DNA of 64,000 nt from an uncultured bacterium (lineage in GTDB: Bacteria > Patescibacteriota > Saccharimonadia > UBA4664 > SCTI01). The notes beneath the pieces were generated by a model. That model did no database searches. It had not been told where the DNA came from and saw only the letters and a list, made by a program, of their open reading frames with translations. The stretch is from the NCBI GenBank assembly GCA_963721685.1, contig CAVRJJ010000005.1, positions 311,367 through 375,366 on the forward strand, in the 5' to 3' direction. Position 1 is the first letter of the stretch; the number at the start of each line of letters is the position of its first letter. Made by a program: the position numbers and the translations under genes. Of the stretch, positions 1 to 64,000 are shown piece by piece.

Positions 1-692
1 CCAGGCGCGGCGCGGTCTTTACGAAGCTGGCCAACGCGATTGCCCTAGCCACCAAAAAAGGCGGGGCTGATCCGGAAATGAACTTCTCGCTGCGGTTGGC
101 AATTCAAAAGGCCAAGGCCGCTAATATGCCGGCCGCTAATATTGAGCGTTCAATTAAGCGCGGTTCCGGCCAGTTAGGCGGCGACCAGATAGAAGAAATT
201 ACTTATGAAGGCTATGGCCCCGGCGGGGCAGCCCTTATTATTGAAACCGCGACCGATAACCGCAACCGCACCGGTCCGGAAGTACGGACAGCCCTCAGTA
301 AGAGCGGCGGGCGGCTAGCTGATGCCGGGTCGGTGGTGTACCAGTTCGACCAAAGGGGGATAATTCGTTTCGAACCAAAAGACTTGGAGGAGGCTACGCT
401 AGATGCGATTGAGGCGGGTGCCGATGACGTGGAGAGCGAAGACACTGAGCTGGTAGTTTACACCGTTCCAAAGCAACTCAATGCTGTCCAAACGAAGCTG
501 ACTGAGATGGGTTATAACATTAAATCGTCGGAACTGGCATACATTGCTAAAAATACCGTTTTAATTGAAGATGAAAAAACCGCGCAGCAACTTTTGAGGC
601 TCATGGACACTTTGGAAGAAATGGACGATGTTACCACTACTCATGCCAATTTTGATTTCTCGGACAAGCTATCAGAAAGCTTACGGGCGTGA
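1..692 (+). CDS. yebC: YebC/PmpR family DNA-binding regulatory protein (5' end lies upstream of window)
   Basis: The reading frame is open from base 3 (..RGAVFTKLANAIALATKKGGADPE..) and continues into the listed ORF 78..692. The protein has YebC-like conserved blocks (GYGPGGAALI, NRNRT). It is followed by ruvC, as in the conserved yebC-ruvCAB arrangement. Confidence 0.85.
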   Translation, partial: RRGAVFTKLANAIALATKKGGADPEMNFSLRLAIQKAKAANMPAANIERSIKRGSGQLGGDQIEEITYEGYGPGGAALIIETATDNRNRTGPEVRTALSKSGGRLADAGSVVYQFDQRGIIRFEPKDLEEATLDAIEAGADDVESEDTELVVYTVPKQLNAVQTKLTEMGYNIKSSELAYIAKNTVLIEDEKTAQQLLRLMDTLEEMDDVTTTHANFDFSDKLSESLRA

Positions 693-1171
693 AGATTCTG
701 GGCATTGATCCGGGTACGGCTACCACTGGTTTTGGGGTGATCGAAAAGCAGGGCGGCAAGGTCACTTTTATCGATGCCGGAGTGATTTTGACCCCTGCCG
801 ACCAACCAATGCCGGAGCGCCTTAGCGAAATTTATAACGGCCTGAATGAGCTGCTAGATGAGTATCGGCCTGATTGCATGGCGGTAGAACTGCTGTATTT
901 TGCCTCGAATGTGACTACCGCGATTACGGTTGGCCAAGCCCGGGGTGTGGTATTGCTGGCCGCTGCCGAGCACGCCGTTGCGGTGGCGGAATACACCCCG
1001 CTACAGGTCAAGCAGGCCATTACCGGTTATGGCCGGGCCACAAAAAAGCAGATGCAAGAAATGGTGAAAATGATGCTGGGCTTAAGCGGTATCCCCAAGC
1101 CGGATGACGCGGCTGATGGGTTGGCGATTGCTATTACCCATGCCAACCAGCTAGTTGGTGTGTCGCGATGA
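689..1171 (+). CDS. ruvC: Holliday junction resolvase RuvC
   Basis: The N-terminus MKILGIDPGTATTGFGVIE is the RuvC catalytic Asp motif. The protein is 160 aa and overlaps yebC and ruvA by 4 nt. Confidence 0.9.
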   Translation: MKILGIDPGTATTGFGVIEKQGGKVTFIDAGVILTPADQPMPERLSEIYNGLNELLDEYRPDCMAVELLYFASNVTTAITVGQARGVVLLAAAEHAVAVAEYTPLQVKQAITGYGRATKKQMQEMVKMMLGLSGIPKPDDAADGLAIAITHANQLVGVSR

Positions 1172-1746
1172 TCGCCCATTTGCGCGGAATTGTAATCGAA
1201 AAAACGGTGGGATCGGTAATTATTGAAGCTGGCGGCGTTGGTTATGAGGTGGTACTAGCAGCAGCCGACCATGGGAGGCTAGTGCAAGGTGAGGAGGCAA
1301 GCCTCTATATCTATGAGCAGATTCGGGAGGATGCCCATAACCTTTACGGCTTTAGCGATGTAGCAAGCAAGCATTTTTTCGAACAACTTTTAAGCATAAG
1401 CGGTATTGGGCCGAAGGTGGCTATTAATGTGCTTTCATCGGCGACATTAGATCAACTACAGTCGGCGATTGCCGGCGGGGATCCGGAAATTTTACGTGGT
1501 GTTGCCGGCATTGGCAAGAAAACGGCGGAGCGGATTGTGGTTGAACTTAAAAACAAGATGGACAGCTTGGGTATACTAGCCGGCAGTCAAGCTGGCACGG
1601 CGGTTAGCTCAACCGACACCGCCTACCAAGCGCTGATTGGGTTGGGTTATACTCCCAGCCAAGCGGCTGAGGCGTTGCGGGGTATCCCAGACGATATTGT
1701 GGGGGAGCAAGCCCGCGTAAAGGCGGCCCTCAAGCAACTTTCATAG
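1168..1746 (+). CDS. ruvA: Holliday junction branch migration protein RuvA
   Basis: It starts MIAHLRGIV.. and carries the GIGPKVA helix-hairpin-helix motif. The protein is 192 aa and sits between ruvC and ruvB. Confidence 0.9.
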   Translation: MIAHLRGIVIEKTVGSVIIEAGGVGYEVVLAAADHGRLVQGEEASLYIYEQIREDAHNLYGFSDVASKHFFEQLLSISGIGPKVAINVLSSATLDQLQSAIAGGDPEILRGVAGIGKKTAERIVVELKNKMDSLGILAGSQAGTAVSSTDTAYQALIGLGYTPSQAAEALRGIPDDIVGEQARVKAALKQLS

Positions 1747-1803
1747 GAACCGTTAGTTTCGTATTTTGTTCGCTTATTTCTAAGCACTTGATATAATACC
1801 CCT

Positions 1804-2832
1804 ATGATTGAACGCGTTACCGTTGCCGCCGAACCAACCGAAGATCCCATTGAGCTCCAGCTTGAAGAAACTCTCCGTCCGAAAAGCTTTGAGTCGTATG
1901 TAGGGCAACAGCTGCTAAAAGATACGTTGCAGATGTCGATCCAAGCGGCAGGAGCCCGTAGCGACGCGGTGGACCATATTTTGCTATACGGACCGCCTGG
2001 GCTTGGTAAAACCACTATGGCGGGGGTTATCGCGGCAGAGATGCGAAGTAGCCTGCGCGTTACTTCCGGTCCGGCAATTGAGCGGGCCGGAGACCTGGCC
2101 TCTATCCTGACTAACCTGGCGGATGGGGATATCTTATTTATTGATGAAATTCACCGGCTACCTAAAACAGTGGAAGAGGTTCTCTATCCCGCCATGGAAG
2201 ATTTTGGGATGGATATTATGCTTGGAAAGGGTCCAAGCGCTAAAAGCATGCGGCTGGATCTGCCTAGGTTCACTCTTATTGGCGCTACTACCCGTGTGGG
2301 CGCGTTGGGGGCGCCGTTTCGCGATCGTTTTGGGATGGTGCATCGCCTTGAATACTACACTCCTGAAGAAATGGTGCAGATTTTGCAGCGGTCAGCCCGT
2401 ATTTTAGGCATTAGCCTAGATGCCAAAGCGGCGGAGGAAATCGCGTTACGCTCCCGCTTAACCCCTCGGATTGGCAATCGTTTACTTAAGCGGGTGCGGG
2501 ATTTCGCGGAGGTCAAACATGACGGAAAGGTCAGCGCCGAGGTCGCGCGCCAAGCTCTGGAGATGCTTGAAATTGATGAGTTGGGGCTGGATACGGCCGA
2601 CCGAAAATTGCTGGCGGCCATAATTGATAATTACGGTGGGGGGCCGGTGGGCCTGCAGACATTGGCAGCCTTGTGCTCAGAGGAGCAAACTACCATTGAA
2701 GATGTATACGAACCTTATCTTATGCAAATCGGGATGCTTGATCGAACACCGCGGGGTCGGCGCGTTACCCCAAAAGCCTACCTCCATCTTGGCGTGGAGC
2801 CTCCGACGTCGGCTCAGGGTACTTTAGTGTGA
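1804..2832 (+). CDS. ruvB: Holliday junction branch migration ATPase RuvB
   Basis: Walker [10 protein letters not shown], Walker B DEIHRL, and the typical RuvB length of 342 aa. Confidence 0.95.
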
Positions 2833-2940
2833 AGGCCGCTGCCAAACTTGCTCCAGGCGTTTACCGGCAGGAGTTAACTGGAATTAATAAAGATATAGCT
2901 CGGTGCATTGAGCTGCAAGCAGGTATTAAAAAGCTGCTTA

Positions 2941-3243
2941 CTAAAGCGAAAATGGATTCTGCTTCCCGGGCCTAATGGGAATAGTGGTATCACCGGAGGA
3001 GTCCAGTTCCCGCAGTTGCTGAAGGGTATTTGAATAAGCTTTAAAGTTTGGCACCGCCAGGTCATTCTTATGGGTATTTATATAGGCTTGGTCTGGCTGG
3101 GCGCTATTAATTTGGCTAATCCGATAGCCCGTATAGGCGAACAAGCAACCTATAATCAGTAACACGATAAGCCGGTGGTACTGCTTGAACACCGCTAGGA
3201 GCTTGGCTGGGTTGAGGCTTTTAAATGAAATGCTTTGGTTCAT
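2941..3243 (-). CDS. small membrane-anchored protein at the distal end of the pilMNO operon (PilP-position protein, function unknown)
   Basis: A 100-aa ORF with an N-terminal transmembrane segment. It overlaps the pilO-like gene by 4 nt, so it is translationally coupled. Confidence 0.35.
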   Translation of the reverse strand: MNQSISFKSLNPAKLLAVFKQYHRLIVLLIIGCLFAYTGYRISQINSAQPDQAYINTHKNDLAVPNFKAYSNTLQQLRELDSSGDTTIPIRPGKQNPFSL

Positions 3244-3788
3244 GGCTTTATAAACACGTTAAGTACAATGCTGAATCCCAGTAGCCGACTTGATTCCGCA
3301 GGACTGATGCTAAGAGAATTCATGCTGCTGTAGCGGTCAAGTTTTTCCTGGCGCCGCAGAAAGTTTTGCAGTTGCTCGTAGGTTCCTTGTAGCTGAAAGG
3401 TGACTTGAAGGGCAAGCGCGTCACCCACCGGAGTGGTTTGGCTTAACGGGCCAGGCTGGCCGGAGGCGGGAAAGTCAATGTTATCAATGCGCATGTCGCT
3501 GGCAGTAGCGATGTTTTGAAGCTGCAAGGCTACTTTTGACTGGTTTTTCTCGGGGGGCAAAGCTTCATTAATAAGCGGCAAAAACGGCTCAAGCTGCTTA
3601 TATTCTTTCTGTAGCTTTGCCAGGCGCCGTAAGTTGTTATCGGCGGTTTCATTTTGAGCAAGACTTTGGGAGAAGGAGGTGACGCCTGAGGCAAGATACT
3701 GGCTGGTGACATAGTAACCAAAGCCGCCGCCTCCAATTAGAAGCAGCAATAAACCGCAAAGGACATAAAAAAGTCGTTGCGGGCTCAT
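3240..3788 (-). CDS. pilO: type IV pilus assembly protein PilO-like
   Basis: A 182-aa protein with an N-terminal TM helix followed by a coiled-coil-like region. It lies directly after the pilN-like gene with a 4-nt overlap. Confidence 0.55.
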   Translation of the reverse strand: MSPQRLFYVLCGLLLLLIGGGGFGYYVTSQYLASGVTSFSQSLAQNETADNNLRRLAKLQKEYKQLEPFLPLINEALPPEKNQSKVALQLQNIATASDMRIDNIDFPASGQPGPLSQTTPVGDALALQVTFQLQGTYEQLQNFLRRQEKLDRYSSMNSLSISPAESSRLLGFSIVLNVFIKP

Positions 3789-4324
3789 TTGGCGTCTCCC
3801 GGCTTAAAGGCGAAAACCACGACCACCGAATAGTTGTCCTGCTGACGCTTAATGTTCTCAATGTCCGCGGCGCTAATCCGAGGCGAGCGGGCAATACTGT
3901 CGCGGAAGCTAAGGGCGGTTTTGTAGTCAAGCGCGTTGACGGTAAGGCGGACCGGCTGTTTATCGTCTCCGGTTAAGACTATATTTGAGATTGCCGTTCC
4001 TTGGGGCATATATTCAGCCAAATCAGCCAGTAAGACCGAAAATTTCGCCTGATTTTTTTGGATCCCGTTAATCGCTGCCAACCGGCTTCCAGCCGCTTTG
4101 GCTTTTTGCTGAAGATCTTTATATGAGGCGACCTGCTTGTGCTTGACGGTAAGTTCGGCTTCGACCCGTTTGATATCTTCATGTAAGAAGTAGGAAGCGC
4201 CAAGCAAGCTGCCCGCTAATCCGGCCGTTAAAAAGAGGACGAGCCAAAAATAACCAAGTAGCGATCGGTTATAGCGAGAATAAGAAATTTGTTTTTTTAT
4301 TTCGGGTGGAAGGAGGTTGATCAT
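3785..4324 (-). CDS. pilN: type IV pilus assembly protein PilN-like
   Basis: It starts MINLLPPEI.., the typical PilN N-terminus, followed by a TM helix. It overlaps pilM by 4 nt. Confidence 0.65.
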   Translation of the reverse strand: MINLLPPEIKKQISYSRYNRSLLGYFWLVLFLTAGLAGSLLGASYFLHEDIKRVEAELTVKHKQVASYKDLQQKAKAAGSRLAAINGIQKNQAKFSVLLADLAEYMPQGTAISNIVLTGDDKQPVRLTVNALDYKTALSFRDSIARSPRISAADIENIKRQQDNYSVVVVFAFKPGDAK

Positions 4325-5379
4325 AGCAGGCCTCGCAAAGCTAACCCAATGGCTGTCGCGTACATCGGCGTTTCCTGGGGATGGTTTTCTTTCTTAATCT
4401 CAAGGTTTTTCCAGGGGTCTCCAACGGTTAGGGGCAGCCCGACTTGCTCGCTCAAGTATTGGTCTAACCCCGGCATTTGGGCGGTTCCGCCCGAGAGCAC
4501 CAGGGAAGCGACCTTCTTGGTTTCTTCGTGGCGGCTTTCGTAGAATTTTATAACCCGTTTTATTTCTTTCACTAATGTTTGGAGCTGAGGTTCTAGCGCG
4601 GGAAAAACCTTATCGTGCATTCCGCTGGGGGTTAGGCCAAATTTCTCTTTAATTTCATTGGCTTCCGCGACCTTAATCCCCAAGCTTGATACCAGCGCGT
4701 CGGTATAATGTTGCCCTCCCACAGGAACGCTGCCGGTAAGGGGAATAAAGGTGTCGTAAATGGTTAGGTCGGATGATAGGGAGCCAATATCGACTACCAG
4801 CGTACTACCCCCGGCATCCCCAGAGTGTAAGAGGGCCCGGATTACCGCTGCCATTCCCGCCTCCATAGCTCCCACCTCTATACCAAGTTCATCGAATAAC
4901 TTGAGATACGAATCCACGATGGCACGAGGCGCGGCCATCATTAATACATCCATGTGGGGATCATTGCCCGAAGTCGTATTAACTACCTCGTGGTCGATAT
5001 AGAGATCGTTAACGGGGACCGGCACATATTGCTCAACCTCGTAGCTTATGGCCTGTTCTAAGTCACTTCCGTTCATGGGGGGGAGCTCAAGCGTGCGGGT
5101 AAAAAGCTTGGTTGCCGGCAGCCCGGTTACTACTCGGTTAGAAGTGAGTTTTCCATAGGTTAAATTGCGCAACAAAGGTTTTATTACTTTAGCCATAGCA
5201 ACAGGGTCAGCGATGATACCCTCCACCACTGATTCGGGTGGAAAGAACGCGGATCCGTAGCCTTGGACGACCGTTTTGCGGCCGGCTTTGCGTAACTGGA
5301 CTATTTTGACATTGTGGGTACCAATATCAAAACCATACTGTAGCTTGTCTTTATAAATTAGGGGAACGCGCACACTCAC
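4321..5379 (-). CDS. pilM: type IV pilus assembly ATPase-like protein PilM (actin-like fold)
   Basis: A 352-aa protein with actin/FtsA-like motifs (FDIGTHNVKIV, VVDIGSLSSDLTIY). Confidence 0.85.
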   Translation of the reverse strand: MSVRVPLIYKDKLQYGFDIGTHNVKIVQLRKAGRKTVVQGYGSAFFPPESVVEGIIADPVAMAKVIKPLLRNLTYGKLTSNRVVTGLPATKLFTRTLELPPMNGSDLEQAISYEVEQYVPVPVNDLYIDHEVVNTTSGNDPHMDVLMMAAPRAIVDSYLKLFDELGIEVGAMEAGMAAVIRALLHSGDAGGSTLVVDIGSLSSDLTIYDTFIPLTGSVPVGGQHYTDALVSSLGIKVAEANEIKEKFGLTPSGMHDKVFPALEPQLQTLVKEIKRVIKFYESRHEETKKVASLVLSGGTAQMPGLDQYLSEQVGLPLTVGDPWKNLEIKKENHPQETPMYATAIGLALRGLL

Positions 5380-5434
5380 CTCATTAAAGCATTACCATTT
5401 TAATTATAGCAAACCTATCAGTAAGAGACGAGCG

Positions 5435-6859
5435 TCAATTAAACAACCTCTCGTAATAGCGGACATCCCAGCCACTAGGAGTGCTGGACGTGGTGCTGGA
5501 AAATTGAATGTTCCCGTTATTATTAAGCTCAATGGTCTGCCCAATCAGCTGCCCCACGGTGGCATTGTTAGAAAGCCTGAGTTTCGTCCACCGGGAGTAA
5601 AATAGTATGTTGGCCGCTCCGCTGACATTATTGGCTAAATTAATGGTAGTAATATCTTTAGAGTTGGCTAGCGCGGTTCCCGTAACATTACTGCAACCGG
5701 GCCTGCAGCTAGTGTCTGCCGACCAGAATGTATACATATTAAAGCCAATATTATTACTATTGGCGGTAATAAAGCTGTTATTTCCGCTCGTAAAGCCAGT
5801 CGAGCCGTCAATAATTAATTTTACCGGCGCCCCCACGGCGTTACCCGGCTTAAGGGTGTTGTTATTGCCCAGAGTTAAGTTGCCGTCCAGCCAGACATCG
5901 CCGTCTAGGTAAATGGTGCAGTTGTTTGATCCGTTTAAGGTCGTTGTGCTGGCACCCGTGTAGTGACCCGACAGGTGCATTACCCCGCCGCTGCAGGATT
6001 GGGACGCCATAGAGCCCGCATTGGGTATGCCACTGGTTAAGGCGCCGTGATCGGCTGGGGGGAGGTTTATCGGAGGGACGATGTGATCTACGACACCCGT
6101 ATGGGTAAAATTCCCCGGCTTATCCACGTTATTAAGGGGGTGCGTTTCACCATATATATGCGAATTGGTGTCGGTTGTCACACTATTGCCCGAGCTGCAT
6201 GCCAGTGGGTAGGTGCTGTTGGCTGGAGAAGGGCAGGTCATATCGGCAACGTAGGTGTCCACAGGGGTGGCTATACTACCGATTACAGCGTTGTTTCCCA
6301 TAATAAGCTTGCCGCCAACATAAATAGGTCCGGCCGTAATGCGTACGTTATTGCCTAGCACCAGCCCTCCCGGCCCGGCCATGATCGTAAAGTCCGGAGG
6401 AAAAGCCTGATTAATAATCAGCCGAACTTTACGGGTTGAGATTGGTGAGGGAGCGGTTGCCGGAAGATAAACTTTACCCGTAGCGTATACCACTTTCTCG
6501 TTTTGAATAGAACCGTCTGTTACGCAAGATTCATAGGTGATCTTTCCTTGAGTTGAATTATCAACAAGCGTGAGAGGATTTATGGTGTGTCCCGTGCATG
6601 AGTTGCTCGTGCCTGCTGGGGCAGTAGTGGTGCCTTGATAGGCAGTATTAATATTAATATTATTCATAAAGGCATCGGCTCCCGCTTCGGCCGCGTTCAG
6701 CGCACTAGCGTTGGCGAGGGTGCGTCGCGTGCTGGTGTAATGGGACAGGGCAAATTCCGCCACCGCCAAGGAAGTTACGATAAAAAAGGAAGTAAATATC
6801 ATTGCTCCAACTAAAACCACGCCCGATTCCGAATGAAGATGGCGAGCAAATTTTTTCAT
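5435..6859 (-). CDS. PilX-like large pilus-associated minor pilin / tip protein
   Basis: The N-terminus has a hydrophobic segment followed by ..ALNAAEAGADAF.., matching the PilX N-terminal domain pattern. The 474-aa body is Gly/Asn/Thr-rich. It overlaps the upstream minor pilin gene. Confidence 0.55.
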   Translation of the reverse strand: MKKFARHLHSESGVVLVGAMIFTSFFIVTSLAVAEFALSHYTSTRRTLANASALNAAEAGADAFMNNININTAYQGTTTAPAGTSNSCTGHTINPLTLVDNSTQGKITYESCVTDGSIQNEKVVYATGKVYLPATAPSPISTRKVRLIINQAFPPDFTIMAGPGGLVLGNNVRITAGPIYVGGKLIMGNNAVIGSIATPVDTYVADMTCPSPANSTYPLACSSGNSVTTDTNSHIYGETHPLNNVDKPGNFTHTGVVDHIVPPINLPPADHGALTSGIPNAGSMASQSCSGGVMHLSGHYTGASTTTLNGSNNCTIYLDGDVWLDGNLTLGNNNTLKPGNAVGAPVKLIIDGSTGFTSGNNSFITANSNNIGFNMYTFWSADTSCRPGCSNVTGTALANSKDITTINLANNVSGAANILFYSRWTKLRLSNNATVGQLIGQTIELNNNGNIQFSSTTSSTPSGWDVRYYERLFN

Positions 6860-7533
6860 GGCTTATTTCTCAACGTTACTCGTGAATTTAAGCTATTGGA
6901 GTACGCGTGACCAAACTTTGAACGGGTTTGCGAAATAGTGACATCCAGGGAATAAACGTTAGCCACGGTGCTGGTAGAGACATTTTCAGAATCGAAATAA
7001 GATATAACCATGTTTGCAATATCTTCAATTACTTGGCCATCTGGCGGACACGTCGATGTGCCTGGAGGCGGGCAGGTAGAACGGGCGGTATTGCCCGCTA
7101 CGGGATTAGCAATTACGCGGCGGTAAAGAAGATTTTTAGCCCCATCAACATAATAAATAACGTCATTGGTGTGAATACCGCTATGGGACGGATTGACATA
7201 AATCAGGTTGCCGCTACTATCGACTGCCGGAACGGCCAAGACTAGGGTAGACGGCGAGCTGTTGCTTGATGACCATCCATACGGATTGCCACCTGGCCCG
7301 TGTAGATCGGGCCACTGGTTGGTTGTCTCAATCATTCTAGCTGACTGAATATCGCGCCTCAGACTTTCCAGAGCTTGCTTGGTATTGCTCTGAAGAATGG
7401 TTAATGAATCCGTGCGAGCATAATCAACTAGTCTATCAATATAAAATTGGGACACTACCAAGGCCAGTACTCCCATAACTGACATAGTTATCAAGAGCTC
7501 TAATAAGGTAAGCCCGCGCTGATCTTTTTTCAT
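6856..7533 (-). CDS. prepilin-type minor pilin (PilW-like)
   Basis: MKKDQRGLTLLELLITMSVMGVLALV is a class III signal with the G|LTLLE cleavage/methylation motif. Confidence 0.6.
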   Translation of the reverse strand: MKKDQRGLTLLELLITMSVMGVLALVVSQFYIDRLVDYARTDSLTILQSNTKQALESLRRDIQSARMIETTNQWPDLHGPGGNPYGWSSSNSSPSTLVLAVPAVDSSGNLIYVNPSHSGIHTNDVIYYVDGAKNLLYRRVIANPVAGNTARSTCPPPGTSTCPPDGQVIEDIANMVISYFDSENVSTSTVANVYSLDVTISQTRSKFGHAYSNSLNSRVTLRNKP

Positions 7534-7982
7534 CGGTTGATACCGCGTTGAGCCATATAGGTTGAAACCTGAACCTTTTTTGTTTTCTTGTCATCGGTGT
7601 AGGAAATCATAACATCAACTTGCTTTAATCCGGCTTGCGGCGATGATATGTTGGCTACGGCCGACTTAGGCGAGCCAAGGCTAGCGGGCAAGGAGGCGGT
7701 AAAGGTTTCCGCCGGCGTACCCAGGGGGAGTGCATTAAAGCCCGCATCTCGATAAATTTCAAGTTTTTTTTCAGCTAGGGCGGTTGCGACTGCCAGGTTG
7801 CGCGCTTGTTTGTTTAACTTTCCGGTAAAAATAAATATATTAATAATGGCAACTAAGGTTATGCTGATGAAAACAGCGGTTACTACTAGCTCAACCAGCG
7901 TAAAACCATCACTCGACTTTAAGTTTTTTACAACGTCTTTAGGCATTAGCTTTATTATAGCGTAAGCGGTTTTTTTGATCAT
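7530..7982 (-). CDS. prepilin-type minor pilin (PilV-like)
   Basis: ..SSDGFTLVELVVTAVFISITLVAII is a prepilin N-terminal motif (G|FTLVE). The protein is 150 aa. Confidence 0.6.
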   Translation of the reverse strand: MIKKTAYAIIKLMPKDVVKNLKSSDGFTLVELVVTAVFISITLVAIINIFIFTGKLNKQARNLAVATALAEKKLEIYRDAGFNALPLGTPAETFTASLPASLGSPKSAVANISSPQAGLKQVDVMISYTDDKKTKKVQVSTYMAQRGINR

Positions 7983-7995
7983 GATTGTCTCGTAT

Positions 7996-8031
7996 TAAAA
8001 AGCCGCTGCCGTTACCGGTCAGCGGCTTTTT
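7996..8031. terminator. Rho-independent terminator hairpin between the major pilin and minor pilin genes
   Basis: AAAAAGCCGCTG-(11 nt loop)-CAGCGGCTTTTT is a 7-bp GC stem flanked by an A-run and a T-run. It is symmetric and could act on either strand. Confidence 0.6.
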
Positions 8032-8050
8032 AGCTAGGTTAGACTATTAG

Positions 8051-8512
8051 TTAATTTGCTGAGTTGAGTGTGTAGACACCAGCTGTAGCCTGGCTGTCCT
8101 TGGCATTTTCAAGCGTAGCCCTGAGCGTATAGCTTATACAAGCGCCATCACCACAACCCGTTGGGGAGGTTTCGTATGTGTAGTTCTGACCACCTTTAGG
8201 GTCGTTAGGCACAGACTTGGCGTAAGGCGTGCCTCCTGACGTGAGAACCGTGCCCAAACAGCCAGCTACACTTGGTGTACACGTTGTAGCGCCCGCGGTG
8301 GGATAGCTGTTGTTATCGTTGTAGTACAACTCAAGCGCTGTTTGAATCTTGTGGAGATCACCCTTACGCTGTGAGTCGCGCGCGCGTTGCGGACCGCTAA
8401 TTAAGTTCGGGATGATTAGTACGGCTAGAATACCAATGATCACGATAACGATCAAAAGCTCAAGTAGCGTAAAACCACCTTGTTTCTTTAATAATTTCAT
8501 GTGAGTGCTCAC
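8051..8512 (-). CDS. pilA: type IV major pilin (PilA-like)
   Basis: ..KKQGG|FTLLELLIVIVIIGILAVLIIP is a canonical type IVa prepilin leader followed by the F/E+5 hydrophobic helix. The protein is 153 aa with C-terminal Cys residues. An AGGAGG RBS and a downstream terminator are present. Confidence 0.8.
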   Translation of the reverse strand: MSTHMKLLKKQGGFTLLELLIVIVIIGILAVLIIPNLISGPQRARDSQRKGDLHKIQTALELYYNDNNSYPTAGATTCTPSVAGCLGTVLTSGGTPYAKSVPNDPKGGQNYTYETSPTGCGDGACISYTLRATLENAKDSQATAGVYTLNSAN

Positions 8513-8568
8513 CTCCTAATTTTTTTTCTTATTATGGTACTAAACAAAGCATAAGCTCTATTGACCTA

Positions 8569-8599
8569 ATTGTAAAATTTTTATGTTGTGCGTGTCAAG
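8569..8599 (-). promoter_or_regulatory. putative sigma70-type promoter for the major pilin gene
   Basis: On the minus strand there is a TTGACA -35 box, then an 18-19 nt spacer, then TACAAT. The spacer length is non-ideal. Confidence 0.3.
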
Positions 8600-8618
8600 G
8601 ATTTTTGCATTAGACAGC

Positions 8619-9839
8619 TTAAATGGCTTGATTCAATGACGCCAGCGGCCCGAACACTCCAATGACGATAAACCCGACAATACCCCCCAATGAGACGATG
8701 AGAATTGGCTCAATTACCGAGGTGATTCCGGCAACCACCGTGTCTACCTCACGTTCATAGAAGCTTGCCAATTTGAGTAAAATTTCATCAAGTTTTCCGG
8801 TTTCCTCACCAACCGCAACCATTTGGCCGACGATAGGAGGAAAGGCAGCGAGCGCGTTAAGCGGCTCGGCTATCGGTTTACCGGCCTTAACCTGCCTGGC
8901 AACTTCGTGCAAGCCATTGCGAAAAACCGTATTGTTTAAACCGTCGGCACTGGTATTAAGCGCTTCGAGCACCGAGAGCCCTGAAGCCATCAGCGAGCCA
9001 AAAGTTCGCGCAAACCGGGCGACATTGACCTTAATGATGATTGGCCCAAGTATGGGCAATCGAATAAGCAGTTTATCAATCATGGCTTTGCCGCGGGCGG
9101 TGCGCTTAAAACGAAACGCAACTATGCCCAGCACTACAAGCCCAGCGAGTATAAAAATCCCATAGTTTACCAGGCCGCTGCTAATAGCCAGCATGAGCTT
9201 GCTATACCATGGCAGTTCTGCCCCCATGCTTTCAAAAATTACCGACATCCGGGGCACTAAATAAGTCATAAGAAAAACAAACGAACCCAATGTAACCGTA
9301 AGTAATATCCCGGGATAAATCATGGCGCTGCGAACCTTGGCAACTACCGCGGCGTCTTTTTCCTGCTGGACGGCCAAGCGCTCAAGTACTCCGTCAAGCA
9401 TGCCTCCAGCTTCACCAGCTTTAATCATATTGATGTATACTGCGGAAAAAACATCCGTGTGTGCCGCCAGCGCGTCGCTTAGGGTTGAGCCGCCTTCAAC
9501 TTGTTTTGTAATATCAGAGATAACTGATTGAAAATGCTTATTAGCGGTTTGGCCGCTTAGCATAGTAAGTGATTGGGTTAACGGAACACCGGCGTTGATC
9601 ATGGTGGCAAACTGCCGCGAGAATATTACCTTCTCCTCAAGTTTTACGCGGCCGCCAAACTTAAATTTCCCTAAACTTAGGCCTTTACCGCCGGCCTTGG
9701 CAAATTCGATTTTAATGAGTATTGGCACCAACTCCCGATCGAGGAGGCTTGCCGCCGCCGCGGCTTGGTCGTTGGCAACTAAACTGCCTTTTTGAATGGT
9801 CCCACTATGATCGCGCGCGGTATAGGTAAAAGTTGCCAT
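8619..9839 (-). CDS. pilC: type IV pilus assembly platform protein PilC (GspF family)
   Basis: A polytopic membrane protein with duplicated GspF domains. The start is reassigned to the internal MATFTYTARDHSG, the typical PilC N-terminus, at 9839. The listed longer ORF 8619..9980 would overlap pilB. Confidence 0.85.
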   Translation of the reverse strand: MATFTYTARDHSGTIQKGSLVANDQAAAAASLLDRELVPILIKIEFAKAGGKGLSLGKFKFGGRVKLEEKVIFSRQFATMINAGVPLTQSLTMLSGQTANKHFQSVISDITKQVEGGSTLSDALAAHTDVFSAVYINMIKAGEAGGMLDGVLERLAVQQEKDAAVVAKVRSAMIYPGILLTVTLGSFVFLMTYLVPRMSVIFESMGAELPWYSKLMLAISSGLVNYGIFILAGLVVLGIVAFRFKRTARGKAMIDKLLIRLPILGPIIIKVNVARFARTFGSLMASGLSVLEALNTSADGLNNTVFRNGLHEVARQVKAGKPIAEPLNALAAFPPIVGQMVAVGEETGKLDEILLKLASFYEREVDTVVAGITSVIEPILIVSLGGIVGFIVIGVFGPLASLNQAI

Positions 9840-9840
9840 C

Positions 9841-11796
9841 CTACTCTCTGGTAACCCGTAAAATCTCTTCGATGGTGGTAAGGCCACGCAGAGATTTGAG
9901 AAAACCGTCTTGCTGCATGGTGAGCATGCCGGATTGGATGGCCTGCTTTTGAATGTCTTCGCTTGTAGCATGGCTGACAATCATTTGCTGAATTTGCGTA
10001 TTCACTTCCAAAACCTCATAAATACCAAGCCGTCCCAGGTAACCGTTGCCGCCGCACTGGTCGCAGCCGTCACTGGCCTTATAGAGAGTGAACTGTCCGT
10101 TTTTTAGCGCCTTAAGCTCGGGGCCGGAAACAAGCTCGGCCGCCGCCGGTGGCGGCTCTTCGGCTATGGGATCCAGCTCCGCAGCCTTTTGTTTCAATAA
10201 TTTGGCATCTTCGGAACTGCGTTCGATGATATTTGGGTCGGAAGCAATTTTATCCAGTATTGATTTGGATTGTCCGATTGGATGCAGGGGCCGCAGCTCT
10301 TTTTTTGCAGGGGGCTTGACTTCTTCCGTCTTGACAGCGATCGCTTTCTGGATATATTTCACAGCACTGACCGTTTCAAAATCCCGGTTTATATCAGCCA
10401 ACACCTGCCCTTCAGGAACGTAGGCGACACGGCATGACGAGCATAGACGGCGCACCAACCGCTGGCCAATGACCGTATTAACGGTTGAAGCAATCAGGAA
10501 GGGCTCAATTTGCATATCGAGCAAGCGCGGCAGGGTGGTGGCGGCATTGTTAGTGTGAAGGGTTGAAAGTACTACATGCCCGGTCAGTGCCGCCTGTACG
10601 GCTAAGTCGGCGGTTTCTCCGTCCCGTACCTCGCCTACCATAATGACATTTGGGTCCTGCCGCAAAAGCGCGCGTAAGCCGCCTGCAAAGGTCATTCCAG
10701 CTTTTGGGTTGACTTGGGTTTGATTGACTCCGGGCACCCGGTACTCCACCGGGTCTTCAACGGTAGAAATATTGATGCCTGGTGTGTTGAGCATGCTGAG
10801 TACGCTGTAGAGAGTAGTAGATTTTCCTGACCCGGTGGGGCCGGTTACTAAAACCATGCCGTGCGGTTTACGAATGCCGCGCTCAATCCGGCCCAGCGCC
10901 TCACCTTCAAATCCTAGTTCCTCGAGCGTTAAGGCACGTACCCCCTCGTCCAAAATACGCATGACGACTTTTTCCCCATCCATAATTGGTAAGGTAGAAA
11001 CCCGCAGGGCCACCGTTTTGGAACCAACGGCAAATTTGAAGCGCCCATCCTGCGGTATTCGGTGTTCATCAATTTTAAGATTAGCTAAAATTTTAATACG
11101 GGATACCACCGCGGCCATAATATTTTTTGGCAATGTCATGGTTTCCCTTAGGACCCCGTCAATTCGAAACCGGACTTGCACCAAGTTTTCGCGCGGTTCG
11201 AGGTGAATATCGGAGGCCCTGGCTTTAACCGCGTACTCCAAGACAATATTCACCGTCTTGGCGATAGGCGCGTCTTCCGCTAAGTCTTTGGCGCTAACTT
11301 CCTGCTGCTTTTCTACTTCATCAGCGCTGCTGTCTTTTATAGCTTTGGTGATTTCACTCGAAATATTGCCTTTGTATTGGTCGATGGCGCTAAGAATATC
11401 GCTGGCCGAGGCAACATAAATGGTAATATCCTGTCCAATTTGCTTGGCAATAAAATCAGCGGCCTGGAAATCTTCAGGGTCGGCCATTGCCAGCTGTAAG
11501 GTAGTGCCATCTTGCCCAAATAAGACAGCTTGGTACTTGCGGGCAATGCGTTCAGGGATTTTGGTGAGAATGTCGTGAGAAATCGCGACATCACGCAAGT
11601 CAACATAGGGGATGTCGACGCTTTTGGCGTAAAGCTTGAGCAAATTTTGCTCGGTAATAAGCTTGCGTTTGAGCACAGTCTGCAGCAAAGGCTCACCGGT
11701 TTGTTCGTGAGCCTCTTCGGCAGCTTGCAGTATCTCCGGCTTAACCTTCTTACTGGCAAGCAGGAGATTTTTTAACTCGGAATCAGATACACGCAT
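9841..11796 (-). CDS. pilB: type IV pilus assembly ATPase PilB (GspE family)
   Basis: An N-terminal T2SSE_N-like domain, Walker A GPTGSGKSTT, a CxxC..CxxC tetracysteine and a length of 651 aa. Confidence 0.9.
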   Translation of the reverse strand: MRVSDSELKNLLLASKKVKPEILQAAEEAHEQTGEPLLQTVLKRKLITEQNLLKLYAKSVDIPYVDLRDVAISHDILTKIPERIARKYQAVLFGQDGTTLQLAMADPEDFQAADFIAKQIGQDITIYVASASDILSAIDQYKGNISSEITKAIKDSSADEVEKQQEVSAKDLAEDAPIAKTVNIVLEYAVKARASDIHLEPRENLVQVRFRIDGVLRETMTLPKNIMAAVVSRIKILANLKIDEHRIPQDGRFKFAVGSKTVALRVSTLPIMDGEKVVMRILDEGVRALTLEELGFEGEALGRIERGIRKPHGMVLVTGPTGSGKSTTLYSVLSMLNTPGINISTVEDPVEYRVPGVNQTQVNPKAGMTFAGGLRALLRQDPNVIMVGEVRDGETADLAVQAALTGHVVLSTLHTNNAATTLPRLLDMQIEPFLIASTVNTVIGQRLVRRLCSSCRVAYVPEGQVLADINRDFETVSAVKYIQKAIAVKTEEVKPPAKKELRPLHPIGQSKSILDKIASDPNIIERSSEDAKLLKQKAAELDPIAEEPPPAAAELVSGPELKALKNGQFTLYKASDGCDQCGGNGYLGRLGIYEVLEVNTQIQQMIVSHATSEDIQKQAIQSGMLTMQQDGFLKSLRGLTTIEEILRVTRE

Positions 11797-11934
11797 AACA
11801 GGTACATTGTAGCATAAGCGGGATTAAACAGCTGTCAAAGTTTAATCAATAATAAACAGCGCTATAAGAACAATTTAATAGGCTTTTGTCAGACTGGAAG
11901 TATATTACAAACAACCTAAGCGGAGATATACTTA

Positions 11935-13335
11935 ATGCAGAACTTCATCCGTATTGCTTTGGCGCTGGCCTTGTTACCACTAATGGCATCACCTTCCCGG
12001 GCCAGCGCGAATATATTGAAACATCCTTTAATCAGCGAGATTCAGACCGGTACAGCTTTAAGCGCAAGCCAGGAATTTGTTGAGCTTTATAACCCCTCCG
12101 ATTCAGACATCCCTTTATCTGGATGGACTATCGAGTATAAGGCGGCCACCTCGACAAATACTGAGACGAGCTGGAGCAAGAAAGCCGCGCTATCAGGCTC
12201 GATTGCAGCGCAGGGCTTCTATCTTGTAGCTCAAAAAACCTATATTGCCGCGGCAGACGCGGAATGGTCGCCCACCCTGGCATCAAGCGCTGGCCACATT
12301 CGTTTGAAAGATGCTGACGGTATAGTAATTGACCTACTTGGGTATGGTGAAACGAGCAACGGCGCCCGAGGCGCGCCAGCCGCGTCCCCGGCTACCGGCG
12401 CTAGTATTGAACGGCTACCCGGACGGCTTGAGCCGCAATCAGGAAATGGGGTAGATTCAGATAATAACGCTGCTGACTTTATCGTACGGACCGTCCCGGA
12501 GCCACAAGCTACCACCTCTGCCATAGAAGTTCCGGGCGAAGTGCCGGCCGCACCGGAAGCGGATGAGATTGCCGAGGAAGCAGCCGCACCAACGACGTAC
12601 GCCCCTATAAGCATCTCAGAAGCATTAGTTGACCCCCAAACACCGTTAACTGACGCTGAGGATGAATTTATTGAACTTTATAACCCAACCAGTGAGTCAG
12701 TTGACTTGCAGGATTACACGCTCCGAAGCGGCAGTAATTTTAGGGATTACTACAAGATTCCAGGCCTGGTCATTCCAGCCCAAGGCTACACCGTTTTGTA
12801 TGCGCGGGAAACGAAGCTTGGGTTAACAAATGGTGGTGGAGCAGTCCAGCTGGTTGATCCCAGTGGCGAGGTAATCGACCAAACACCCGACTACCCAGCG
12901 GCATTGGCGGGACAATCCTGGGCGGCATTTCCAGAAGGATGGCAATGGACACTTCAGTTAACGCCTGGCCAAGCGAATGTGCTTGCCGCGTTGCCGGTAT
13001 CGGTAGCCACGACCGCTAAACCCAAAGCCACCATCAAAAAAGCAGCTGCAAAGGCTGCGCCCAAAGCTAAAAAAGCAGCTGCACCCAAAGTAGCTAAGCC
13101 TAAAAAACCAAGGAAGGCCAAAATTGTTCCCACATCGTTAGCCGCCTTGCCAATGGCTGCTTCACGGAACCTGCAACCCTCTACCTGGTTGATTATCACA
13201 CTAGCAATCCTTACTATAGGGTATGCTCTCTATGAATTCCGCTACGACATTTATTATCTCTACCGCAAGCTCCGAGGAGACAGTCCAGCTCGGGCGAATG
13301 GCCGGCTTGGCTCTGAAGGGCGGAGACGTGATTGA
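11935..13335 (+). CDS. secreted/membrane-anchored lamin-tail-domain (LTD) protein with Lys/Ala/Pro-rich histone-H1-like tail
   Basis: A signal peptide is followed by two LTD-like repeats (ISEIQTG..EFVELYNPS and ISEALVD..EFIELYNPT). Then come a KKAAAKAAPKAKKAAAPKVAKPKKPRKAK segment and a C-terminal TM helix. Confidence 0.6.
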   Translation: MQNFIRIALALALLPLMASPSRASANILKHPLISEIQTGTALSASQEFVELYNPSDSDIPLSGWTIEYKAATSTNTETSWSKKAALSGSIAAQGFYLVAQKTYIAAADAEWSPTLASSAGHIRLKDADGIVIDLLGYGETSNGARGAPAASPATGASIERLPGRLEPQSGNGVDSDNNAADFIVRTVPEPQATTSAIEVPGEVPAAPEADEIAEEAAAPTTYAPISISEALVDPQTPLTDAEDEFIELYNPTSESVDLQDYTLRSGSNFRDYYKIPGLVIPAQGYTVLYARETKLGLTNGGGAVQLVDPSGEVIDQTPDYPAALAGQSWAAFPEGWQWTLQLTPGQANVLAALPVSVATTAKPKATIKKAAAKAAPKAKKAAAPKVAKPKKPRKAKIVPTSLAALPMAASRNLQPSTWLIITLAILTIGYALYEFRYDIYYLYRKLRGDSPARANGRLGSEGRRRD

Positions 13336-13723
13336 GCTGAAGGGGGATATTGGCAGCGGAAAAACAACTCTTACAACCGGCATAGCCGCGGGATTAGGCT
13401 TTGAGGGTGACGTACCGAGTCCGACATTTACTTTAAGCCGCACCTATCCTTTAAAAGGTAAGTTAAGCCTACACCATTATGACTTCTACCGTCTCAACGG
13501 ACATGACAGCGTAACTGAAGAGTTAGCCGAGACCCTTAAAGACCCCTTTGCTATAACTGTTATTGAATGGCCCGGCCAAGGAAATGCTAATCTTCCGAAT
13601 CCCCGGCTGCGCATAACGATTAACCGCCTAGCAGACGAAAACCTTCGCGAAATTACATTGGAAAGCCTTAGCGGGGGCGGTGCAGAAGTAATGAGAAAGA
13701 TTGCTTATGATTATCGCTCTTAA
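13223..13723 (+). CDS. tsaE: tRNA threonylcarbamoyladenosine biosynthesis protein TsaE
   Basis: The P-loop GDIGSGKTTL is preceded by the TsaE-type N-terminal segment. The exact start is uncertain, and the ORF overlaps the 3' end of the LTD gene in another frame. Confidence 0.75.
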   Translation: MLSMNSATTFIISTASSEETVQLGRMAGLALKGGDVIELKGDIGSGKTTLTTGIAAGLGFEGDVPSPTFTLSRTYPLKGKLSLHHYDFYRLNGHDSVTEELAETLKDPFAITVIEWPGQGNANLPNPRLRITINRLADENLREITLESLSGGGAEVMRKIAYDYRS

Positions 13724-14102
13724 CACCGCTACCAACACTACAACGCTGGCTTTACATGATGTAAAGGGAAAAGCGGCTGCACAGGATGTTTGGGAATCCG
13801 GGCGCCAGCTTTCCAGCCAACTCCTAAACCATATTGAAGTATTATTACATGCCTACCAGGTGACATGGAGTGATCTCAGCGGCATTATTATCTACAGGGG
13901 CCCAGGTTCATTTACCGGGTTGCGTATTGGCGCAACGGTAGCCAATGCCATCGCATATGCCCAAGCCATTCCTATAGTTGGTGAAATTGGCGAAGCCTGG
14001 GTGGATAACGGTTTAAAGCGCTTGGCGGCTGGCGAAAGCGATGGCCAGGTTGTCCCTCATTATGGCGCCCCAGCCAACATTACCAAACCACGGGGCGCTT
14101 GA
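13701..14102 (+). CDS. tsaB: tRNA threonylcarbamoyladenosine biosynthesis protein TsaB (short form)
   Basis: MIIALNTAT..IIYRGPGSFTGLRIGATVANAIAYAQAIPIVG is a TsaB/YeaZ N-terminal domain. The protein is only 133 aa. Confidence 0.75.
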   Translation: MLMIIALNTATNTTTLALHDVKGKAAAQDVWESGRQLSSQLLNHIEVLLHAYQVTWSDLSGIIIYRGPGSFTGLRIGATVANAIAYAQAIPIVGEIGEAWVDNGLKRLAAGESDGQVVPHYGAPANITKPRGA

Positions 14103-14258
14103 CGGGCTTTTGACGGAGAGGTTTAATGTACTTACTGCTTAATAATAGAACGTGCTGATACCTAGCAGACACCCCTGCACGCTGATACCTGATCTCACAA
14201 GTTAGTTTTGTTCAGTGCTGTTTAAAGTGCCTGCATTTTCAGCGCCTGAGGAGGCGTT

Positions 14259-15776
14259 ATGGAAGTTGCTGTACTAGTCGCTACCCTTGTCGCCGGCATT
14301 GCCGGGGGCTACGGGGGAAGTGTCTATAGTGCTAAAAGAAAAACCAACACTGCTGATGCTAAGGCCAGAAGTGTTGTTAAGGAGGCCCAGGCCAAAGCCC
14401 AGGAGCTAACACTAGCTGCAAAAGAGCAAGCTTTAGCTATCGCTGAAGAAGCTAAAACCGAAGAAAAAGAGCGCCGCAAACAGCTGGCGGAGATTGAAAA
14501 CCGGGTGAGCCAGCGCGAAACAACGCTGGACCGCAAATTGGAGGAACTCGATAAGCGCTCCGAATCCTTACGTAAAAGCGAAACCAGCCTGGAAGAGCTG
14601 AAGGATGACTTGCGCAAAATGCGGGCCAAGCAACAAGAAAATCTGGAGAAAATTGCCAAGCTAAGCAAAGATGATGCTCGTGAAAAATTGATGAAAATGA
14701 TGGAAAAAGATACCCGGGCCGATCTTGTGGGATTGGTAGCTAAGCTGCAGCAAGAGGCGGTTGAGTCAGCGGATGAACAGGCTACCATGATTTTAACAAC
14801 CGCCATGGAACGAATGGCATCCGATCAGGCTAGTGAACGGACGGTAACGACCGTGGCACTTCCAAGCGATGAACTTAAGGGGCGGGTTATTGGCAAAGAG
14901 GGCCGGAATATCCAAACGATTGAACGCCTCACCGGGGTAGATGTGTTGGTTGATGACACCCCCGGGGTAATTGTGCTTTCGAGCTTTGATCCGATTCGTC
15001 GCCAGGTAGCTCGTGTTACTTTGGAGAAGTTGTTGGCCGACGGCCGTATTCATCCTGCCCGGATTGAAGAGGTGGTTGCTAAAGCCCAATCTGAAATTGA
15101 TAAAATTGTAAAAGAAGCCGGTGAAGCGGCCGTAAAAGAAGCTGGAGTTGTCGGCTTGCATCCCGAGCTCATTAAATTACTTGGCCAGTTGCGCTTCCGT
15201 ACTTCCTACAGCCAAAACGTGCTTAAGCACTCCATAGAAATGTCAGCCTTGGCGGCCACGATTGCCAAAGAAGTTGGGGCTGACGTTCGGGTGGTTAAGA
15301 CAGCCGCGTTGCTGCATGACCTTGGTAAAGCGGTAACCCATGAAATTGAAGGCCAACACCATCACATCTCCCGGGATATGGCAGCTAAGTACGGCCAGGA
15401 CGAGGCGGTTTGCCACGCGATTGAGGCCCATCACGACGACATTGATGCCACCACCCCAGAAGCCGTGATAGTAAGGATTGTCGATTCCCTTTCCGGCGGC
15501 CGCCCCGGTGCCCGCGGTGACACCATGGAGAACTACGTAAAGCGCATGACTGAGCTTGAAAACCTAGCTAACACTTTCCCCGGTATCCACAAAAGCTACG
15601 CCGTTTCGGCCGGCCGTGAATTACGTGTTCTCGTAGTGCCGGAAGAAATTGATGACTTGTCGGCCATTAAGCTGGCCCGCGACTTAGCCATTAAGATTGA
15701 GGCCACCCTTAAATATCCAGGCGTTATTAAGGTTAATATCATCCGCGAAACCAGGGCGATCGAGTACGCCAAATAG
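14259..15776 (+). CDS. rny: ribonuclease Y
   Basis: An N-terminal TM helix, a coiled-coil, a KH domain (GKEGRNIQTIE) and an HD domain (LLHDLGKA..). The length is 505 aa. Confidence 0.9.
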   Translation: MEVAVLVATLVAGIAGGYGGSVYSAKRKTNTADAKARSVVKEAQAKAQELTLAAKEQALAIAEEAKTEEKERRKQLAEIENRVSQRETTLDRKLEELDKRSESLRKSETSLEELKDDLRKMRAKQQENLEKIAKLSKDDAREKLMKMMEKDTRADLVGLVAKLQQEAVESADEQATMILTTAMERMASDQASERTVTTVALPSDELKGRVIGKEGRNIQTIERLTGVDVLVDDTPGVIVLSSFDPIRRQVARVTLEKLLADGRIHPARIEEVVAKAQSEIDKIVKEAGEAAVKEAGVVGLHPELIKLLGQLRFRTSYSQNVLKHSIEMSALAATIAKEVGADVRVVKTAALLHDLGKAVTHEIEGQHHHISRDMAAKYGQDEAVCHAIEAHHDDIDATTPEAVIVRIVDSLSGGRPGARGDTMENYVKRMTELENLANTFPGIHKSYAVSAGRELRVLVVPEEIDDLSAIKLARDLAIKIEATLKYPGVIKVNIIRETRAIEYAK

Positions 15777-15780
15777 TACT

Positions 15781-16572
15781 ATGAACATCCTTTACATTGG
15801 CGATATTACCGGCAAGCTGGGACGGGAAACCGTTAAAGCTGAACTGGCTACCATTAAGCAGGAATACAAGATTGACTTTACCATTGCCCAAGGCGAAAAC
15901 GTTTCTCATGGCAAGGGTCTTCAAGCGAACCATGCCGAAGAATTAATGGCCGCCGGCGTTGATTTTTTTACCGGGGGCAACCATTCCGTTTCCCGCCCCG
16001 ACTTCCTCAAAACCGCTGTAAACGCGATCCGGCCGGCCAACCTTTCCGCCGATGCACCTGGAAGGGGTTGGGCACTTAGCGCAACACCGTTCGGTAAAGT
16101 TCTCATTATTAGCTTACAGGGTCAGATAGTGGGAATGAACGCGGGTCTGCAATTGGCCAACCCGCTGGAGGCAGTTAATCACATTCTGGATGAACATAAA
16201 AGTACTGCCCGCGTGGCCACCATTGTGAATTTCCATGGCGACTTTTCCAGTGAAAAAGTAGTAATAGGGCAGTATTTAGATGGGAAAGTCACGGCAGTTA
16301 TTGGCGACCATTGGCATGTTCCAACGGCCGACGCCCAAGTCTTGCCCGGTGGCACTGCCCATATTACCGATGTCGGCATGACGGGAGCCCTAGACTCGTC
16401 GCTGGGCGTGAAAACAGAGGTTATTATTCAGCGCTGGCTGCGGCCAGACGTCCGCACGGTGAATGAAATGGAAGATGGGGGACGCCGTCAATTTTGCGCG
16501 GTCGTTATGGAGGTTGGCGCTAACGGTTTAGCCACCTCCATCCAGCCGATGCGACGCGTCTTTTCAGCCTAG
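15781..16572 (+). CDS. ymdB: YmdB-like metallophosphoesterase (TIGR00282 family, 2',3'-cyclic-nucleotide phosphodiesterase-like)
   Basis: The start is reassigned to MNILYIGDITGKLGRE.. immediately after the rny stop. The motifs GDI.G..G and QGEN..HG are present. The rny-ymdB pairing is conserved in Firmicutes. Confidence 0.8.
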   Translation: MNILYIGDITGKLGRETVKAELATIKQEYKIDFTIAQGENVSHGKGLQANHAEELMAAGVDFFTGGNHSVSRPDFLKTAVNAIRPANLSADAPGRGWALSATPFGKVLIISLQGQIVGMNAGLQLANPLEAVNHILDEHKSTARVATIVNFHGDFSSEKVVIGQYLDGKVTAVIGDHWHVPTADAQVLPGGTAHITDVGMTGALDSSLGVKTEVIIQRWLRPDVRTVNEMEDGGRRQFCAVVMEVGANGLATSIQPMRRVFSA

Positions 16573-16695
16573 TTCTACTTGCGCAATTGGCAATTATCAC
16601 TAAAAAATGCCTGATTTATAGTGGTTTTTCAGCTTGGTGAAGGGGAAAACATTTGCTAGACTAATACTCAAGGATAAGTGAGGATTCAAGGTACC

Positions 16696-16968
16696 ATGAC
16701 CAAGCAAAAACTTATTGAAACTCTAGCTCGTGAAACCCAGCTCAGTAAGCGTGAGGTTGAAAACATGCTGGTAAAATTAACAGGCATTGTCGGAAACACG
16801 ATTAAGCGCGGCGAGAAAGTGTCAATAACCGGCTTTGGTACTTTTGACCTTGGTAAGCGCGCGGCCCGCCGTGGCGTTAACCCGCAGACCGGCGCGGAAA
16901 TTCATATTCCGGAAATGCCAATGCCGCGCTTCCGGGCAGGCAAGCGGCTCAAGGAAGTAGTGCGCTAA
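16696..16968 (+). CDS. hup: HU family DNA-binding protein
   Basis: MTKQKLIETLARETQLSKREVENML..GFGTF..R.ARRGVNPQTG is the HU/IHF signature. The protein is about 90 aa. Confidence 0.85.
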   Translation: MTKQKLIETLARETQLSKREVENMLVKLTGIVGNTIKRGEKVSITGFGTFDLGKRAARRGVNPQTGAEIHIPEMPMPRFRAGKRLKEVVR

Positions 16969-17005
16969 GCCGGAATTTAAGCTACAATTACCCAGGTATC
17001 GCCGC

Positions 17006-17082
17006 CGGGGTGTGGCGCAGTTGGCTAGCGCGCCTGCTTTGGGAGCAGGAGGTCGAAGGTTCGAGTCCTTTCACCCCGACCA
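17006..17082 (+). tRNA. tRNA-Pro (anticodon UGG)
   Basis: A manual cloverleaf was folded: acceptor CGGGGTG/CACCCCG, D arm GCGC/GCGC, anticodon stem CCTGC/GCAGG with loop TTTGGGA, T arm GAAGG-TTCGAGT-CCTTT, and an encoded CCA. Confidence 0.8.
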
Positions 17083-17103
17083 TTTGATTTCAGTACGCAT
17101 CAC

Positions 17104-17178
17104 GCGGGTGTCGTATAGTGGCTATTATGTCAGCCTTCCAAGCTGAAAACGCGGGTTCGATTCCCGCCACCCGCTCCA
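17104..17178 (+). tRNA. tRNA-Gly (anticodon UCC)
   Basis: Acceptor GCGGGTG/CACCCGC, anticodon stem TCAGC/GCTGA with loop CTTCCAA, T arm GCGGG-TTCGATT-CCCGC, and an encoded CCA. Confidence 0.8.
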
Positions 17179-17190
17179 GCAATCATCCAA

Positions 17191-17739
17191 TTAAAAGTCG
17201 TAGACAAAGAGAGTTTGGCCCAGCTGCCATTTCTCGCCAATCTTAATCACGCGGATTGGTTTACGGTTAGGTAGGGGAAAGTCACAGGAGACCAGTCGGG
17301 AACCTTTAGACAACTCCGCGTCGAATTTTGGTTCAAGCTCTGCCATTTGGCCATGGCTTAGGTAGGTGAAGACCCAGCGGGCTGAATTAAGAGATGCCTT
17401 ATTAATGTCACCGCGCTTGACGCTAGCCCGCGGCATGCGCTGCAAGCTCCAGCGCGCAATTAGCACAACAACCGGATTGATTTCCACCCCAAAAGCCTTA
17501 ACCTTTGCATTTGCCGCCGCGGCTGCTTTTAGGACCCGTCCGTCGCCGCAGCCGAGATCCATAAATGTTCCTGTACCTTTCAGTTCAAGGGCATCAATAA
17601 CCGCCGGAACTGCCCGGGCGGGGAGGGGAATGTACCCGATGCGCCTGCGGGATGCCTGGTAGGCGGCAAAGGTTAGCAGTATAACCAGGGCAACCGTTAA
17701 AACAAGTAATACAATGATGGCCGCCAGGGTTGATAGCAT
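17191..17739 (-). CDS. membrane-anchored class I SAM-dependent methyltransferase
   Basis: An N-terminal TM helix, then the DLGCGDGRV SAM-binding motif I. The protein is 182 aa and sits between the tRNA genes. Confidence 0.65.
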   Translation of the reverse strand: MLSTLAAIIVLLVLTVALVILLTFAAYQASRRRIGYIPLPARAVPAVIDALELKGTGTFMDLGCGDGRVLKAAAAANAKVKAFGVEINPVVVLIARWSLQRMPRASVKRGDINKASLNSARWVFTYLSHGQMAELEPKFDAELSKGSRLVSCDFPLPNRKPIRVIKIGEKWQLGQTLFVYDF

Positions 17740-17780
17740 GGGATTAGTCTAGCATGCTAAACTTACGGGAGTAATATCAT

Positions 17781-17857
17781 GCCCCTGTAGCTCAGCTGGA
17801 TAGAGCAGAGGACTTCTAAGCCTAAGGTCGTAGGTTCGAATCCTACCAGGGGCACCA
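17781..17857 (+). tRNA. tRNA-Arg (anticodon UCU), with non-canonical anticodon stem
   Basis: Acceptor GCCCCTG/CAGGGGC, D arm GCTC/GAGC, T arm GTAGG-TTCGAAT-CCTAC, an encoded CCA and an anticodon loop CTTCTAA. The anticodon stem GAGGA/GCCTA has only three Watson-Crick pairs. Confidence 0.6.
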
Positions 17858-17980
17858 ATAATACTGTAAAATAAGCTGGTTAGGTCTCTCGGATTATCCC
17901 GGCCTGATTTTAATGAATCACGACGAGCATTAAAGTTAGCTCGGGGGCTGTAACTTCGGTTATGGCCTCCACCATTTTAT

Positions 17981-18058
17981 GGCGAGATTAGCTCAGTTGG
18001 TTAGAGCGCCGGTTTGTGGTACCGGAGGTCGTGGGTTCAAGCCCCATATCTCGCCCCA
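17981..18058 (+). tRNA. tRNA-His (anticodon GUG) with genomically encoded G-1
   Basis: G-1 precedes the acceptor GCGAGAT/ATCTCGC. The anticodon stem is CCGGT/ACCGG with loop TTGTGGT. The T arm is GTGGG-TTCAAGC-CCCAT. Discriminator C73 and CCA are encoded. Confidence 0.75.
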
Positions 18059-18139
18059 AAGTACTTATGCTTACTTATGATCTTATCAAAGAATAAAACA
18101 AAATATGGTACGCTTTAATCAATTACGAAGGGATTATCG

Positions 18140-19339
18140 ATGTCTGATGGCGGTGATGGACGCGAAGATGAAGGTACTGGCGGAGAAGGGGCTAAACACT
18201 TTGAGGGTGCCGATGATTTAGGGCGCCAGCTCGGAGGAGATGTAGGCGATGAAGATGAAGGAGTCGGACACTCAGAACATGTTGGTGATGGTGCAGTCGA
18301 AGACGCAAGCAATGAAGGTCAAGCAGAGGTCAATGAAATAACAAAGTCAAGTGAGAGTGATCGCCTAGATGCAGAGTTTTTGAAAGTCGTATTAGAGCTT
18401 GAACTCAAACACATAAGCGAAGTAAAAGATCTCGCTCGTGATGTGGCAGAAAATAGAGTAGGGGGATCATTTCATACTTGGCAAGATATTTATCAAAGCA
18501 CAAACTGGTTTGCACTTTTAGATAAACGTTCCGGTGAGACTTCGGATATTATCCGTGCGAGGACAGAAAGTAGATACCCTTCAGGTAGGTCTTATGCGAG
18601 TGAAAGGGGTTATGAACCGGATGACCAGTTCCATCCGTTTAACGAAAAAAGATCATATATATCGCCAGATGAAATTAAAGAGCTTGAAGTGGAACATTCC
18701 GAAGTAAGTGTGGATTCTCCCGAGTTTGTTGAGCTGGCTTTTCAAGCAAAGGCCAATAAGACTAGGAAGGAATTTGAGGAACGTATCGAAAGAGCAGAGG
18801 CTCGGGCCGTTCGGCGTGAAGAATGGGCTAAGGCTATACATGACAATCCCGGCGCAGTAGAGTTAATTGGAAGCCCTGGTTATGAGGGCAGTATTGAGTA
18901 TACTAATCCTGCAGAGCTCTGTGTGCGCATGGAAGCCGAGGCCCAAGTAGTTAGAAGGCGTGCGACTATTTTGCGGGATCGTGCACAAGCGATGTCTGTT
19001 CCCGGGGTAAAGTACGATCAAGCTGTTTTTGAAAATGCACTGTATAGTGCCATGAATGCTGAGCATGACCCTGAGGGCGAAGATAACTATGGTGGGTATA
19101 ATGGGCGGCATGCAGAGTATCGGTGGGTAAGGCAGGTTGAAGCAGATTACACCCAGGGAAGACGTCCTGCTCGAGAAACCACTAAGGCACGTATTGATAC
19201 GCTCCTATCCGACGAGGAAGCAAAGATTGGCGATGTAAAAGCATGCTACACCGGACACATCGTATATGAAGCCGAACAGTATGAAAAAGCAGCCGAAGAC
19301 ATTGAGCGCAGGCTTGCTGAGATCAAAACGCCTAGTTAG
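18140..19339 (+). CDS. hypothetical acidic protein (first gene of tRNA-His-adjacent island)
   Basis: A 399-aa ORF with a highly acidic Gly/Asp/Glu-rich N-terminus and no domain that I recognise. It has its own AT-rich upstream region. Confidence 0.5.
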   Translation: MSDGGDGREDEGTGGEGAKHFEGADDLGRQLGGDVGDEDEGVGHSEHVGDGAVEDASNEGQAEVNEITKSSESDRLDAEFLKVVLELELKHISEVKDLARDVAENRVGGSFHTWQDIYQSTNWFALLDKRSGETSDIIRARTESRYPSGRSYASERGYEPDDQFHPFNEKRSYISPDEIKELEVEHSEVSVDSPEFVELAFQAKANKTRKEFEERIERAEARAVRREEWAKAIHDNPGAVELIGSPGYEGSIEYTNPAELCVRMEAEAQVVRRRATILRDRAQAMSVPGVKYDQAVFENALYSAMNAEHDPEGEDNYGGYNGRHAEYRWVRQVEADYTQGRRPARETTKARIDTLLSDEEAKIGDVKACYTGHIVYEAEQYEKAAEDIERRLAEIKTPS

Positions 19340-19389
19340 ATTCAGGCCAAATCATCCGAAGACGATGCTCAAAAATCTACGAAGCCATC

Positions 19390-19476
19390 ACCGACCTAAA
19401 CCGAACGTCATTCACCATTTCACATATAATTTTATAATGTTCAGTTCGCAACTTGGCCGCCAACTCGCCCCAATTG
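19390..19476 (+). repeat. island direct repeat, copy 1
   Basis: It aligns with copies 2 and 3 on the core ..AAACCG.A..TCATT.ACCATTTC.CA.AT...TTT.TA.TG.TC.GTTCG.AAC.TG..CGCC(AACTCGCCCCAAT). Confidence 0.6.
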
Positions 19477-19587
19477 CTTTCGAACTTATTTTACCTTGGC
19501 AAAGGCATTATTCGCTCTTCAAACCCGTAACGCTGAATGGGTTTCGAACCCTTAGTCGAGCCATGATTTTGCAATAATTGCGGGTTG

Positions 19588-19618
19588 CCCCGGCGCGACT
19601 GGGGAAGTCGCGCCGGGG
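19588..19618 (-). terminator. GC-rich perfect hairpin downstream of the minus-strand GC-rich gene
   Basis: CCCCGGCGCGACT-GGGGA-AGTCGCGCCGGGG is a 13-bp perfect stem 18 nt beyond the stop of 19637..20116. It has no U-tract. Confidence 0.4.
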
Positions 19619-19636
19619 CGAAGCGCGTAGTGCGCC

Positions 19637-20116
19637 CTAGTGCCGGTAGAGCAGGACGGGAGTGTTGCCCGGCAGGGCATCGAGGTATGCCCTGACTGCC
19701 CGGTTGCGGCTATGGATCGGCCAGTCGCCTTCGACGTGGTCGATCCCTGGAACCTCGATCTTGGCGAGATCCCTGGCGTATGCCCAGGTCATCTCGCCGC
19801 CGGTTGCGTCCGTTCTCGTCATCTCGTAGCCACCCTCGCGGAAGACGTAGATCTCGACGTCGGCCGGAAGCGGGTGCGTGTTGATGCGCGGTTCGTCCGG
19901 AATGTCGTGGCGGTGGCTTGCCATCTCCTTGACCCAAGCCAGGTCGAAGATCTGACCGAGGGTCTCGTAGTTCTGGCCCATCTCGAGGACGCTGTGCGGA
20001 TAGACCTCTCTGCTCGTGAGAGCATCAGTGCCCGCAATCAGCAGTCTGAGGTATTCTCCCATGTCTGTGCTCCTTTCAAGAGCGGTTTGTGTGCAAGGGA
20101 TGCTATATAATAACAT
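19637..20116 (-). CDS. hypothetical protein, strongly GC-rich (cassette 1 of island)
   Basis: A 159-aa ORF. Third codon positions on this strand are overwhelmingly G/C by manual tally, much more so than in the overlapping plus-strand ORF, so the minus strand is taken as coding. Confidence 0.5.
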   Translation of the reverse strand: MLLYSIPCTQTALERSTDMGEYLRLLIAGTDALTSREVYPHSVLEMGQNYETLGQIFDLAWVKEMASHRHDIPDEPRINTHPLPADVEIYVFREGGYEMTRTDATGGEMTWAYARDLAKIEVPGIDHVEGDWPIHSRNRAVRAYLDALPGNTPVLLYRH

Positions 20117-20222
20117 AAAATGCTTGAGTTATAAATGCTTTTATGGTGCAGTATAAATAATTCGTGCGGGCATCGCATTAACCACCATATATAGTATTCA
20201 CAATCCGGTAGGACTCGCCATT

Positions 20223-20311
20223 ACCGACCGAAACCGTATATCATTTACCATTTCACAAATCGCTTTGTAGTGCTCGGTTCGCAACCTGAACGCCAACTCG
20301 CCCCAATATTG
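20223..20311 (+). repeat. island direct repeat, copy 2
   Basis: The same core as copies 1 and 3, about 830 bp downstream of copy 1 in the same orientation. Confidence 0.6.
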
Positions 20312-20471
20312 TTGCAATTATATGAAAAGTATGGTATTATAACGCCCATCTCACTTGAGAGTTCTTTCAATTATGTAATGGAGAGCCATTTGCGCATTGC
20401 TGTGCGTAGCTGGCTCTCCGTTTCTGCCGCGGCGAGCTCTACTACTACTTAGGCAGAACAAGGAGTTCACC

Positions 20472-20975
20472 GTGTACACTCACCTGTACGTTAGCTACAC
20501 CGACGCTGAGCGTCTGTTCAAGAAGTTCGGACGGAAGCCGCTTGGACCGGGCGAATCCGGATGCGTCACTCGCTCGACGCTCGATGAGCATTTCAGCGAG
20601 TTCGGCATGACCTACATCGACCGGCTGGACGCATCTCTCGAGCCCGACCGGACCGACGACACGTTCGTCCTCAAGTTCAGCAAGTACCTCCCGCATGTTC
20701 CGCGGGAGCTCGTCGAGATGGGCATCAAGGTTCTCAGGGTCGAGATGGTGCGCTACAACAGCGCACCGACCAGTGCTCGTGCCGGGTACTACGAGAGCCT
20801 GACCGGCTTCACCGCAACGGTGGAGAACGTCGTTTCGACACAGAACGGCAAAAGGGTTGGCGCGTATGCCCAGAACATCACGCTCACAGGCCCTTCCCTC
20901 ATGGCGGCGCAGCAGTTCAACTCGCAGCTGAGCGAGGGGGGCAGCAACCACTTGCTGGTGAACGCCTTCGAGTAA
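20472..20975 (+). CDS. hypothetical protein, strongly GC-rich (cassette 2 of island)
   Basis: The start is reassigned to GTG at 20472, which sits 6 nt after an AAGGAG RBS. The protein is about 167 aa, with third positions mostly G/C. The overlapping minus-strand ORF has Arg/Ala-rich antisense-type composition. Confidence 0.5.
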   Translation: MYTHLYVSYTDAERLFKKFGRKPLGPGESGCVTRSTLDEHFSEFGMTYIDRLDASLEPDRTDDTFVLKFSKYLPHVPRELVEMGIKVLRVEMVRYNSAPTSARAGYYESLTGFTATVENVVSTQNGKRVGAYAQNITLTGPSLMAAQQFNSQLSEGGSNHLLVNAFE

Positions 20976-21035
20976 GCAGAGACGGGAGCACAAGGCGGGC
21001 CTACGGGCCCGCCGCTTCCATTTATGCACTTATCG

Positions 21036-21104
21036 TTTTAAACCGAATATCATTAACCATTTCGCAAATAGCTTTATAGTGCTCGGTTCGTAACATGGAC
21101 GCCC
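21036..21104 (+). repeat. island direct repeat, copy 3
   Basis: The same core. Its 3' end provides the ATG of the truncated uridine-kinase-like ORF. Confidence 0.6.
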
Positions 21105-21481
21105 TTCGAAGCGGTAAAAGCGTAACGATTGATGTTTGGAGCCATCGGTCGAACTCCGATTATTTTAACCATGGCAAAATGAAACCGCGCACCCTTTTTC
21201 CAAGACCTATCATTCTTATTGAAGGCTACTTGGCACTTTGGAATCCAAAACTGAACGAGCAGTATGACCGCAAGTACTATATTGATTTGAATGAGGCGAC
21301 GCGCACGGCTCGAAGAAAAAATAAGATTATATATAGCGACGACATTGTAATCCCGATGCACAATAAATATATTGAACCAACCAAAAAACACGCTGATATT
21401 GTTTTTTACGTGGTCAAGATGAGCGCCGGAGAACTTCAGCGTAAAATAAGAGAAGATATTCGCTCGGCGTCGCTAGTGTGA
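21095..21481 (+). pseudogene. uridine kinase/phosphoribulokinase-family fragment lacking the N-terminal P-loop half
   Basis: The encoded ..ALRSGKSVTIDVWSHRS..IILIEGYLAL..IDLNEATRTARR..HNKYIEPTKKHADIV.. matches the C-terminal two-thirds of uridine kinase. No GxxGxGKS P-loop is present upstream, where repeat copy 3 lies. Local sequence is AT-rich. Confidence 0.5.
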
Positions 21482-21568
21482 ATGCAGTGTCAGGCAATTC
21501 TAAGCTAAGAGGGCTCTACAGATCCATCGGCATAAAGTATTTATGCTTGTTTACTCCAGGAAAAGTCC

Positions 21569-21904
21569 ATGCTACGCTTACCTCAACAAATAGAGATTAT
21601 ACCTATGATCGCAAAAAAGATTATTCACGGAGTATTAAGTGGAATAGTCGCATCCATACTCTTGGGAATGTTGGCCGCGAAATTGGGGGAAATGGCAGCA
21701 AATGGAGACCCCAGCGATGTCAGTGGCTTATACATTATTCTGATGCCGATAATGTTTGGGCCGATTGCCATTGCTATTGGTCTAGTGGCTTCATTTCTCC
21801 TATTAAGAAAATCTATAACCAAAAGAAGAGTACTCCTAATATATTTGGTTACCTTCCTTTTGATCTGCGTGGTTAGGTATGCATTTGCCGGAACAATCGC
21901 ATAA
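21569..21904 (+). CDS. small hypothetical membrane protein
   Basis: A 111-aa ORF with three predicted hydrophobic helices in an AT-rich segment. Alternative overlapping ORFs exist. Confidence 0.3.
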   Translation: MLRLPQQIEIIPMIAKKIIHGVLSGIVASILLGMLAAKLGEMAANGDPSDVSGLYIILMPIMFGPIAIAIGLVASFLLLRKSITKRRVLLIYLVTFLLICVVRYAFAGTIA

Positions 21905-21972
21905 TTGCGCAAAGTTATCATTGTTGCCGTAGAATTCGGCAGCAACCTATTGCTATAATTTAAGCTGACTTA

Positions 21973-22482
21973 TTGGAGAAAAACATGCAAAAGTTCAAGC
22001 CGTTCATTTGGTTCAAAGATAACGCTGAAGAGGCGATGAATTACTATGTTTCCACTTTTAGAAACTCTAAAATCACGCACATTGAACGTTATAGCGGGGA
22101 TATGGGTATTCCTGGCGAGAAAGAACTGGCCGGGAAAGTACTGACAGGTGTTTTTGAACTGGACGGGCAGGAATTCCAGTGCCTCGATGGGGGACCGCAG
22201 TTTGAAATGACCGGAGCCATTTCATTTTTATGGGAGCTTGAGACCCAAGAAGAAATTGATGAAGTTTGGGAAAAGCTGGTTGACGGCGGTAAAGCCATAC
22301 AGTGTGGCTGGGTGACCGATAAGTTTGGCGTAACCTGGCAAATTACACCTGCAATTATGGGCCGGATGATGAGCGACCCATCGGCCACCCCCGAACAAAA
22401 GAAAGCCTTAATGCAGGCCATGATGCCCATGGTTAAGTTGGAGATAGCGCCGCTAGAAGCCGCCTTTAACGCGGCTAAATAG
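21973..22482 (+). CDS. VOC-family / PhnB-like (3-demethylubiquinone-9 3-methyltransferase-like fold) protein
   Basis: MQKFKPFIWFKDNAEEAMNYYVSTF..ERYS.. is the typical PhnB-like N-terminus. The protein is 169 aa. Confidence 0.65.
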   Translation: MEKNMQKFKPFIWFKDNAEEAMNYYVSTFRNSKITHIERYSGDMGIPGEKELAGKVLTGVFELDGQEFQCLDGGPQFEMTGAISFLWELETQEEIDEVWEKLVDGGKAIQCGWVTDKFGVTWQITPAIMGRMMSDPSATPEQKKALMQAMMPMVKLEIAPLEAAFNAAK

Positions 22483-22510
22483 TGAAAATAAAATTCCTGG
22501 ATGGTTTATT

Positions 22511-22765
22511 TTAACGCGGCCCGGAATGTAGATCCTGAATTCTTCTTTGGGCGGCGAATGCATCACTCCGCGCGATGTCTTGGCTTGGGTCCTCAAGAAT
22601 CTGCAAAGCAGCTTCCAGGGCGCCAGGATGGCCGGCCGCGTAGGCTTCGGTATGTATATCTACTTTCTCCTTTGCCGTTAATGTTGGATCACTGGCAAGT
22701 TCGTCTACGCGGTCGTAGTCACCGGCGTAAGTAGCATTAACGGCTTCTGTCAATAAATCATTCAT
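22511..22765 (-). CDS. hypothetical protein
   Basis: An 84-aa ORF with plausible composition and no recognisable domain. Confidence 0.3.
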   Translation of the reverse strand: MNDLLTEAVNATYAGDYDRVDELASDPTLTAKEKVDIHTEAYAAGHPGALEAALQILEDPSQDIARSDAFAAQRRIQDLHSGPR

Positions 22766-22958
22766 TTCCCGAGTAGTTCTAGCAGCGGTTGGGTGCTCGG
22801 TTCAGGTTGTCGGCTTCTCATGAGATCCGCCGCAAGGTTTCTGGCTCTGGCAAATGGCTTGTCCGAATTGCCGCCTGTCTCACTCCGCTCATCTTCAATA
22901 CCCATAGTGTACTATCCTTATGGTTACGTTGACCTAATCCTAACATATTGTGCCGTCT

Positions 22959-23231
22959 CTACACGTAGTCGGTATCGATATAGCAGTAGCGCCATTCTTT
23001 GGTGTTAGCGGCAGCTGTTTTGAATGACTCAATAATAGGATGTCCGGTTTCATTAAAGTGCTTGCGGGCGTGCTGGCGGGGGGAGCGGTCGCAGCAGGCT
23101 ACCTTTCCGCAAGAGAGGCACTGGCGCAACTCTACGAGGTCGACTCCTTCGGCCACGCACTCTTGGCAGGTATCACTGCTTGGGGCCACTTCTTTAATTT
23201 GGTCTTGATGGGTGCAGATTGAATTAGGCAT
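22959..23231 (-). CDS. UBP-type zinc-finger domain protein
   Basis: CTHQ..CQECV..L.LRQCLSCGKVACCD..RQHARKHFNETGH matches the zf-UBP Cys/His ligand pattern. The start is reassigned to MPNSIC... Confidence 0.6.
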   Translation of the reverse strand: MPNSICTHQDQIKEVAPSSDTCQECVAEGVDLVELRQCLSCGKVACCDRSPRQHARKHFNETGHPIIESFKTAAANTKEWRYCYIDTDYV

Positions 23232-23323
23232 TGTTTCTCCAGAATTATATAGGAAGTATATCAGGGTATATCTTGGAGGAATGCACAAGAATGGTGAACA
23301 CTAAAGATGATATTTATAAATAG

Positions 23324-24940
23324 ATGAAGCAATTGTGGTATAAAAACGCCGTTATTTACGCGGTGGATGTTAGTACATTCCAAGACAGCAACGATGATGG
23401 GATAGGTGATTTTCCAGGGCTCACCAAACGCTTAGATCATTTGGCGTATATGGGTGTTGACTGCATCTGGGTGTTGCCCTTCTTTCCCAGCCCCCGACGG
23501 GATAATGGCTACGACGTCACCAACTATGTTGATATTGATCCCCGCTTTGGAACCTTTGATGACTTCAGGAAGTTTATTAAGCGTGCCGACGAGTTGGAGA
23601 TACGAGTGCTTATTGATTTGGTGGTACACCATACGTCAGACCGTCATCCGTGGTTTGAGGCGGCGCGGTCTGACCGGACTTCCAAATACCGCGACTACTA
23701 TATCTGGAGTGATGACCTCCCTTCTATAAAAACCGAAAAAAGCTTTTTCCCAGAAGTGGAGTCAGGCGTGTGGCGCTACGACCCGATTTCCGAATCCTAC
23801 TACCGGCATGGGTTTTACCATTTTCAACCGGATCTGAACTTTGCGAACCCCCATGTTCGCCAAGAGGTATTTAACATTGTGGATTTCTGGCTTTCCTATG
23901 GTATCAGCGGTTTTCGCATTGACGCCGCTAACTGGATCATGGGCCTTAAGGGTCTGCCTGGAACAGAGGTAAAGGACCCTGGTGCCTTTTGGAAAAAAAT
24001 CCACGATTTTATTCGGAAGCGGCGGGAGGACGCGGCCCTTTTGGTGGAAGCGGACATGGAGAAGGAGGAGATACCCAGCTTTGTCTTAGGCGGCAAAGGA
24101 GTGCAAATGCTAAAAAACTTTTGGGGAAATCAAACAATGCTTTACGCGCTGGCATCTGAAAAAGCTCAACCGTTGCTCGATACGCTTAACGAGCTTCCGG
24201 TTATGCCCACAGAATCCCAATATGTAAATTTTTTACGTAATCTCGATGAAGCGAACATCGAGCGTCTCACCACCGAGGAACAAGATGTGGTTTACCGCAA
24301 ATTCGGAGCCAAGAAAACCATGCAGGTGTATGGCCGGGGGATCCGGCGGCGGCTTGCCCCTATGTTAAAGGGCAATATAAAACAGTTAAAAATGGCGCAC
24401 AGTTTATTGTTTTCGATGCCTGGAGCGCCACTAATACCATACGGTGACGAGATAGGGATGGGGGATAATTTAAAACTTCAGGAGCGTGACGCGGTGCGGG
24501 TTCCGATGCAATGGGCAAACGAGCCTTATGGCGGTTTCTCCACTACCGATGTGTGCGATATTGTAGACCGACGCGTACGGGAAAAGCAATTCCATTACCG
24601 GCGGGTGAATGTGGCTGCGCAGAAAAACGATTCCGACTCTTTGCTTAATTGCATAAAAAAACTGATTGAATTGCGGAAGAAATATCCGATAGTTGGCGCC
24701 AGTAACTTTGAGGCCTTAGTAACCGACCGCCCCGATGTAGTAGCCTTAAAAGTGGAAAATGGGAACGCCAGGTTTATAAGTTTTCATAACCTATCAAGCA
24801 AAGCTTGTATTGCTAAGCTCAAGATTCCCGCGCACCTTAAAGGGCTAAAAGAAGTTATGTCGGATAGTGAATACGAAGCTCCCAGCGATGGATTGCGTCT
24901 TGAAGCGTATGGATGGAGGTGGTTCACCGATGGCCGATGA
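23324..24940 (+). CDS. GH13 family alpha-glucan enzyme, trehalose synthase / maltose alpha-D-glucosyltransferase-like
   Basis: WYKNAVIY.., FFPSPRRDNGYDV, DLVVHHTSDRHPWF and GFRIDAA are GH13 conserved regions with TreS-like character. The length is 538 aa. Confidence 0.7.
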   Translation: MKQLWYKNAVIYAVDVSTFQDSNDDGIGDFPGLTKRLDHLAYMGVDCIWVLPFFPSPRRDNGYDVTNYVDIDPRFGTFDDFRKFIKRADELEIRVLIDLVVHHTSDRHPWFEAARSDRTSKYRDYYIWSDDLPSIKTEKSFFPEVESGVWRYDPISESYYRHGFYHFQPDLNFANPHVRQEVFNIVDFWLSYGISGFRIDAANWIMGLKGLPGTEVKDPGAFWKKIHDFIRKRREDAALLVEADMEKEEIPSFVLGGKGVQMLKNFWGNQTMLYALASEKAQPLLDTLNELPVMPTESQYVNFLRNLDEANIERLTTEEQDVVYRKFGAKKTMQVYGRGIRRRLAPMLKGNIKQLKMAHSLLFSMPGAPLIPYGDEIGMGDNLKLQERDAVRVPMQWANEPYGGFSTTDVCDIVDRRVREKQFHYRRVNVAAQKNDSDSLLNCIKKLIELRKKYPIVGASNFEALVTDRPDVVALKVENGNARFISFHNLSSKACIAKLKIPAHLKGLKEVMSDSEYEAPSDGLRLEAYGWRWFTDGR

Positions 24941-26561
24941 GGCAACCTTTCCTTACTTAAAAGGGAAAGTGGTCTACCAGATTTATCCCCGCAGCTTTTA
25001 TGACGCTAATGGCGACGGCGTTGGTGATATCCCGGGTATTATTCAAAAGCTTGATTATTTGAATGATGGAACCCGCAATTCGCTTGGCATCAATATGATT
25101 TGGCTGTCTCCGTTTTACCCATCGCCCATGAATGACTTTGGCTATGACGTGGCAGATTATTGCGGGGTTGATCCATTGTTTGGCACATTGGACGATTTTC
25201 AGCAGCTTGTGGCTGAGGCGCATCGGCGTGATATTACGATTATGATCGACTTCGTGCCCAACCATACCTCCCATGAACATCCGTGGTTTCAAAACTCCCG
25301 CGCATCACGCGCCAGCGCTAAACGCGACTGGTATATTTGGCGCGATCCCAAGCCTGACGGTTCGCCGCCCAATAACTGGCTAAGTGTGTTTGGGGGATCG
25401 GCCTGGGAATATGATGCTGAAACAAAACAGTACTATATGCATAGCTTTTTGGCGCAGCAGCCGGATTTAAACTGGGAAAACCCGGACCTTCGCGCTGCTA
25501 TGATGCAGGCCATGCGGTTTTGGTTGGACTTAGGGGTTGATGGTATTCGGGTTGACGCGGTTGACTGGATGGCGAAAGACCAGCAGTTTCGCGACAATCC
25601 GCCGAACCTTCATTACTCGCCCGGGGTTGATGATCCCTACCACGCCTATGAGCGCAAATATAGTCAAAATGCCCCCCAACTCTATAGCTATTTGCGCGAA
25701 ATGGCAGAAGTTGTTAAAGACTATCCCAAAGGCTTTATGGTAACGGAGACCTACCCGGACCGCCGCAATATTGTTTCAGAATACTTAAAATTGTATGACC
25801 GCTATTTAGCGGAAGTGTCGGCTCCGTTTAACTTTGAAGGCATATTACTTCCCTGGACCGCGATATCGTTTAAGACGTTTATTGACCGCTTCCAAGCCGG
25901 ATTAAAGCCGAATCATATTCCCATATATGTGCTAGGCAACCATGATAACTCGCGGCTGGTAACGCGTATCGGCCAAGATGCTGCCCGCGCCGCCGCGCTC
26001 ATGCTTCTGACACTCCCGGGAATTGCATTTATTTATTACGGCGATGAATTGGGGATGACCGATGTGCACATTACTCCGGAAAAAGTTCGAGACCCCTTTG
26101 AAAAGCGGGTGCCCGGCATGGGTCTTGGGCGCGATCCTGAGCGTACGCCAATGCAATGGTCTGCTTTGCCTAACGCCGGTTTTTCCAAAGTTAAGCCTTG
26201 GCTTCCGGTGGGCTCCAACTTTAAAGAAGTTAACGCGGTGCAGGAGGGGAATGACCAACGTTCAATCTTATCGATGTACCGCAAGCTTATTCAGCTTCGG
26301 CGTCTTTCCCCCATTCTCCAGTACGGCAACTACGAATCGCTTGAAATTAATAACGCGTTCGTCTTTGGCTTTGCCCGTTCTTACAAGGGGCACGCATTGG
26401 CGGTTGTCCTTAACTTTTCTGACCAAGAAGTTGAATTTAATACCGCGCTTAAAGAAGGGGTTTTAATGTATACCACCCATGGCGATGCTGAAGCCCGTCC
26501 TATCCACCTTTCCAAACACGGGTTGCGTCCAAATGAAGGCCAAATTGTAACCTTGCTTTAA
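24930..26561 (+). CDS. GH13 alpha-glucosidase / oligo-1,6-glucosidase-like
   Basis: The start is reassigned to MADEATFPYLKGKVVYQIYPRSF.. in an ATGGCCGATGA overlap with the upstream stop. GH13 regions DFVPNHTS, GIRVDAV and YVLGNHD are present. Confidence 0.8.
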   Translation: MADEATFPYLKGKVVYQIYPRSFYDANGDGVGDIPGIIQKLDYLNDGTRNSLGINMIWLSPFYPSPMNDFGYDVADYCGVDPLFGTLDDFQQLVAEAHRRDITIMIDFVPNHTSHEHPWFQNSRASRASAKRDWYIWRDPKPDGSPPNNWLSVFGGSAWEYDAETKQYYMHSFLAQQPDLNWENPDLRAAMMQAMRFWLDLGVDGIRVDAVDWMAKDQQFRDNPPNLHYSPGVDDPYHAYERKYSQNAPQLYSYLREMAEVVKDYPKGFMVTETYPDRRNIVSEYLKLYDRYLAEVSAPFNFEGILLPWTAISFKTFIDRFQAGLKPNHIPIYVLGNHDNSRLVTRIGQDAARAAALMLLTLPGIAFIYYGDELGMTDVHITPEKVRDPFEKRVPGMGLGRDPERTPMQWSALPNAGFSKVKPWLPVGSNFKEVNAVQEGNDQRSILSMYRKLIQLRRLSPILQYGNYESLEINNAFVFGFARSYKGHALAVVLNFSDQEVEFNTALKEGVLMYTTHGDAEARPIHLSKHGLRPNEGQIVTLL

Positions 26562-26622
26562 TTAAAGCTGTCCAACCACTGAATAATATTGTAGCAATTT
26601 ATTCTCCTGCTATATTGAAAGT

Positions 26623-27105
26623 ATGAAAGCCAACGTGGTGCCAGATTTTAAAGAAATATTTGAAGGGTTGCCCGGCGCATATTTAATTTTATCGCCAGCT
26701 TTTATTATCCTGGCTGCCACAGACTCCTACCTGCGGGCCGCGCTAAGGGAACGAGAAACTATTGTAGGCAAATATCTGTTTGATGTATTCCCCGATAATC
26801 CCGAGGACCCTAAGGCCGATGGGGTTGCGAATTTAACCAAATCATTGCAGGCCGTGCTCGCGACCAAAAAGCCCCACGCCATGGATATTCAAAAGTACGA
26901 TATTCAATTGCCCGAAAAGCTTGGGGGAGGATGGGAGAAAAGGTATTGGCGGCCAAGCAACTCACCGATTCTCGATAATCGAGGAAACGTACGCTACATT
27001 GCACACTTGGTCGAGGATGTTACCCGTTTGGTTGACTCATTAGGAGCGGCGATGGATAAGCAAGAAACGATGCGTAAAGAGAAACCTAGGGAATCGCTAG
27101 GCTAG
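26623..27105 (+). CDS. hypothetical protein, possibly PAS-fold sensor domain
   Basis: A 160-aa soluble protein. The pattern ..ILAATDSYLRAALRERETIVGKYLFDVFP.. resembles a PAS core. The assignment is weak. Confidence 0.35.
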   Translation: MKANVVPDFKEIFEGLPGAYLILSPAFIILAATDSYLRAALRERETIVGKYLFDVFPDNPEDPKADGVANLTKSLQAVLATKKPHAMDIQKYDIQLPEKLGGGWEKRYWRPSNSPILDNRGNVRYIAHLVEDVTRLVDSLGAAMDKQETMRKEKPRESLG

Positions 27106-27125
27106 CCGGATGAAAAAAGGCGCCA

Positions 27126-27923
27126 ATGCGTACCTTAAAAACTAGCACCCATTATGTAAGTATTTGTCTGCTGCTGGTTGCGGCGGTGGCGCTGATTGGG
27201 TTGCAGGTAAAACCATGGGGATGGATACTTTTACTGCTATCGTCGATCAGCTTACTACTTACCAAAAAACAGTTTGCCAAAGACATCTTTCTGCTGAATA
27301 TAGCCATCGCGATCCTTGGGATTACACCGATTACTACCGATATTAGTTACTCCCATATGGCCATAATGGGAGTAACGTTAGCATTAGCACTGATCGTTCC
27401 TTATGTCGTATCACGCTTTGTCTATAAGGATTATCGGGTACGTTTTCCATTCCATCATGGCCGGAGCTGGTATAAAACCGAAATTGCCTATATTTTCATT
27501 ACAGCGCTTATCTCGTATTTCTTGCTGCCATTTTACTTAGTTAACACCGGTACTTACACCAACTGGCCGGCGGGAACGGACGCTTCAAGTCTTGTCCGGT
27601 TGTTTATTGGTACCAACGGCTTGGGCATTTGGGATGAACTGTTTTTCATTTGTACCGCTCTGGGCTTATTGCGCCACCATTTTAAATTTTACCTGGCCAA
27701 TATTTTTCAGGCGGTACTTTTTGCGGCCTTTCTTTACGAACTCGGTTTTAGGGGATGGGGACCCGTAATGATATTCATATTCGCTTTCGTACAAGGCTAC
27801 GTGTTTAAAAAAACCGAGTCACTCGTATATGTAATAACCATTCACTTAACGCTGGACTTGGTGCTGTTCTTGGCTCTTATTCACGCGCATCATCCGGAAT
27901 TAATAAAAATTTTCTTAATCTAG
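27126..27923 (+). CDS. polytopic membrane protein, possibly CPBP (CAAX protease/Abi) family
   Basis: It has seven to eight hydrophobic helices. WDELFF.., LLRHH and ITIHLTLD resemble CPBP motifs 1-3. This is tentative. Confidence 0.4.
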   Translation: MRTLKTSTHYVSICLLLVAAVALIGLQVKPWGWILLLLSSISLLLTKKQFAKDIFLLNIAIAILGITPITTDISYSHMAIMGVTLALALIVPYVVSRFVYKDYRVRFPFHHGRSWYKTEIAYIFITALISYFLLPFYLVNTGTYTNWPAGTDASSLVRLFIGTNGLGIWDELFFICTALGLLRHHFKFYLANIFQAVLFAAFLYELGFRGWGPVMIFIFAFVQGYVFKKTESLVYVITIHLTLDLVLFLALIHAHHPELIKIFLI

Positions 27924-27927
27924 CGTT

Positions 27928-28362
27928 CTACTCTTTGAGCCCCTTGGCCAGTTTAGCGAGCAAGTTGTAGTAGGTTAGCAGCTCGGCGGCGTTTAAATCG
28001 TTAAGATCTGCCCGCAGCGATTTTCGCACGTGTTTTTCTACCACCGGAATCAACTCCTCACCCTTTGGCGTAAGTGAGACGTGGGTGCTCCGCTTGTCTT
28101 CGCCGTCCGCGTTGCGCCGGACTAGGCCTTGCTTCTCTAATTTTGCGATGAGGGCAGAAGGGTGTGATACTTTGCTTTTCAAAGCTTTTGCCAGGTCGCT
28201 GGGAATCATTGAACCGGCATCATGGATGGTTCCTAACAGGGACCATTCCGGGATGCTTATGTTATAGGGCGCCAAGGCAGCATGGTAGTGGTGCTGAAGG
28301 CGCCGGTAGGCTTGAGCCTGGACCAGTCCGATTTGATATGTAGTTCCGGGATTGAATTTCAT
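27928..28362 (-). CDS. MarR family transcriptional regulator
   Basis: It has a winged HTH (..IPEWSLLGTIHDAGSMIPSDLAKAL..LIAKLEKQGLVRRNADGEDKRSTHVSLTPKGEE..). It is transcribed divergently from the cupredoxin cluster. Confidence 0.8.
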   Translation of the reverse strand: MKFNPGTTYQIGLVQAQAYRRLQHHYHAALAPYNISIPEWSLLGTIHDAGSMIPSDLAKALKSKVSHPSALIAKLEKQGLVRRNADGEDKRSTHVSLTPKGEELIPVVEKHVRKSLRADLNDLNAAELLTYYNLLAKLAKGLKE

Positions 28363-28430
28363 AATTGAATATTGAAGTTACCATTTTTAGAGGCCTTTTT
28401 CAAGCTTTACCACGCGCGGGGAAGTTCTCC

Positions 28431-28459
28431 TTGACTAGTTCATTTAAGCAGCATACAAT
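28431..28459 (+). promoter_or_regulatory. sigma70-type promoter of the membrane-protein/cupredoxin operon
   Basis: A TTGACT -35 box, a 17-nt spacer and a TACAAT -10 box, about 60 nt upstream of the 28520 start. Confidence 0.5.
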
Positions 28460-28496
28460 CATTACGTAAAGTATTTAAGCAACTTAACTAAATAAC

Positions 28497-28508
28497 ATAA
28501 CTAGTTAT
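28497..28508. promoter_or_regulatory. perfect 12-bp palindrome ATAACTAGTTAT, candidate MarR operator
   Basis: It lies between the promoter and the AAGGAGG RBS of the 28520 gene, in the marR-operon divergent intergenic region. Confidence 0.4.
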
Positions 28509-28519
28509 AAGGAGGCAGT

Positions 28520-29203
28520 ATGGAAGGCGGAGGAAATAAGACAGGAACAGTGGCGGTGGTGGCAATTATTACAGCAGTAATTGGTCTGGGGGCGGGGTAC
28601 GGGGCTGCCAAATCTATGGATGACAATACCGCTGAAACCACTGCAACGGCTAGCACCAAAGGCACAGCCACCAAAGCGGCCGACCTACGGGTTGTGCTGA
28701 ACGCGCTTGAGCGTGAACACGTAAACTTAGCAGCCCAGGCTACCCGCAACGGCTTTGACGGCAGCGCTGACTTTAAGGCCTCCGGTGAAGCTCTTGATGC
28801 TAACTCGGTTGCTATTTCTAAGGCGGTCGGTAGCGTTTACGGCGCGGAAGCTGAAGCCAAGTTCTTAGAAATATGGCGCAGTCACATAACTTTCTTTGTT
28901 AACTATACTGTGGCAGCTAAGGCGGGCGATATGGCTGGGATGGACAAGGCTGTAACTGATTTAGGCGGATACGTTGACGCGATCTCAGATTTTTTCAGCG
29001 GCGCTAACCCTAACCTGCCGCGCGAAGCGGTTCATCAATTGGTGAGCGATCACGTTGGTTTGCTTAAGGGCGCGGTTGATGCCCACGGGGCTAAAGACTA
29101 CGCCGCTTCATATGCCAAAGAGCGTGAAGCAAATGAGCAAATCGGTAAAATTGCTGACGCTATCTCAGGCGCAATTGTTAAGCAGTATCCAGAAAAGTTC
29201 TAA
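28520..29203 (+). CDS. membrane-anchored hypothetical protein (first gene of cupredoxin operon)
   Basis: An N-terminal TM helix (VAVVAIITAVIGLGAGYGAA), then an Ala/Lys-rich helical region. The protein is 227 aa. Confidence 0.5.
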   Translation: MEGGGNKTGTVAVVAIITAVIGLGAGYGAAKSMDDNTAETTATASTKGTATKAADLRVVLNALEREHVNLAAQATRNGFDGSADFKASGEALDANSVAISKAVGSVYGAEAEAKFLEIWRSHITFFVNYTVAAKAGDMAGMDKAVTDLGGYVDAISDFFSGANPNLPREAVHQLVSDHVGLLKGAVDAHGAKDYAASYAKEREANEQIGKIADAISGAIVKQYPEKF

Positions 29204-29221
29204 GTAACAAGCAGGCTTAAG

Positions 29222-29243
29222 AAGAGGCCCACAAGGGCCTCTT
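29222..29243 (+). terminator. intra-operon hairpin (possible attenuator/terminator)
   Basis: AAGAGGCCC-ACAA-GGGCCTCTT is a 9-bp perfect stem with no T-tract, between the 28520 gene and the first cupredoxin gene. Confidence 0.3.
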
Positions 29244-29265
29244 CCCATATAAGAGGAAACCTACA

Positions 29266-29661
29266 ATGAGTAAAAACTATACTGTTTTGTCTGGCATTAT
29301 TCTCCTGATTTTAGGAGGGGTAGCCGTGGCGGCCGCGACATCAGGAAACACCGTATCGCACACCCCGAAATCCGCCGTACAGACGGAGGTGCCCAAGCAA
29401 GCCAACGCGGTAAACATCCAGAACTACAAGTTCGCTCCCAGCCCCTTGAAAGTTAAAAAGGGGACAACGGTGACATGGACGAATAAAGATATAGCAAAAC
29501 ATAATGTTGAAGTGGATAACGGCCAGCCAGCCGGAGGACCAAATGGCCCATTAATTGGAAAAGGACAGTCCTATAGCTTTACCTTTAATGCTGTGGGTAC
29601 CTACAGCTACCACTGCAGCCCTCATCCCTACATGAAGGGTGTGGTTGAGGTGACCGAATAG
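29266..29661 (+). CDS. cupredoxin (plastocyanin/amicyanin-like blue copper protein)
   Basis: A signal/TM segment, then ..GTYSYHCSPHPYM.. with the His..Cys..His..Met type-1 copper ligand set. Confidence 0.75.
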   Translation: MSKNYTVLSGIILLILGGVAVAAATSGNTVSHTPKSAVQTEVPKQANAVNIQNYKFAPSPLKVKKGTTVTWTNKDIAKHNVEVDNGQPAGGPNGPLIGKGQSYSFTFNAVGTYSYHCSPHPYMKGVVEVTE

Positions 29662-30083
29662 TGGGGTGGCGTACGGGCATCCTGTTAATAGGCATTTTCC
29701 TCTTAACGGTTGGGGCGGGGTTCGGCGCGACGACTCTGCGGCGGGACAAGGCAACTCCAATCACCGATAAAAATCATGTGGTGGAGTTAAAGTCTGACCG
29801 CGCAGAGCCGTCGGCTATCGCGGTGACGAAAGGCGCTTACGTACAATTTAACTCCAAAGATGGCAAATCCCACAATATCGGAGAAGGGAGCGGTGATGAC
29901 GGTATTCACCAGGCCGAGCACCAACCGGAGCACGCGCATGACTATCAGGCTAAGGTTTCAGGAGCGTTTGGGCCGGACGAGGGTTACCGGGTTCTTTTTA
30001 ATAAAACCGGTACCTATGAGTTCCACGATCATCTTAACCCAAAAATTTCAGTAACCGTAGTTGTCTACGAAGCTAAAAAATAG
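29661..30083 (+). CDS. cupredoxin-like / His-rich copper-binding protein
   Basis: It has an N-terminal TM helix and a His-rich segment HQAEHQPEHAHD. ..GTYEFHDHLNP.. resembles a cupredoxin C-terminal copper site. Confidence 0.5.
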   Translation: MGWRTGILLIGIFLLTVGAGFGATTLRRDKATPITDKNHVVELKSDRAEPSAIAVTKGAYVQFNSKDGKSHNIGEGSGDDGIHQAEHQPEHAHDYQAKVSGAFGPDEGYRVLFNKTGTYEFHDHLNPKISVTVVVYEAKK

Positions 30084-30084
30084 C

Positions 30085-30753
30085 CTAGTTTTTAATCTCG
30101 ACTCCGCCAAACAGGCAGGTTCCCCGTACATGCAGGACAGGCGCATTTTTAGCGGTTGGTTTAGTTGTCTTATCTTCCCAGCCACCGAACAGGGGCATTC
30201 CGCTGGTTTTAACTATCCAGGTGTCGGGGACTTTTAGTTCTAGTCCTCCAAATCCCGTAAAGCTATTGATATAAGCTTCCTTTTTAACTTTGGCGTGTCG
30301 CAAATCAAGTGTCATGCCGCCAAAAAGGACGGTAGCTTTTCCGCCGGTAAAATTGGATGATTTATTACTAATGTCCAGCCCCGAAAAGGCCACAAACAGA
30401 TCAATGCCGTCATCCCCTGATTGCTTTGGCTTGGGGCTGAGGCGGTCGGTTATGAAGCTAAAACCAACCACAATCAGAAGGATGGGCCATATTAAACTCC
30501 ACACGTTAAAGGAAACGGCATCCAGCTGCCTAAGCAGTAGCAGCATTCCCGCGCCAATCATGACAAAGGGCCACAGAATTTCTTTAGGGTTGGAAAGCAG
30601 GGTAAGAAGGCCCATCGCTACGATCAGTAATGGCCACCAATCGGCTAATATTACCGAGAAGTTCCAGAGATTAAGCGCGTCAAGCAGGAAACCAACACCG
30701 AGCGCAATTATGAGGAGACCGACTAAGGATTGTCCTGAGAGTGGTTGTTTCAT
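30085..30753 (-). CDS. LiaF-like / DUF2154 membrane protein
   Basis: Four N-terminal TM helices, then a C-terminal beta-rich domain with repeated ..FGG.. segments (VLFGGMTLDL, FTGFGGLELKV, CLFGGVEIKN), as in the LiaF C-terminal domain. Confidence 0.5.
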   Translation of the reverse strand: MKQPLSGQSLVGLLIIALGVGFLLDALNLWNFSVILADWWPLLIVAMGLLTLLSNPKEILWPFVMIGAGMLLLLRQLDAVSFNVWSLIWPILLIVVGFSFITDRLSPKPKQSGDDGIDLFVAFSGLDISNKSSNFTGGKATVLFGGMTLDLRHAKVKKEAYINSFTGFGGLELKVPDTWIVKTSGMPLFGGWEDKTTKPTAKNAPVLHVRGTCLFGGVEIKN

Positions 30754-30777
30754 ATTCTTGTTATACGCTTTTTTTGG

Positions 30778-31890
30778 CTATTCCACCACAATATAATCAT
30801 ATGCGTAGGGGGTACCCGCCAAAGGGGGTAGATTGCAGGAGATAGTAAAGTTCTGCGGTGTTCGAATGGCTGAAATTTCAATTTTGGCACTGTTGAAGCC
30901 AACCGGCGACAGGATAACCTTTGGAACGCTGCTAAAAGCCCGGCTAAAGGTGATAGTTGCCCATTGTCCATTTCCAGAGGGCCCGCAATTGGGTCCGCTG
31001 CCGGTAATAATTGAAATGGTTCCGGCAGTATCGTTGCCGCTGACAGTAGCGTTTCCGCCGCTTCCAATCCGGGTTGTAGCCGAAATGGAGGGGGCTGACC
31101 CGCCGCTGACAATATGACCGTTTATCGTTAACGATTGGCTTACCGTTATGGTTTGCACCGATATGGTGCCGACGGCGAAAGTGCCGCTTACGGATAAGCT
31201 TCCCCCAATCGTCGCGCTTCCCCTGACATTAATGTTCCCGGCGAAACTGCCGCTGCCGGTAACGTTTAACGGCCCGCCCACGTTGAGTTGGTTTCTGACA
31301 TCAACGGTACCCTGCAGGCTGGTGGTACCGTTAACGCTCAGGTTGGATCCGATGTTAAGGCTGTCGGCGGAAGCAGCACCGGTAATCCTGATTCCGGACG
31401 CGGCACTAATAAGTCCGTTGGCGGTTAAGCCATTTTCAAAAACCACCGGGTTTTTAAATACCGTGTCAGCTGAAATAGTTAGTGTTTGCTTGGGCTGCCC
31501 TAATCCAATTGCTGAAGCAAGGCTATTTATGGTTTCGTTGCTAAGGTTTTGAAAACTTATGCCAGCTTTTTCCAAAGCTTTTCCGGTTGGATCTTTCGGC
31601 TTTAAGAATAAATACACGATACCAGCGATTAACAAAATAAGAATGATGCTTCCGGGTATTAGGACCTTTGGACTGATCAGCCGCTTAGTCTTAATATGCT
31701 TGGGGGCTTCGTTTTCAACGGTATGGGGTTGATAGAGGTAAGCCTCCTTGTCATCTTGCAGTACCTTACCCTCAGACCCGGTTGGTTGCTGCGCTTTATC
31801 AGATTCACCGGCAGGCTTAGGAGCAGGGGTCGCCGGGCCCGGCTTCTTGCTGGTAGGGTCGTCTTTTTTGTCTGGGGCAGGAGTATCCAT
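30778..31890 (-). CDS. membrane-anchored beta-helix-repeat surface protein
   Basis: A Pro/Lys-rich N-terminus and one TM helix, then degenerate ~18-aa repeats (NLSVNGTTSLQGTVDVRN, QLNVGGPLNVTGSGSFAGNINVRGSATIGGSLSVSGT..). Confidence 0.45.
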   Translation of the reverse strand: MDTPAPDKKDDPTSKKPGPATPAPKPAGESDKAQQPTGSEGKVLQDDKEAYLYQPHTVENEAPKHIKTKRLISPKVLIPGSIILILLIAGIVYLFLKPKDPTGKALEKAGISFQNLSNETINSLASAIGLGQPKQTLTISADTVFKNPVVFENGLTANGLISAASGIRITGAASADSLNIGSNLSVNGTTSLQGTVDVRNQLNVGGPLNVTGSGSFAGNINVRGSATIGGSLSVSGTFAVGTISVQTITVSQSLTINGHIVSGGSAPSISATTRIGSGGNATVSGNDTAGTISIITGSGPNCGPSGNGQWATITFSRAFSSVPKVILSPVGFNSAKIEISAIRTPQNFTISCNLPPLAGTPYAYDYIVVE

Positions 31891-31933
31891 AATATACCTA
31901 TAATAATAACGCTTATGCTTTAGGGCTACAAGG

Positions 31934-32956
31934 TTGGCAGCACAAAAGCGTAAGAGGTATAATGAAAAGGTGAGTATGAAGTCATCACAACATTTTGTCC
32001 CGCACCACCATAGCGGGCGATTAATTCATCATCGCCACACCTCCTATGCCGGGTTGGTATTCGTAATTATGCTAAGCAGTATCATATTGATGGCTATTTC
32101 CTTTAATGCCCAAGCTTTTGAGCCCTCGGAGCTGCCTCCTCCGGTTGAAGAGGACCTTGATGTGCACGCGACGGTGCCCGGACCTGCTCCTAAAACCGCG
32201 CCAACTATCCAGACTCCGGCGAACGGCCAGGCTTTTACAAGCGTGCCCGTGTCGGTCCTTGGCAGTTGCCAAAAAGAAACGCTGGTTAAGATTTTTAAGA
32301 ATGACATTTTCGCCGGAGCGGCTTTCTGTGAAGGCAACGGGTCGTATAAAATGTCGATTGATTTGCTTGTTGGCTCCAACGCTTTGACCGCCCAAGCCTT
32401 TAACGCTCTCGATAAAGGAGGTCCGAGTTCTAATCCGGTTACGGTTAACTATAATTTGCCGGGACTGACGGCCGCCCAAGCCCCCGGCGCGTTTGAACCA
32501 GTAAAAACACCGGCTAACCAGCTACTTATTAATACGGTAAATTACCATAAGGGTTTGCGGGTAGGGGATGTGCTGGGGTGGCCGATTGAGCTGGTTGGGG
32601 GTAAGCCACCTTACGCCGTTAGTATTGGCTGGGGCGATGGCAAAACCGACCTTATTAGCCGGGGTCTGCCCGGCCGGTTCGATATAAAACATGTTTACGA
32701 CAAGGCGGGCCCAGGTTACCAAGGCAGCCAAACTATTGTTGTCAAAGCAACTGACTCTGAGGGCAGCACAGCCTATATTCAGCTTGTTACTATAGTGAAT
32801 AACGGCAATAAACAGGTTGCGGCTGCCAGCAGCCTGTTTTCGGGAAAGCTAGGCTTAGCGTGGCCGTTGGTATTGCTTGCCGTGTTGGTAGTGGTAAGTT
32901 TTTTCCTAGGGGAACGCCGTGAAAAACACATACTCCAGCAAAAGGGGCTCATATGA
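31934..32956 (+). CDS. membrane-anchored secreted protein with PKD-like domain
   Basis: An N-terminal TM/signal, ..SIGWGDGKTD.. (a WxDG PKD-like motif) and a C-terminal TM helix. The start could be the internal MKSSQHF. Confidence 0.45.
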   Translation: MAAQKRKRYNEKVSMKSSQHFVPHHHSGRLIHHRHTSYAGLVFVIMLSSIILMAISFNAQAFEPSELPPPVEEDLDVHATVPGPAPKTAPTIQTPANGQAFTSVPVSVLGSCQKETLVKIFKNDIFAGAAFCEGNGSYKMSIDLLVGSNALTAQAFNALDKGGPSSNPVTVNYNLPGLTAAQAPGAFEPVKTPANQLLINTVNYHKGLRVGDVLGWPIELVGGKPPYAVSIGWGDGKTDLISRGLPGRFDIKHVYDKAGPGYQGSQTIVVKATDSEGSTAYIQLVTIVNNGNKQVAAASSLFSGKLGLAWPLVLLAVLVVVSFFLGERREKHILQQKGLI

Positions 32957-33609
32957 CAACTATTTATAGCCCCTCCGTTGGCTCTTCTTTTGACGCTCCG
33001 CCAGCTGCGCGGGAACCTAAAAAGGGTAAAACCATTGCAAAGCGTGTAGTTTTCGGAGTAGCCGCGTTTGTCGCGGTACTCGGTGTGTTGGTTATGGCGT
33101 ACTTCATATTTTTGGGAAGCTCCAGCGTGCAGGGAAAAGTTAAGCCGGTTGAAGTTAGGGAGAACACTGCTATAAAAAGCCAACCAAAAAACCTCGCCTT
33201 ACGCGGACAGCACTTTAGTATGAGCTACGCCTCTACCTACGCCTCCCAAGATACCTCCGTTCGCACCACAAGCGCCCTAGAATCATATAGCTATGTTGCC
33301 TCAACGGTCTACGACAAGCGGATGGCAGTTGCTATTCAAAAGCTGCCTTCCGGAGGACTTTTGGAAGAGTCGTCTTATAAGATGCGGACCATTTACCCCG
33401 ATAAGTACGCCGAGCGTAAAATTAAAATCGGTGATGGTTCTGAGGCAAAAGTAATGACAAAAAAAACTGACGGCAGCAATTTTGAGGCGGTAATATTTGT
33501 AGAAAATAAAAATTTGCTTGCCACAATTGCTTTGGTTGTAACGGGTGGTAACGACGATCTCAATAAAGAAATAGACGCTATCGCTAAAAGCTTTAAGTGG
33601 GCGCCATAG
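32953..33609 (+). CDS. membrane-anchored hypothetical protein
   Basis: A 218-aa protein with an N-terminal TM helix, overlapping the upstream gene by 4 nt. Confidence 0.4.
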   Translation: MTTIYSPSVGSSFDAPPAAREPKKGKTIAKRVVFGVAAFVAVLGVLVMAYFIFLGSSSVQGKVKPVEVRENTAIKSQPKNLALRGQHFSMSYASTYASQDTSVRTTSALESYSYVASTVYDKRMAVAIQKLPSGGLLEESSYKMRTIYPDKYAERKIKIGDGSEAKVMTKKTDGSNFEAVIFVENKNLLATIALVVTGGNDDLNKEIDAIAKSFKWAP

Positions 33610-34670
33610 TGGGAGATATTGCCCAGCATTTTGTTCTTGGCGCGTGGATGATAATGGCGGCTCTACCTTCAAGCAGCAGCTATAAGCTCAACAATTATGG
33701 TTTTGGTTCCGGCGGCAGCGCCAACTCTTCTTCGGCCAGCTACCGGTTGAACGGCATCAGCGGAGAAGTAGGTGGGCCCCAAACGAGCAGCACGAGCTTT
33801 CAGCTTAATTCTGGAAATAACCAGACCCAGCAGGCACATGTACCGCTGGCTCCCGCCTTTGATAATCCCGCTAACTATTACAGTAAGTTGCATTTCACTA
33901 TTAACCCTTCAAGCAATCCGGCAGATACGAAGTTCGCGCTGGCCATTAGCTCGGATAACTTTGCCACCACCCAATACATCCAAAACGATGGCACAGTAGG
34001 GTTAAGCCTAGGTCTTGAGGATTACCAGACTTACGCCGATTGGGGAGGGCTCAGCGGTTCATTAGTTATAGGTCTAGCATCAAGCACTACTTACTATATA
34101 AAAGCCAAAGCCATTAGCGGAAGCTTTACGGAAACCGCCTTTGGGCCTGTCGCCAGTGCTACCACCTCGCCTCCCAACTTATTTTTCGACATTGATGTTG
34201 ACGCGACCGACACGGAAACCGCCTCACCTTATATTATGAACTTCGGCAATTTGCTCTCCGGTACTGTGATTGATGGGCCGCAAAAAGCTTGGTTTGATCT
34301 TGATACCAATGCTGATTATGGCGCGCGCATTTATATTTCGGCAAACACCGCGGGACTAACCAGCCAATCCGCTGGTAACACCATTTTATCCGCGACCGCT
34401 GATTTGAGCGCTACCAATGAAGGTTTTGGCGCCCAGAGCTCATCTGCCGGGCAAATTTCCGGAGGTCCCCTTACCGCCAATAGCCCTTATGATGGAACGG
34501 CAGAAAGCGTAGGAATAATTAACACGACGCTGCGCCAACTGTACGCTTCCCCCGGGCCTATTTCTTCAGGACGTTCGTCTGTGTTGTTCAAAGCAAAAGC
34601 TGGTGTTCAAACTCCCGCCGCCGACGATTATCAAAGTATTATTACCGCGATAGCAGCTGCCAGCTTTTAA
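33597..34670 (+). CDS. secreted Ser/Gly/Asn-rich hypothetical protein
   Basis: A 357-aa protein with a hydrophobic N-terminus and short SxSYxLN-type repeats. Confidence 0.4.
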   Translation: MGAIVGDIAQHFVLGAWMIMAALPSSSSYKLNNYGFGSGGSANSSSASYRLNGISGEVGGPQTSSTSFQLNSGNNQTQQAHVPLAPAFDNPANYYSKLHFTINPSSNPADTKFALAISSDNFATTQYIQNDGTVGLSLGLEDYQTYADWGGLSGSLVIGLASSTTYYIKAKAISGSFTETAFGPVASATTSPPNLFFDIDVDATDTETASPYIMNFGNLLSGTVIDGPQKAWFDLDTNADYGARIYISANTAGLTSQSAGNTILSATADLSATNEGFGAQSSSAGQISGGPLTANSPYDGTAESVGIINTTLRQLYASPGPISSGRSSVLFKAKAGVQTPAADDYQSIITAIAAASF

Positions 34671-34799
34671 TTATATGTAACGCGCTTCTATCTTATTAAA
34701 ATAAGCATAATCGGATTGACAGCATAAGCGTTATCATGGACAATGTTTGGTAAGTGCCGTGTGTGGCACGCAGGTCGGATATAATATAGGGTAAATTGA

Positions 34800-35831
34800 T
34801 TGAATAAGCTTTTGAAGCGCAGAATTTCTGTTGTAGCGGCTATCGCTATTCTCCTAGGTGTAATGGCGCCAATTACGTGGCCTGTCGCCAACGCCGCCTC
34901 ACTGTCTGATACTTATTTACGAATGAACCGCATGAAGGCCAGCCAGGCAACTGATTTTCGATTGGTGTTCAAGCCCTCTACCGTTGTCGCCGCCAATGGT
35001 AAAGTTAAGGTCACATTTCCTGCCGGTTTTACCGTAAACGCCACCCAGACTGCTAGCTCCGCCACCTGCGCGGCCGAGTCGGGAGCCACCGCCATGCCAG
35101 GTGTCTCGGCACCAAGCGGGAGTGGCCAGACTATTTCAATTACAAGTACTACCGGCCTAACGGGGGGTACGCTTTATTGTGTTGACCTCACTAGTGTGAC
35201 ATCCGTCACCAATCACGCTACGCCGGGGGGGTATGTGCCAACGGTTTTCACTACTACTTCTGGTGATGTGGCAATCGATACCAAAACCGTGGGCTTACGG
35301 GTAATCGCGGATGACCAGATTGTAATTACCGCGGTGGTCCCGCCAACTTTCGACTTTGCTTTAAGCGGTAATACCGACGCCTTTACCGCCTCGCTTGATC
35401 CAACAGCCGTTAGGACTACCACCGGCCGAACCGTAACCATCTCAACGAACGCCGCTAAGGGCTGGATTGCTTGGGTTAAAGACAGCAACCAAGGCCTCAC
35501 TTCAGTAAGCGCGTCAAACACCATAGCTACTACTGGCACCGTGGACGGCACTCCATCGACATTAGCGGCAGGAACGGAAGGGTATGTACTGGACGTAGAT
35601 TTAACGACTGATAGCGGCAATGGGACGCCGTCAATTGCCGCGGAATATAATGGAGTAGCCGCTAACTCCGGAGGTGCACTTAGCGGAACCTTTCAACCAT
35701 TTGCCTCTTCAACAGGAACAGCATTGGGAGATGTATTTACCCTTATTGAATACGCGGCAATTAATGGTGAGACGGAAGCTGGTGATGACTACACCGATAC
35801 TCTAACCATTGTGGGTGCCGGATACTTTTAG
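34800..35831 (+). CDS. WxL-domain-like cell-surface protein (paralog 1)
   Basis: The start codon is TTG, followed by a signal peptide. ..VVPPTFDFALSGNTD.., ..NAAKGWIAWVKDSN.. and the C-terminal ..DDYTDTLTIVGAGYF follow the three conserved blocks of the WxL domain (VPxFDFG / GWxLxV / TLTWxL). It is paralogous to 36067..37239. Confidence 0.55.
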   Translation: MNKLLKRRISVVAAIAILLGVMAPITWPVANAASLSDTYLRMNRMKASQATDFRLVFKPSTVVAANGKVKVTFPAGFTVNATQTASSATCAAESGATAMPGVSAPSGSGQTISITSTTGLTGGTLYCVDLTSVTSVTNHATPGGYVPTVFTTTSGDVAIDTKTVGLRVIADDQIVITAVVPPTFDFALSGNTDAFTASLDPTAVRTTTGRTVTISTNAAKGWIAWVKDSNQGLTSVSASNTIATTGTVDGTPSTLAAGTEGYVLDVDLTTDSGNGTPSIAAEYNGVAANSGGALSGTFQPFASSTGTALGDVFTLIEYAAINGETEAGDDYTDTLTIVGAGYF

Positions 35832-35860
35832 CGCTTAAATCTCTTCGGACCACCTAACTC

Positions 35861-35889
35861 AAGAACTATGCTGTAGGAGCATAGTTCTT
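35861..35889 (+). terminator. hairpin downstream of WxL-like paralog 1
   Basis: AAGAACTATGCT-GTAGG-AGCATAGTTCTT is a 12-bp perfect stem. Confidence 0.4.
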
Positions 35890-35906
35890 ATGCTATAATA
35901 AAGCTA

Positions 35907-35927
35907 CATCCAAGAGGTGGATGTTTT
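35907..35927 (+). terminator. Rho-independent terminator
   Basis: CATCCA-AGAGG-TGGATG followed by TTTT. Confidence 0.5.
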
Positions 35928-35974
35928 GACTGATAGCCCAGCAGGGAAATTGGTGATTTTGTGTTGGAAAAGTC

Positions 35975-36004
35975 TTGACATCACGCTTATGCTTCGTTTA
36001 TAGT
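35975..36004 (+). promoter_or_regulatory. sigma70-type promoter of WxL-like paralog 2
   Basis: A TTGACA -35 box, an 18-nt spacer and a TATAGT -10 box, about 60 nt upstream of the 36067 ATG. Confidence 0.5.
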
Positions 36005-36066
36005 GAACCGTAACAGCTTACAAAACAAAACCAAAAGCTGAAACATAAACAAAAAGAAAACACACT

Positions 36067-37239
36067 ATGCGAAGAAAATTCACGTTAAATCGATTCTCTC
36101 TAGTAGTATTAAGCATTACTGCGCTGCTCGTACAGCTTGTACCAGCCCATTTGATACCTAATGTGTACGCGCTGACAACAACCGACACCTACTTGCGCCT
36201 CGACCGCATGAAGTCTAGCACCGGTACCGCCCAGCCAACCACCTTCCGGCTTGTCTTTAAAACCCCAGCCACTGATACTGGGTCAGACGCAAAACTGCAG
36301 GTGCAGTTCTATCACCCAAACAACGTGGATCCAACCCAGGCCAATAATAACTTTACAATCAATAACACCCAGGCAGTCGCAACCACGAACTGCGCGACAG
36401 AAGCCAGCAACGAGCTTTCGGCCAGCGTGCTGGGAGTTCCCGGCACTCTAAGTGCGACTGGCGACAACACCAACGCCGGCGCTACCCGCAAAACCATTAC
36501 AATTACCGGTGTTACCAACATGACAACCTCGCAGTACTACTGTGTTGACTTTACTACCGCTAACGCTGTGACAAACCCGGTAAACCCTAACCTTTACATG
36601 GTGCAAATTAGAACCCTGACAGCTGCTGACGCTGTTCTTGACACGAAACTTGTCGGTGTCCGCATCGTGGACGCGACCGATGCCAACTACAAGTATGACC
36701 AGATTACCGTTACCGGAGTTGTTCCGCCATCATTCAGCTTCAACTTAAGCGGTAATACCGACGCCTTCATAGCCCTCCTGGACCCTGCCGCGGTTACCTA
36801 TACTAGTGGACGGACGGTTACCATCTCAACCAACGCCGCCAAAGGTTGGATAGTCTGGGTCAAAGACTCAGACCAAGGTCTCAAATCAGTATCTACGCCA
36901 AGCTCAGTAATTGCTTCAACATCAACGGGAGGTGGCGCGCTTAGTGACGATCTCGTCGACACAGCCGCACCAGGAACCGAAAACTTCCTTCTCGACGCGG
37001 ATATTACTACTGATGCAGCTGGCGGCGGGGCGGTTTCCATTGACCCTGATTACGACGGAGTAGCCGCGGGCGAAGGTGGCGCCCTGAGCAACACGGTCTT
37101 CCAGCAAATTGCCAAAGCTACCGGAACCGCCGACGGAGATGTAATTACCCTGAAAAGTTTAGCCACCATTACCGGATCAACTCCTGCCGGTGACGACTAT
37201 ACCGACATCCTCACCGTTATCGGCGCCGGCAACTTCTAA
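36067..37239 (+). CDS. WxL-domain-like cell-surface protein (paralog 2)
   Basis: A signal peptide, then ..VVPPSFSFNLSGNTD.., ..NAAKGWIVWVKDSD.. and the C-terminal ..DDYTDILTVIGAGNF. It is collinear with paralog 1. Confidence 0.55.
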   Translation: MRRKFTLNRFSLVVLSITALLVQLVPAHLIPNVYALTTTDTYLRLDRMKSSTGTAQPTTFRLVFKTPATDTGSDAKLQVQFYHPNNVDPTQANNNFTINNTQAVATTNCATEASNELSASVLGVPGTLSATGDNTNAGATRKTITITGVTNMTTSQYYCVDFTTANAVTNPVNPNLYMVQIRTLTAADAVLDTKLVGVRIVDATDANYKYDQITVTGVVPPSFSFNLSGNTDAFIALLDPAAVTYTSGRTVTISTNAAKGWIVWVKDSDQGLKSVSTPSSVIASTSTGGGALSDDLVDTAAPGTENFLLDADITTDAAGGGAVSIDPDYDGVAAGEGGALSNTVFQQIAKATGTADGDVITLKSLATITGSTPAGDDYTDILTVIGAGNF

Positions 37240-37302
37240 ACCGACCCAGCTATAAGCTCAATCCATTCTCAAACCCCTCATGCTTTGATATACTGACAGG
37301 TA

Positions 37303-38376
37303 ATGCAACGCAAAGTCCTGATGGAGCGAATACAGTGCATCGCCTTAGTTGTGATGATAAGTGTGGTAGGTCTTGCCCAGCCTCTGGCCGTTCACGCTGG
37401 GGAAGAAACCGGTCAATCGGGCGACTTGCACCTTATTACCTCGCCCCTCCCTATCCTTTTAACGGTTAAGCCGGGAACCACCGCTACTACCGACCTTCGC
37501 ATAAAAAACGCGAGCAACAGAACCGAGCGGTTGCGGGTGGATATGCTTAAATTTGGTGCTAGTGGAGAGGAGGGGCAACCGGCTCTGCAGGATCCCGAGC
37601 CCGGGGATGAGCAGTTCAAATGGGTAAGCTTCTCCCAGACTACATTCAACGCCGAGCCCAACGAATGGAAAAGTATAAAAATGACGATTAAGGTGCCAAA
37701 GACCGCGGCATTTGGGTATTACTACGCTATAACTTTTTCACGAGCGAATAAGGAGGAAGTGGCAAAGGACCAGCGGACTGCCTTGCGGGGAGCCACGGCG
37801 GTTTTAGTATTGCTGGAAGCCTCATCGCCAAATACCAAGCGCAAGGTTCAAATGATAGACTTTTCTACTAAGAAAGGTCTGTATGAGTACCTCCCCGCCA
37901 GTTTTAAAGCGCGCGTCCGTAATACCGGTAATATTCACACCGTTCCAGTTGGCAGCGTCTTTATCACCAAGGGCGATAAAGCCATAGGCTCGGTTAGCAT
38001 CAATAGTGAGCACGGAAATGTATTACCCAACAGTTATCGGATTTATGAAACCGAATGGAAGGACGGTTTCCCCCATTACGCTGAAAAGGTTGAAAATGGC
38101 CAGACCGTCGTAAATAAAAAAGGGCAACAGGAAAAACATCTTGTTTGGAATTTAAATGATATTGGCAAGATACGGTTTGGGAAATACACTGCCAGCGTTG
38201 TCATGGTTTATGATGATGGAAAACGTGACATTCCGCTGGAGGCGTCTGTTTCATTTTGGGTAATCCCTTGGCGCTTCTTGTTGGCGGTGGCTTTGCTGGT
38301 AACATTGATGTTAGCCGGAGCGTGGGCATTGGTGCGGGCGGCAAGACCTGGACGGCGCAACAAACGCCGGAGGTAG
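37303..38376 (+). CDS. DUF916/DUF3324-like cell-surface protein with C-terminal membrane anchor
   Basis: A signal peptide, a beta-rich ectodomain, then a C-terminal TM helix and the basic tail RAARPGRRNKRRR. This is the architecture of CscA-type partners of WxL proteins. Confidence 0.5.
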   Translation: MQRKVLMERIQCIALVVMISVVGLAQPLAVHAGEETGQSGDLHLITSPLPILLTVKPGTTATTDLRIKNASNRTERLRVDMLKFGASGEEGQPALQDPEPGDEQFKWVSFSQTTFNAEPNEWKSIKMTIKVPKTAAFGYYYAITFSRANKEEVAKDQRTALRGATAVLVLLEASSPNTKRKVQMIDFSTKKGLYEYLPASFKARVRNTGNIHTVPVGSVFITKGDKAIGSVSINSEHGNVLPNSYRIYETEWKDGFPHYAEKVENGQTVVNKKGQQEKHLVWNLNDIGKIRFGKYTASVVMVYDDGKRDIPLEASVSFWVIPWRFLLAVALLVTLMLAGAWALVRAARPGRRNKRRR

Positions 38377-38379
38377 AAA

Positions 38380-39354
38380 ATGAAATTTGTGACAATTGGT
38401 ATTAGTAGTCTACTAAGTACCGTCTTTTATCTTGCCTTGTTTGCTGGAGGGGCCCGAGCTGAAGGCGGCGGTGGGGTAGTAATTTCGCCTCCATTCCAGG
38501 AAGTAATTGTTGCTGATGCGCAGAGTACCACCCTTGGTATCACCCTAACAAACCGCACCAAAACGAACCAGTCAATAAGTGCCACCACAATTGATTTTGA
38601 GTCACTTGATGAGTCAGGCGGCGTCGCCTTTTTGGGTTCTGAAATTAACGACTTAGAACGAAAATACGGGCTGGCGAACTGGCTCAAACTTGATGCCGCG
38701 CAGACAACACTTCCGGCTGGCGGATCAAAAAAAATAATGGTCAGTTTGGAGAATCGGCCGGATCTATCGCCCGGAGGGCATTATGGCGCGGTGATTTTTA
38801 AAATTGAGGGACCACCAGCGGCGGGGAGTCCTAATAGCGTAGCTGTTAAACAGGTCTTGGCGTCGCTTATTTTTGCAAAGAAGCGGGGCGGTGAACGTTA
38901 CGATTTGAAGCTTGCGAGCATGCATCCGCCAAGTAAATGGACGGGCGGGAACCAAAAAGTGAAGTTAAGGTTTTATAACCCCGGCAATGTTCATCTGGTT
39001 CCCCGCGGCGTCTTAAGGTTAGAGGATTCAAGGGGGAAGCTAATAAGTAAAAGCGTGATTAATTCCGATTCGGGCATACTGTTACCCGAAGCCTACCGCC
39101 AATATTTAGTAACTCTAGCAGATGTGCCTATTTTAAAACCGGGGAAATATCGGCTCGAAGCCGAGTACCGTTATGATGGCATCGAGCAAACAATTACATT
39201 CACTAAACAAATCACCATATTTGATTGGCGCTTCGCCGTGTTTTTGGGGGCGTGGGCAAGCGTTATTATCATCCCGGTCATTGCATTAATAATTTTTTTG
39301 CTGCGTCGGCAACGGCGCAAGAAAAAGCGGCGCAAACATCACGCGGCATTTTGA
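38380..39354 (+). CDS. DUF916/DUF3324-like cell-surface protein with C-terminal membrane anchor (second copy)
   Basis: The same architecture, with a C-terminal TM helix and the tail LLRRQRRKKKRRKHHAAF. There is a 4-nt gap after the previous gene. Confidence 0.5.
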   Translation: MKFVTIGISSLLSTVFYLALFAGGARAEGGGGVVISPPFQEVIVADAQSTTLGITLTNRTKTNQSISATTIDFESLDESGGVAFLGSEINDLERKYGLANWLKLDAAQTTLPAGGSKKIMVSLENRPDLSPGGHYGAVIFKIEGPPAAGSPNSVAVKQVLASLIFAKKRGGERYDLKLASMHPPSKWTGGNQKVKLRFYNPGNVHLVPRGVLRLEDSRGKLISKSVINSDSGILLPEAYRQYLVTLADVPILKPGKYRLEAEYRYDGIEQTITFTKQITIFDWRFAVFLGAWASVIIIPVIALIIFLLRRQRRKKKRRKHHAAF

Positions 39355-39459
39355 TTCCATCAAAACCCCAAATTCATCTGTAAAGGTAGTTGATTACTTC
39401 TGTTAAAACGGTTATGCTGAAGAAGCATAAGTGTTATGTGAGGTCGAAAAAACGTTCCC

Positions 39460-42400
39460 ATGCTAGTTACCAGAATTTCGGGGAAGTTTAAGCGCACCAT
39501 AGGAAAGACTATGGGGGGCGTTCTTTTGGCTGTCTTAAGTCTTATTCCTCTTATGGCCGGTCCAACGGCTGAAGCCGCGGCCGGTACCAACCAGCAAATC
39601 AATTTCCAAGGAAAAGTGGTTAACCCAGACGGCACTAATATTCCAAACGGGACGTACAATATTGAATTTAAAATTTATCAGGACGGTGATGGGGCACTTG
39701 GCGGCGGGGATGAAACCCTAAAGTGGACGGAAAGCCGGCTGCGTGATAACAGCCAAGGGGTAACCATTACTGATGGTATTTTCCAGGTTAATTTAGGGTC
39801 AGTTAATAGCACCCTCGGCAGCGCGGTGGATTTCAACCAAGACACCTTGTGGCTTTCAATCAACCTAGGGAATACCAATGCTAGTTGTACTCCCTTTAGT
39901 GGGTGTGCTCCCGATGGCGAGATGGATCCTTTCATTCGCTTTACCTCGGCACCTTATGCCATGAACTCTGGCAAATTAAACGGTCTGACGAGCTCACAGT
40001 TTGTCCAGCTTGCCCAAGGAGTACAAACTGATAGTTCCACGGCTTCAAGCATTTTCCTCAACAAGACCGGAGCTACCGGAAACATCATCCAACTCCAAGA
40101 CGCCGGTACCGACGCCTTTGTGGTCGGTAACGCTGGTAACACCAGTATTAACACCAACTCCGCAACCGCTTTAACCGTCCAGAACGGCTCTAACAACGCC
40201 TTTGGCGTCGATACCTCTAACATCAAAGTAGCTATTGGACTGTCTACCGCCTCTGCTAGCTCAAGGCTAAGTGTCGCCGGACAAGGAGCCGCCAACGGCA
40301 TTACCTTAGGTGACGGGGCAACCGGATCAGCCAACCTGTATGTTAGCGCCAATGATACCCTTAAGACTGATGACGCGTTGATTGTCGGCACCATAGGTTC
40401 AGGCGGTACTAACTTGCTTTGTTACGATGGTTTCAACAAGCTAAGTACCTGCAGTAACGCCCCTGGAGCTGGAGCCTACCTAGCCAAGAACGCTACAGAC
40501 ACCTCATCCGCAGCCGTAACCGCAGCTAACTATCTCTACGGGTTCACTAACTCATCCAGCGCCATAGCTTCCGGAGTCCTTAATATAGACAACGGCACTA
40601 ATACCGGTAATGCCCTAAGAGTAACTACATCTGGCAACCCGGGAGCGGGCAACGCCTTAATCTTCGCCAGCAATAACCACGCCAGCCCAAGCGGCAACCT
40701 ATTAGATCTGCAGTCCGGCTCCAGCCCTACGAGTGTGTTTAGTGTGAGTGCTGACGGAGTCACAACGAGTGCCAGCCAAATAACATCCAATTACGGAGAC
40801 AGCGGGCAAATAATTCTCACAAGAAATAATCCTGGAGGAGAAGCAAGAATAGTCCTTGGTAATAGCGGACAAGTTTATATTACTCACACGAATGCCAACG
40901 AGCTATCAGTGACGGGGAGTCTTATAATAGAGGGTGCCAGTTCCAACCTCACCGTCCAAGGCACGGGCACCAGTAATTTTGTTGGCAACGTAGATATAGC
41001 CGGCACCCTTAAGGCCGGAACAAGCGATGCTTTCCAAGTTGGTGCTACAGGAGTAGTTAATTATGTAGCCGGTTCAACCGATACCGCCGCCGCGGTTTGT
41101 CGTAATGCTGCTGGCCAGCTGGCAGGCTGCAACACTACCGGAAACGGTGCCGCGTTCATCCAGGGCGGCAATGCCTTCGCTGCTACTGCTGTACTCGGAA
41201 CTAATGATGCTAATGGCCTGCAGATTGTCACCGGTAGTGGCGGACCAAATGGACGGGCATACTTTGATACCAGCAACAACTTATACCTTGGTAATGCTGG
41301 TACTACTGGATTAGCAGCCGCTCCGAACGCCTTTACTATCAGCGGGACCGGAAGCAGCGCGGCAGCCGGCGGAGCAGCCGGCGGCAACCTGACCATCAAA
41401 GCTGGGCTAGGCACCGCTACAGGCAGCGGCAGCGCCGGCGGAGTTCTAGCCTTAGCCGGTGGTGCGGCCCAAGGAGACGGAACCGTTAACCGCAACGGCG
41501 GCAACCTGACCTTAGATGGCGGCGCCAAAGTAGGTGCCGGCGGGACAATCGGCAATATTGTCCTGCAGGGTAGCGGGGGAAATGTGGGCATAGGAGCCAC
41601 TCCTACCACCACTGCCCGGCTTCAGGTGTCCGGGAACATAGAACTTATTAACGATAATGACTCATTGCTATTTGGTAATGATGTTACCACAAAATATAAC
41701 GGCACTGATCTAGTTACAACCCTACATAACACTGCCAATAGGTACGTAGTAAGCGGAACGGCTACTGGTGCTGTGTTGTCAGTCGCTAACTTCAACAATA
41801 CGGATACTAACTCAAGTGGTGGCGCCGGATTCCTGTTCTCGGCTGGCACTACCAGTGCGTTTATCGGAGGTGTGGTAAGTCAAAGAATTGATGCCGCAAA
41901 TAATTCAAGAACTGCCATAAGGGTATTATCAAATGGAGTTTTGAGCGGGTCAGACGCCGCGGCACCGTTCTACCTACAAGGCTCCAACTCAAACGGAATA
42001 ACGGCGTACTTTGGAGCCCGTACAGCTATTTTCAAAAATGACACCGATAGCCCCACCGCCCTCCAGGTCCAGAACGTCATTGGCACTAGCATCTTCAATG
42101 TAGATACAGCAAACTCTAAGATAGGTACAGCCAATTCCACGACTGCCAGCACAGCCGCACTTACAATTAAGTCAGGTGATGCCTCAATCGGCAGCAACTT
42201 AAGTTCAGGCAATGTCGTAATAGATTCCGGTACGGCTACCGGCTCAGGTACCGCCGGCAGCATTTCTATCGGTGCAGGCGCCTACGCCCACAACACTACT
42301 ATAGGGAATACTACTACCACTAGCTCTGTTATGCTGCAGGCGGGCAGTACCGGTGGAATTAATATCGGTACGGTTGGTTCCGCAACCACGGGCTCGACTA

Positions 42401-43320
42401 TACATATTGCCGACACCAGCAGCGGTACGGGTATCCAAAACATTACCATTGGTTCAAGTGCCAACTCCGCCAACTTCGTTACCTTGCAAGGTGGTGCAGG
42501 GGGTGGAGTGAATTTGCTGGCTAACGGCAGTAGCAATAACGGGGTAGTGGTTAGAACCACAACATCTAATTCTTCTCAAGCCTTTCAGATCCAGAACTCT
42601 GCCAGTAGCAGTATCTTCACAGCTGATACCAGTACAACTCGTATAACTATCGGCGGGGCGAGCGGCACTCTAAGCAATCGAAACCTGGAAGTTGTTAGTG
42701 TAGACGTAACTTCAGTAATACGGATAGGAGATGCTACAAATGGAGTTAGTTATAACGATGCTGCCACGGGAGTAACTGGCAAGCTTCGTAAATATGGAAC
42801 TGCTAGAGAATCACGAACAATTACCTTGGCACCGGAGTATGCGGGGGTAGTGTTAACGGGAGACGGTACCAACAACACCGGTACAATGACTTCAGACTAT
42901 TGCTCTGGTACTAGTCGCAGAAGTATAAATACCAGCATTTGTGCAGCTAATGATGAATTCAATTATTACTCGTGGACGGCCCAGGCAACTAATGACTATG
43001 ACGTCTGGATAAGGTGGCAAGTTCCTAGCGACTTTAGTTCATGGACAGCCAGTAATCCTATTCAATTCTATGGTTGGAGAAGTAGTAGTTCGGCCAATAA
43101 TGTTGTAACACTCACTATGTATAACGCTTCAGGGTCCGTATGCGGAACAGCAACAAGCATTACTAATACTACTACGTGGACAGCTACCAACTATTCATCT
43201 TCCGGTTGTAGTCCAGCAGCGGGGGAAATAATGACTATTCGCATCACCTTGTCTGTTGGCGTAAATAATGAATTTGTTAGAGTTAGTAATATATCCTTAA
43301 ATTATTTGAGTGCGTACTAA
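39460..43320 (+). CDS. giant secreted beta-helical adhesin-like protein (1286 aa)
   Basis: A signal peptide, then about 1200 aa that are extremely Gly/Thr/Ser/Asn/Ala-rich with degenerate repeats (..GNAGNTSINTNSATALTVQNGSNNAFGVDTSN..). The antisense ORFs are Pro/Ala-rich artefacts. Confidence 0.6.
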   Translation: MLVTRISGKFKRTIGKTMGGVLLAVLSLIPLMAGPTAEAAAGTNQQINFQGKVVNPDGTNIPNGTYNIEFKIYQDGDGALGGGDETLKWTESRLRDNSQGVTITDGIFQVNLGSVNSTLGSAVDFNQDTLWLSINLGNTNASCTPFSGCAPDGEMDPFIRFTSAPYAMNSGKLNGLTSSQFVQLAQGVQTDSSTASSIFLNKTGATGNIIQLQDAGTDAFVVGNAGNTSINTNSATALTVQNGSNNAFGVDTSNIKVAIGLSTASASSRLSVAGQGAANGITLGDGATGSANLYVSANDTLKTDDALIVGTIGSGGTNLLCYDGFNKLSTCSNAPGAGAYLAKNATDTSSAAVTAANYLYGFTNSSSAIASGVLNIDNGTNTGNALRVTTSGNPGAGNALIFASNNHASPSGNLLDLQSGSSPTSVFSVSADGVTTSASQITSNYGDSGQIILTRNNPGGEARIVLGNSGQVYITHTNANELSVTGSLIIEGASSNLTVQGTGTSNFVGNVDIAGTLKAGTSDAFQVGATGVVNYVAGSTDTAAAVCRNAAGQLAGCNTTGNGAAFIQGGNAFAATAVLGTNDANGLQIVTGSGGPNGRAYFDTSNNLYLGNAGTTGLAAAPNAFTISGTGSSAAAGGAAGGNLTIKAGLGTATGSGSAGGVLALAGGAAQGDGTVNRNGGNLTLDGGAKVGAGGTIGNIVLQGSGGNVGIGATPTTTARLQVSGNIELINDNDSLLFGNDVTTKYNGTDLVTTLHNTANRYVVSGTATGAVLSVANFNNTDTNSSGGAGFLFSAGTTSAFIGGVVSQRIDAANNSRTAIRVLSNGVLSGSDAAAPFYLQGSNSNGITAYFGARTAIFKNDTDSPTALQVQNVIGTSIFNVDTANSKIGTANSTTASTAALTIKSGDASIGSNLSSGNVVIDSGTATGSGTAGSISIGAGAYAHNTTIGNTTTTSSVMLQAGSTGGINIGTVGSATTGSTIHIADTSSGTGIQNITIGSSANSANFVTLQGGAGGGVNLLANGSSNNGVVVRTTTSNSSQAFQIQNSASSSIFTADTSTTRITIGGASGTLSNRNLEVVSVDVTSVIRIGDATNGVSYNDAATGVTGKLRKYGTARESRTITLAPEYAGVVLTGDGTNNTGTMTSDYCSGTSRRSINTSICAANDEFNYYSWTAQATNDYDVWIRWQVPSDFSSWTASNPIQFYGWRSSSSANNVVTLTMYNASGSVCGTATSITNTTTWTATNYSSSGCSPAAGEIMTIRITLSVGVNNEFVRVSNISLNYLSAY

Positions 43321-43517
43321 GTATATTATGGCTACAAAATACTTCAGAATGGAAAAAAAAATACCAGGCATCTTGCATTCTCTCAAAATTGCCTGGCAAA
43401 AACCATCGCAAGTATCTCGATATATATTAAAAAATCTTTACGATAAGCAATCAAATTACAATAATTCCATCACTAATGGATGCCAGAGATGATATTTAAA
43501 TTACGAGGACCAATTAA

Positions 43518-45458
43518 GTGGTTAACCTCATGAAGCGCGTCAGTTATGGCTTGATGAATGGGATAATTATTAATTTAATTATCCTTTCTTCAGTTTCTCA
43601 GGCGGCGATTAATCAATCAGCCTACAGATTCTTAAACAATATGGACAATACGAACCCAACTTTTCTTAACTCCAATGCATCTTCGGCAGATGAAACTGTA
43701 GGGGCTAAGGATATAGACACCATAAATGCCAATATATTTATAGGAGGTCATAACAGTAAATGGTTAATAGAAAAGCGCTCTGAGTTAGATGGTGGTTTAG
43801 TGTCAGCATTTGGTACCAATGGTTTAATAGAACAAGATATTACAGGAAATTCTGAAGAAATTGCAGGAATTAAAGCGCACAATAGTGACGCTTCTATATT
43901 TGTTGCTGGATCAGATAGGAGTGTTGGGGCTGCTGATGCTCAATGGAGAATAGAAAAAAGAAATTATGTTACCGGTGCGCTGATTAATGGTTTTGGGACA
44001 AATGGTGTTGTTACCAGCAATCCTTCGTCTGGTAACGATATAGTTACGGATATTATCCTAGATAAAAATGGTGGGTATATTTATATTTCCGGATATGATG
44101 TTATTCCTGGTAATAATGAGTGGAGAATAGAGAAAAGAACGGTTGCTACCGGTGCGTTAGTATCGAGCTTTGGGACAAATGGTGTATTTACGCTCAACCC
44201 ATCTAATCAAGATGATAGAGTACGAACACTAAATTTAGATCCTACTGCAACATATATTTATGTGGTTGGATCTGACGAAGGAAACGGCAACACCCAGTGG
44301 AGGTTGGATAAACGTCGTGCTTCGGATGCTGCTGCCTGCACGGCTGCTAACTGCGGAACATTATTTGGGACCGCAGGGACCTATACTAGTAATCCCAGCA
44401 ACAGAGCAGATGATATTTTATCACTTCAGGTAGATGATGCAGGCGGAGCGATTTATTTGGGTGGTTTCGATGGTGCAGTTGCAAATAATAACTCACAATG
44501 GAGAATTGAAAAAATAAATTTATTAACGGGAGCACTGATTACTGGATTTGGTACAAATGGTGTGGTGCTGTCAAACCCAAGCAGCAATAATGATGCAATT
44601 ACTGGAATGGCGCTGGATGGTGCCGGGGGCTATTTATACATTACAGGCTATGATAACACTTCAAGTGATATGCGATGGAGAGTGGAAAAAAGACAAAGAG
44701 GATCAGGTGCATTAGTGACAGCTTTTGGTACGAATGGTGTGGTAACTAGTAATCCTAGTAGCAATAACGACCAGCCATATTCCATAAATGTAGATATAGA
44801 TAGAAACCTCTTGTTTGGTATCGGAATGGATAAAGTGTTAGGCTCATCAAATCAACAATGGAGAATTGAGCAATATCAAACCGATACGGGAAGTTTTTGG
44901 CTAGCTAATGCTAATACTGCTGCGATTGCGAGTACCAACATAACTTTTAGGCTTAGAATGTTGCTTCATACAGACGTTAATCTACTTTCATCGAGTAATA
45001 CACAGTTCAAGCTTCAAACCGCTCCAAAAGTAGGTACTTGTGACACTAGTTTTATAGGTGAGTCGTATGTGGATGTTGTATCAAATTCGGGAGAGGTTTT
45101 GTACAATGATAATCCTTCATTGGCTGACGGTGCATCTGCGGTTGCAGTAAACGGTGATCCGACCCATAGTGGCGACACTAACGTTTTGCAAACAATTGAG
45201 GAGCTTAATAATTTTACAAATCCTAACACAATTTCAGCAAACCAAGATGGCTTATGGGATTTTGTTCTAAAAGATAATTCGGCTTTTGGGGCTTATTGCT
45301 TTCGGGCTGTATATAGTGATGGGTCTCCATTGGAAAGCTATACGACGATTCCAGAAATAACTTTCTGCAAAGATGATCCGAAAACAGATAACTTACTTCG
45401 TGGGGGAACATATTTTTGTGAAGGTATTAAGCGATCTTATTTTTGGGCCAAAGATTAA
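43518..45458 (+). CDS. delta-60-repeat (beta-propeller-like) secreted protein
   Basis: At least seven ~60-aa tandem repeats of the form ..QWRIEKR..TGALI.GFGTNGVVTSNPS..D.......D..GGYIYI.G.D.., matching the delta-60 repeat pattern. There is an N-terminal signal peptide, and the gene is AT-rich. Confidence 0.55.
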   Translation: MVNLMKRVSYGLMNGIIINLIILSSVSQAAINQSAYRFLNNMDNTNPTFLNSNASSADETVGAKDIDTINANIFIGGHNSKWLIEKRSELDGGLVSAFGTNGLIEQDITGNSEEIAGIKAHNSDASIFVAGSDRSVGAADAQWRIEKRNYVTGALINGFGTNGVVTSNPSSGNDIVTDIILDKNGGYIYISGYDVIPGNNEWRIEKRTVATGALVSSFGTNGVFTLNPSNQDDRVRTLNLDPTATYIYVVGSDEGNGNTQWRLDKRRASDAAACTAANCGTLFGTAGTYTSNPSNRADDILSLQVDDAGGAIYLGGFDGAVANNNSQWRIEKINLLTGALITGFGTNGVVLSNPSSNNDAITGMALDGAGGYLYITGYDNTSSDMRWRVEKRQRGSGALVTAFGTNGVVTSNPSSNNDQPYSINVDIDRNLLFGIGMDKVLGSSNQQWRIEQYQTDTGSFWLANANTAAIASTNITFRLRMLLHTDVNLLSSSNTQFKLQTAPKVGTCDTSFIGESYVDVVSNSGEVLYNDNPSLADGASAVAVNGDPTHSGDTNVLQTIEELNNFTNPNTISANQDGLWDFVLKDNSAFGAYCFRAVYSDGSPLESYTTIPEITFCKDDPKTDNLLRGGTYFCEGIKRSYFWAKD

Positions 45459-46193
45459 TTAATTACCATTAGGAAAATTAATAATTAACTTATCTAGAGA
45501 TTTTGTTAGTGCCCTTATGTTAATGGTGTTATGCCAGTAATAATCACGAGCGCTCAATAAATGAGATTGATCTTTGCCCAACCTTGCAGCAATCTCTCCG
45601 CTCACATTATTCGTATAGTATATTTTTAGGTCCTCTACAACTCTTAGCTGTTCAGATAACGCCGGATCATTTACGTGATTATTTTTCAAATTTTCAAGAT
45701 CGGCTTTGGTATAGTCAAGTATCTCAACTAAAGCTTTTACATTATTTGGATTTTCAATAATGTTTTGGTGGTTAAAAGTTAATAATTGGCGCGTAGCTCT
45801 GGAATTTTTAAACGCGTAGTCTGCCACTTCAATGTAATCATTACAAAAATTTGAAATTTTATGATAATAATCATTAATTCGTTGAGATTTTTGCTCTTGC
45901 GCTTGATCCACAATTTTTTCTCGTATGTTATTACACGCAACTATGCTTTTGTTTAAATGAGCATGATAGATATCGAGACTAGATTGCGTTAGCCCATTTT
46001 TCTCGCGTTGACCCATGGCTTCATCAATAGATCCAACAGAAATTTTTACATCACCTAGCTGTTGCCTTAAATAATTTGCAGTAGATTCCTTTTCATAAGT
46101 GATAAAAGTGAATAATGAAATAACTATTAAAATAAGAATTATAATCAAAAAAAACAGTTTTTTGAATATAGGATTTAGCGTTAGCGCATTCAT
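45459..46193 (-). CDS. membrane-anchored hypothetical protein (AT-rich)
   Basis: A 244-aa protein with an N-terminal TM helix (LFFLIIILILIVISLFTFI) and an Asn/Lys/Ile-rich composition. It is convergent with the delta-60 gene. Confidence 0.4.
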   Translation of the reverse strand: MNALTLNPIFKKLFFLIIILILIVISLFTFITYEKESTANYLRQQLGDVKISVGSIDEAMGQREKNGLTQSSLDIYHAHLNKSIVACNNIREKIVDQAQEQKSQRINDYYHKISNFCNDYIEVADYAFKNSRATRQLLTFNHQNIIENPNNVKALVEILDYTKADLENLKNNHVNDPALSEQLRVVEDLKIYYTNNVSGEIAARLGKDQSHLLSARDYYWHNTINIRALTKSLDKLIINFPNGN

Positions 46194-46359
46194 CTAGAAA
46201 TAGTATCATATCAGCTAATAATCTCTACTTCTTCAGATGTCAATTTCACAAGATGTTGGAAGTTAAAAAATGGACTTGACGCGTTATACTTCAGGGCTGA
46301 GGTAGTTGCGTATAAGACTCATCACCTAATGAAACAACCATAAGTGGTATAATTCCGGT

Positions 46360-47190
46360 ATGAAGTGGTTCTCTACCAGAAAGACTGTATTTAAAGCAGT
46401 AATGATAAGTACGTTTTCAGTATGTATGATAGTGGGTGTCGCGCTGGCAAACTCCACCCTTTCCCAGGGTTATCTGGCGCCTAAGCCGGTTGCTACCGGG
46501 GCATTAGTGAGCGCCGATCCCAACCCGGGGGTTGTCCAAAATGCTAATACCCAAAACGTTAATAGTTTGCTGGGGATAGCCCTTGGGCCGACTGCGCTTT
46601 TTACGGTAACCACTTCAGCCAATGAAGTTTCAATCGCGACTTCAGGGGTGGTGCCGGCAATGGTCTCTGATATAAACGGCGATATTAAGGTAGGCGACCG
46701 AATCACCGCTTCAGTGTTGAATGGTATTGGCGCGAAAGCCATCCAAAGCGCCAAGGTGGTGGGGGTGGCCCAAGGCAGCCTAGATGCTAAGTCCAAGAAT
46801 GCCGTAAAAACCAAAGTTAAGGACACCAAAGGCAAGGAGCGCGAAGTGCTGGTGGGCCAAATTCCCGTGCTTATTAGTGTGAGTTTTTACACCTTAGGCG
46901 ATGGCGAGAAGTCGCTGGTTCCAAGCTTTTTGCAAAGTGTTGCCAATGCCATTGCCAGTAAAGAAGTCTCCCAGCTGCCGCTGTTTGTTAGCTTAATTAT
47001 TTTCCTGGTAACCATAACATCAGCCTTCGTTATACTGTACGGTTCAATCCGGTCCAGTATAATTTCCGTTGGACGTAACCCGCTTGCCCGGGGCTCCATT
47101 ATTGGCGGACTCATCCAGGTTGTGTTCCTTGTGGTGGGTCTGATTGTGGTGGGTCTGGCTGCCATCTTCCTCGTACTGCGCTATGTCTAG
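46360..47190 (+). CDS. hypothetical membrane protein
   Basis: A 276-aa protein with an N-terminal TM helix, a central soluble region and two C-terminal TM helices. Confidence 0.45.
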   Translation: MKWFSTRKTVFKAVMISTFSVCMIVGVALANSTLSQGYLAPKPVATGALVSADPNPGVVQNANTQNVNSLLGIALGPTALFTVTTSANEVSIATSGVVPAMVSDINGDIKVGDRITASVLNGIGAKAIQSAKVVGVAQGSLDAKSKNAVKTKVKDTKGKEREVLVGQIPVLISVSFYTLGDGEKSLVPSFLQSVANAIASKEVSQLPLFVSLIIFLVTITSAFVILYGSIRSSIISVGRNPLARGSIIGGLIQVVFLVVGLIVVGLAAIFLVLRYV

Positions 47191-47211
47191 GCGTATGCTA
47201 CTGTTATTTAT

Positions 47212-48300
47212 ATGACCATTCCGAGTGACCAGTTTATTAATTTTGCCCGTGCCATTCCGCCAACCTCAGCCTTAATGCCAGAAGAACAGTTTAAAGAATT
47301 GGCTGACGCCGTGATCCACCGCGACGCGATTGTTATCCAATCTTATGGCAATCAAGCGGGTTATCCCGCTTTGCGGGACCAGCTGGCGGCTCAATATAAT
47401 GTTTCCCCGGAACAGGTGCTGGTGGGCGGGGAAGGTTCCTTGCAGTTGTTGGATCTTTTAGCGCACGAGGGTGAGAGCAGTTTAGTTATGGTAGAACAGC
47501 CTTCTTATGACCGGGCAATTATCACCTTTAAGCGTAATGGCGCGCGAGTAGTGGGTATTCCGCTGGAAGACGATGGTATTTCGGTTGAACAGCTTGAGTT
47601 GGCAATTAAAAAATTGGGTGTTCCGCGGTTTGTTTATTTGGTACCCGACTCTCAGAACCCAACCGGTATTACCCTTTCCGCCGTTAAGCGGGGGCAGATT
47701 ATTGCCCTTAGCAAGCAGCATAAATTTACGGTTATCGAAGATATTCCTTATCGGCATCTGCGCTATAGTGGTGAGCCGGAGCCATTGATGCGGTCGTTTG
47801 ATGCCGGGGTTATAACCATGAGCTCATTTAGTAAGCTGATCGCTCCGGGTTTGCGGGTTGGATATATGATCGCCCCGCCAGAAGTGATTACAAAGCTGGT
47901 GAAGTTGGCCGAAGACACCTATGTTTCGCCCGCGCTGCTTAACCAGGCAATTGTTTCAGAATTTATAGCGCGCGAGTTGGTTACAGGCCAGGTTAACCGG
48001 ATTGTAGAGATTTATAAGCCGCGCTGGCAAGCCGCGGCCGCGGCGGCGGCTCAGCTTGGCGGCAGGGTCTACCCCGCTGACGGCGGGTTTATGGTGGGCG
48101 TAGAGCTGTCCGCGGAGGCGAACGTTAAGGATTTGGTTGAGCGTGCCAAGGATGTTGGCGTGGGCATAACGGCGGGGCGGCCATTTTACGCGGAAGCTTT
48201 AAATGAAGCGGATCCCGACCGGTTTTTGCGCCTGCCCTTTTGCGCGCTAACCGAGGAAGAGTTTGGCGAAGGTGTGCGTCGGCTGGCTGCGCTGCACTAG
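47212..48300 (+). CDS. PLP-dependent aminotransferase (fold type I, class I/II)
   Basis: ..SSFSKLIAPGLRVGY.. is the SxSK PLP-lysine region. The protein is 362 aa. Confidence 0.8.
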   Translation: MTIPSDQFINFARAIPPTSALMPEEQFKELADAVIHRDAIVIQSYGNQAGYPALRDQLAAQYNVSPEQVLVGGEGSLQLLDLLAHEGESSLVMVEQPSYDRAIITFKRNGARVVGIPLEDDGISVEQLELAIKKLGVPRFVYLVPDSQNPTGITLSAVKRGQIIALSKQHKFTVIEDIPYRHLRYSGEPEPLMRSFDAGVITMSSFSKLIAPGLRVGYMIAPPEVITKLVKLAEDTYVSPALLNQAIVSEFIARELVTGQVNRIVEIYKPRWQAAAAAAAQLGGRVYPADGGFMVGVELSAEANVKDLVERAKDVGVGITAGRPFYAEALNEADPDRFLRLPFCALTEEEFGEGVRRLAALH

Positions 48301-48516
48301 ACAACTCCGGCTTGCGTAGAGCAAGCATAACTTGCTACCATCAAGTCTATTAACAACTAAATTCTCTAGGGTGGCGTGAAATTCGCCAATCGGACGTATA
48401 GCCGTCGACCTCGGGCAGCCCGAGGATGATCATGTGAAACTCATGAGCCGACCGTATAGTCGGGACCCGCTATGACAGCGGGTGTTGCATTCGTGCAACA
48501 GAAAGGAGAGAACAGT

Positions 48517-49452
48517 ATGAGGTACCGAAGCTTCGGCTCGGCGGCGGTGATCGCCGCCGCATTATTATTTAGTTTGGATGCGCTGCTGCGGGTGAAGCTT
48601 TATAGCCTACCCCCTTCAGTCATCGTATTTTGGGAGCATATTTTAGGATTTTTAATCCTAGCGCCAATCGTCTTTTTGAGCTTTAGGCGATTTAAGGAGT
48701 TCACCCGCAAGCAATGGTGGGCTATTATTGGTGTGGCATTGTTGTCCGGAGCGGTGGGAACCATTTTATATACTACAGCCCTAACAAAGATCCAGTTTAT
48801 TCCTTTTTCCGTTGTAGTGCTTTTTCAGCAGTTGCAGCCAATTTTTGCTACGGCCACGGCCGCAATCCTTTTGAAGGAGCCACTGACAAAGAAATTTTTA
48901 GGATTAGCGGTACTAGCTCTAGGTGCGGCTTACTTTGTGTCCTTTCCTAATTTAATGGTAAACTGGTCAACGGGGAATGAAACGCTGATCGCCGCGTTGT
49001 TGGCGTTAGGGGCAGCTATTGCCTGGGGCAGCTCAACCGCATTTTCCAAGTATGCCCTCAAGGGTACTTCGACACTACATGTTACCGCGGCGCGTTTCGG
49101 GATTGCTCCGTTCTTCGCACTCGCGATCATCTTTATGCTGGGCGACAGTGGGGCAGTCTTTGCGGTTCAGCCGGTTCAATGGCTTTATCTATTGGCAATC
49201 ACCTTTTCAACCGGGTTGGTGGCTTTGGCAATCTACTACTTTGGTTTAAAACGAATTCCAGCGTCACGGGCAACCATTCTTGAACTTACCTGGCCGCTCT
49301 CTGCAGTGGTTATCGGCTACGTCCATTTTGGACAACGACTGTCCCTTACCCAAATTCTTGGAGGTATCGTATTAATAACAGCGGTCTACTTAATTGCCCG
49401 CGACGCACAAGCGATAGCGGCTAAAACCCCGGATAAGCTACCAAAAAGCTAA
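48517..49452 (+). CDS. DMT superfamily (EamA-like) transporter
   Basis: Ten hydrophobic helices forming two EamA-like halves. The start is reassigned to the ATG 7 nt after the AAAGGAGAG RBS. Confidence 0.8.
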   Translation: MRYRSFGSAAVIAAALLFSLDALLRVKLYSLPPSVIVFWEHILGFLILAPIVFLSFRRFKEFTRKQWWAIIGVALLSGAVGTILYTTALTKIQFIPFSVVVLFQQLQPIFATATAAILLKEPLTKKFLGLAVLALGAAYFVSFPNLMVNWSTGNETLIAALLALGAAIAWGSSTAFSKYALKGTSTLHVTAARFGIAPFFALAIIFMLGDSGAVFAVQPVQWLYLLAITFSTGLVALAIYYFGLKRIPASRATILELTWPLSAVVIGYVHFGQRLSLTQILGGIVLITAVYLIARDAQAIAAKTPDKLPKS

Positions 49453-49454
49453 GC

Positions 49455-49979
49455 TTACTTTAATTGATTTTCTAAGGTTCGTTCGAGGTCGGCGCTGCGA
49501 ACCGGCCGCAGCATTTCATAAAGATCGGGGTCGTCCTTAACGTTGATGCCATTCTTTTCCAGGAGCAGTATCAGCAACTCAATAACTTTGGTAACCTCGC
49601 CTTCGGTAATTGAATTAACCTGCATATCGACTTCCTCGCGAATTTCAGCAATCTTCGCTGCCCGGTTTTGTGAGATGAGGACAATAATGGCCAAGAAAAT
49701 CGCTTCCAGCGAGACGATCATCGTCAGCAAACCAAAGGGAAAGGGATCAAAAATTTCTATGCCGGCAATATGGCCGGTATTGATGGCGATCCAGATGGCA
49801 AACCACGTGGCGTTAAGAGCCAGAAATAAAACCGTTCCAAATTTGGATGTAAGGCCATCGGCAAAACGAGCACTAAAATTACGTTTCTTATCGGCTTTAA
49901 CCCGGTAGCTTTTAATAATTCGGCGCCGGTGGCGCATCTTTTCTTCGTGCGGCGGCCGCGGTTCTTCTTGTATATCCAT
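49455..49979 (-). CDS. DUF1003-family membrane protein
   Basis: ..FGTVLFLALNATWFAIWIAINTGH.. is the DUF1003 signature with two TM helices. The start is set at MDIQEEP. Confidence 0.55.
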   Translation of the reverse strand: MDIQEEPRPPHEEKMRHRRRIIKSYRVKADKKRNFSARFADGLTSKFGTVLFLALNATWFAIWIAINTGHIAGIEIFDPFPFGLLTMIVSLEAIFLAIIVLISQNRAAKIAEIREEVDMQVNSITEGEVTKVIELLILLLEKNGINVKDDPDLYEMLRPVRSADLERTLENQLK

Positions 49980-50031
49980 ATGCCTGTTATAGCATGAGCA
50001 CGATAAGATGTCACGTGATATAATCCAGGTC

Positions 50032-50433
50032 ATGATGCCGATTAGAAGCTTTTTGCGCTTGGCAGCGATCGTAACATTTCTACTGGGGATGGGTTTAATG
50101 CTCTTTCCGGCGCCAATCCTTACCTACTTCGCGGAAGGCCAAATGCCCAATGATGTGCACTTTGTCCGATTCCTAGGAACCGCCCTCATTGGTTTTGGCG
50201 CATTGAACTGGGCAAGCAGCAACCTGAGCGAACCCAGGGCATTGATGCCTGCCCTTTATGCCAACGCGACCAGTTTATTGCTGGGAGTTTTAATTGATGT
50301 CATCGGTTTGGTTGCTGGGAGGCTTAACCAGCGAGCATGGTTAATATTGGCTCTGCATGTGGTGTTTGGGGCTGGCTTTGCCTATTACCTGAATAAATTC
50401 CGAAAAGCCGTCTCCAATTCGGCCCATTCTTAG
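50032..50433 (+). CDS. hypothetical membrane protein
   Basis: About 134 aa with four hydrophobic helices. The start is chosen at MMPIRSF.. so that it does not overlap the divergent gene. Confidence 0.4.
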   Translation: MMPIRSFLRLAAIVTFLLGMGLMLFPAPILTYFAEGQMPNDVHFVRFLGTALIGFGALNWASSNLSEPRALMPALYANATSLLLGVLIDVIGLVAGRLNQRAWLILALHVVFGAGFAYYLNKFRKAVSNSAHS

Positions 50434-51173
50434 GCTTGGCCAGCAGCGGCTGAGTCGACGAGCCACAAAAGATTACCGGACTGTGGATTCACCATGCTAG
50501 CTGGCGGAAATCCATGGCCTTCAAACTTCTTATGATTTTGAACGGCCTGAAACGCCGCGTGCTTATCGGATCCAGTGGCTAAAAACATTACATGATGGGC
50601 AGTGTTAATAAGGGGCAAGGTAAAAGTTACACGGTCAACGGGTGGAGGCAGTGCGCCGGGCGGCGAGCTGACTACTAAGCGTTCTGATTCCTTAAGTGAG
50701 GGTTGGCCAGGAAAGAGGGAAGCGGTGTGACCATCTGAGCCAAGGCCGAGAAGGATAAGGTCGAAAGAGGGGAGACCGCTTTGTCCAGCTGGGACAACTG
50801 TTCGAATTGTCTGTTCGTAGGCCGCGGCAGTCTCATCGGGAGTTCCAGATCCAACTGGGACGGCGTGAATGTGGTCTGGGAGGAGGTCAAGTTTCGACAA
50901 CAATGCGCCGTGGGCGGCGCGGTAGTTGCTGTGTTCGTCATTTTGCGGAACCAGGCGTTCATCGCTCCAGAAAATCTGCCAATGAGTCCAGTCAATCTTG
51001 TCGCGCCATTCGGGCGCGGCAAGCAGCTCGTATAGTGCAAGGGGAGTCGACCCGCCGGATAGGGCAATAGTAAAGGAGCCGTGATTTGGGATTGCTTGGT
51101 TGGCTATGCCCGCAATTTGCTGCGCCGCGGCTTCATAGAGATCTTCCTTATTAGGGTAAACCGATATATTCAT
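50430..51173 (-). CDS. pgl: 6-phosphogluconolactonase
   Basis: ..FTIALSGGSTPLALYELLA.. and ..WQIFWSDERLVP.. are NagB/Pgl family motifs. The protein is 247 aa. Confidence 0.8.
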   Translation of the reverse strand: MNISVYPNKEDLYEAAAQQIAGIANQAIPNHGSFTIALSGGSTPLALYELLAAPEWRDKIDWTHWQIFWSDERLVPQNDEHSNYRAAHGALLSKLDLLPDHIHAVPVGSGTPDETAAAYEQTIRTVVPAGQSGLPSFDLILLGLGSDGHTASLFPGQPSLKESERLVVSSPPGALPPPVDRVTFTLPLINTAHHVMFLATGSDKHAAFQAVQNHKKFEGHGFPPASMVNPQSGNLLWLVDSAAAGQA

Positions 51174-51292
51174 GTAGCTATCCTAGCATGTGCTTATTAT
51201 GAATGGTTCGGATAGGACACCGCCGAAGCGCCGTCCTATCCGTGGATGCTGCCAGCCAGGCTTCAGCTGGCAGCATATGTTGTGGTCAAATT

Positions 51293-51745
51293 TTAGTCGC
51301 CTCTTCCCCACGTCATCACCGAGCGTCGCGGGGTCGGCGGTTGGTCATTGAACATCTCCAGGTAAGCCAACCCTACAGCTACTACGTCTCTTTTGCTCAC
51401 CTGAGTTCGTATTTTGGCTGACTTCTCATTGGGGAACTGGATCTCTATCGTAACTTCGGTGGGCCTACCTGCTTGTGCCGCGGTAGTGATTTTAACGCTA
51501 TTCGGGTCGGCACGTCCTACTGCGTTTGCAACGGCGCCGAGCACGGCTATATGCGCATCTGCACCTTCACCCACTCCTGTCAGTCGCCCAACCAAGAAGT
51601 TCGATGCGGTAATTACTACCTCCGCTTCGTACCGAATTTTTCCGTCTGCCATCCCACCAGTTACGCGAACACGCTCGAAGCGTGGATTTTCGGGTACCAG
51701 TGGAAATTCATCACCTGATTTACTTGTGGCATCATCAGACACCAT
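51293..51745 (-). CDS. Asp23/Gls24-like hypothetical protein
   Basis: ..GKIRYEAEVVITASNFLVGRLTGV.. resembles the Asp23 N-terminal block. The protein is 150 aa. The assignment is weak. Confidence 0.4.
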   Translation of the reverse strand: MVSDDATSKSGDEFPLVPENPRFERVRVTGGMADGKIRYEAEVVITASNFLVGRLTGVGEGADAHIAVLGAVANAVGRADPNSVKITTAAQAGRPTEVTIEIQFPNEKSAKIRTQVSKRDVVAVGLAYLEMFNDQPPTPRRSVMTWGRGD

Positions 51746-52308
51746 TACCTCGTTTCGTTGTTGTTCAAGGTACTACTTGCTATGTTCAGGTCACATTGCT
51801 TGCTGACCTAAAGCCGACTGATAATTACGTAATTCTCAACCAACTCCAGACCATAAAGGTATTGGAATTAAAAATCACCGCCAGTGCGGTGACCGTTGAG
51901 ATTGATTATTGCCAGTTAAACGGTACTACAGGGCGGCGCGAAGCAAACTCAGCAGCAGGAATGGGCTGGAGGAGGTAGGGGTTGAGTTGGTAGTTACTCT
52001 AGTCATTATGGAGGAGATTGTGACATATGTAACTATTTGTGTCAACCGACCGGCACGTGGGCACCCTCCCCGCATCCTCGCATGATAGTACAAAAGTTAC
52101 CTAATGAACCCCTATAAGGTAGGCAACTTTTGTACGGCTTTTAACTAATGGAAGATGTCCCTGATAATTCTAACGGTCTTTGCCTACTAATCGCCCAATC
52201 CACTATGTAGCCCCCATCTATAAGCGTTGTAAGAAAAACATTATTCGCAAATTTTTATTGTAGAGAGAGCTAATTACCATTATACTTATGCTTATAAGCA
52301 AGGGTGTG

Positions 52309-53529
52309 ATGAAGTCATTGATGCTGGGGTGGGAATTGCCCCCATATAATAGCGGCGGCCTAGGAGTGGCGTGTTACCACCTCTGTGAAGCTATGGCCGA
52401 GCGCAACATCGAGATAGATTTTGTTGTCCCTTATCTAGAAAAACACGGTGTAGAGTTTATGAATGTCATACCTGCCTTGCCGGTGCCCTCTCATATTACC
52501 CGGCGGGCAGGCGGCATTTATGACAGCCATGAATGGACTGAAGAGATGCCGGCCGGAACCGACGTAATGCCGGGCAACTTGCATCAACAGCGGGCGCATC
52601 TTACCTCCTTTACCAAACAATACGTGAAGCGCAACCGTATTGATGTTATCCATGCCCATGAGTGGCTGACCTTTGAAGCAGGAGTTGCCGCGAAAGAACT
52701 AACCGGTAAACCGCTGATCGCCCATGTTCACGCCACGGAGTTTGACCGTTCCGGTGAGCTTTACGGAAATCCGCTTGTACACGACATAGAGCAAACCGCC
52801 CTTAGCGTGGCCGATCGTATTATTGCGGTGAGTCAGCTTACTAAAGATTTGATTGTACGAAACTATGGCATTCCGGGTGAAAAGATTGAGGTAATCCATA
52901 ACGGGCTAACCCCGGCGCAGCTGCATGCCTCGGGCGACGCCGCCAGCTATCAGTATATCCGGGCCATGAAGCATCTGGGATATAAGGTGGTGGTAAACGT
53001 GGGCAGGTTAACCGCCCAAAAGGGGTTGCGTTATCTGCTTGAAGCGGCAGCCCGGGTGATTGAAAAAAATCCTAAAACCCTATTTCTGCTGGTTGGCAGC
53101 GGGGAGATCCGCAATGAGTTGATTGGCCGTTCGGCAGAACTTGGCATTTCTGAAAACATTATCTTTACCGGCTTTTTACGGGGAATCGCGTGGCGTGACG
53201 CTTTCGCGATAGGCGACTTGTTTGTTATGCCTTCGGTATCTGAGCCATTTGGCTTAACCGCCCTGGAGTCGCTGGCGTTAGGCACACCAGTGCTGCTTTC
53301 GCGTACGTGCGGGGTTGCCGAGGTTGCGCGCAATACCCTTCAAGTTGATTATTGGGATACGAGGACCATGGCCGATAATATTCTGGCTGTGCTCGACCAG
53401 CCGGCGTTGCATGATGAATTGCTTATTAACGGCCGCCGCGACATTGCCGGCATGGCTTGGAAGCGGGCGGCGGAACGTTGCGCCGACGTATATGAGTCGA
53501 CCGCGGGCTTAAAAGAGGTGCTGGCATGA
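52309..53529 (+). CDS. glycosyltransferase, glycogen/starch-synthase-like (GT4/GT5-type GT-B fold)
   Basis: ..WELPPYNSGGLGVA.. at the N-terminus, as in glycogen synthases, and ..EPFGLTALESLALGTPVL.. as the C-terminal GT-B motif. Confidence 0.7.
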   Translation: MKSLMLGWELPPYNSGGLGVACYHLCEAMAERNIEIDFVVPYLEKHGVEFMNVIPALPVPSHITRRAGGIYDSHEWTEEMPAGTDVMPGNLHQQRAHLTSFTKQYVKRNRIDVIHAHEWLTFEAGVAAKELTGKPLIAHVHATEFDRSGELYGNPLVHDIEQTALSVADRIIAVSQLTKDLIVRNYGIPGEKIEVIHNGLTPAQLHASGDAASYQYIRAMKHLGYKVVVNVGRLTAQKGLRYLLEAAARVIEKNPKTLFLLVGSGEIRNELIGRSAELGISENIIFTGFLRGIAWRDAFAIGDLFVMPSVSEPFGLTALESLALGTPVLLSRTCGVAEVARNTLQVDYWDTRTMADNILAVLDQPALHDELLINGRRDIAGMAWKRAAERCADVYESTAGLKEVLA

Positions 53530-54731
53530 GGGCCATTTGCCTTTATATGCATGTCCATCAACCGTTTCGGGTGCGTCCCTACACGATTTTTGACGCGTCT
53601 GAAGACCATGATTACTTTAATAATCCGGAATCAGAAGCCGATAACCGGCACCAGATGCGCAAGATCGCCGAAAAGTCATATTTACCAACCAACAAAATGT
53701 TGCTGGAACTGTTAAAACGTCATCCTAAATTTAAGCTAAGCTTATCCTTATCCGGCACAGTCCTAGAGCAAATGGAGCTTTGGGCGCCCGAAGCGCTGGC
53801 ATCTTTTAAACAGCTAGTCGCTACTGGAAAAGTGGAAATTGTAGCTGAAACCTATCATCACAGCTTGGCTTTTTTCTATGACCGTGAAGAGTTTGAGCGC
53901 CAGGTTAAGCTGCATGCCAAGGTCATTTTGCACCATTTTGGGGTTAAGCCCAAAGTATTTCGTAACACCGAATTAAGCTACAATAATGAGCTCGCCCATT
54001 GGGCCGATAGCGCCGGGTATAAGGCTATTATTACCGAAGGCTGGGAGCCGGTCTTGGAGTGGCGCAGCCCCAACTACGTTTACCGCCCTGCCTTTACCAA
54101 GCAAATTCGTTTACTTATGAAGAATTACCAATTAAGCGACGATATCGCCTTCCGGTTTTCCAACCGGGAGTGGGCGGGCTGGCCATTAACCGCTGAAAAA
54201 TATGTGGGTTGGTTGAACGACCTTGACGAGGACCAAACCAACGTTAACCTGTTCATGGACTATGAAACGTTTGGGGAACACCAATGGGCAGAGACCGGCA
54301 TATACTCTTTTCTCGAGAACATGGTAGGCCAGTTTCTTAACACAAAAGCTAATACTTTTCTGACACTGAGCGACGCGGCCAAAATCATTAAGCCAGCCGA
54401 CTACATCGATATTCCGCAGACGATCACCTGGGCTGACACCGAACGCGACCTGAGCGCTTGGGTTGGTAATTCTATGCAGCAGCAAGCAATTAATTCAATG
54501 TACCAGATCGGCGACGAAGTGCTAACAACGAAAGACGCGGAACTTATTGAAGATTGGCGCCGCCTGCAGGCTTCCGATCATTTTTACTATATGTGCACAA
54601 AGTATTTTAATGACGGCGATATCCACGCCTACTTCAGCCCGTATAAGTCGCCTTATGACGCCTTCATTTATTTCATGAACGCGTTACGTGATGTAAAGTA
54701 CCGGATAGCGGCCAGCCAAGGCAAACTCTAG
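53526..54731 (+). CDS. glycoside hydrolase family 57 protein
   Basis: MRAICLYMHVHQPFRV.. is the GH57 N-terminal HQP motif, and ..DYETFGEHQW.. is also GH57-typical. Confidence 0.8.
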   Translation: MRAICLYMHVHQPFRVRPYTIFDASEDHDYFNNPESEADNRHQMRKIAEKSYLPTNKMLLELLKRHPKFKLSLSLSGTVLEQMELWAPEALASFKQLVATGKVEIVAETYHHSLAFFYDREEFERQVKLHAKVILHHFGVKPKVFRNTELSYNNELAHWADSAGYKAIITEGWEPVLEWRSPNYVYRPAFTKQIRLLMKNYQLSDDIAFRFSNREWAGWPLTAEKYVGWLNDLDEDQTNVNLFMDYETFGEHQWAETGIYSFLENMVGQFLNTKANTFLTLSDAAKIIKPADYIDIPQTITWADTERDLSAWVGNSMQQQAINSMYQIGDEVLTTKDAELIEDWRRLQASDHFYYMCTKYFNDGDIHAYFSPYKSPYDAFIYFMNALRDVKYRIAASQGKL

Positions 54732-56662
54732 TGGCCCGCCACATTATCCTCAGCAACGGTGAGATGCTGGTTGGCCTCGATGAATATGGGTTGGTCCATG
54801 ACGTTTATTACCCCTACATCGGCCAAGAAAACCACGCGACCGCCCGCTATATCCATCATCGCATTGGCGTATGGGTTGAAGGTACGTTTAGCTGGCTGGA
54901 TGATGGAACCTGGGAGATAGGGACGAATTATGAAGAAGCAACCTTGATCGGCCAAGTTACGGCCTACCATGCCGGCTTGCGGGTTCGGATAGAGACCTGT
55001 GATTTCATTGACGCAGATGACTGCGTGTTAGCACGGCGTTACTGGATTACCAATGAAGGAGACGGGGAGCGTGAAATCCGGCTGTTTTTACACCAGGCTT
55101 TCCGCATAAGCAATTCCAACCAAGGCGGCACCGCGCAGTACCACCCCAAAGATCATGTCTTAGTGCACTACAAGGGGCGGCGGGCATTCGCGATCCATGC
55201 TCAAACGGCAAGCGGCACAGCCTTTGACCAATATTGTGTAGGGTTGTTTGGAATTGAGGGAAAAGAAGGTACCTACCGCGATGCCGAGGATGGTGATTTA
55301 AGCGGTAACCCGGTGGAGCACGGTATGGTGGACTCGGTTTTACGGGTGGTCCTAAAGCTTAAAAAAGGTAAGTCGGACGACGTCCAGTACTGGATGGCGG
55401 CAGCTCGTCACCCTGAAGCGGCAATCGCGCTGCACCATGAATTTAAAGCTGAAGGATTTCCCGTCCGCTATCTTGCCACTAAGCGGCTGTGGAAAGATTG
55501 GCTGCATACTAGCAAGCCTAAAATAGCTTCATTTCCGCTTAAATATCGCGCTAAAGCCGTTCAAAGCTTGTTGCTTATGAAATCCCACATTGATCAGCGC
55601 GGAGGGGTCTTGGCATCGGCCGATTCCGAGATGTTAAATTATGGCCGTGATTATTACGGTTATTGTTGGCCGCGGGATTCGGTGAATGTACTGTGGCCCT
55701 TGATTAAATTAGGATATACCGAAGAAGCGAAAAATTTCTTTGAATTTTGCGGACGAGTGAAACATAGCCATGGTTACCTTATGCATAAATATCAAATGGA
55801 CGGGGCGCTGGGCAGCAGTTGGCACCCCTACATTCACGGGGACCAGCCGGAACTGCCAATTCAGGAAGATGAAACAGCCGCGGTAGTCTTTTTAATTGAC
55901 CAATACCATCAGTATGCCGAGGACGGGGATTACGTGCGTGAGCTATACGATGTGTTGGTACGGCCGGCCGCGAACTTTATGGCCGACTATATTGATCCGG
56001 AAACGAAGCTTCCGCATGCCAGCTTCGACCTATGGGAATTTGTCTTTGGCACCCACACCTACACCGTTGCCATTACTTACGCGGCGCTTGAAGCGGCTAG
56101 CCGCCTGGCTAAGCTGTATGGCAGTATAAAGGAGGCGAAGCGTTGGCAGCGGGCGGCTGACGGGATTAAGGCGGCCGCCAACCTCCACTTATGGAATGAA
56201 CAACGCAACTATTTTTATCGGAGCTTGCGAATAGAGAAAACCGGTATGAGTTTCGATGAAACCATTGATATTGCCAGCTTGTATGGGGCCGTAACATTTG
56301 GTTTATTTGATACCACCGATGTGCGGGTCATCCAGGCACTGGAAACCGCTCAATCAACCCTGCGGGTTAATACCCCTGGCGGATGGGGGATTGCACGGTT
56401 TGAGGATGATAACTATTACCGTATGGACTCACACACCCATGGCAACCCCTGGATTGTTACCTCGTTGTGGCTGGCAAAGCTGCATAACCTTCTGGATGAT
56501 AGCTCAACATCTCAAGAGTTGTTAGATTGGGCGGCCGCGCAGATGCTTCCTTCGGGGGTTCTGGCAGAACAAATCAATCCTAAAGATGGCATTGGCGTTT
56601 CGGTAGCCCCGCTGACGTGGAGCCAAGCTGAATTTGTGGATACGCTTTTAGAGCTAAACTAA
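54731..56662 (+). CDS. GH15 glucoamylase/glucodextranase-like protein
   Basis: A 643-aa protein with an N-terminal beta-domain and a C-terminal (alpha/alpha)6-like region (..YCWPRDS.., ..NPWIVTSLWLA..), typical of prokaryotic glucoamylases. Confidence 0.7.
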   Translation: MARHIILSNGEMLVGLDEYGLVHDVYYPYIGQENHATARYIHHRIGVWVEGTFSWLDDGTWEIGTNYEEATLIGQVTAYHAGLRVRIETCDFIDADDCVLARRYWITNEGDGEREIRLFLHQAFRISNSNQGGTAQYHPKDHVLVHYKGRRAFAIHAQTASGTAFDQYCVGLFGIEGKEGTYRDAEDGDLSGNPVEHGMVDSVLRVVLKLKKGKSDDVQYWMAAARHPEAAIALHHEFKAEGFPVRYLATKRLWKDWLHTSKPKIASFPLKYRAKAVQSLLLMKSHIDQRGGVLASADSEMLNYGRDYYGYCWPRDSVNVLWPLIKLGYTEEAKNFFEFCGRVKHSHGYLMHKYQMDGALGSSWHPYIHGDQPELPIQEDETAAVVFLIDQYHQYAEDGDYVRELYDVLVRPAANFMADYIDPETKLPHASFDLWEFVFGTHTYTVAITYAALEAASRLAKLYGSIKEAKRWQRAADGIKAAANLHLWNEQRNYFYRSLRIEKTGMSFDETIDIASLYGAVTFGLFDTTDVRVIQALETAQSTLRVNTPGGWGIARFEDDNYYRMDSHTHGNPWIVTSLWLAKLHNLLDDSSTSQELLDWAAAQMLPSGVLAEQINPKDGIGVSVAPLTWSQAEFVDTLLELN

Positions 56663-57861
56663 GTTGCCCGTGAGCAAGTTGGGCAATTGTCTTCGCGCTT
56701 AAAGTCTTGAATCCAAACTTTTACGGCTTTGGGGAAAGGCTCGATATCGCGGTAGGCAATAAAGTCGGCTGCCCGGCGCAATAGCCAGCCCAGGCTGCCG
56801 TAACACTGGAGGTTTCGCCACGAAGCAATGGCCCAACGAGGACCAACCGGAATAACACTAATTCCTTCGGCTGATTTAAATACGCCGCGATGAGCTCCGG
56901 CCCGTGTGCGGGCAATATCTTTCGCTACAAAATCAGCTTGGGCAATCGCGTTTTGGGCAAGTCCGCCGTGTTCAACGGCGGCGTTATCGCCAATTACATA
57001 CATCCTAGGCTGGGCTTGGAGGTGGTAGTTAACCTGTACCCGTCCGTTCTTGGCGAGGGTAAACTGATTCGCGTTGGCTTTGAAAAACGGGTTGTTGGCT
57101 ATCCCAGCGGTCCACACAACGGTTTCCGTTGGAATTTTGCTGCCATTTACCGTTAACGAGTCGTCGCTGGCGGCTTCAACTTTAGCTCCGGTTACAACCT
57201 CTACTCCAAGATGCTCAAGCCGTTGCTTAACCCGCTTGGCCACCGCTTCGGGAAGACGGGGGAGTATGCGGGGCATGGCTTCAATAACCTTAATGCGGTA
57301 ATTTACTTTTCTAACCCCATGCAGTTTCACAATCCGCTCCAAGTATTCTCCAAGCGCGCCGGCCAGTTCCACGCCGGTAGGTCCTCCACCCACAATAAGA
57401 TAGTTTGCGTCGGTGGCTTGGTCTTCAATGAGTTGGTTATGGAGGTGGTGCTTAAAGGCTGTAGCGCTAGAGGTTGATTTTATCTCGTAACAGTATTCCG
57501 GCAGTCCTTTAATATGGAAGTAGTTGGTTACGCTCCCCAATGATAAGATGAGGTGGTCATATGTGTACTCCGCTTTGCTGGACATGGTTATGGTGCGTTT
57601 GGCATGATCAACCTTAACCGCGGTGTCCTTAAGGACAGTAACGGGTGTGTTTTTAAACATTTTCTTAAGTGGCAGGGCAACTTCGGTGCGGGAACCGCCG
57701 GTAGCGGTATGGTAAAGCTGGGGGTAGTAGGTGAACGTAGGGCTATCGGAGATCAGTGTTACCTTTATGTTGGATTGTTTGCCAATCAGGCGGGCTGCTC
57801 GAACGCCACCAAAACCACCACCAACAATTACGACCCTATGAGGCTGTTTGGGAACATTCAT
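56659..57861 (-). CDS. ndh: type II NADH:quinone oxidoreductase (NDH-2)
   Basis: ..RVVIVGGGFGGV.. is the first dinucleotide-binding site, and ..YLIVGGGPTGVELAG.. is the second GxGxxG. Confidence 0.8.
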   Translation of the reverse strand: MNVPKQPHRVVIVGGGFGGVRAARLIGKQSNIKVTLISDSPTFTYYPQLYHTATGGSRTEVALPLKKMFKNTPVTVLKDTAVKVDHAKRTITMSSKAEYTYDHLILSLGSVTNYFHIKGLPEYCYEIKSTSSATAFKHHLHNQLIEDQATDANYLIVGGGPTGVELAGALGEYLERIVKLHGVRKVNYRIKVIEAMPRILPRLPEAVAKRVKQRLEHLGVEVVTGAKVEAASDDSLTVNGSKIPTETVVWTAGIANNPFFKANANQFTLAKNGRVQVNYHLQAQPRMYVIGDNAAVEHGGLAQNAIAQADFVAKDIARTRAGAHRGVFKSAEGISVIPVGPRWAIASWRNLQCYGSLGWLLRRAADFIAYRDIEPFPKAVKVWIQDFKREDNCPTCSRAT

Positions 57862-57906
57862 CTGATATAATCATAAGCGAAACTAATCTGGAATGGCAAG
57901 GGACTA

Positions 57907-59223
57907 TTGAAAAAACAGACAATCCGTTGGTTGGCTTTAGCTACCACCGTGGTACTGGCGCTTCCAATGCTCGTTCACTGGTACACTCAAAGTGCGCTTC
58001 CTGCCTCCAGCTCCTCTGAGTATTTAATAGCCTTCGGCCGGTTGGCCGGGATGGTGGCAACCTTTGGTGTATTGATGCAGCTCATCCTGATGTCCCGGCT
58101 TCCCGGGCTGGAGCGGGGACTGGGCTTAGAGCGCCTGGTTACCATCCACCGCTTCAATGGGTATACCATTTTTTACGCCTTGCTGGCCCATCCGGCACTG
58201 TTGGTCTTAGGCTACCAAATTAACGGGATGCCGGGCCTGCTTCAGCAGTATTTTGATTTTATTCTTCATTATCCTGACGTATGGCGAGCCTGGATAGGTA
58301 GTATTTTGCTGTACGCGGTGGTCGCGAGCTCAATTGTGGTTGCCCGCCGGCGGTTGCGCTATGAGTGGTGGTACGGCATTCATTTAATGGTCTACGCCGG
58401 TATTTTGCTTGGTTTTGGCCATCAGTTAAAAATTGGCGGTGATTTTATTGGGCATGATTGGTTTATATTGTATTGGTATTTTCTTTATCTCATGGCTTTT
58501 GGCCTGCTTAGTTGGTTTCGGTTTGGTCGGCCCAGCCTTAGGTTGTTACGCCACCGGTTTAAGGTTAAGCGAGTCGTGCCCGAAGCCAACAATATTTACT
58601 CGATTTATCTCAGTGGCCGTAATATTGATAAGCTGCATCCTAAGCCGGGACAGTTTTTTGTATGGAGATTTTTAGACCGTGAGCGATGGTGGCAGTCGCA
58701 TCCCTTTTCAATGTCGCAGCTCCCGCGTTCAAACGAGCTGCGGCTAACATTTAAGGCGGTCGGGGATTTTACCAACCGACTGCACTTAGTGAAGCCGGGA
58801 ACGCCAGTGATGTTGGACGGACCGCGCGGGAGCTTCACATTGGATCTGGCCCGCGGCCGCAAGTTCCTCTTTTTGGCTGGCGGAATCGGTATCACGCCGT
58901 TGCGCACGATGCTTGAGGCTATGCCCAATAACTCAGATGCGCATTTGGTATATGCTGTCCGAAATGAAGCGGAGCGGGTGTTGACCGCGGAATTTGCTAA
59001 GCTCGCGGAAGAGAAAGGAGTAAAAATCTATTATCTTTTCTCGGAAGCAACCGGGCGATTAAAGGCCGATCAGCTCATCCAGCTGGTGCCGGATATTGCT
59101 GAGCGTGAGGTGTTTTTGTGCGGTCCGCAACCGATGATGGATGCGGCAACCGACATTATGGTGGGGCTGGGCGTTGATAAAGAGCATATATATTCGGAGC
59201 GTTTCGCGTTCTTAGGGATTTAG
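57907..59223 (+). CDS. ferric-reductase-like transmembrane oxidoreductase (FRD domain + FAD/NAD(P)-binding domain)
   Basis: Six TM helices with paired His residues, then ..HPFSMS.. (the FNR-like FAD motif) and a ..GGIGITP.. NAD(P) site. Confidence 0.7.
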   Translation: MKKQTIRWLALATTVVLALPMLVHWYTQSALPASSSSEYLIAFGRLAGMVATFGVLMQLILMSRLPGLERGLGLERLVTIHRFNGYTIFYALLAHPALLVLGYQINGMPGLLQQYFDFILHYPDVWRAWIGSILLYAVVASSIVVARRRLRYEWWYGIHLMVYAGILLGFGHQLKIGGDFIGHDWFILYWYFLYLMAFGLLSWFRFGRPSLRLLRHRFKVKRVVPEANNIYSIYLSGRNIDKLHPKPGQFFVWRFLDRERWWQSHPFSMSQLPRSNELRLTFKAVGDFTNRLHLVKPGTPVMLDGPRGSFTLDLARGRKFLFLAGGIGITPLRTMLEAMPNNSDAHLVYAVRNEAERVLTAEFAKLAEEKGVKIYYLFSEATGRLKADQLIQLVPDIAEREVFLCGPQPMMDAATDIMVGLGVDKEHIYSERFAFLGI

Positions 59224-59289
59224 CGCTCCAAAACCTGTCTGGCAATTATTCTTTCTCGGTGACATAATGATTTAAGGAGCATAAGCATT

Positions 59290-60075
59290 ATGAGCCGGAG
59301 TCATCATCACGCCCGCCCCGCCCACTTCCACCAGCGACTTTATGGTTTGCTCTGCATTCCGATTGTACTCTTAATAGTCGCCTACCTTATTGCCAATCCG
59401 GCTTCAGGCGTAAATGGAGAGGTGTCTGCGCTTTCAGTTATCGCTGCCCTCTTTGTTAGCGTCGCGCGTTTAACGGCAGCTTTTGTATTGGCCTTGATAG
59501 TGGCTGTTCCTTTTACGTTGTTAATTCACCGCAGCGCCTTAATTGAACGCAGCGTTATGCCCATGGTGGATACCGCGTATTCATTGCCGGTATTAGCGTT
59601 CTTTCCCGTCGTAATTATTTTCTTTAACCAGTATCACTTTTTAGAAGGGGCGGCGATATTTTTAATTTTTATAACCATGGTGTGGGCGCTGGTAATTAAC
59701 AGCGTGAATGGGTTGCGGATGATCCCTGAGGACATTCACGACGCGGCCGAAGCGTTTGGTATCCGCGGGCTGACAAAAATTCGACATGTAGTGCTGCCAG
59801 CTATTCTTCCCTCACTAATTAACGGTTCGTTATTGGCATGGGCGGTAAGCTGGAATGTGCTCCTTGTTGCCGAAGTGCTGCACAACTACACTCCGGGGAG
59901 AAGTGCCAATAATGACCTTTTTGGGATTGGCAGCGTAATTGTTAACGCCTCGGCGGCTGGACAAAATGCCGTGTTTATTGGCGCTGTCGGTGTGATGTTA
60001 TGCGCCATCCTGCTAATGAATTTCTTTATTTGGCAGCGCCTGCAAGACTATGCCGAACGGTACCGCTTTGAGTAA
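59290..60075 (+). CDS. ABC transporter permease (NitT/TauT-type)
   Basis: A six-TM permease with the EAA-like loop ..EDIHDAAEAFGIRGLTKIRHVVLP... Confidence 0.7.
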   Translation: MSRSHHHARPAHFHQRLYGLLCIPIVLLIVAYLIANPASGVNGEVSALSVIAALFVSVARLTAAFVLALIVAVPFTLLIHRSALIERSVMPMVDTAYSLPVLAFFPVVIIFFNQYHFLEGAAIFLIFITMVWALVINSVNGLRMIPEDIHDAAEAFGIRGLTKIRHVVLPAILPSLINGSLLAWAVSWNVLLVAEVLHNYTPGRSANNDLFGIGSVIVNASAAGQNAVFIGAVGVMLCAILLMNFFIWQRLQDYAERYRFE

Positions 60076-60790
60076 AATCATTGATTTGCATGAGGTCCAT
60101 AAGACCTACCCTGGCGCTACGCGTCCGACCCTGCATCCGTTGTCTTTTTTTGCGCTTGAAAGCGAATTTATCGTTATTATTGGACCTTCCGGATGCGGAA
60201 AATCAACGCTGTGCCGAATTATAAGTGGGCTTGAGCAGCCAAGCGGCGGCACCATTACCCGTCCCGACGAGATCGCGATGGCCTTTCAATCCGGAGCGCT
60301 GCTGCCTTGGTTAACCGCGGCCCAGAACATTGCGCTTATTTTGGAAGCGCGGGGCCTGCCGCTGGCACAGGTTAAGCGCAAAGTCCGGTTGAACCTGGAA
60401 ATGGTGGGATTACAAAAGCTGGCCGAAGCTTATCCCCGAGAACTGTCTGCCGGGCAACGCCAACGGGTTGGTTTAGCACGGGCGTTGGCAGTGGATTCAG
60501 AGGTGTTGGTGCTGGATGAACCGTTCGCCGCGCTGGACATAAAAACCACCGCGATGCTCCATGAGGACTTGCTGAAGATGGGACAGGAAACCAGCAAAAC
60601 AATTATCATGGTTTCCCATTCAATTGAAGAAGCGGTGACACTGGCCGACCGGGTCATGCTCATGAACGCCGGACGGATTGTCCGAACGTACCACCTGGCT
60701 GATTTGCCGCACCCGCGCCGGGAGGCAGCCGAAGATTTCATTCATCAGGTGCATGCCATCAGGCGTGATTTCTTGGCCCTTGAGAACTAA
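60050..60790 (+). CDS. ABC transporter ATP-binding protein (NitT/TauT-type)
   Basis: Walker A GPSGCGKST, signature LSAGQRQRV, Walker B VLVLDEPF, and an H-loop. Confidence 0.85.
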   Translation: MPNGTALSKIIDLHEVHKTYPGATRPTLHPLSFFALESEFIVIIGPSGCGKSTLCRIISGLEQPSGGTITRPDEIAMAFQSGALLPWLTAAQNIALILEARGLPLAQVKRKVRLNLEMVGLQKLAEAYPRELSAGQRQRVGLARALAVDSEVLVLDEPFAALDIKTTAMLHEDLLKMGQETSKTIIMVSHSIEEAVTLADRVMLMNAGRIVRTYHLADLPHPRREAAEDFIHQVHAIRRDFLALEN

Positions 60791-60838
60791 AGTCAAGTCT
60801 TTTAATTTTACTGTCACTCCGTATAATTCAACCTATCT

Positions 60839-62470
60839 ATGACTAATACTGCGCGGGTGAAAACGCCCAAGCCAATCTCAAAATCTGTGCCGTGGTGGCA
60901 GACCGCGGTTATTTACCAACTCTATGTCCGGTCGTTTTTTGACACTAATGCCGATGGGGTGGGGGATTTGCCTGGGGTTATCGCTAAACTTGGTTATTTA
61001 GGTGAGCTGGGGGTTGACGCGATCTGGCTTTCACCGATTACCGAAAGTGCCAATGTGGATTGGGGCTATGACGTATCAGACTATTACACAATTGATCCCA
61101 CTTTAGGCAGCATGGATGATTTTGAGCAGCTTATGAGTGAAGCTGATAAGGCTGGGATCAAAATTATTATGGATCTTGTTCCGAACCACACGAGCAATAA
61201 GCATCCTTGGTTTCAGAGCGCGTTAACCGGGCGTCACGCCAAGTACCGTGACTACTATATCTGGGCCGACCCAAAACCCGATGGCCGTCCACCTAATAAT
61301 TGGCGAGCCTCGAATGACGGTGGAAGCACCTGGGAATACCATTCGGCCACAGGACAGTACTACCTCCATAATTTTTTTAAAGCCCAGCCCGACCTCAACT
61401 GGCGTAATCCCGCCGTATTGAAAGAATTTGATAAGATAATGCGGTTTTGGTTAGACAAAGGGGTGGCTGGTTTCCGCCTTGATGTTTTTAATATGATTAT
61501 TAAGGATTCAAGTTTTCGCGATAACCCCAAAAGCCTAAAAACCGATGAGCCCGAAATTCGCCTGTACCGCCAACGGCCAATTTACAATACTTCCCAGCCC
61601 GAAGTCCACAGCATTTTAAAAAGGTGGCGGCTGACTACCGACGACTACCCTGGGGACCGCTTACTGTTGGGCGAAACCAACCGGGTTTACGACATGAAGG
61701 TGGTTGCCAGCTTTTACGGCAACCAAAACGAACTTCAACTTATATTTAATTTGGCATTCGTGGATGCCCCTTTTAAGGCGCCTCAATTGCGCGATCTTGT
61801 AACTAAGACCGAAACCGAGTTTGCCGGTAAGCATTGGCCAGCTTGGACTGGCTCAAACCACGATAAGCCCCGTTTGGCGTCCCGGTGGGCAGCTGGCGAT
61901 GAACGCAAGATCCGGGCAGCTCTTTTGATGCTCTTAGGGTTGCGGGGGACACCGGTCCTTTATTATGGTGATGAACTGGGCATGGAAGATGTTTATATCG
62001 CCCCTTGGCGCTTGAAGGATCCCCAGGGGCGAAAATATTGGCCGGTAAACGGGGGGCGTGACCGTGCGAGGACACCAATGCCGTGGAAAAACCAGTTTGG
62101 CGCCGGATTTACCGAAGAGGGGGTCAGGCCATGGTTACCATATGGCGATTTGCGTGTCCGCAGCGTGGCTTCCCAAAACAACCATGCCGACTCAACCCTG
62201 CAATTTTCCAAAGACTTAATTAGTTTTCGGCGAAACGATGCCGATTTGCTCCTCGGGGAATATGAGGGTATTCCCACCACCGAATCGGTCTGGGCATGGA
62301 AGCGGGGGAAGAATACGGTTGTGGCTATTAATTATTCTAACTACCACCATGAGATAAAAAACATGAGCGGTAAGATTATTATTGGCACTCAGCGGGAGCG
62401 TGAAGGAGAGGACCTGAAAGCATTATTACATCTGGATCCCTGGGAAGGAGTAATTCTTAAAATTAAATAG
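60839..62470 (+). CDS. GH13 alpha-glucosidase/oligo-1,6-glucosidase-like (third GH13 paralog)
   Basis: ..VIYQLYVRSF.., DLVPNHTS, GFRLDVF and YTGSNHD are GH13 conserved regions I-IV. Confidence 0.8.
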   Translation: MTNTARVKTPKPISKSVPWWQTAVIYQLYVRSFFDTNADGVGDLPGVIAKLGYLGELGVDAIWLSPITESANVDWGYDVSDYYTIDPTLGSMDDFEQLMSEADKAGIKIIMDLVPNHTSNKHPWFQSALTGRHAKYRDYYIWADPKPDGRPPNNWRASNDGGSTWEYHSATGQYYLHNFFKAQPDLNWRNPAVLKEFDKIMRFWLDKGVAGFRLDVFNMIIKDSSFRDNPKSLKTDEPEIRLYRQRPIYNTSQPEVHSILKRWRLTTDDYPGDRLLLGETNRVYDMKVVASFYGNQNELQLIFNLAFVDAPFKAPQLRDLVTKTETEFAGKHWPAWTGSNHDKPRLASRWAAGDERKIRAALLMLLGLRGTPVLYYGDELGMEDVYIAPWRLKDPQGRKYWPVNGGRDRARTPMPWKNQFGAGFTEEGVRPWLPYGDLRVRSVASQNNHADSTLQFSKDLISFRRNDADLLLGEYEGIPTTESVWAWKRGKNTVVAINYSNYHHEIKNMSGKIIIGTQREREGEDLKALLHLDPWEGVILKIK

Positions 62471-62549
62471 CCGCGCTTAATGAAAACTATGTTTACAAGC
62501 ATAATGCATCTCATATATGATATGGATGAAGTTAACACAGTGAGTTTCC

Positions 62550-64000
62550 ATGTCTGTACCAGCTCCCGTAAAGGTAACAACTACCCCCGAAACCATAAAA
62601 ATTGGACAGCGCATCACTGAATTGCGCGAGGCCAAGCTGCTTACCCAGACGGCTCTAGCCAACCTGCTTGGTACCAGCCAGAGCGCGGTTGCCCGCATGG
62701 AAAAAGGCGACCAGAACATAAGTACTAAAATGCTGGTAAAGATGGGCGAGGTGCTTGATGCCGAAATAATTGCCTTACCAAGCCATGGGCTTAACTTTAA
62801 AGTTGAAGGAGGCCGTAAACTGGCGGGAACGGTTAACACCAATACCTCTAAAAATTCAGCGGTGGTAATGCTTTGCGCGGCATTATTGAACCGTAATACC
62901 ACTACTTTAAAACGTATGCCGCGGATTGAAGAAGTTAACCGCGTAATTGAGGTGGTGGAAAGTTTGGGCGTGCACATAAAATGGCAAGGAAACGACGTGG
63001 TCGTTACTCCGCCCAAGCGCCTAAAGCTGGAGAATATAAATGTTAAAGCGGCCGTACGAACCCGCAGTGTCTTGTTATTGCTTGGGCCGCTGGTGCACCT
63101 GCTTGCCGAATTTAAGCTGCCCCAGGCAGGCGGGTGCCATTTAGGCGCCCGCACCGTCCGCCCCCATCTGTACGCCTTGGAAAAGTTTGGCGTGGCGATT
63201 GAAGCTAAAAGTAATAGCTACGCGGTTACCGCCCGCAAGCTTGAAGCGGCGGAAGTCGTGCTGTACGAATCCGGCGACACAGTCACCGAGAATGCCTTAA
63301 TGGTGGCAGCCCGGCTCCCCGGAAAAACCACAATCAAGTTCGCCTCGGCCAATTATATGGTGCAAGACCTGTGTGTTTTTCTGCAAACCCTGGGAGTTCG
63401 AATTGAAGGCATTGGAACCAGCACTTTGCGCGTATGGGGGAAGCCGGTAATCGATAAGCAAGTAAGTTACGGCATTAGCGAGGACCCCATTGAGTCCATG
63501 CTGTTTATTACCGCCGCCATCATGACCAAGTCCCAAATTACCATTAAGCGGTGTCCCATCGAGTTTTTGGAGCTAGAACTACTCAAGCTGGAAAAGATGG
63601 GCTTTGAATATACCCGCAGTGCCAAGTATCCGGCAGCTAATGGCTATACTTGGTTGGTTGACCTGGAGACCTTTCCTTCTAAGCTGACGGCGCTGGAAGA
63701 AAAAATCCACCCCAGTATCTATCCGGGATTGAATATGGACAACCTACCTTTTTTCGTGCCTATCGCTACCCAGGCGAAAGGTCAAACTCTGATTCACGAT
63801 TGGCCTTATGAAAACCGCGCTATCTACTACATGGAACTCACCAAGTTAAACGCCCAGCTAATCTTAGGTGATCCGCATCGGGTATTTGTAAATGGTCCCA
63901 CGAAGCTGCGCTCGGCTGAAGTGATTTGTCCTCCGGCACTTCGTCCGGCAGCTATTATTTTAATTGCGATGCTGGCCGCCCAGGGCACCTCAATCTTGCG
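62550..64000 (+). CDS. murA: UDP-N-acetylglucosamine 1-carboxyvinyltransferase MurA with in-frame N-terminal XRE-family HTH domain (3' end beyond window)
   Basis: My own translation from ATG 62550, just after a TGA at 62541, gives ..IGQRITELREAKLLTQTALANLLGTSQSAVARMEKGDQNISTKMLVKMGEVL.. (Cro/C1-type HTH). The MurA body follows: ..FKVEGGRKLAGTVNTNTSKNSAVVMLCAALL.., ..PQAGGCHLGARTVRPH.. (active-site Cys loop). The ORF is open to the window end. Confidence 0.75.
   Translation, partial: MSVPAPVKVTTTPETIKIGQRITELREAKLLTQTALANLLGTSQSAVARMEKGDQNISTKMLVKMGEVLDAEIIALPSHGLNFKVEGGRKLAGTVNTNTSKNSAVVMLCAALLNRNTTTLKRMPRIEEVNRVIEVVESLGVHIKWQGNDVVVTPPKRLKLENINVKAAVRTRSVLLLLGPLVHLLAEFKLPQAGGCHLGARTVRPHLYALEKFGVAIEAKSNSYAVTARKLEAAEVVLYESGDTVTENALMVAARLPGKTTIKFASANYMVQDLCVFLQTLGVRIEGIGTSTLRVWGKPVIDKQVSYGISEDPIESMLFITAAIMTKSQITIKRCPIEFLELELLKLEKMGFEYTRSAKYPAANGYTWLVDLETFPSKLTALEEKIHPSIYPGLNMDNLPFFVPIATQAKGQTLIHDWPYENRAIYYMELTKLNAQLILGDPHRVFVNGPTKLRSAEVICPPALRPAAIILIAMLAAQGTSIL

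What the first reader, a model, noticed from the sequence alone, without database searches (positions are those of the whole stretch)
11935..13335. Surface protein with tandem lamin-tail domains and a histone-H1-like lysine-rich tail next to the pilus locus
A signal peptide, two LTD-like modules (each with the ..EF(V/I)ELYNP(S/T).. strand) and a KKAAAKAAPKAKKAAAPKVAKPKKPRKAK segment followed by one TM helix. Bacterial LTDs often occur in extracellular nucleases and DNA-binding surface proteins. An AKP-rich tail is a strong non-specific DNA binder. The gene is divergently transcribed from pilB at the head of a type IV pilus locus. A membrane-anchored extracellular DNA-binding protein here could act as a DNA receptor for pilus-mediated uptake or as a matrix/eDNA anchor.
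Basis: partly seen in the sequence, partly recalled or inferred. Interest (0 to 1): 0.5.

Follow-up and report, generated by a model that had tools for sequence, protein, structure and literature searches.

The report
Membrane-anchored LTD protein, lysine-rich stalk
A conserved but unstudied surface protein of Saccharibacteria-type ultrasmall bacteria carries two lamin-tail domains on a lysine-rich stalk, is always encoded among pilus, recombination and DNA-uptake genes, and is a candidate for the DNA receptor these naturally transformable bacteria seem to lack.

Summary
ORF 11935-13335(+) encodes 466 aa:
- a signal peptide
- two confident lamin-tail (LTD) beta-sandwiches
- a disordered Lys/Ala/Pro stalk (net +16)
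- one TM helix
- an Arg-rich cytoplasmic tail

The topology puts the stalk outside the cell. The gene is divergent from pilB of a PilT-less type IV pilus locus, and its 3' end overlaps tsaE.

The protein belongs to a large Patescibacteria family defined by 2xLTD, a variable stalk and a near-invariant TM/juxtamembrane motif (GYAxYE[FY]RxD).

Gene context points to pili and DNA uptake:
- 37/37 related loci with enough flank have pilus genes nearby.
- In a sister clade with Cys/Arg-repeat stalks, the gene sits directly downstream of comEC.
- More distant relatives carry OB folds in place of the stalk.

The published Southlakia annotation lists no ComEA, although that organism is naturally competent.

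Evidence against a pure DNA-receptor role:
- The LTDs are acidic.
- About 9% of family stalks are uncharged.
- In published Tn-seq the Southlakia LTD gene (same gene context, sequence not compared) is depleted like neighbouring pilMNO, while comEC is neutral.
- The homologous pilus in TM7x is not needed for competence.

Verdict: an uncharacterised, pilus- and competence-linked surface protein. A ComEA-like DNA or polyanion receptor is the best-supported reading (about 0.4). A wall-spanning pilus or adhesion accessory is a serious rival.

The parts
11797..11934 (.). 138-bp divergent intergenic region between pilB and the LTD gene
   Evidence: Promoter-like hexamers occur on both strands (weak consensus matches only). 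GGAG lies about 10 nt before the ATG.
11935..13335 (+). LTD-stalk-TM protein gene, 466 aa plus stop codon
   Evidence: ORF list. A 100% identical database protein, P0001, comes from a 466-kb contig.
11935..12009 (+). Sec signal peptide, aa 1-25, probable SPase I site ASA|N
   Evidence: Sequence rules. AF2 predicts a helix at aa 2-18. An N-terminal hydrophobic segment is present in almost all family members.
12022..12534 (+). LTD1 beta-sandwich, aa 30-200, net charge -10
   Evidence: Pfam LTD. Partial match to the ExeM N-terminus, NF033680 positions 10-103, E=2e-5. AF2 pLDDT is mostly >90. Charge.
12535..12597 (+). Acidic Pro/Glu/Ala linker, aa 201-221, net -6
   Evidence: pLDDT about 60. Charge.
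12598..12984 (+). LTD2 beta-sandwich, aa 222-350, net -12
12985..13182 (+). Disordered polycationic stalk, aa 351-416, net +16; Lys/Ala/Pro core aa 361-396 (nt 13015-13122)
   Evidence: pLDDT is below about 55. Composition. Family-wide stalk composition is A 25%, K 20%, T 12.5%, S 9.5%, P 9%, with median charge +13. About 80% of 244 members have a stalk charge of +7 or more.
13183..13236 (+). Single C-terminal transmembrane helix, aa 417-434
   Evidence: AF2 helix with pLDDT about 94. Hydrophobicity scan.
13222..13272 (+). Family signature GYAxYE[FY]RxD (invariant Y430 and R436; Y433, E434, D438 at 90% or more) plus juxtamembrane helix aa 436-446
   Evidence: Alignment A1. A profile of this module finds 721 representatives, always at the C-terminus, and of the 143 newly retrieved hits inspected nearly all full-length ones are LTD proteins. 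The motif is unique in the window.
13237..13332 (+). Arg-rich cytoplasmic tail, aa 435-466, net +5
   Evidence: Poorly conserved beyond the helix. This coding region overlaps tsaE.
13223..13723 (+). tsaE, overlapping the LTD gene 3' end by 38-113 nt in another reading frame
   Evidence: Pfam TsaE E=5e-31. The TsaE P-loop begins just after the LTD stop codon. tsaE is the next downstream gene in 43/51 family loci.
13701..14102 (+). tsaB
   Evidence: Pfam TsaD-family domain.
9841..11796 (-). pilB (T4P assembly ATPase), divergent neighbour
   Evidence: T2SSE E=1.1e-131 and MshEN.
8619..9839 (-). pilC (platform protein); probable start is M48 of the listed ORF
   Evidence: T2SSF E=5e-56. Start inferred from the pilB stop position.
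3240..8512 (-). Major pilin (8051-8512), three minor pilin-like genes (7530-7982, 6856-7533, 5435-6859), pilM (4321-5379), pilN (3785-4324), pilO (3240-3788)
   Evidence: Pfam N_methyl, T2SSG, PilM_2, PilN and PilO. No pilT or second pilB is present in the window.
78..2832 (+). yebC (cut by the window start), ruvC, ruvA, ruvB: the recombination arm of the conserved supercluster
   Evidence: Pfam. In relatives with longer flanks, comEC lies just upstream of yebC.

Best explanation
The gene encodes a type I (N-out, C-in) single-pass surface protein of a Saccharimonadia (Patescibacteria/CPR) bacterium.

**Proposed steps**
- After Sec export and signal-peptide cleavage, two acidic LTD beta-sandwiches are held away from the membrane by a disordered Lys/Ala/Pro stalk of about 65 residues (net +16).
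- The stalk lies at the outer face of the membrane, within the wall zone.
- A near-invariant TM/juxtamembrane motif (GYAxYE[FY]RxD plus a short cytoplasmic helix) docks the protein to a membrane partner.
- Most likely function: the stalk captures DNA, or another polyanion, at the membrane surface in cooperation with the type IV pilus/ComEC neighbourhood. This would make it a non-homologous functional analogue of ComEA (or of H. pylori ComH) in a lineage that lacks ComEA.
- It probably has an additional pilus- or envelope-related role that makes it important for epibiotic growth.

**Shown here:** the architecture, the topology logic, the family conservation and the gene neighbourhoods.

**Inferred:** DNA binding, the partner docking and the hand-off to ComEC.
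For: **Architecture**
- The domain architecture and the extracellular position of the stalk are established.
- The stalk has a histone-H1-tail-like composition with no acidic residue.
- Positive charge is kept in 117/126 members of the window's clade and in about 80% of 244 members overall.

**Relatives with other stalks**
- P0119 has the same gene position (ruvA-ruvB-queH-x-queA-[LTD protein]-tsaE-tsaB). It carries two OB folds (tRNA_anti-codon E=5.7e-12, BOF E=7.7e-7) where the stalk would be.
- P0120 (LTD plus OB fold) lies inside a pilM...pilB-response regulator-pilC-SLT/LysM operon.

**Gene neighbourhood**
- In the Cys-repeat sister clade, comEC is the immediate upstream co-directional neighbour in L050, L087, L073 and L076.
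- comEC is one gene away (yebC between) in L083 and in Southlakia.
- All 37 window-type loci with at least 5 kb of upstream flank have T4P genes nearby.
- recA-recX or pilB is the usual upstream neighbour.
- Fourteen LTD proteins outside this family have none of these neighbours.

**Family signature**
- The TM module is specific to this family: 721 representatives, always C-terminal.

**Published data**
- The naturally competent Southlakia has no ComEA by KEGG, Pfam or name.
- ComEA was found in only 31% of CPR genomes, and an alternative DNA-binding mechanism was suggested (PMC6744442).
- LTD1 resembles the LTD of the extracellular nuclease ExeM (PMC6085458).
Against: **No direct test**
- No DNA-binding assay exists for any member of the family.

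**Charge and stalk variability**
- The LTDs and linker are strongly acidic (-10, -6, -12).
- About 9% of family stalks are neutral and Ser/Thr/Gly-rich.
- The Cys-repeat clade has a median stalk charge of only +4.
- The conserved feature may therefore be a spacer rather than a polycation.

**Genetics in cultured relatives**
- Southlakia Tn-seq: LTD insertions fall from 451 to 104 to 13 normalised reads. pilM, pilN and pilO of the adjacent locus behave similarly. comEC stays near 12,000.
- In TM7x, deletion of pilB2 from the synteny-equivalent PilT-less locus leaves competence at wild-type level.

**Limits of the synteny argument**
- Gene order in these reduced genomes is conserved over many unrelated genes (tsaE, tsaB, rny, ymdB, HU), so part of the association may be historical.
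- comEC is not in the 64-kb window.
Confidence: 0.4

Rival explanations
1. It is a pilus- or envelope-accessory protein or adhesin with no role in DNA handling. In this reading:
- The stalk is a wall-spanning spacer. Its lysines associate with anionic wall polymers.
- The LTDs bind wall or host glycans, or pilus components.
- The TM motif docks to the PilMNO/PilC platform of the PilT-less (T4P-2-like) pilus, which mediates host binding.
For: - T4P genes lie within 10 kb in 37/37 loci.
- The gene lies directly upstream of pilin-pilMNO in P0105 and inside a T4P operon, next to an SLT/LysM transglycosylase, in P0120.
- Tn-seq depletion kinetics match pilM/N/O of the adjacent locus, not comEC.
- In TM7x, T4P-2 promotes host binding and is not needed for competence.
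- Stalk composition drifts between K/A-rich, neutral S/T/G-rich and Cys-repeat forms, as expected for a spacer.
Against: - This reading does not explain the direct comEC adjacency in the sister clade.
- It does not explain the OB folds in relatives at the same gene position.
- 80% retention of a charge of +7 or more is much more than a neutral spacer needs.
- In several genomes pilB and pilC are gone from the neighbourhood while the LTD gene stays (L018-L027).
- The beta-sandwich matches are generic.
Confidence: 0.3
2. It is a generic conserved surface protein, and its gene neighbourhood is only inherited synteny. The LTD-tsaE-tsaB arrangement is an old operon, and the nearby pilus and recombination genes are bystanders in slowly rearranging reduced genomes.
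For: - The tightest linkage is to tsaE: it is the next gene in 43/51 loci, with overlapping reading frames. This holds even in the distant P0119. No functional link to t6A synthesis is apparent.
- rny, ymdB and HU are conserved alongside as well.
Against: - When the gene leaves tsaE, it lands next to comEC/yebC/ruvC (L050, L073, L076, L083, L087, Southlakia) or next to pilin-pilMNO (P0105), not at random places.
- P0081 keeps the gene between the two halves of a split T4P locus.
- Only L038, of the loci with long flanks, shows none of these neighbours.
Confidence: 0.15
3. It is an extracellular DNA or RNA tether for nutrition or matrix formation, not for transformation. It would hold nucleic acid at the surface for nucleases and nucleoside uptake, independently of ComEC.
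For: - Saccharibacteria lack nucleotide synthesis, yet comEC is dispensable for growth (PMC10633639). Another route for acquiring nucleotides must therefore exist.
- The Southlakia LTD gene is fitness-critical.
- The SP-LTD(-OB) architecture is that of the ExeM/Xds nucleases minus the nuclease domain.
Against: - No nuclease domain is present in the protein, and none lies next to it in the window.
- The stalk is membrane-proximal, under the cell's own wall, which is a poor position for a matrix anchor.
- This reading rests on the same untested DNA binding as the main explanation.
Confidence: 0.1

Closest known systems
ComEA, the membrane-anchored DNA receptor of competence systems (and H. pylori ComH as a precedent for non-homologous replacement; my own knowledge, not checked here)
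   Same: - Single-pass membrane anchor with a candidate DNA-binding element at the outer face of the membrane.
- Encoded next to comEC in part of the family.
- Present in a competent lineage that has no annotated ComEA.
   Different: - No helix-hairpin-helix domain.
- The anchor is C-terminal rather than N-terminal.
- The candidate DNA binder is a disordered polycation.
- There are two extra LTD domains.
- Mutants of the Southlakia LTD gene lose fitness, whereas comEC mutants do not.
ExeM / Xds extracellular nucleases (signal peptide, LTD, OB fold, EEP nuclease)
   Same: - Signal peptide followed by an LTD. NF033680 matches positions 10-103, E=2e-5.
- Distant relatives also have the OB fold.
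- LTD deletion lowers ExeM activity (PMC6085458).
   Different: - No EEP nuclease domain.
- No OB fold in the window protein.
- No GlyGly-CTERM sorting signal.
- The whole-protein score of 22.8 bits is far below the 1300-bit cut-off.
Lamin tail domain (PF00932), the Ig fold of nuclear lamins
   Same: - Two domains above the Pfam threshold.
- Foldseek probability 1.0 to lamin A/C, B1 and B2.
   Different: - 13-22% sequence identity.
- Extracellular and acidic.
Lys/Ala/Pro-rich tails: histone H1 C-terminal domain, mycobacterial HBHA and Hlp/MDP1 (my own knowledge)
   Same: Composition (K 39%, A 36%, P 14% in the core), predicted disorder, and no acidic residues.
   Different: - The similarity is compositional only. 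There is no homology to the linker-histone globular domain and no Pfam hit.
- The HBHA tail binds sulfated glycans rather than DNA, so composition alone does not identify the ligand.
SEML1_0775 of Ca. Southlakia epibionticum ML1, annotated 'lamin tail domain-containing protein' in the Wang et al. 2023 Tn-seq
   Same: - Two LTDs.
- It is the only LTD protein in that genome.
- It is flagged as a Patescibacteria-enriched core family.
- It lies in the same comEC-yebC-ruv-T4P-recA supercluster.
- L083, which has the same gene context, carries the family TM motif.
   Different: - 630 aa.
- The stalk is a Cys-rich 'TNF receptor-like' repeat region instead of the Lys-rich stalk.
- It is not next to tsaE.

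Membership tests
Lamin tail domain (Pfam PF00932) | HMM score above the gathering threshold | tested here: met
   112.1 bits against 34.3, E=2.2e-32, two stretches.
Lamin tail domain (Pfam PF00932) | Ig-like beta-sandwich fold matching the lamin tail | tested here: met
ComEA competence DNA receptor | Helix-hairpin-helix DNA-binding domain (HHH_3, PF12836) | tested here: not met
   No HhH hit in Pfam or NCBIfam at E up to 1.
ComEA competence DNA receptor | Membrane-anchored with the binding element outside the cell | tested here: met
   A signal peptide and a single C-terminal TM place the stalk outside. This is sequence logic, not an experiment.
ComEA competence DNA receptor | Genomic linkage to comEC | tested here: inconclusive
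   comEC is not in this window. It is directly adjacent in 4 sister-clade loci, one gene away in L083 and Southlakia, and 6-7 kb upstream in 6 window-type loci.
ComEA competence DNA receptor | Binds dsDNA and is required for transformation | not testable with these tools
   Requires EMSA and a non-polar mutant.
ExeM/Xds extracellular nuclease (NF033680) | EEP nuclease domain and OB fold | tested here: not met
   Only the N-terminal SP+LTD part matches (22.8 bits against a 1300-bit cut-off). No PF03372 or PF01336 hit.
ExeM/Xds extracellular nuclease (NF033680) | GlyGly-CTERM sorting signal | tested here: not met
   The C-terminus is a TM helix plus a 32-aa tail with the YEFRxD motif.
Sortase-anchored (LPXTG) wall protein | LPXTG-type motif, then a hydrophobic segment and a short basic tail at the extreme C-terminus | tested here: not met
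   There is no LPXTG. The residues before the TM (NLQPST) vary across the family. The tail is 17-63 aa and contains a conserved helix.
General C-terminal sorting signal shared by many cargo proteins | The same C-terminal module is attached to unrelated ectodomains | tested here: not met
   The profile search gave 721 hits. Of the 143 newly retrieved listed hits inspected, nearly all full-length ones carry LTD motifs. There is only one copy in the window.
Histone H1-like / Hc1-like basic DNA-binding tails | Lys/Ala/Pro-rich, disordered, highly basic segment | tested here: met
   14 K, 13 A and 5 P in 36 residues, net +15, pLDDT below 55. This is composition only, not homology.
2xLTD-stalk-TM family of Patescibacteria (defined here) | Signal peptide, two LTDs, a low-complexity or repeat stalk, and a C-terminal TM with GYAxYE[FY]RxD | tested here: met
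   Alignment A1 has 84 sequences, with Y430 and R436 invariant and Y433, E434 and D438 at 90% or more. There are about 115 full-length homologues at 26-63% identity.

The most novel reading that the evidence does not exclude
The 2xLTD-stalk-TM family is the missing extracellular DNA receptor of ComEA-less, naturally competent Patescibacteria. In this reading:
- It is a non-homologous replacement of ComEA.
- Its interchangeable stalk (polylysine, Cys/Arg hairpin repeats or OB folds) binds incoming DNA at the membrane.
- Its invariant TM/juxtamembrane motif couples it to the pilus platform and to ComEC.
Probability: 0.3. Interest if true: 0.75.

Novelty: new variant of a known kind. Interest (0 to 1): 0.55.

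Why it matters
Patescibacteria make up a large share of bacterial diversity. They cannot make nucleotides, and their cultured members are naturally transformable. How DNA is bound outside the cell is unknown, because ComEA is missing from most of them (PMC6744442).

This family is flagged as a Patescibacteria-enriched core family. It is fitness-critical in the only genome-wide screen available, and it is unmentioned in the text of that study.

It is encoded next to comEC or the pilus genes throughout the group. Southlakia and TM7x are genetically tractable, so the hypothesis can be tested directly there.

If the rival reading is right, the protein would instead be a new accessory component of the pili that mediate host attachment. 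That would also be useful to know.

Tried and rejected
**Explanations tested and rejected**
- **Sortase or other sorting signal.** Rejected: there is no LPXTG, the tail is long, and the C-terminal module is restricted to LTD proteins.
- **Nuclease.** Rejected: no catalytic domain.
- **DNA tandem repeat as the origin of the K-rich segment.** None found.
- **Second paralogue next to comEC in window-type genomes.** None found, so the K-type and Cys-type genes look like one gene in alternative positions.

**Searches that found nothing**
- **Sequence relatives with solved structures.** None at E up to 0.01.
- **Exact-sequence lookup of the window protein's own contig.** Not on record.
- **Foldseek against AFDB50.** The library was unavailable.
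- **comEC, recA, recX, pilT or a second pilB in the window.** None found.
- **Literature on 'lamin tail domain' with Saccharibacteria, Patescibacteria, type IV pili or competence.** Nothing relevant.

**Left open**
- **A Pfam model for the Cys/Arg repeat of the sister clade.** None exists.
- **A functional reading of the tsaE linkage.** Considered, but no plausible mechanism was found, so it remains unexplained.
Full report
**1. Observation**

The ORF at 11935-13335 (+) is real: ATG start, 466 aa, with a GGAG about 10 nt upstream.
- Pfam finds the lamin tail domain twice (PF00932, E=2.2e-32, 112 bits against a 34.3-bit threshold).
- Both quoted strands are present, as is the quoted Lys/Ala/Pro segment. 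The core at aa 361-396 holds 14 K, 13 A, 5 P and no acidic residue, net +15.
- No other reading frame in the window holds such a segment or the C-terminal motif. The segment is not a DNA tandem repeat.
- The divergent neighbour is pilB (T2SSE, E=1e-131). It heads pilC, a major pilin, three minor pilin-like genes, and pilM, pilN and pilO.
- Downstream on the same strand, with no terminator-like site in between, lie tsaE, tsaB, rny, ymdB and HU.
- Upstream of the pilus locus lie yebC, ruvC, ruvA and ruvB.
- Homologue names place the organism in Saccharimonadia/Patescibacteria.

**2. Anatomy and topology**

An AlphaFold2 model built on 84 homologues has mean pLDDT 84. It shows:
- two beta-sandwiches (aa 30-200 and 222-350, mostly pLDDT >90)
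- a low-confidence acidic linker
- a disordered stalk (about aa 355-413)
- a TM helix (aa 417-434)
- a short helix (aa 436-446)

The N-terminus is a standard Sec signal peptide with an ASA|N site after residue 25. The only other hydrophobic segment follows the stalk, so the LTDs and the stalk must be outside and the Arg-rich tail inside. This is sequence logic, not an experiment.

The charge pattern is striking:

| Segment | Net charge |
|---|---|
| LTD1 | -10 |
| Linker | -6 |
| LTD2 | -12 |
| Stalk | +16 |
| Tail | +5 |

**3. Family**

- About 115 full-length proteins of 430-520 aa share the architecture at 26-63% identity.
- Besides generic LTD residues, the alignment shows invariant Y430 and R436, and Y433, E434 and D438 conserved at 90% or more. 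These lie at the cytoplasmic end of the TM helix and form the motif GYAxYE[FY]RxD.
- A profile of this C-terminal module, searched against 1.84 billion representatives, finds 721 proteins at E up to 1e-3. The match is always at the C-terminus. Of the 143 newly retrieved listed hits inspected, nearly all full-length ones carry LTD motifs. The module is therefore a family signature, not a general sorting signal.
- Stalk charge in the window's clade (YEFR motif) is +7 or more in 117/126 members, median +14.
- Stalk charge in the YEYR clade is +7 or more in 77/117 members and +3 or less in 25/117. The low-charge stalks are Ser/Thr/Gly-rich.
- A large sister clade (2014 proteins at E up to 1e-10) replaces the stalk with 3-6 copies of a Cys/Arg repeat, consensus PCxEGQERNPETNRCR. 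Its median net charge is +4.
- More distant Patescibacteria proteins carry OB folds between the LTDs and a C-terminal TM helix (P0119: tRNA_anti-codon E=5.7e-12, BOF E=7.7e-7).

**4. Gene neighbourhood**

I analysed 87 loci from public genomes.
- The usual order is pilB(-), often recA-recX, then the LTD gene, tsaE, tsaB, rny, ymdB and HU.
- All 37 window-type loci with at least 5 kb of upstream flank have a pilus gene in the flank.
- tsaE is the next downstream gene in 43/51 loci.
- The immediate upstream neighbour is recX in 26 loci, pilB in 11 and a pilin in 7.

The rearranged cases are the informative ones:
- In P0081 the LTD-tsaE-tsaB unit sits between the two halves of a split pilus locus.
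- In P0105 the gene is separated from tsaE and directly precedes pilin-pilM-pilN-pilO. comEC-yebC-ruvCAB and recA-recX lie upstream.
- In the Cys-repeat clade, comEC is the immediate upstream co-directional neighbour in L050, L087, L073 and L076 (gaps of 66 to about 370 nt).
- The order is comEC-yebC-LTD-ruvC in L083.
- P0119 keeps ruvA-ruvB-queH-x-queA-[LTD/OB]-tsaE-tsaB.
- P0120 (LTD plus OB) lies in a pilM...pilB-response regulator-pilC-SLT/LysM operon.

Two controls:
- Window-type loci that reach comEC (6-7 kb upstream) have no second LTD gene there. The two stalk types therefore look like one gene in alternative positions.
- Fourteen LTD proteins outside the family have none of these neighbours.

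One family locus with long flanks, L038, also has none of these neighbours. Its neighbour is a class A penicillin-binding protein.

**5. Published experiments**

- Méheust et al. found ComEA in only 31% of CPR genomes and suggested an alternative DNA-binding mechanism (PMC6744442).
- Wang et al. showed that Saccharibacteria are naturally competent, and that comEC is needed for transformation but not for fitness (PMC10633639).
- Their annotation tables for Southlakia list no ComEA by KEGG number, Pfam accession or name.
- Their Table S1 lists a single 'lamin tail domain-containing protein', SEML1_0775.
  - It lies between yebC and ruvC, next to comEC.
  - It is flagged as a Patescibacteria-enriched core family.
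  - Its calls are NE/ES/ES.
- Normalised Tn-seq reads at T0, T1 and T2:

| Gene | T0 | T1 | T2 |
|---|---|---|---|
| SEML1_0775 (LTD) | 451 | 104 | 13 |
| pilM (adjacent locus) | 576 | 137 | 33 |
| pilN | 328 | 74 | 13 |
| pilO-like | 412 | 103 | 7 |
| comEC | 12,586 | 11,147 | 12,301 |

- The gene is not discussed in the paper's text.
- A polar effect on the essential downstream transglycosylase SEML1_0773 cannot be excluded.
- I infer that SEML1_0775 belongs to the Cys-repeat clade from three things. It has two LTDs, it has a 'TNF receptor-like' Cys-rich region after them, and its gene context is identical to L083. I did not have its sequence.
- Grossman et al. describe TM7x T4P locus two as PilC2, PilB2, PilM2, PilN2 and PilO2, the RecAX operon and one essential pilin, without PilT. 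Deleting pilB2 removes the thin pili and slows host binding but leaves competence unchanged (PMC11623550).
- The window's pilus locus also lacks pilT and occupies the same position. By synteny it is T4P-2-like.

**6. Interpretation**

Four lines of evidence point to nucleic-acid handling at the cell surface:
- the association with comEC, recA-recX, ruvCAB and pilus genes, which persists through rearrangement
- the OB folds in relatives at the same gene position
- the resemblance of the SP-LTD part to the ExeM/Xds nucleases
- the absence of ComEA from a competent relative

The window protein's stalk is the only plausible binding element, because the LTDs are acidic. I therefore favour a ComEA-like membrane-proximal DNA or polyanion receptor, docked to a membrane partner through the invariant TM motif (confidence 0.4).

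The counter-evidence is substantial:
- Stalk charge is relaxed in parts of the family.
- The one available phenotype tracks pilMNO rather than comEC.
- The neighbouring pilus type is not the competence pilus in TM7x.

This supports a rival reading in which the protein is a wall-spanning accessory or adhesin of the host-binding pilus (0.3). Two weaker rivals remain:
- pure inherited synteny, anchored on the unexplained tsaE linkage (0.15)
- a nutritional extracellular-DNA tether (0.1)

The two leading readings are not mutually exclusive.

**7. Comparison with known systems**

- The protein is a true LTD-domain protein.
- It is not a ComEA homologue (no HhH domain).
- It is not an ExeM/Xds nuclease (no EEP domain, OB fold or GlyGly-CTERM).
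- It is not a sortase substrate.
- Its similarity to histone H1 tails is compositional only. The similar tail of mycobacterial HBHA binds sulfated glycans (my own knowledge), so composition does not identify the ligand.

**8. Verdict**

- The family is uncharacterised in the searchable literature.
- It is best described as a new variant of a known kind: a membrane-anchored extracellular receptor linked to competence and pilus systems, built from non-homologous parts.
- Interest is moderate to good, because it turns an open question about DNA uptake in Patescibacteria into a direct experiment in two tractable strains.

Noticed in passing
window 13223-13335: The LTD gene and tsaE overlap in different reading frames by 38-113 nt. 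The TsaE P-loop begins just after the LTD stop codon, so the first 25-40 residues of TsaE are encoded inside the region that codes for the LTD protein's conserved motif and tail. The overlap recurs in relatives, including the distant P0119 (43 nt). No functional link between a surface protein and t6A synthesis is apparent.
   Followed up: partly
L083 4398-6047; also L050, L038, L087, L073, and P0264-P0383: The sister clade replaces the Lys-rich stalk with 3-6 tandem Cys/Arg repeats, consensus PCxEGQERNPETNRCR. No Pfam model matches the repeat. DPAM in the Southlakia study called the region 'TNF receptor-like'. The clade is large: 2014 proteins at E up to 1e-10.
   Followed up: partly
L050 7003-7755 and L087 446-1174: A GmrSD_C restriction-endonuclease-domain gene lies immediately upstream of comEC-LTD in two sister-clade loci.
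   Followed up: no
L089 (P0120 locus) 8585-16760: In a Parcubacteria T4P operon, the LTD/OB gene is flanked by an SLT/LysM transglycosylase, an 882-aa ORF with no Pfam hit, a stand-alone metallo-beta-lactamase-fold gene and a pilin. This is notable because CPR ComEC lacks its usual MBL nuclease domain (PMC6744442).
   Followed up: no
window 36067-45458: A block of five consecutive plus-strand ORFs (390, 357, 324, 1286 and 646 aa) has no credible Pfam match. GC falls to 0.38-0.43 at 42-46 kb, against about 0.50 elsewhere. It may be an island or a set of lineage-specific surface proteins.
   Followed up: no
window 9841-11796: In PilB, the T2SSE profile (370 positions) spans 476 residues. This implies an insertion of about 100 aa, which is charged and Pro/Ala-rich and lies ahead of the Cys-containing motif near the C-terminus.
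   Followed up: no
window 23324-26561, 54731-56662, 60839-62470: Three GH13 alpha-amylase paralogues and a GH15 glucoamylase-type gene lie within one 64-kb window of a reduced genome.
   Followed up: no
window 17006-18058: A tRNA cluster (Pro-TGG, Gly-TCC, Arg-TCT, His-GTG) is interrupted by a small methyltransferase gene on the opposite strand (17191-17739).
   Followed up: no
L018-L027 and L057: In several relatives, pilB and pilC are absent from the neighbourhood. Only pilM and a pilin remain between ruvB and the LTD gene, so the LTD gene outlasts the adjacent pilus motor genes.
   Followed up: partly

What the first reader, a model, noticed from the sequence alone, without database searches (positions are those of the whole stretch)
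18059..23300. Compositionally mosaic accessory island inserted directly downstream of tRNA-His
Immediately after the tRNA-Pro/Gly/Arg/His cluster the gene content switches from housekeeping to hypothetical and fragmentary genes. These are an acidic 399-aa orphan, two strongly GC-rich ORFs, an AT-rich uridine-kinase fragment, a small membrane protein, a PhnB/VOC-like gene and a zf-UBP gene. The background is about 50% GC, so neighbouring genes differing this sharply in base composition are the signature of horizontally acquired DNA. tRNA 3' ends are classic integration sites. No integrase is visible in the window, so the mobilisation mechanism is unexplained.
Basis: partly seen in the sequence, partly recalled or inferred. 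Interest (0 to 1): 0.7.

Follow-up and report, generated by a model that had tools for sequence, protein, structure and literature searches.

The report
Repeat-bounded gene cassettes after tRNA-His
The odd-composition DNA right after tRNA-His in this Saccharibacteria genome is a real set of three foreign single-gene cassettes, each ended by the same ~95-base repeat that copies the tRNA's last 9 bases; the layout recurs in other soil Saccharibacteria and suggests a gene-capture mechanism with no integrase nearby.

Summary
The window is a Saccharibacteria (TM7) chromosome piece at 49.2% GC. tRNA-Pro/Gly/Arg/His, the 399-aa orphan, two GC-rich ORFs (GC3 0.76 and 0.79 against a background of 0.52±0.06), a uridine-kinase C-terminal fragment, a PhnB-like gene and a zf-UBP gene are all present.

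It divides 18059-21110 into three cassettes: orf399, GC1 and GC2. R1 and R2 end in CTCGCCCCA, which is the last 9 nt of tRNA-His. That 9-mer occurs only three times in the 64 kb.

R occurs 36 times in 19 sequences, including three genome loci and 15 metagenome contigs, with up to 5 copies in 3.3 kb. Wherever tRNA-His is on the fragment (7 of 7), R lies downstream on the same strand. The cassettes between copies are unrelated genes of mixed GC.

R does not fold and has no Rfam match. No recombinase was seen, though the recombinase checks were partial. R shows a protein-coding substitution pattern on the minus strand without forming a complete gene, and this is unexplained.

The stretch 21.1-23.3 kb is mostly native in composition. 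My best reading is serial site-specific capture at the tRNA-His 3' end by a recombinase acting in trans.

The parts
17982..18058 (+). tRNA-His(GTG), the anchor of the array. Its last 9 nt (18050-18058, CTCGCCCCA, including the encoded CCA) are the shared 'core'.
   Evidence: ARAGORN, Rfam tRNA 66.6 bits, core positions
18059..18075 (+). tRNA-His trailer (AAGTACTTATGCTTA...). It is homologous to the trailers after tRNA-His in R-less relatives and to the sequence that follows the core of many R copies elsewhere.
18140..19339 (+). Cassette 1 gene orf399: 399 aa, acidic N-terminus, GC3 0.36 (z -2.7), no significant family match. The identical protein is also on an independent 1396-nt contig.
19384..19478 (+). 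Repeat R1, full length, with core CTCGCCCCA at 19464-19472. The minus strand reads WGELAAKLRTEHYKIICEMVNDVRFRSVMAS*.
19580..19626 (.). GC-rich 21-nt inverted repeat immediately 3' of GC1. I read it as a terminator; the terminator scan did not flag it.
   Evidence: (I1), sequence
19637..20062 (-). Cassette 2 gene GC1: 141 aa as called in public data (the ORF extends to 20116), GC3 0.76. It is an orphan that matches only itself among 5.8 billion protein clusters. A promoter-like site for it lies at 20135-20107 (-).
20217..20312 (+). Repeat R2, full length, with core at 20297-20305. It is 78-81% identical to R1. The minus strand reads WGELAFRLRTEHYKAICEMVNDIRFRSVMAS...
20312..20471 (+). Cassette 3 promoter-like site (TTGCAA-17-TATTAT, 20312-20340) and a GC-rich 5' leader (about 20377-20471) with hairpin GGAGAGCC..GGCTCTCC. 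By eye, the leader is much better conserved with its counterpart in L081 than the CDS is.
   Evidence: (I4)
20472..20975 (+). Cassette 3 gene GC2: 167 aa, GTG start, GC3 0.79. Its one homolog, P0003, is 56% identical and lies in L081. A terminator is at 20994-21013.
21026..21110 (+). Repeat R3. It is 65% identical to R1 and truncated on its 3' side. It has no core, and homology ends at about 21100, where it abuts the kinase fragment.
21095..21481 (+). Uridine-kinase/PRK C-terminal fragment. It lacks about 76 N-terminal residues including the P-loop. It probably marks the edge of the array, where a deletion removed the R3 core and the 5' part of the gene (inferred).
21569..23288 (.). Membrane ORF (21569-21904), PhnB-like (21973-22482), 84-aa ORF (22511-22765, -) and zf-UBP (22959-23288, -). 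These lie outside the repeat-bounded array. PhnB and zf-UBP have native composition, and PhnB has a 64%-identical copy in relative L004.

Best explanation
Positions 18059 to about 21110 form a tRNA-His-anchored array of three horizontally acquired single-gene cassettes. Each cassette is a complete transcription unit with its own promoter-like site, gene and terminator or hairpin. Each ends in a conserved ~95-nt repeat (R) whose last 9 nt equal the last 9 nt of tRNA-His. In most copies elsewhere, R is followed by a genuine tRNA-His-type trailer and terminator. What is shown: this architecture recurs downstream of tRNA-His in other Saccharibacteria, with unrelated cassettes between the repeats. 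What is inferred: cassettes enter one at a time by site-specific recombination. The partners would be the core at the 3' end of tRNA-His (or of an existing R) and the R-core site of a circular cassette, so that each insertion leaves one more R-core copy. The recombinase would be encoded elsewhere and act in trans. R3 and the kinase gene were later truncated by a deletion at the distal edge. R is not a hairpin site. Its body evolves as if translated on the minus strand, and I cannot explain that.
For: Three direct repeats bracket exactly the compositionally deviant genes. CTCGCCCCA occurs three times in 64 kb, at the tRNA-His end, R1 and R2, where 0.49 occurrences are expected. An HMM of R finds 36 copies (E<=1e-5) in 19 sequences: the window, genome loci L007, L012 and L036, and 15 metagenome contigs. 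Spacing is 0.5-3.8 kb, with up to 5 copies in 3.3 kb. In all 7 sequences that include tRNA-His, the array starts at its 3' end on the same strand. No copy was found elsewhere in the window or in the other 77 genome loci fetched. The sequence after the core matches the tRNA-His trailer and terminator of R-less relatives L004, L005 and L043. L004 shows the empty-site state. Cassettes are unrelated to each other, lie in either orientation, and range from 0.41 to 0.60 GC. They encode typical accessory functions: ParE toxin, APH, GNAT, MOSC, Schlafen/AlbA_2, an alpha/beta hydrolase and orphans. Homology of the GC2 cassette to its only relative (L081) runs from the -10 box to just past the stop codon. 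That covers nearly the whole interval between R2 and R3, and the L081 copy has no R. The same DUF2087+GNAT gene is followed directly by an R in two different loci, L012 and L112. R copies within one array are more alike than copies between arrays (0.71 against 0.65, p=0.003).
Against: No recombinase was found. A motif regex on the window and all loci and Pfam scans of 37 window ORFs turned up none. The regex is crude and 64 kb is a small part of the genome. No circular cassette, empty-site polymorphism, or identical cassette at two positions was observed, so mobility is inferred only. In the window the trailer-like sequence follows tRNA-His but not R1 or R2. That is not what a simple crossover exactly at the core predicts. 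The metagenome copies were found with a pattern that required the core, so the R-core linkage there is partly by construction. The linkage to tRNA-His is not. The coding-like signature of R has no place in this model.
Confidence: 0.55

Rival explanations
1. Accretion and decay. The array is the debris of successive larger integrase-bearing elements that integrated at tRNA-His, in the manner of tycheposons, CIMEs or ssrA islands. R would be the element-side arm of the attachment site, perhaps the 3' part of a gene that spans attP as in SSV-type elements. The 'cassettes' would be the cargo genes that survived deletion, not mobile units.
For: tRNA-anchored islands with scattered att repeats and pushed-in older elements are documented in streamlined genomes (10.1101/2020.12.28.424599; PMC3146451). 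R-body has a coding-type substitution pattern that starts exactly at the core, as expected for a gene split at attP. Truncated R copies (window R3, L090_1181, L093_421) show that decay does occur.
Against: No integrase or integrase fragment was found in any of the 19 R-bearing sequences. The units are very small and regular, many being 0.55-1.1 kb with a single intact gene, which random decay would not give. No longer protein containing the R peptide exists among 5.8 billion clusters or 1.84 billion representatives. Stop codons lie 0-3 codons upstream of the core in most copies, so no N-terminal partner is adjacent. There were no true R hits in IMG/VR.
Confidence: 0.25
2. R is an independent small repeat, such as a MITE-like element, a promoter/terminator module or a micro-protein gene, that spread within an island already present. 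The foreign genes would have arrived by other means, for example natural transformation with homologous recombination at conserved flanks.
For: R contains a sigma-70-like TTCACC-16-TATAAT in R1 and weaker versions in R2 and R3. The minus-strand frame is open in 29 of 29 copies with pN/pS about 0.45. R copies are more similar within arrays than between them.
Against: The -10 region is among the least conserved parts of R across genomes. R has no inverted termini and no significant fold. It is found only downstream of tRNA-His, in one orientation, and ends in the tRNA's own 3' end plus trailer. Most copies have no start codon. The invariant stretches are about 10 nt, too short for RecA-type recombination (my inference).
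Confidence: 0.12
3. The mosaic is an assembly or binning chimera, or simply native DNA of unusual composition.
For: The source is a metagenome-assembled contig, and repeats can mis-join contigs.
Against: Two contigs assembled independently from the same run carry exactly orf399 and exactly GC1. From gene positions I infer that they cover tRNA-His-orf399-R1 and R1-GC1-R2-GC2. The same architecture is seen in 18 other sequences from unrelated samples. GC3 z-scores of +4.2 and -2.7 in adjacent genes do not fit native drift.
Confidence: 0.03

Closest known systems
tRNA-anchored genomic islands built by serial integration (tycheposons of Prochlorococcus; ssrA islands of Dehalococcoides; CIME/ICE accretion in streptococci)
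   Same: The anchor is the 3' end of a tRNA-type gene in a small, streamlined genome. Newer insertions lie next to older ones. Each unit is bounded by a direct repeat of the gene's 3' end. The cargo is accessory genes of mixed composition.
   Different: Those elements carry tyrosine or serine integrases and are typically kilobases to tens of kilobases long (tycheposons about 10-20 kb), and their repeat is a partial tRNA of roughly 20-48 nt. Here the units are 0.5-1.3 kb, occasionally up to 3.8 kb. No integrase is present. Only 9-10 nt of the tRNA is repeated. The repeat has an ~85-nt non-tRNA body conserved across genomes.
Integron cassette arrays, including CALINs (attC clusters without an integrase)
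   Same: Arrays of mostly single-gene units, each carrying its own recombination-site-like repeat. The cassettes encode very diverse accessory functions, including a toxin, acetyltransferase and phosphotransferase. Repeats are more similar within a host than between hosts. A recombinase is absent next to some arrays.
   Different: R has no hairpin (fold z-scores -1.05 to +0.6), whereas attC works as a folded single strand. There is no intI or attI. Cassettes lie in both orientations and have their own promoters. The anchor is a tRNA gene.
Xer-dependent modules (pdif modules of Acinetobacter plasmids, IMEX elements)
   Same: Small gene modules bounded by short conserved sites and moved by a host recombinase encoded elsewhere. 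They can form tandem arrays.
   Different: Those sites are 28-bp XerC/XerD sites at dif or on plasmids. Here I see only a loose resemblance between the trailer (TTATGCTTAAAT) and a XerD arm recalled from memory (TTATGTTAAAT). That stretch also forms part of a terminator stem, so this is a lead and not a test.
SSV-type archaeal integrative elements (integrase gene split by attP inside a tRNA-matching core)
   Same: An open reading frame begins or continues exactly at the tRNA-matching core, so that integration leaves a gene fragment next to the core.
   Different: No partner fragment and no intact gene exists in any database searched. The fragment is only about 30 codons. The organism is a bacterium.

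Membership tests
Integron / CALIN | attC sites: imperfect inverted repeats that fold into a hairpin as single strands | tested here: not met
   DNA folds of both strands of R give z-scores of -1.05 to +0.62 against shuffles. The consensus fold has 5 weak pairs and no covariation. No inverted repeat was found within R.
Integron / CALIN | intI integrase with adjacent attI and Pc promoter (required for a complete integron, not for a CALIN) | tested here: not met
   No tyrosine recombinase was found by motif scan of the window and all loci, or by Pfam scans of 37 window ORFs. The array starts at a tRNA gene.
Integron / CALIN | Mostly promoterless cassettes in one orientation | tested here: not met
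   GC1 lies on the minus strand and GC2 on the plus strand, each with its own promoter-like site and terminator or hairpin. Orientations are mixed across 27 cassettes.
tRNA-targeting integrative element / genomic island | Intact tRNA at one end and a direct repeat of its 3' segment at the other | tested here: met
   CTCGCCCCA(A) occurs at 18050-18058, 19464-19472 and 20297-20305. In other loci the repeat extends into the tRNA trailer and terminator. The tRNA-derived repeat is unusually short, at 9-10 nt.
tRNA-targeting integrative element / genomic island | Site-specific integrase (with or without an excisionase) encoded in the element | tested here: not met
   None was found in the window array or in any of the 18 other R-bearing sequences. 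The regex used is crude, and a divergent or novel recombinase could be missed.
Xer-dependent module (pdif / IMEX) | 28-bp XerC-spacer-XerD sites flanking the module | tested here: inconclusive
   Only a by-eye resemblance between the trailer and a XerD arm recalled from memory. The dif site of Saccharibacteria is unknown to me and could not be derived with these tools.
MITE / small non-autonomous transposon | Terminal inverted repeats, target-site duplication and dispersed genomic copies | tested here: not met
   R has no terminal inverted repeats. Copies occur only downstream of tRNA-His in one orientation.
Known RNA family (Rfam) | A match to a curated covariance model | tested here: not met
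   Only the four tRNAs pass in 16500-24000. Nothing overlaps any R, even at E<=1.
Diversity-generating retroelement (template/variable repeat pair) | Adenine-specific differences between repeats and a nearby reverse transcriptase | tested here: not met
   By inspection, R1 and R2 differ by substitutions of all kinds (sequences). No RT was found among the ORFs scanned.

The most novel reading that the evidence does not exclude
Saccharibacteria carry a dedicated gene-capture platform at tRNA-His that works like an integron but is built differently. It would use a linear (non-hairpin) ~95-nt site plus the tRNA's terminal 9 nt and trailer, and single-gene cassettes with their own promoters. A recombinase of unknown type would act in trans. 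The site itself would encode, or would be constrained as if it encoded, a ~30-residue peptide involved in the reaction.
Probability: 0.3. Interest if true: 0.85.

Novelty: new variant of a known kind. Interest (0 to 1): 0.62.

Why it matters
How the tiny, host-dependent genomes of Saccharibacteria and other CPR bacteria gain genes is poorly understood. A recurrent, sequence-defined cassette array at one tRNA gene would give a concrete and searchable mechanism. R could serve as a probe to harvest the mobile accessory gene pool of this phylum from metagenomes. It would also mark a natural insertion site for engineering these bacteria. Finally, the repeat looks translated yet is never a complete gene, which is a puzzle in its own right.

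Tried and rejected
- **Structured RNA or attC-like hairpin:** rejected. R has no significant fold, no covariation and no Rfam hit.
- **R as the C-terminus of a known protein:** no support. A profile search of 5.8 billion protein clusters and a full HMMER scan of 1.84 billion representatives returned only 44-73-aa micro-ORFs plus one spurious zinc-finger repeat protein. A PDB profile search gave only E=0.2 hits to macrodomains, and Pfam gave nothing.
- **Phage or plasmid origin:** no DNA or protein match in INPHARED, PLSDB or IMG/VR. Two IMG/VR pattern hits were chance matches.
- **Function of GC1 and GC2 by structure:** AlphaFold models had pLDDT 34 and 36 and were unusable, so no fold search was run.
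- **Defence-system assignment of the cassette genes:** no PADLOC hit.
- **Recombinase in cis:** the regex and Pfam scans were negative.
- **Cassette shared between arrays:** BLASTP among the longest ORFs of the 27 cassettes bounded on both sides gave no hits. The one recurring family (L012 and L112) came from a separate DNA comparison.
- **R as a degenerate tRNA-His copy:** apart from the 9-nt core and a GGTTCGA-like block, the R model does not hit the tRNA.
- **DGR-type repeat:** rejected by the pattern of differences between R1 and R2.
- **First attempt at the peptide profile search:** it failed because the first sequence was shorter than 40 aa.

Full report
**Organism and setting.** The best matches of the YmdB protein upstream of the tRNA cluster are all Saccharibacteria/Saccharimonadales MAGs. 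The closest is only 65-67% identical, so no near-identical genome was available. The window has 49.2% GC. The order upstream is RNase Y, YmdB, HU, tRNA-Pro, tRNA-Gly, a SAM-methyltransferase on the minus strand, tRNA-Arg, tRNA-His. Two GH13 genes and a PAS gene follow from 23324.

**Checking the observation.**
- The compositional mosaic is real and strong. GC3 of about 55 background ORFs is 0.520±0.058.
- orf399 has GC3 0.36 (z -2.7) and GC1 has 0.76 (z +4.2). GC2 in its correct plus-strand frame has 0.79.
- In each GC-rich patch I take the frame with high GC3 and a protein-like translation as the gene. These are GC1 on the minus strand and GC2 on the plus strand, and they match the public gene calls P0001 and P0002.
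- The kinase fragment, PhnB, the 84-aa ORF and zf-UBP are within about 1 sd of background. The small membrane ORF is low (GC3 0.40).

**The feature that organises the region.**
- A repeat search found a ~91-nt direct repeat in three copies: R1 at 19384-19474, R2 at 20217-20307 and R3 at 21026-21116. Spacing is 833 and 809 nt.
- The copies bracket the deviant genes exactly: tRNA-His | orf399 | R1 | GC1(-) | R2 | GC2(+) | R3 | kinase fragment.
- R1 and R2 end in CTCGCCCCA(A), which is the 3' end of tRNA-His including its encoded CCA. That 9-mer occurs three times in the 64 kb on both strands, at exactly these places, where 0.49 occurrences are expected.
- R3 lacks this end. Its homology stops at about 21100, where the truncated kinase ORF begins.

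**R elsewhere.**
- An HMM of the three copies hit three of the 80 Saccharibacteria genome loci: L012 with 4 copies, L036 with 2 and L007 with 1.
- A pattern scan of JGI metagenomes followed by the HMM added 15 contigs. The total is 36 copies in 19 sequences, with up to five copies in 3.3 kb in L093.
- tRNA-His is on the fragment in seven sequences: the window, L012, L036, L007, L088, L099 and L109. In all seven it lies upstream of the R copies on the same strand, and the first cassette begins at its 3' end.
- No R was found in the rest of the window or in the other 77 genome loci.
- Of 23 genome loci with tRNA-His and at least 2 kb downstream, 3 carry R (my count).
- The metagenome pattern required the core, so the R-core linkage in those contigs is partly by construction. 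The linkage to tRNA-His and the truncated copies are independent of it.

**Anatomy of the unit.**
- Across the 36 copies there are three conserved blocks:
  - a left block, ...ACCGAYCGAAAYCTAATATCRTTCACCAT;
  - GGTTCGAAAC;
  - AGCTCGCCCCA.
- A variable stretch of about 25 nt separates the left block from GGTTCGAAAC.
- After the core, most copies outside the window continue with one of two related sequences:
  - AAGAACTTATGCTTAAATAACGGCT-hairpin-TTTTGTT;
  - GGAATTATT..AATAATGGCT-hairpin.
- These are the same trailer and terminator that follow tRNA-His itself in genomes without R: L004 and L043 (first type) and L005 (second type). The first type also follows tRNA-His in L012, which has R. In the window, tRNA-His is followed by AAGTACTTATGCTTA.
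- Between loci, the units align over about 150-190 nt.
- The repeated unit is therefore [R-body of about 85 nt][last 9 nt of tRNA-His][tRNA-His trailer and terminator]. It looks like a tRNA-His 3' region whose tRNA body has been replaced by R-body.
- L004 shows the empty site: tRNA-His, trailer, terminator, then ordinary genes.

**What lies between the repeats.**
- Intervals are 0.53-3.8 kb, and many are 0.55-1.1 kb with a single ORF in either orientation.
- GC ranges from 0.41 to 0.60 within arrays whose hosts have 0.47-0.57 GC.
- There were no hits in an all-against-all BLASTP of the longest ORF of each interval.
- Identified functions are ParE toxin, APH-type kinase, alpha/beta hydrolase, DUF2087+GNAT, MOSC and Schlafen/AlbA_2 ATPase (Pfam). 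By eye, from the translations, there are also Fic-, Nudix- and MazG-like genes. Several are orphans.
- One family recurs: the DUF2087+GNAT gene is followed directly by an R in both L012 and L112.
- In the window, GC1 has no homolog at all. GC2 has one, 56% identical, in a 57%-GC genome (L081). There it fits the local composition (GC3 0.67 against about 0.64) and lies 255 nt downstream of a tRNA-Glu, with no R.
- The DNA alignment of the two GC2 loci runs from the -10 box through a strongly conserved 5' leader to just past the stop codon. That covers almost the whole R2-R3 interval. What sits between two R copies is thus a complete foreign transcription unit.

**What R is not.**
- It is not a hairpin site or a structured RNA. 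Fold z-scores are -1.05 to +0.62 and there is no covariation.
- It is not in Rfam.
- It has no terminal inverted repeats.
- No true copy was found in IMG/VR, and the window array (including its three R copies) has no match in the GenBank phage or PLSDB plasmid collections.
- R1 contains a good sigma-70-like site, but that segment is among the least conserved across genomes.

**The unexplained part.**
- On the minus strand, R reads W-G-E-L-x-x-(K/T)-F-R-T-...-(I/L)-x-x-M-V-N-D-I-R-F-R-S-V. The W-G-E codons are the reverse complement of the core.
- This frame is open in 29 of 29 full copies. Four other frames are open in 0-3 copies and one in 17.
- Column entropy is 1.01 at its third codon positions against 0.67 and 0.72 at the others (permutation p=0.02).
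- pN/pS is 0.44-0.49. It is 0.91-1.11 in four other frames and 0.48-0.55 in the antisense frame that shares third positions.
- Despite this, a stop codon lies 0-3 codons upstream of W in most copies. Only 10 of 33 copies have any in-frame start before the W without an intervening stop, 9 of them within 10 codons. The downstream stop lies 0-11 codons after ...SV(L).
- No longer protein contains this segment in the two very large protein searches.
- A resemblance to a macrodomain helix-strand is not significant (E=0.2).
- I record this as an open observation. Possibilities are a translated micro-ORF with unusual initiation, a relic of a gene split at the attachment site, or a DNA-level constraint that happens to have period three.

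**Mechanism.**
- The arrangement tRNA-body-core-trailer ... [cassette-R-body-core-trailer]n is what repeated recombination would produce. The partners would be a chromosomal site (tRNA-His 3' end plus trailer) and a circular cassette carrying R-body-core-trailer.
- That is the logic of tRNA-targeting islands and of integron arrays, so I favour it (confidence about 0.55 for the mechanism; about 0.9 for the description of the array).
- The invariant stretches are only about 10 nt, which I consider too short for RecA-type homologous recombination. This points to a site-specific enzyme.
- None is encoded in the array, in the 37 window ORFs scanned by Pfam, or detectably in any R-bearing fragment. 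It would have to act in trans.
- Xer-type recombination is one candidate, because Xer-dependent modules also lack a recombinase in cis. I have only a by-eye resemblance of the trailer to a XerD arm.
- R copies within an array are more alike than copies between arrays. This recalls species-specific attC sites in chromosomal integrons. It suggests the repeat is supplied or homogenised in the host lineage while the genes come from elsewhere.
- The main rival is that the units are decay products of larger integrase-bearing elements. It explains the gene-fragment look of R. It does not explain the small, regular, intact single-gene units or the complete absence of integrase remnants.

**Limits of the island.**
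- The array ends at R3. A deletion appears to have removed R3's core together with about 76 N-terminal codons of the uridine kinase gene. This is an inference.
- From there to GH13, PhnB and zf-UBP have native composition. PhnB has a 64%-identical copy in L004 on the other side of the tRNA cluster.
- The neighbourhood is therefore rearranged among relatives, but 21.1-23.3 kb is not demonstrably foreign.

**Reliability.** Logan contigs from run ERR12037361 carry exactly orf399 (1396 nt) and exactly GC1 (1208 nt). No DNA was returned for them. From the gene positions I infer that they cover tRNA-His..R1 and R1..GC1..R2..GC2, which argues against a mis-join.

**Comparison and novelty.**
- The nearest known systems are tRNA-anchored accretion islands: tycheposons (10.1101/2020.12.28.424599), ssrA islands of Dehalococcoides and CIME/ICE accretion (PMC3146451 and others listed). 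Integron/CALIN arrays are the other close comparison.
- The window array fails defining tests for integrons: no hairpin, no intI, mixed orientation, own promoters.
- It also lacks the integrase that defines integrative elements.
- Four literature searches returned nothing on their listed pages, and nothing in the two papers I opened, that describes such arrays in Saccharibacteria or Patescibacteria.
- I classify it as a new variant of a known kind: a tRNA-anchored, repeat-bounded cassette array with an unusual, coding-like attachment repeat.

Noticed in passing
window 43518-46193: A second foreign-looking segment. Two ORFs (646 aa on +, 244 aa on -) have GC3 0.30 and 0.27 (z -3.8 and -4.4), and 500-bp GC falls to 0.31. 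There is no meaningful Pfam or PADLOC match.
   Followed up: partly
L090 3077-3286 (+); L007 13184-12976 and 14373-14150 (-); L005 9087-9273 (+): A highly conserved element of about 165-210 nt. It has a TTGAC-17-TATTAT promoter, a long-range closing stem (GGAAGAC/GTCTTCC) and an intrinsic terminator, so it is a candidate unannotated small RNA. It lies directly after an R copy in two loci and downstream of tRNA-His in a third. It has no Rfam match and is absent from the window.
   Followed up: partly
window 20377-20471 and L081 about 8190-8284: The 5' leader of GC2 (hairpin GGAGAGCC..GGCTCTCC followed by GTTTCTGCCGCGGCGAGC) is much better conserved with the leader of its only homolog than the coding sequence is. 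This suggests a cis-regulatory RNA. No Rfam hit.
   Followed up: partly
window 17191-17739 (-): A SAM-dependent methyltransferase sits inside the tRNA cluster between tRNA-Gly and tRNA-Arg. Its best NCBIfam hit is an archaeal protein-lysine N-methyltransferase, well below cutoff. In relative L004 those two tRNAs are 3 nt apart. Its composition is native (GC3 z +0.7).
   Followed up: no
L081 7954-10907: The GC2 homolog lies 255 nt downstream of a tRNA-Glu, in a run of six small hypothetical ORFs. This is another tRNA-adjacent islet, without R repeats.
   Followed up: partly
L083 1025-1870 (-): An IS3-family OrfB-like transposase ORF (judged by eye from the translation) lies about 1 kb upstream of an R copy. 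It shows that other mobile DNA also lands in these arrays.
   Followed up: no
window 41000-41600: A local GC-rich patch (0.59-0.60 in 500-bp windows) lies inside the 1286-aa ORF at 39460-43320, which has no Pfam match.
   Followed up: no
window 30778-39354: A run of seven ORFs of 218-390 aa. Six of them (340-390 aa and 324 aa) were scanned and have no significant Pfam match; one has a sub-threshold Glucodextran_B hit. They may be a block of lineage-specific surface or unknown proteins.
   Followed up: no

What the first reader, a model, noticed from the sequence alone, without database searches (positions are those of the whole stretch)
19588..20975. Two very GC-rich cassette genes with a U-tract-less GC hairpin terminator, possibly acquired from a high-GC host
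Genes 19637..20116(-) and 20472..20975(+) have third codon positions that are mostly G/C in my manual tally, roughly four-fifths or more. Each overlaps an Arg/Ala/Val-rich antisense ORF, as is typical of high-GC DNA. The first gene is followed by a 13-bp perfect GC stem (CCCCGGCGCGACT/AGTCGCGCCGGGG) without a T-tract, the terminator style of Actinobacteria. If this genome belongs to Saccharibacteria, which live as epibionts on Actinobacteria, these could be host-derived genes captured into the island. The proteins have no domain I recognise; immunity or effector-like functions are possible.
Basis: partly seen in the sequence, partly recalled or inferred. Interest (0 to 1): 0.65.

Follow-up and report, generated by a model that had tools for sequence, protein, structure and literature searches.

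The report
GC-rich cargo genes at tRNA-His hotspot
Two small genes with strikingly GC-rich codons are real, foreign-looking cargo in a repeat-bounded insertion hot spot next to a tRNA-His gene, but their only relatives sit at similar tRNA hot spots in other mid-GC Saccharibacteria-type genomes, so capture from a high-GC actinobacterial host is not supported.

Summary
Gene B (20472-20975, 167 aa) has GC3 0.82. Forty-five core genes average 0.52 ± 0.03 (z about 6). The excess is confined to third codon positions and the two terminator stems; promoters, leader and flanking repeats are 39-48% GC. The 14-bp GC hairpin without a U-tract is real and is the strongest hairpin in the window. The antisense ORFs are by-products of codon choice.

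The actinobacterial-host origin is not supported. Neither protein has a close relative anywhere (best 45% and 60% identity). All located relatives lie in mid-GC contigs; the two B-relative loci that carry organism names are Saccharimonadales/Saccharibacteria, and six of the thirteen located loci lie just downstream of a tRNA gene. A and B sit in modules bounded by 91-nt repeats, and two of the three repeats end in the 3' terminus of the adjacent tRNA-His. This looks like a tRNA-anchored integration hot spot with no integrase in the window.

All ten B-family genes are GC3-rich (0.63-0.90), above their neighbours in nine of the ten genomes, despite saturated synonymous divergence. All ten also carry a covarying 5' leader RNA with no Rfam match. 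Protein functions remain unknown.

The parts
17982..18058 (+). tRNA-His (GTG), anchor of the island. Its 3' terminus ...CTCGCCCCA is copied at the ends of repeats 1 and 2.
18140..19339 (+). Module 1 cargo: 399-aa ORF with an acidic, Gly-rich N-terminus and low GC3 (0.36). No family match.
19384..19474 (+). Repeat 1 (91 nt), ending in CTCGCCCCAA, which equals the 3' end of tRNA-His.
19520..19567 (+). 48-nt relic resembling the start of the truncated udk-like ORF that follows repeat 3 (about 67% identity; score 14 against a shuffle mean of 8.1 +/- 1.3).
19587..19619 (-). Perfect 14-bp GC stem with a 5-nt loop and no U-tract, 16 nt downstream of gene A. Presumed terminator or 3'-end stabiliser.
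   Evidence: sub-threshold Rfam Scr3202
19637..20062 (-). Gene A, 141 aa, GC 0.62, GC3 0.80. Confident alpha/beta model with no known fold or family.
20107..20135 (-). Promoter-like site for gene A (TTTATA-17-TATTAT with a TG extension). Consensus match only.
20217..20307 (+). Repeat 2 (81% identical to repeat 1), ending in CTCGCCCCAA.
20312..20340 (+). Promoter-like site for gene B (TTGCAA-17-TATTAT, TG-extended). The position is conserved in other B loci (TTGACA-like).
20375..20471 (+). Conserved structured 5' leader of gene B: a 20-bp hairpin (GGAGAGCC.../...GGCTCTCC), the motif CGTTTCTGCC (near-invariant across the ten loci), a second 6-bp helix, then the SD sequence.
20472..20975 (+). Gene B, 167 aa, GTG start, GC 0.60, GC3 0.82. 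Member of a roughly 170-aa family; the two members in named genomes are Saccharimonadia.
20976..21027 (+). Gene B terminator region. Core stem GGCGGGCC/GGCCCGCC at 20994-21013 with tail GCUUCCAUUU. A hairpin follows the gene at the same position in L001 and L007.
21026..21116 (+). Repeat 3 (65% identical to repeat 1). It diverges after ...ACGCC and runs into the udk-like ORF.
21095..21481 (+). 5'-truncated uridine-kinase-like ORF (matches profile positions 77-186 of 210). No P-loop motif anywhere in 17-24 kb.

Best explanation
A and B are accessory cargo genes of two small single-gene modules with no integrase gene of their own (833 and 809 bp repeat-to-repeat), stacked at an integration hot spot anchored on tRNA-His.

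Each module is a self-contained transcription unit: a sigma-70-like promoter, an SD sequence, an ORF and a GC-rich terminal hairpin. B also has a structured leader that probably gates translation initiation.

The modules are separated by a 91-nt repeat, and in two of the three copies its distal end copies the 3' terminus of tRNA-His. This is the footprint expected when successive elements recombine site-specifically with a tRNA 3' end, each arrival pushing earlier ones outward. The recombinase would act in trans or has been lost (inferred).

The genes arrived by horizontal transfer from the gene pool shared among Saccharimonadia-type genomes or their mobile elements. They were not lifted from an actinobacterial host.

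Their GC-rich codon usage came in with the gene lineage. For B it is a family-wide trait, kept over saturating synonymous divergence in nine of ten genomes. What maintains it is not established. The biochemical roles of both proteins are unknown; by analogy with the cargo of sister arrays (kinases, a beta-lactamase-like protein, Nudix, cupin, VOC, HAD) they are most likely niche or defence accessories (weak inference).
For: Composition
- GC3 is 0.80 (A) and 0.82 (B) against 0.52 +/- 0.03 in core genes. Only third positions and the hairpins are GC-rich; the flanks are 39-48% GC.
- The neighbouring modules have different compositions (GC3 0.36 and 0.47), so the island is a mosaic.

Module boundaries
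- Three 91-nt direct repeats bound the modules.
- CTCGCCCCA occurs only three times in the window: at the tRNA-His 3' end and at the ends of repeats 1 and 2 (0.68 expected by chance).
- The same architecture appears elsewhere. In L007 the repeats carry GTACCATTTCTA, the tRNA-Arg 3' end plus flank. In L009 the A homolog is flanked by CACCCCAGCCAA, the tRNA-Gln 3' end. L015 has six 38-nt repeats between single genes.
- A or B relatives start 175-260 nt after a tRNA gene in L005, L008, L009 and L014. In L007 and in the window, one other module lies between the tRNA and the relative.

Relatives
- A's best hit in an exhaustive HMMER search of 1.84 billion representatives is 45% identical.
- B has ten family members at 36-71% identity. 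All lie in contigs whose neighbouring genes have GC3 of about 0.40-0.67; two are titled Saccharimonadales/Saccharibacteria.
- B-family GC3 is 0.63-0.90 against neighbours at 0.40-0.67. Identical amino acids share codons at about the chance rate, so synonymous sites are saturated.
- B's promoter and leader are conserved and covary in all ten loci.

Background
- tRNA-anchored islands built by successive integrations, with partial tRNAs scattered through them, are described for Prochlorococcus tycheposons (10.1101/2020.12.28.424599).
Against: - No integrase or other recombinase was found among the 58 window ORFs scanned, so the recombination step is inferred.
- The tRNA-like part of the repeats is degenerate (10 exact nt; roughly 60% identity, by eye, over about 45 nt). 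Repeat 3 lacks the tRNA terminus.
- Repeat 1 is followed by a udk-like relic. The repeat could therefore derive partly from the udk upstream region rather than from an attP.
- The phylum of the window itself was not established directly.
- Only two homolog loci carry organism names; the others are judged Saccharimonadia-like from GC, contig size and gene content.
- The B searches were not exhaustive (word-index and motif-pattern methods), so distant homologs in high-GC bacteria may have been missed.
- A GC3 of 0.8-0.9 still needs a source or a force, and none was identified.
Confidence: 0.6

Rival explanations
1. Direct, fairly recent capture of host DNA: the two genes were taken up from a high-GC actinobacterial host (for example by natural competence) and inserted into the island.
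For: - The codon usage is what a genome of roughly 60-65% GC would give: TTC, AAC and CAG 100%, CTC/CTG 90% of Leu, CCG 75% of Pro.
- The GC hairpin lacks a U-tract and gives a sub-threshold hit to a Streptomyces sRNA model.
- The window carries type IV pilus genes (PilB, PilM, PilO, pilins). These are consistent with DNA uptake (my own knowledge of Saccharibacteria competence; not tested here).
Against: - No close homolog exists anywhere. A's best is 45% in an exhaustive search; B's best is 60%.
- All thirteen located relatives sit in contigs whose neighbouring genes have GC3 of about 0.40-0.67; none sits in a high-GC context.
- The motif scan of 185,579 species-representative genomes found B relatives only in two Saccharimonadia MAGs.
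- No plasmid, phage or IMG/VR hits.
- GC-richness ends at the CDS. B's promoter and leader (44.5% GC) are conserved across all family members.
- AGR makes up 33% of Arg codons and GCA 35% of Ala codons in A+B. From general knowledge, that is atypical of high-GC Actinobacteria.
Confidence: 0.07
2. An unsampled GC-rich reservoir (an organism or mobile element of about 62-68% GC, possibly actinobacterial or a high-GC Patescibacteria lineage) repeatedly donates these cassettes. Each mid-GC genome acquired its copy independently and recently enough that the composition has not yet drifted to the recipient genome's.
For: - B-family GC3 ranges from 0.63 to 0.90, as if the copies were at different stages of drifting toward the recipient's composition.
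- In the 57% GC Saccharimonadales MAG (L005), B matches its background (0.67), so higher-GC relatives could be the home lineage.
- A-family members deviate from their genomes in both directions (0.23 to 0.80), as expected for a frequently transferred gene.
Against: - No member of either family has been seen in a high-GC context among billions of proteins.
- The family would need to have diversified to 36-71% identity inside a reservoir that is absent from databases.
- The conserved AT-richer promoter and leader travel with the gene in every genome.
Confidence: 0.2
3. The GC3 excess is maintained in situ by a force acting on these genes. Candidates are selection on codon usage or mRNA stability, or GC-biased gene conversion at a recombination hot spot. 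On this reading it is not a donor signature.
For: - GC3 is high in nine of ten B genes relative to neighbours although synonymous sites are saturated.
- Two-fold codons are more biased (0.87) than four-fold codons (0.74).
- The genes sit at recombination hot spots.
Against: - Other cargo in the same arrays is not GC-rich (L015 and L007 neighbours 0.33-0.59), so hot-spot location alone does not raise GC.
- Pilin genes, assumed here to be highly expressed, have GC3 of 0.45.
- The A family is not consistently GC-rich.
- No overlapping gene explains it.
Confidence: 0.12
4. Assembly artefact: GC-rich reads from another organism were chimerically joined at the repeats.
For: The GC-rich segments are short and bounded by repeats.
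Against: - The A protein is held by three sources (NCBI, Logan, ENA), and the look-up found it on a separate 1,208-nt Logan contig.
- B-family genes show the same embedding in mid-GC contigs in nine other assemblies, some within 446-607-kb contigs.
- The compositional switch occurs at CDS boundaries, not at the repeats.
Confidence: 0.01

Closest known systems
tRNA-anchored genomic islands built by successive site-specific integrations (for example Prochlorococcus islands and tycheposons; 10.1101/2020.12.28.424599)
   Same: - Island starts at a tRNA gene.
- Modules are separated by direct repeats that copy the tRNA 3' segment.
- Newer arrivals are presumed to push older ones outward.
- Cargo is compositionally heterogeneous and strain-specific.
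- Partial tRNAs remain as remnants.
   Different: - No tyrosine recombinase or any other mobility gene lies in or near the island.
- Modules are single genes of about 0.8 kb, each with its own promoter and terminator.
- The tRNA-like repeat is embedded in a longer 91-nt conserved unit.
- The host is a reduced Saccharimonadia-type genome.
Integron gene-cassette arrays, including arrays that lack an integrase
   Same: Tandem single-gene cassettes are separated by a recurring recombination-site-like repeat. Cargo in sister arrays is resistance- or detoxification-like. Cassette families are shared between genomes.
   Different: - No IntI, attI or Pc.
- The repeats do not fold as attC hairpins (z between 0.2 and -1.3).
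- No R''/R' core pair.
- Cassettes carry their own promoters, and A is inverted relative to B.
- The repeats mimic tRNA 3' ends.
Compositionally atypical horizontally acquired genes whose composition later drifts toward the recipient's (the Lawrence-Ochman 'amelioration' model; named from my own knowledge)
   Same: GC3 is far from the genome mean while GC1 and GC2 are near normal. The genes are located in an island, and their distribution is patchy.
   Different: For the B family the atypical GC3 recurs in nine of ten genomes across saturated synonymous divergence. A single recent transfer that then drifts toward the recipient genome's GC does not predict this.
U-tract-less ('I-shaped') GC hairpin terminators reported in Actinobacteria (from my own knowledge)
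   Same: A long, perfect, GC-rich stem lies directly after the stop codon with no U-run.
   Different: Function as a terminator is untested here. The closest A relative's operon (L008) also ends in a U-less inverted repeat, but L009's A gene ends in a canonical A/T-flanked hairpin. The feature is therefore neither family-wide nor diagnostic of origin.

Membership tests
Host-derived (Actinobacteria to epibiont) horizontally transferred gene | Composition deviates from the recipient genome toward that of the donor | tested here: met
   GC3 0.80 and 0.82 against 0.524 +/- 0.034; z about 6
Host-derived (Actinobacteria to epibiont) horizontally transferred gene | Closest homologs are in the proposed donor clade | tested here: not met
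   The best hits (45% for A, 60% for B) and all thirteen located relatives lie in contigs whose neighbouring genes have GC3 of about 0.40-0.67. Two are named Saccharimonadales/Saccharibacteria.
Host-derived (Actinobacteria to epibiont) horizontally transferred gene | Nucleotide-level identity with donor DNA, including non-coding flanks | tested here: not met
   No blastn or tblastn hit in the plasmid or phage collections. The flanks are 39-48% GC, and B's flanks are shared with Saccharimonadia relatives. Actinobacterial chromosomes could be searched only through the motif scan and the protein databases.
tRNA-anchored island from successive site-specific integrations | Located immediately downstream of a tRNA gene | tested here: met
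   tRNA-His at 17982-18058; the island starts at 18059. Relatives lie downstream of tRNA-Glu, Leu, Gln, Arg and Trp.
tRNA-anchored island from successive site-specific integrations | Direct repeats of the tRNA 3' segment at module boundaries | tested here: met
   CTCGCCCCAA at 19464 and 20297 equals the tRNA-His 3' end. There are analogous 12-mers in L007 and L009. Repeat 3 lacks it, and similarity beyond 10 nt is degenerate.
tRNA-anchored island from successive site-specific integrations | Integrase or recombinase gene in or next to the island | tested here: not met
   No recombinase domain was found in the 58 window ORFs scanned, covering 78-62977. Five ORFs of at least 150 aa were not scanned.
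tRNA-anchored island from successive site-specific integrations | Excision or integration activity, or presence/absence polymorphism between strains | not testable with these tools
   Only indirect evidence: the 90%-identity protein clusters of A and B each contain one sequence.
Integron cassette array | attC sites: imperfect inverted repeats with R''/L''-L'/R' cores that fold as hairpins | tested here: not met
   The repeats fold no better than shuffles on either strand (z from 0.19 to -1.32). The L015 repeats have no palindromic partner.
Integron cassette array | IntI integrase with attI and Pc; promoterless, co-oriented cassettes | tested here: not met
   No integrase. A and B have their own promoter-like sites and opposite orientations.
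Canonical intrinsic terminator | GC-rich stem followed by a U-tract | tested here: not met
   Gene A's hairpin has a 14-bp stem but the tail CAACCCGCAAUUAUUG and is not called by the consensus scan. Gene B's hairpin is called, with the weak tail GCUUCCAUUU.
Known protein families (Pfam, NCBIfam, PADLOC, PHROGs, PDB sequences and folds) | Significant profile or fold match for A or B | tested here: not met
Known RNA family (Rfam 15) for the gene B leader | Covariance-model match | tested here: not met
   No match at E <= 1 in 19300-21200 apart from the sub-threshold hit on A's hairpin.

The most novel reading that the evidence does not exclude
The B family is a mobile, self-contained cassette (promoter, a previously undescribed structured leader RNA, ORF, terminator) that keeps GC3 near 0.8 inside genomes whose genes sit near 0.5, across divergence deep enough to saturate synonymous sites.

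That would mean one of two things. Either an active force is at work (selection on synonymous sites, or GC-biased conversion tied to repeated recombination at tRNA hot spots), or a hidden GC-rich compartment exists in which the cassette spends most of its evolutionary time, possibly shuttling between epibiont and high-GC host.

Together with the arrays of single-gene modules with no integrase gene nearby, separated by pseudo-tRNA 3' ends, this would define an integron-like gene-capture system specific to Saccharimonadia.
Probability: 0.25. Interest if true: 0.75.

Novelty: new variant of a known kind. Interest (0 to 1): 0.45.

Why it matters
Epibiotic Saccharibacteria live on high-GC Actinobacteria, so GC-rich genes in their genomes are tempting evidence for host-to-parasite gene flow. 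This case shows that the compositional signal alone misleads. The relatives of both genes circulate among Saccharimonadia-type genomes at tRNA-anchored hot spots.

If the family-wide GC3 excess of the B cassette is actively maintained, it would be an unusual example of gene-specific base composition that resists drift toward the resident genome's composition in reduced genomes.

The conserved leader RNA offers a testable new cis-regulator in a phylum with almost no characterised gene regulation. The single-gene module arrays bounded by pseudo-tRNA ends suggest how these tiny genomes sample accessory genes.

Tried and rejected
- **Integron reading.** The repeats do not fold like attC sites and no IntI was found. 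Rejected.
- **Antisense or overlapping genes as the cause of high GC3.** Synonymous shuffles always reproduce the open antisense frame, and it is broken in L005, L015 and L016. Rejected.
- **Repetitive surface proteins in the A search.** P0011 and P0014 are spurious multi-stretch hits.
- **Plasmid, phage and IMG/VR searches.** DNA and protein searches were empty. The A-family alignment was too divergent for a motif scan.
- **Profile search with the A alignment in the word-indexed database.** It returned only four proteins.
- **Leader motif in IMG/VR.** One pattern match (L021) was not confirmed by the covariance model.
- **Toxin-immunity pairing for A.** Neighbours are housekeeping genes (ValRS-type synthetase, PpiC-type rotamase) or unknowns. 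No support.
- **Functional link between B and P-loop kinases.** Kinases lie next to B in five loci (window remnant, L007, L014, L015, L016). In four of them an att-like repeat or a tRNA separates the kinase from B; in L016 no repeat or tRNA was detected. They belong to different kinase families. Left open.
- **Conserved promoter or UTR for A.** The regions upstream of A are not conserved between the window, L008 and L009.
- **Direct look-up of the source contig.** It failed, so the window's taxonomy is only inferred.
Full report
**Observation**

The window is 49% GC. I took 45 ORFs of at least 150 aa as core genes. Their GC1, GC2 and GC3 are 0.553, 0.425 and 0.524 ± 0.034, with a maximum GC3 of 0.599.

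- An alignment with 28 distant relatives, plus an AAAGGAG ribosome-binding site, puts A's real start at 20062. That gives 141 aa, GC 0.62 and GC3 0.80.
- Gene B (20472-20975, GTG start, 167 aa) has GC 0.60 and GC3 0.82. Its start is confirmed by the conserved N-terminus MYTH.
- None of 895 150-codon stretches of core genes exceeds GC3 0.64, so A and B lie about 6 SD out.
- GC1 and GC2 of both genes are ordinary. The excess sits only at synonymous positions and in the two terminator stems. A's upstream region is 39% GC, B's promoter plus leader 44.5%, and the flanking repeats 42-48%.

The hairpin is a perfect 14-bp stem, GCCCCGGCGCGACT/AGTCGCGCCGGGGC, with a 5-nt loop at 19587-19619. It starts 16 nt past A's stop codon. 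The 81-nt context folds at -43 kcal/mol (z = -6.0), and it is the strongest true hairpin in the window. No U-run follows it. Core terminators such as 7996-8032 do have A/T tracts.

The antisense ORFs exist but are by-products. Every synonymous-codon shuffle of A or B leaves the same antisense frame open, and that frame is interrupted in three of the ten B genes compared (L005, L015, L016).

**Local anatomy**

The two genes lie in a repeat-bounded stack directly after a tRNA cluster: Pro, Gly, Arg, and His at 17982-18058.

Three copies of a 91-nt direct repeat sit at 19384-19474, 20217-20307 and 21026-21116. They delimit:
- a first module with a 399-aa ORF of low GC3 (0.36);
- the A module (833 bp repeat-to-repeat, gene on the minus strand);
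- the B module (809 bp).

After repeat 3 comes a uridine-kinase-like ORF that matches only profile positions 77-186 of 210. No P-loop motif occurs anywhere between 17 and 24 kb, so this ORF is a 5'-truncated remnant.

Repeats 1 and 2 end in CTCGCCCCAA, which equals the last nine bases of tRNA-His plus one. The 9-mer occurs only at these three places in 64 kb. The preceding 35 nt or so align loosely with the tRNA from the anticodon loop onward.

The repeats do not fold better than shuffles on either strand. No recombinase domain was found in the 58 window ORFs scanned.

Each gene has its own promoter-like site with a TG-extended -10 element, an SD sequence and a GC hairpin.

**Relatives of B**

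The word-indexed search of 5.8 billion proteins found five relatives at 51-58% identity. The metagenome scan added three more and the genome scan one.

The two loci that carry organism names are a Candidatus Saccharimonadales MAG and a Candidatus Saccharibacteria MAG. The others are contigs of up to 607 kb whose neighbouring genes have GC3 of about 0.40-0.67.

| Locus | B-family GC3 |
|---|---|
| L012 | 0.90 |
| L015 | 0.85 |
| window | 0.82 |
| L014 | 0.82 |
| L013 | 0.81 |
| L017 | 0.81 |
| L016 | 0.79 |
| L001 | 0.71 |
| L005 | 0.67 |
| L007 | 0.63 |

Only in the 57% GC Saccharimonadales MAG (L005) does B match its background.

Pairwise protein identity across the family is 36-71%. At identical amino acids the two genes use the same codon about as often as their codon usage predicts by chance; for the window against L013, for example, 0.58 observed and 0.54 expected. 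Synonymous sites are therefore saturated, yet the GC3 bias persists across the family.

No B relative was found in plasmids, phages or IMG/VR.

**Relatives of A**

The word-indexed search found only the query itself. The exhaustive HMMER scan of 1.84 billion representatives found 69 proteins. The best is 45% identical, and most are 120-145 aa with unremarkable amino-acid composition; only two look as if they come from high-GC organisms. The long repetitive hits are spurious.

- The closest relative (L008) lies 213 nt after a tRNA-Leu in a 52% GC contig, next to genes for MreB, a PEGA-domain protein and sortase. It is also GC-rich, with GC3 0.75 against about 0.55 for its neighbours, as is its 110-aa downstream partner.
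- Other members range down to GC3 0.23 in a genome whose genes sit near 0.47.

The A family therefore mismatches its resident genomes in both directions, as a frequently transferred gene would.

**tRNA hot spots elsewhere**

- A or B relatives start 175-260 nt downstream of tRNA-Glu (L005), tRNA-Leu (L008), tRNA-Gln (L009) and tRNA-Trp (L014). In L007, and in the window, one other module lies between the tRNA and the relative (tRNA-Arg in L007).
- In L009 the A module is flanked by the 12-mer CACCCCAGCCAA, which is the 3' end of tRNA-Gln. Five terminator-bearing copies of that junction punctuate the array.
- In L007, repeats carrying GTACCATTTCTA (the tRNA-Arg 3' end plus flank) separate single genes: a P-loop kinase, the B homolog, a beta-lactamase-like protein, Nudix, cupin and an unannotated 333-aa ORF. 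I assigned these L007 functions from the ORF translations, not from a profile search.
- In L015, six copies of a 38-nt repeat (GAGGTTCTAACGTCGTCCCAGACC...) follow the stop codons of consecutive small genes. These include an AAA_33 kinase, B, a DUF2000 protein and a HAD hydrolase.

Modules with no integrase gene in the flanks examined, separated by pseudo-tRNA 3' ends, are therefore a recurring architecture in these genomes. The closest described analogue is the tRNA-anchored island built by successive integrations, with partial tRNAs left behind, as in Prochlorococcus tycheposons. Those elements carry their own recombinases.

**The B leader**

All ten B loci share a promoter region that is TTGACA-like in most of them, followed by a leader of about 100 nt. 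The leader has:
- a 20-bp hairpin (GGAGAGCY.../...RGCTCTCC);
- the motif CGTTTCTGCC (near-invariant across the ten loci);
- a 6-bp helix (TCTGCC/GGCAGA);
- a pyrimidine-rich loop;
- the SD sequence.

These are shown. On the ten sequences, 93% of cells are paired and 11 pairs show double changes. None of 500 shuffles reaches these values, and register-shifted controls give 32-45% pairing.

A covariance model hits only the position upstream of B genes. Rfam has no match.

This leader is more conserved than the protein. It shows that the whole transcription unit has evolved as one piece within this group of genomes, with a regular-GC leader attached to a GC3-rich ORF.

**Function**

Neither protein matches Pfam, NCBIfam, PADLOC, PHROGs or PDB sequences.

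- The B model (pLDDT 84) gives only partial matches to mixed alpha/beta domains, with Z no higher than 6.3.

I commit only to 'accessory cargo'. Judging by the company these genes keep in sister arrays, a role in small-molecule or nucleotide-related defence is most likely, at low confidence.

**Verdict on origin**

The genes are foreign to this genome, but the proposal that they were captured from an actinobacterial host fails its own test. No close homolog exists anywhere, and every located relative is in a Saccharimonadia-type mid-GC context. The GC signal also stops at the CDS boundary.

Pooled codon usage (two-fold sites 0.87, four-fold sites 0.74, AGG 18% of Arg) fits a moderately GC-rich bias but does not point to a clade. 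An unsampled GC-rich reservoir, or in-situ maintenance of GC3 by selection or biased conversion, remains possible. I could not discriminate between them.

**Limits**

- The window's phylum is inferred, not shown.
- The B searches rely on shared words or motifs.
- The recombination mechanism is inferred from the repeats alone.
- The AFDB fold libraries were unavailable.

Noticed in passing
window 20341-20471; also L001 7897-8003, L005 7896-8003, L007 5892-6003, L012 356-461, L013 20-128, L014 1605-1716, L015 4895-5003, L016 4904-5003, L017 4891-5003: A conserved, covarying 5' leader RNA lies upstream of every B-family gene. It has a 20-bp hairpin plus a 6-bp helix; 11 pairs show compensatory changes and 0 of 500 shuffles reach that. 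It has no Rfam match and is found only upstream of B genes. It is a candidate new cis-regulatory element.
   Followed up: yes
L007 5745-9213; L009 5750-10782; L015 3196-7060: Arrays of single-gene modules are separated by repeats that mimic the 3' end of the adjacent tRNA (T-loop-like GTTCTAAC... through ...CCA). No integrase gene lies in the flanks held. The cargo is resistance- or detoxification-like: AAA_33 kinases, DUF2000 and HAD by profile search, plus a beta-lactamase-like protein, Nudix and cupin read from ORF translations.
   Followed up: partly
window 18140-19339: A 399-aa ORF lies directly after tRNA-His. It has an acidic, Gly-rich N-terminus and low GC3 (0.36), the opposite compositional anomaly to A and B. 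No family match.
   Followed up: partly
window 21095-21481 and 19520-19567: A 5'-truncated uridine-kinase-like ORF (no P-loop) abuts repeat 3. A 48-nt relic of the same sequence follows repeat 1, which hints that the repeat unit and part of udk were duplicated or moved together.
   Followed up: partly
window 43530-46193: A low-GC patch (36-41% GC) holds a 642-aa ORF (GC3 0.29) containing four roughly 97-nt internal repeats, and a 244-aa ORF (GC3 0.27). This is probably another foreign insertion.
   Followed up: no
L007 5208-5723, L014 701-1336, L015 4268-4798, L016 5622-6296, window 21095-21481: A P-loop kinase (AAA_33/zeta-toxin-like, or uridine-kinase-like) lies next to the B gene in five of ten loci. 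In four of them an att-like repeat or a tRNA separates it from B; none was detected in L016. A functional link is unclear.
   Followed up: partly
L008 6425-6757 and 6762-6808: The closest A relative has a GC-rich (64%) 110-aa downstream partner that the window lacks. That operon also ends in an inverted repeat without a U-tract (CACCAGAG...CTCTGGTG).
   Followed up: no
L009 1-1889: A TrwB/VirD4-type coupling protein gene lies a few kb upstream of a tRNA-Gln cassette array in a 42% GC contig. This hints at conjugative machinery near such arrays.
   Followed up: no
window 23324-26561 and 60839-62470; 34863-37239: Paralogous gene sets: three ORFs (two with confirmed alpha-amylase domains; the third, 60839-62470, was not scanned) share short DNA repeats, and two adjacent ORFs of unknown function share a 197-nt repeat at 73% identity.
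   Followed up: no
window 19411-19438, 20215-20244, 21053-21080: Each 91-nt repeat contains a sigma-70-like promoter match (for example TTCACC-16-TATAAT) pointing into the downstream module. These are consensus matches only.
   Followed up: no
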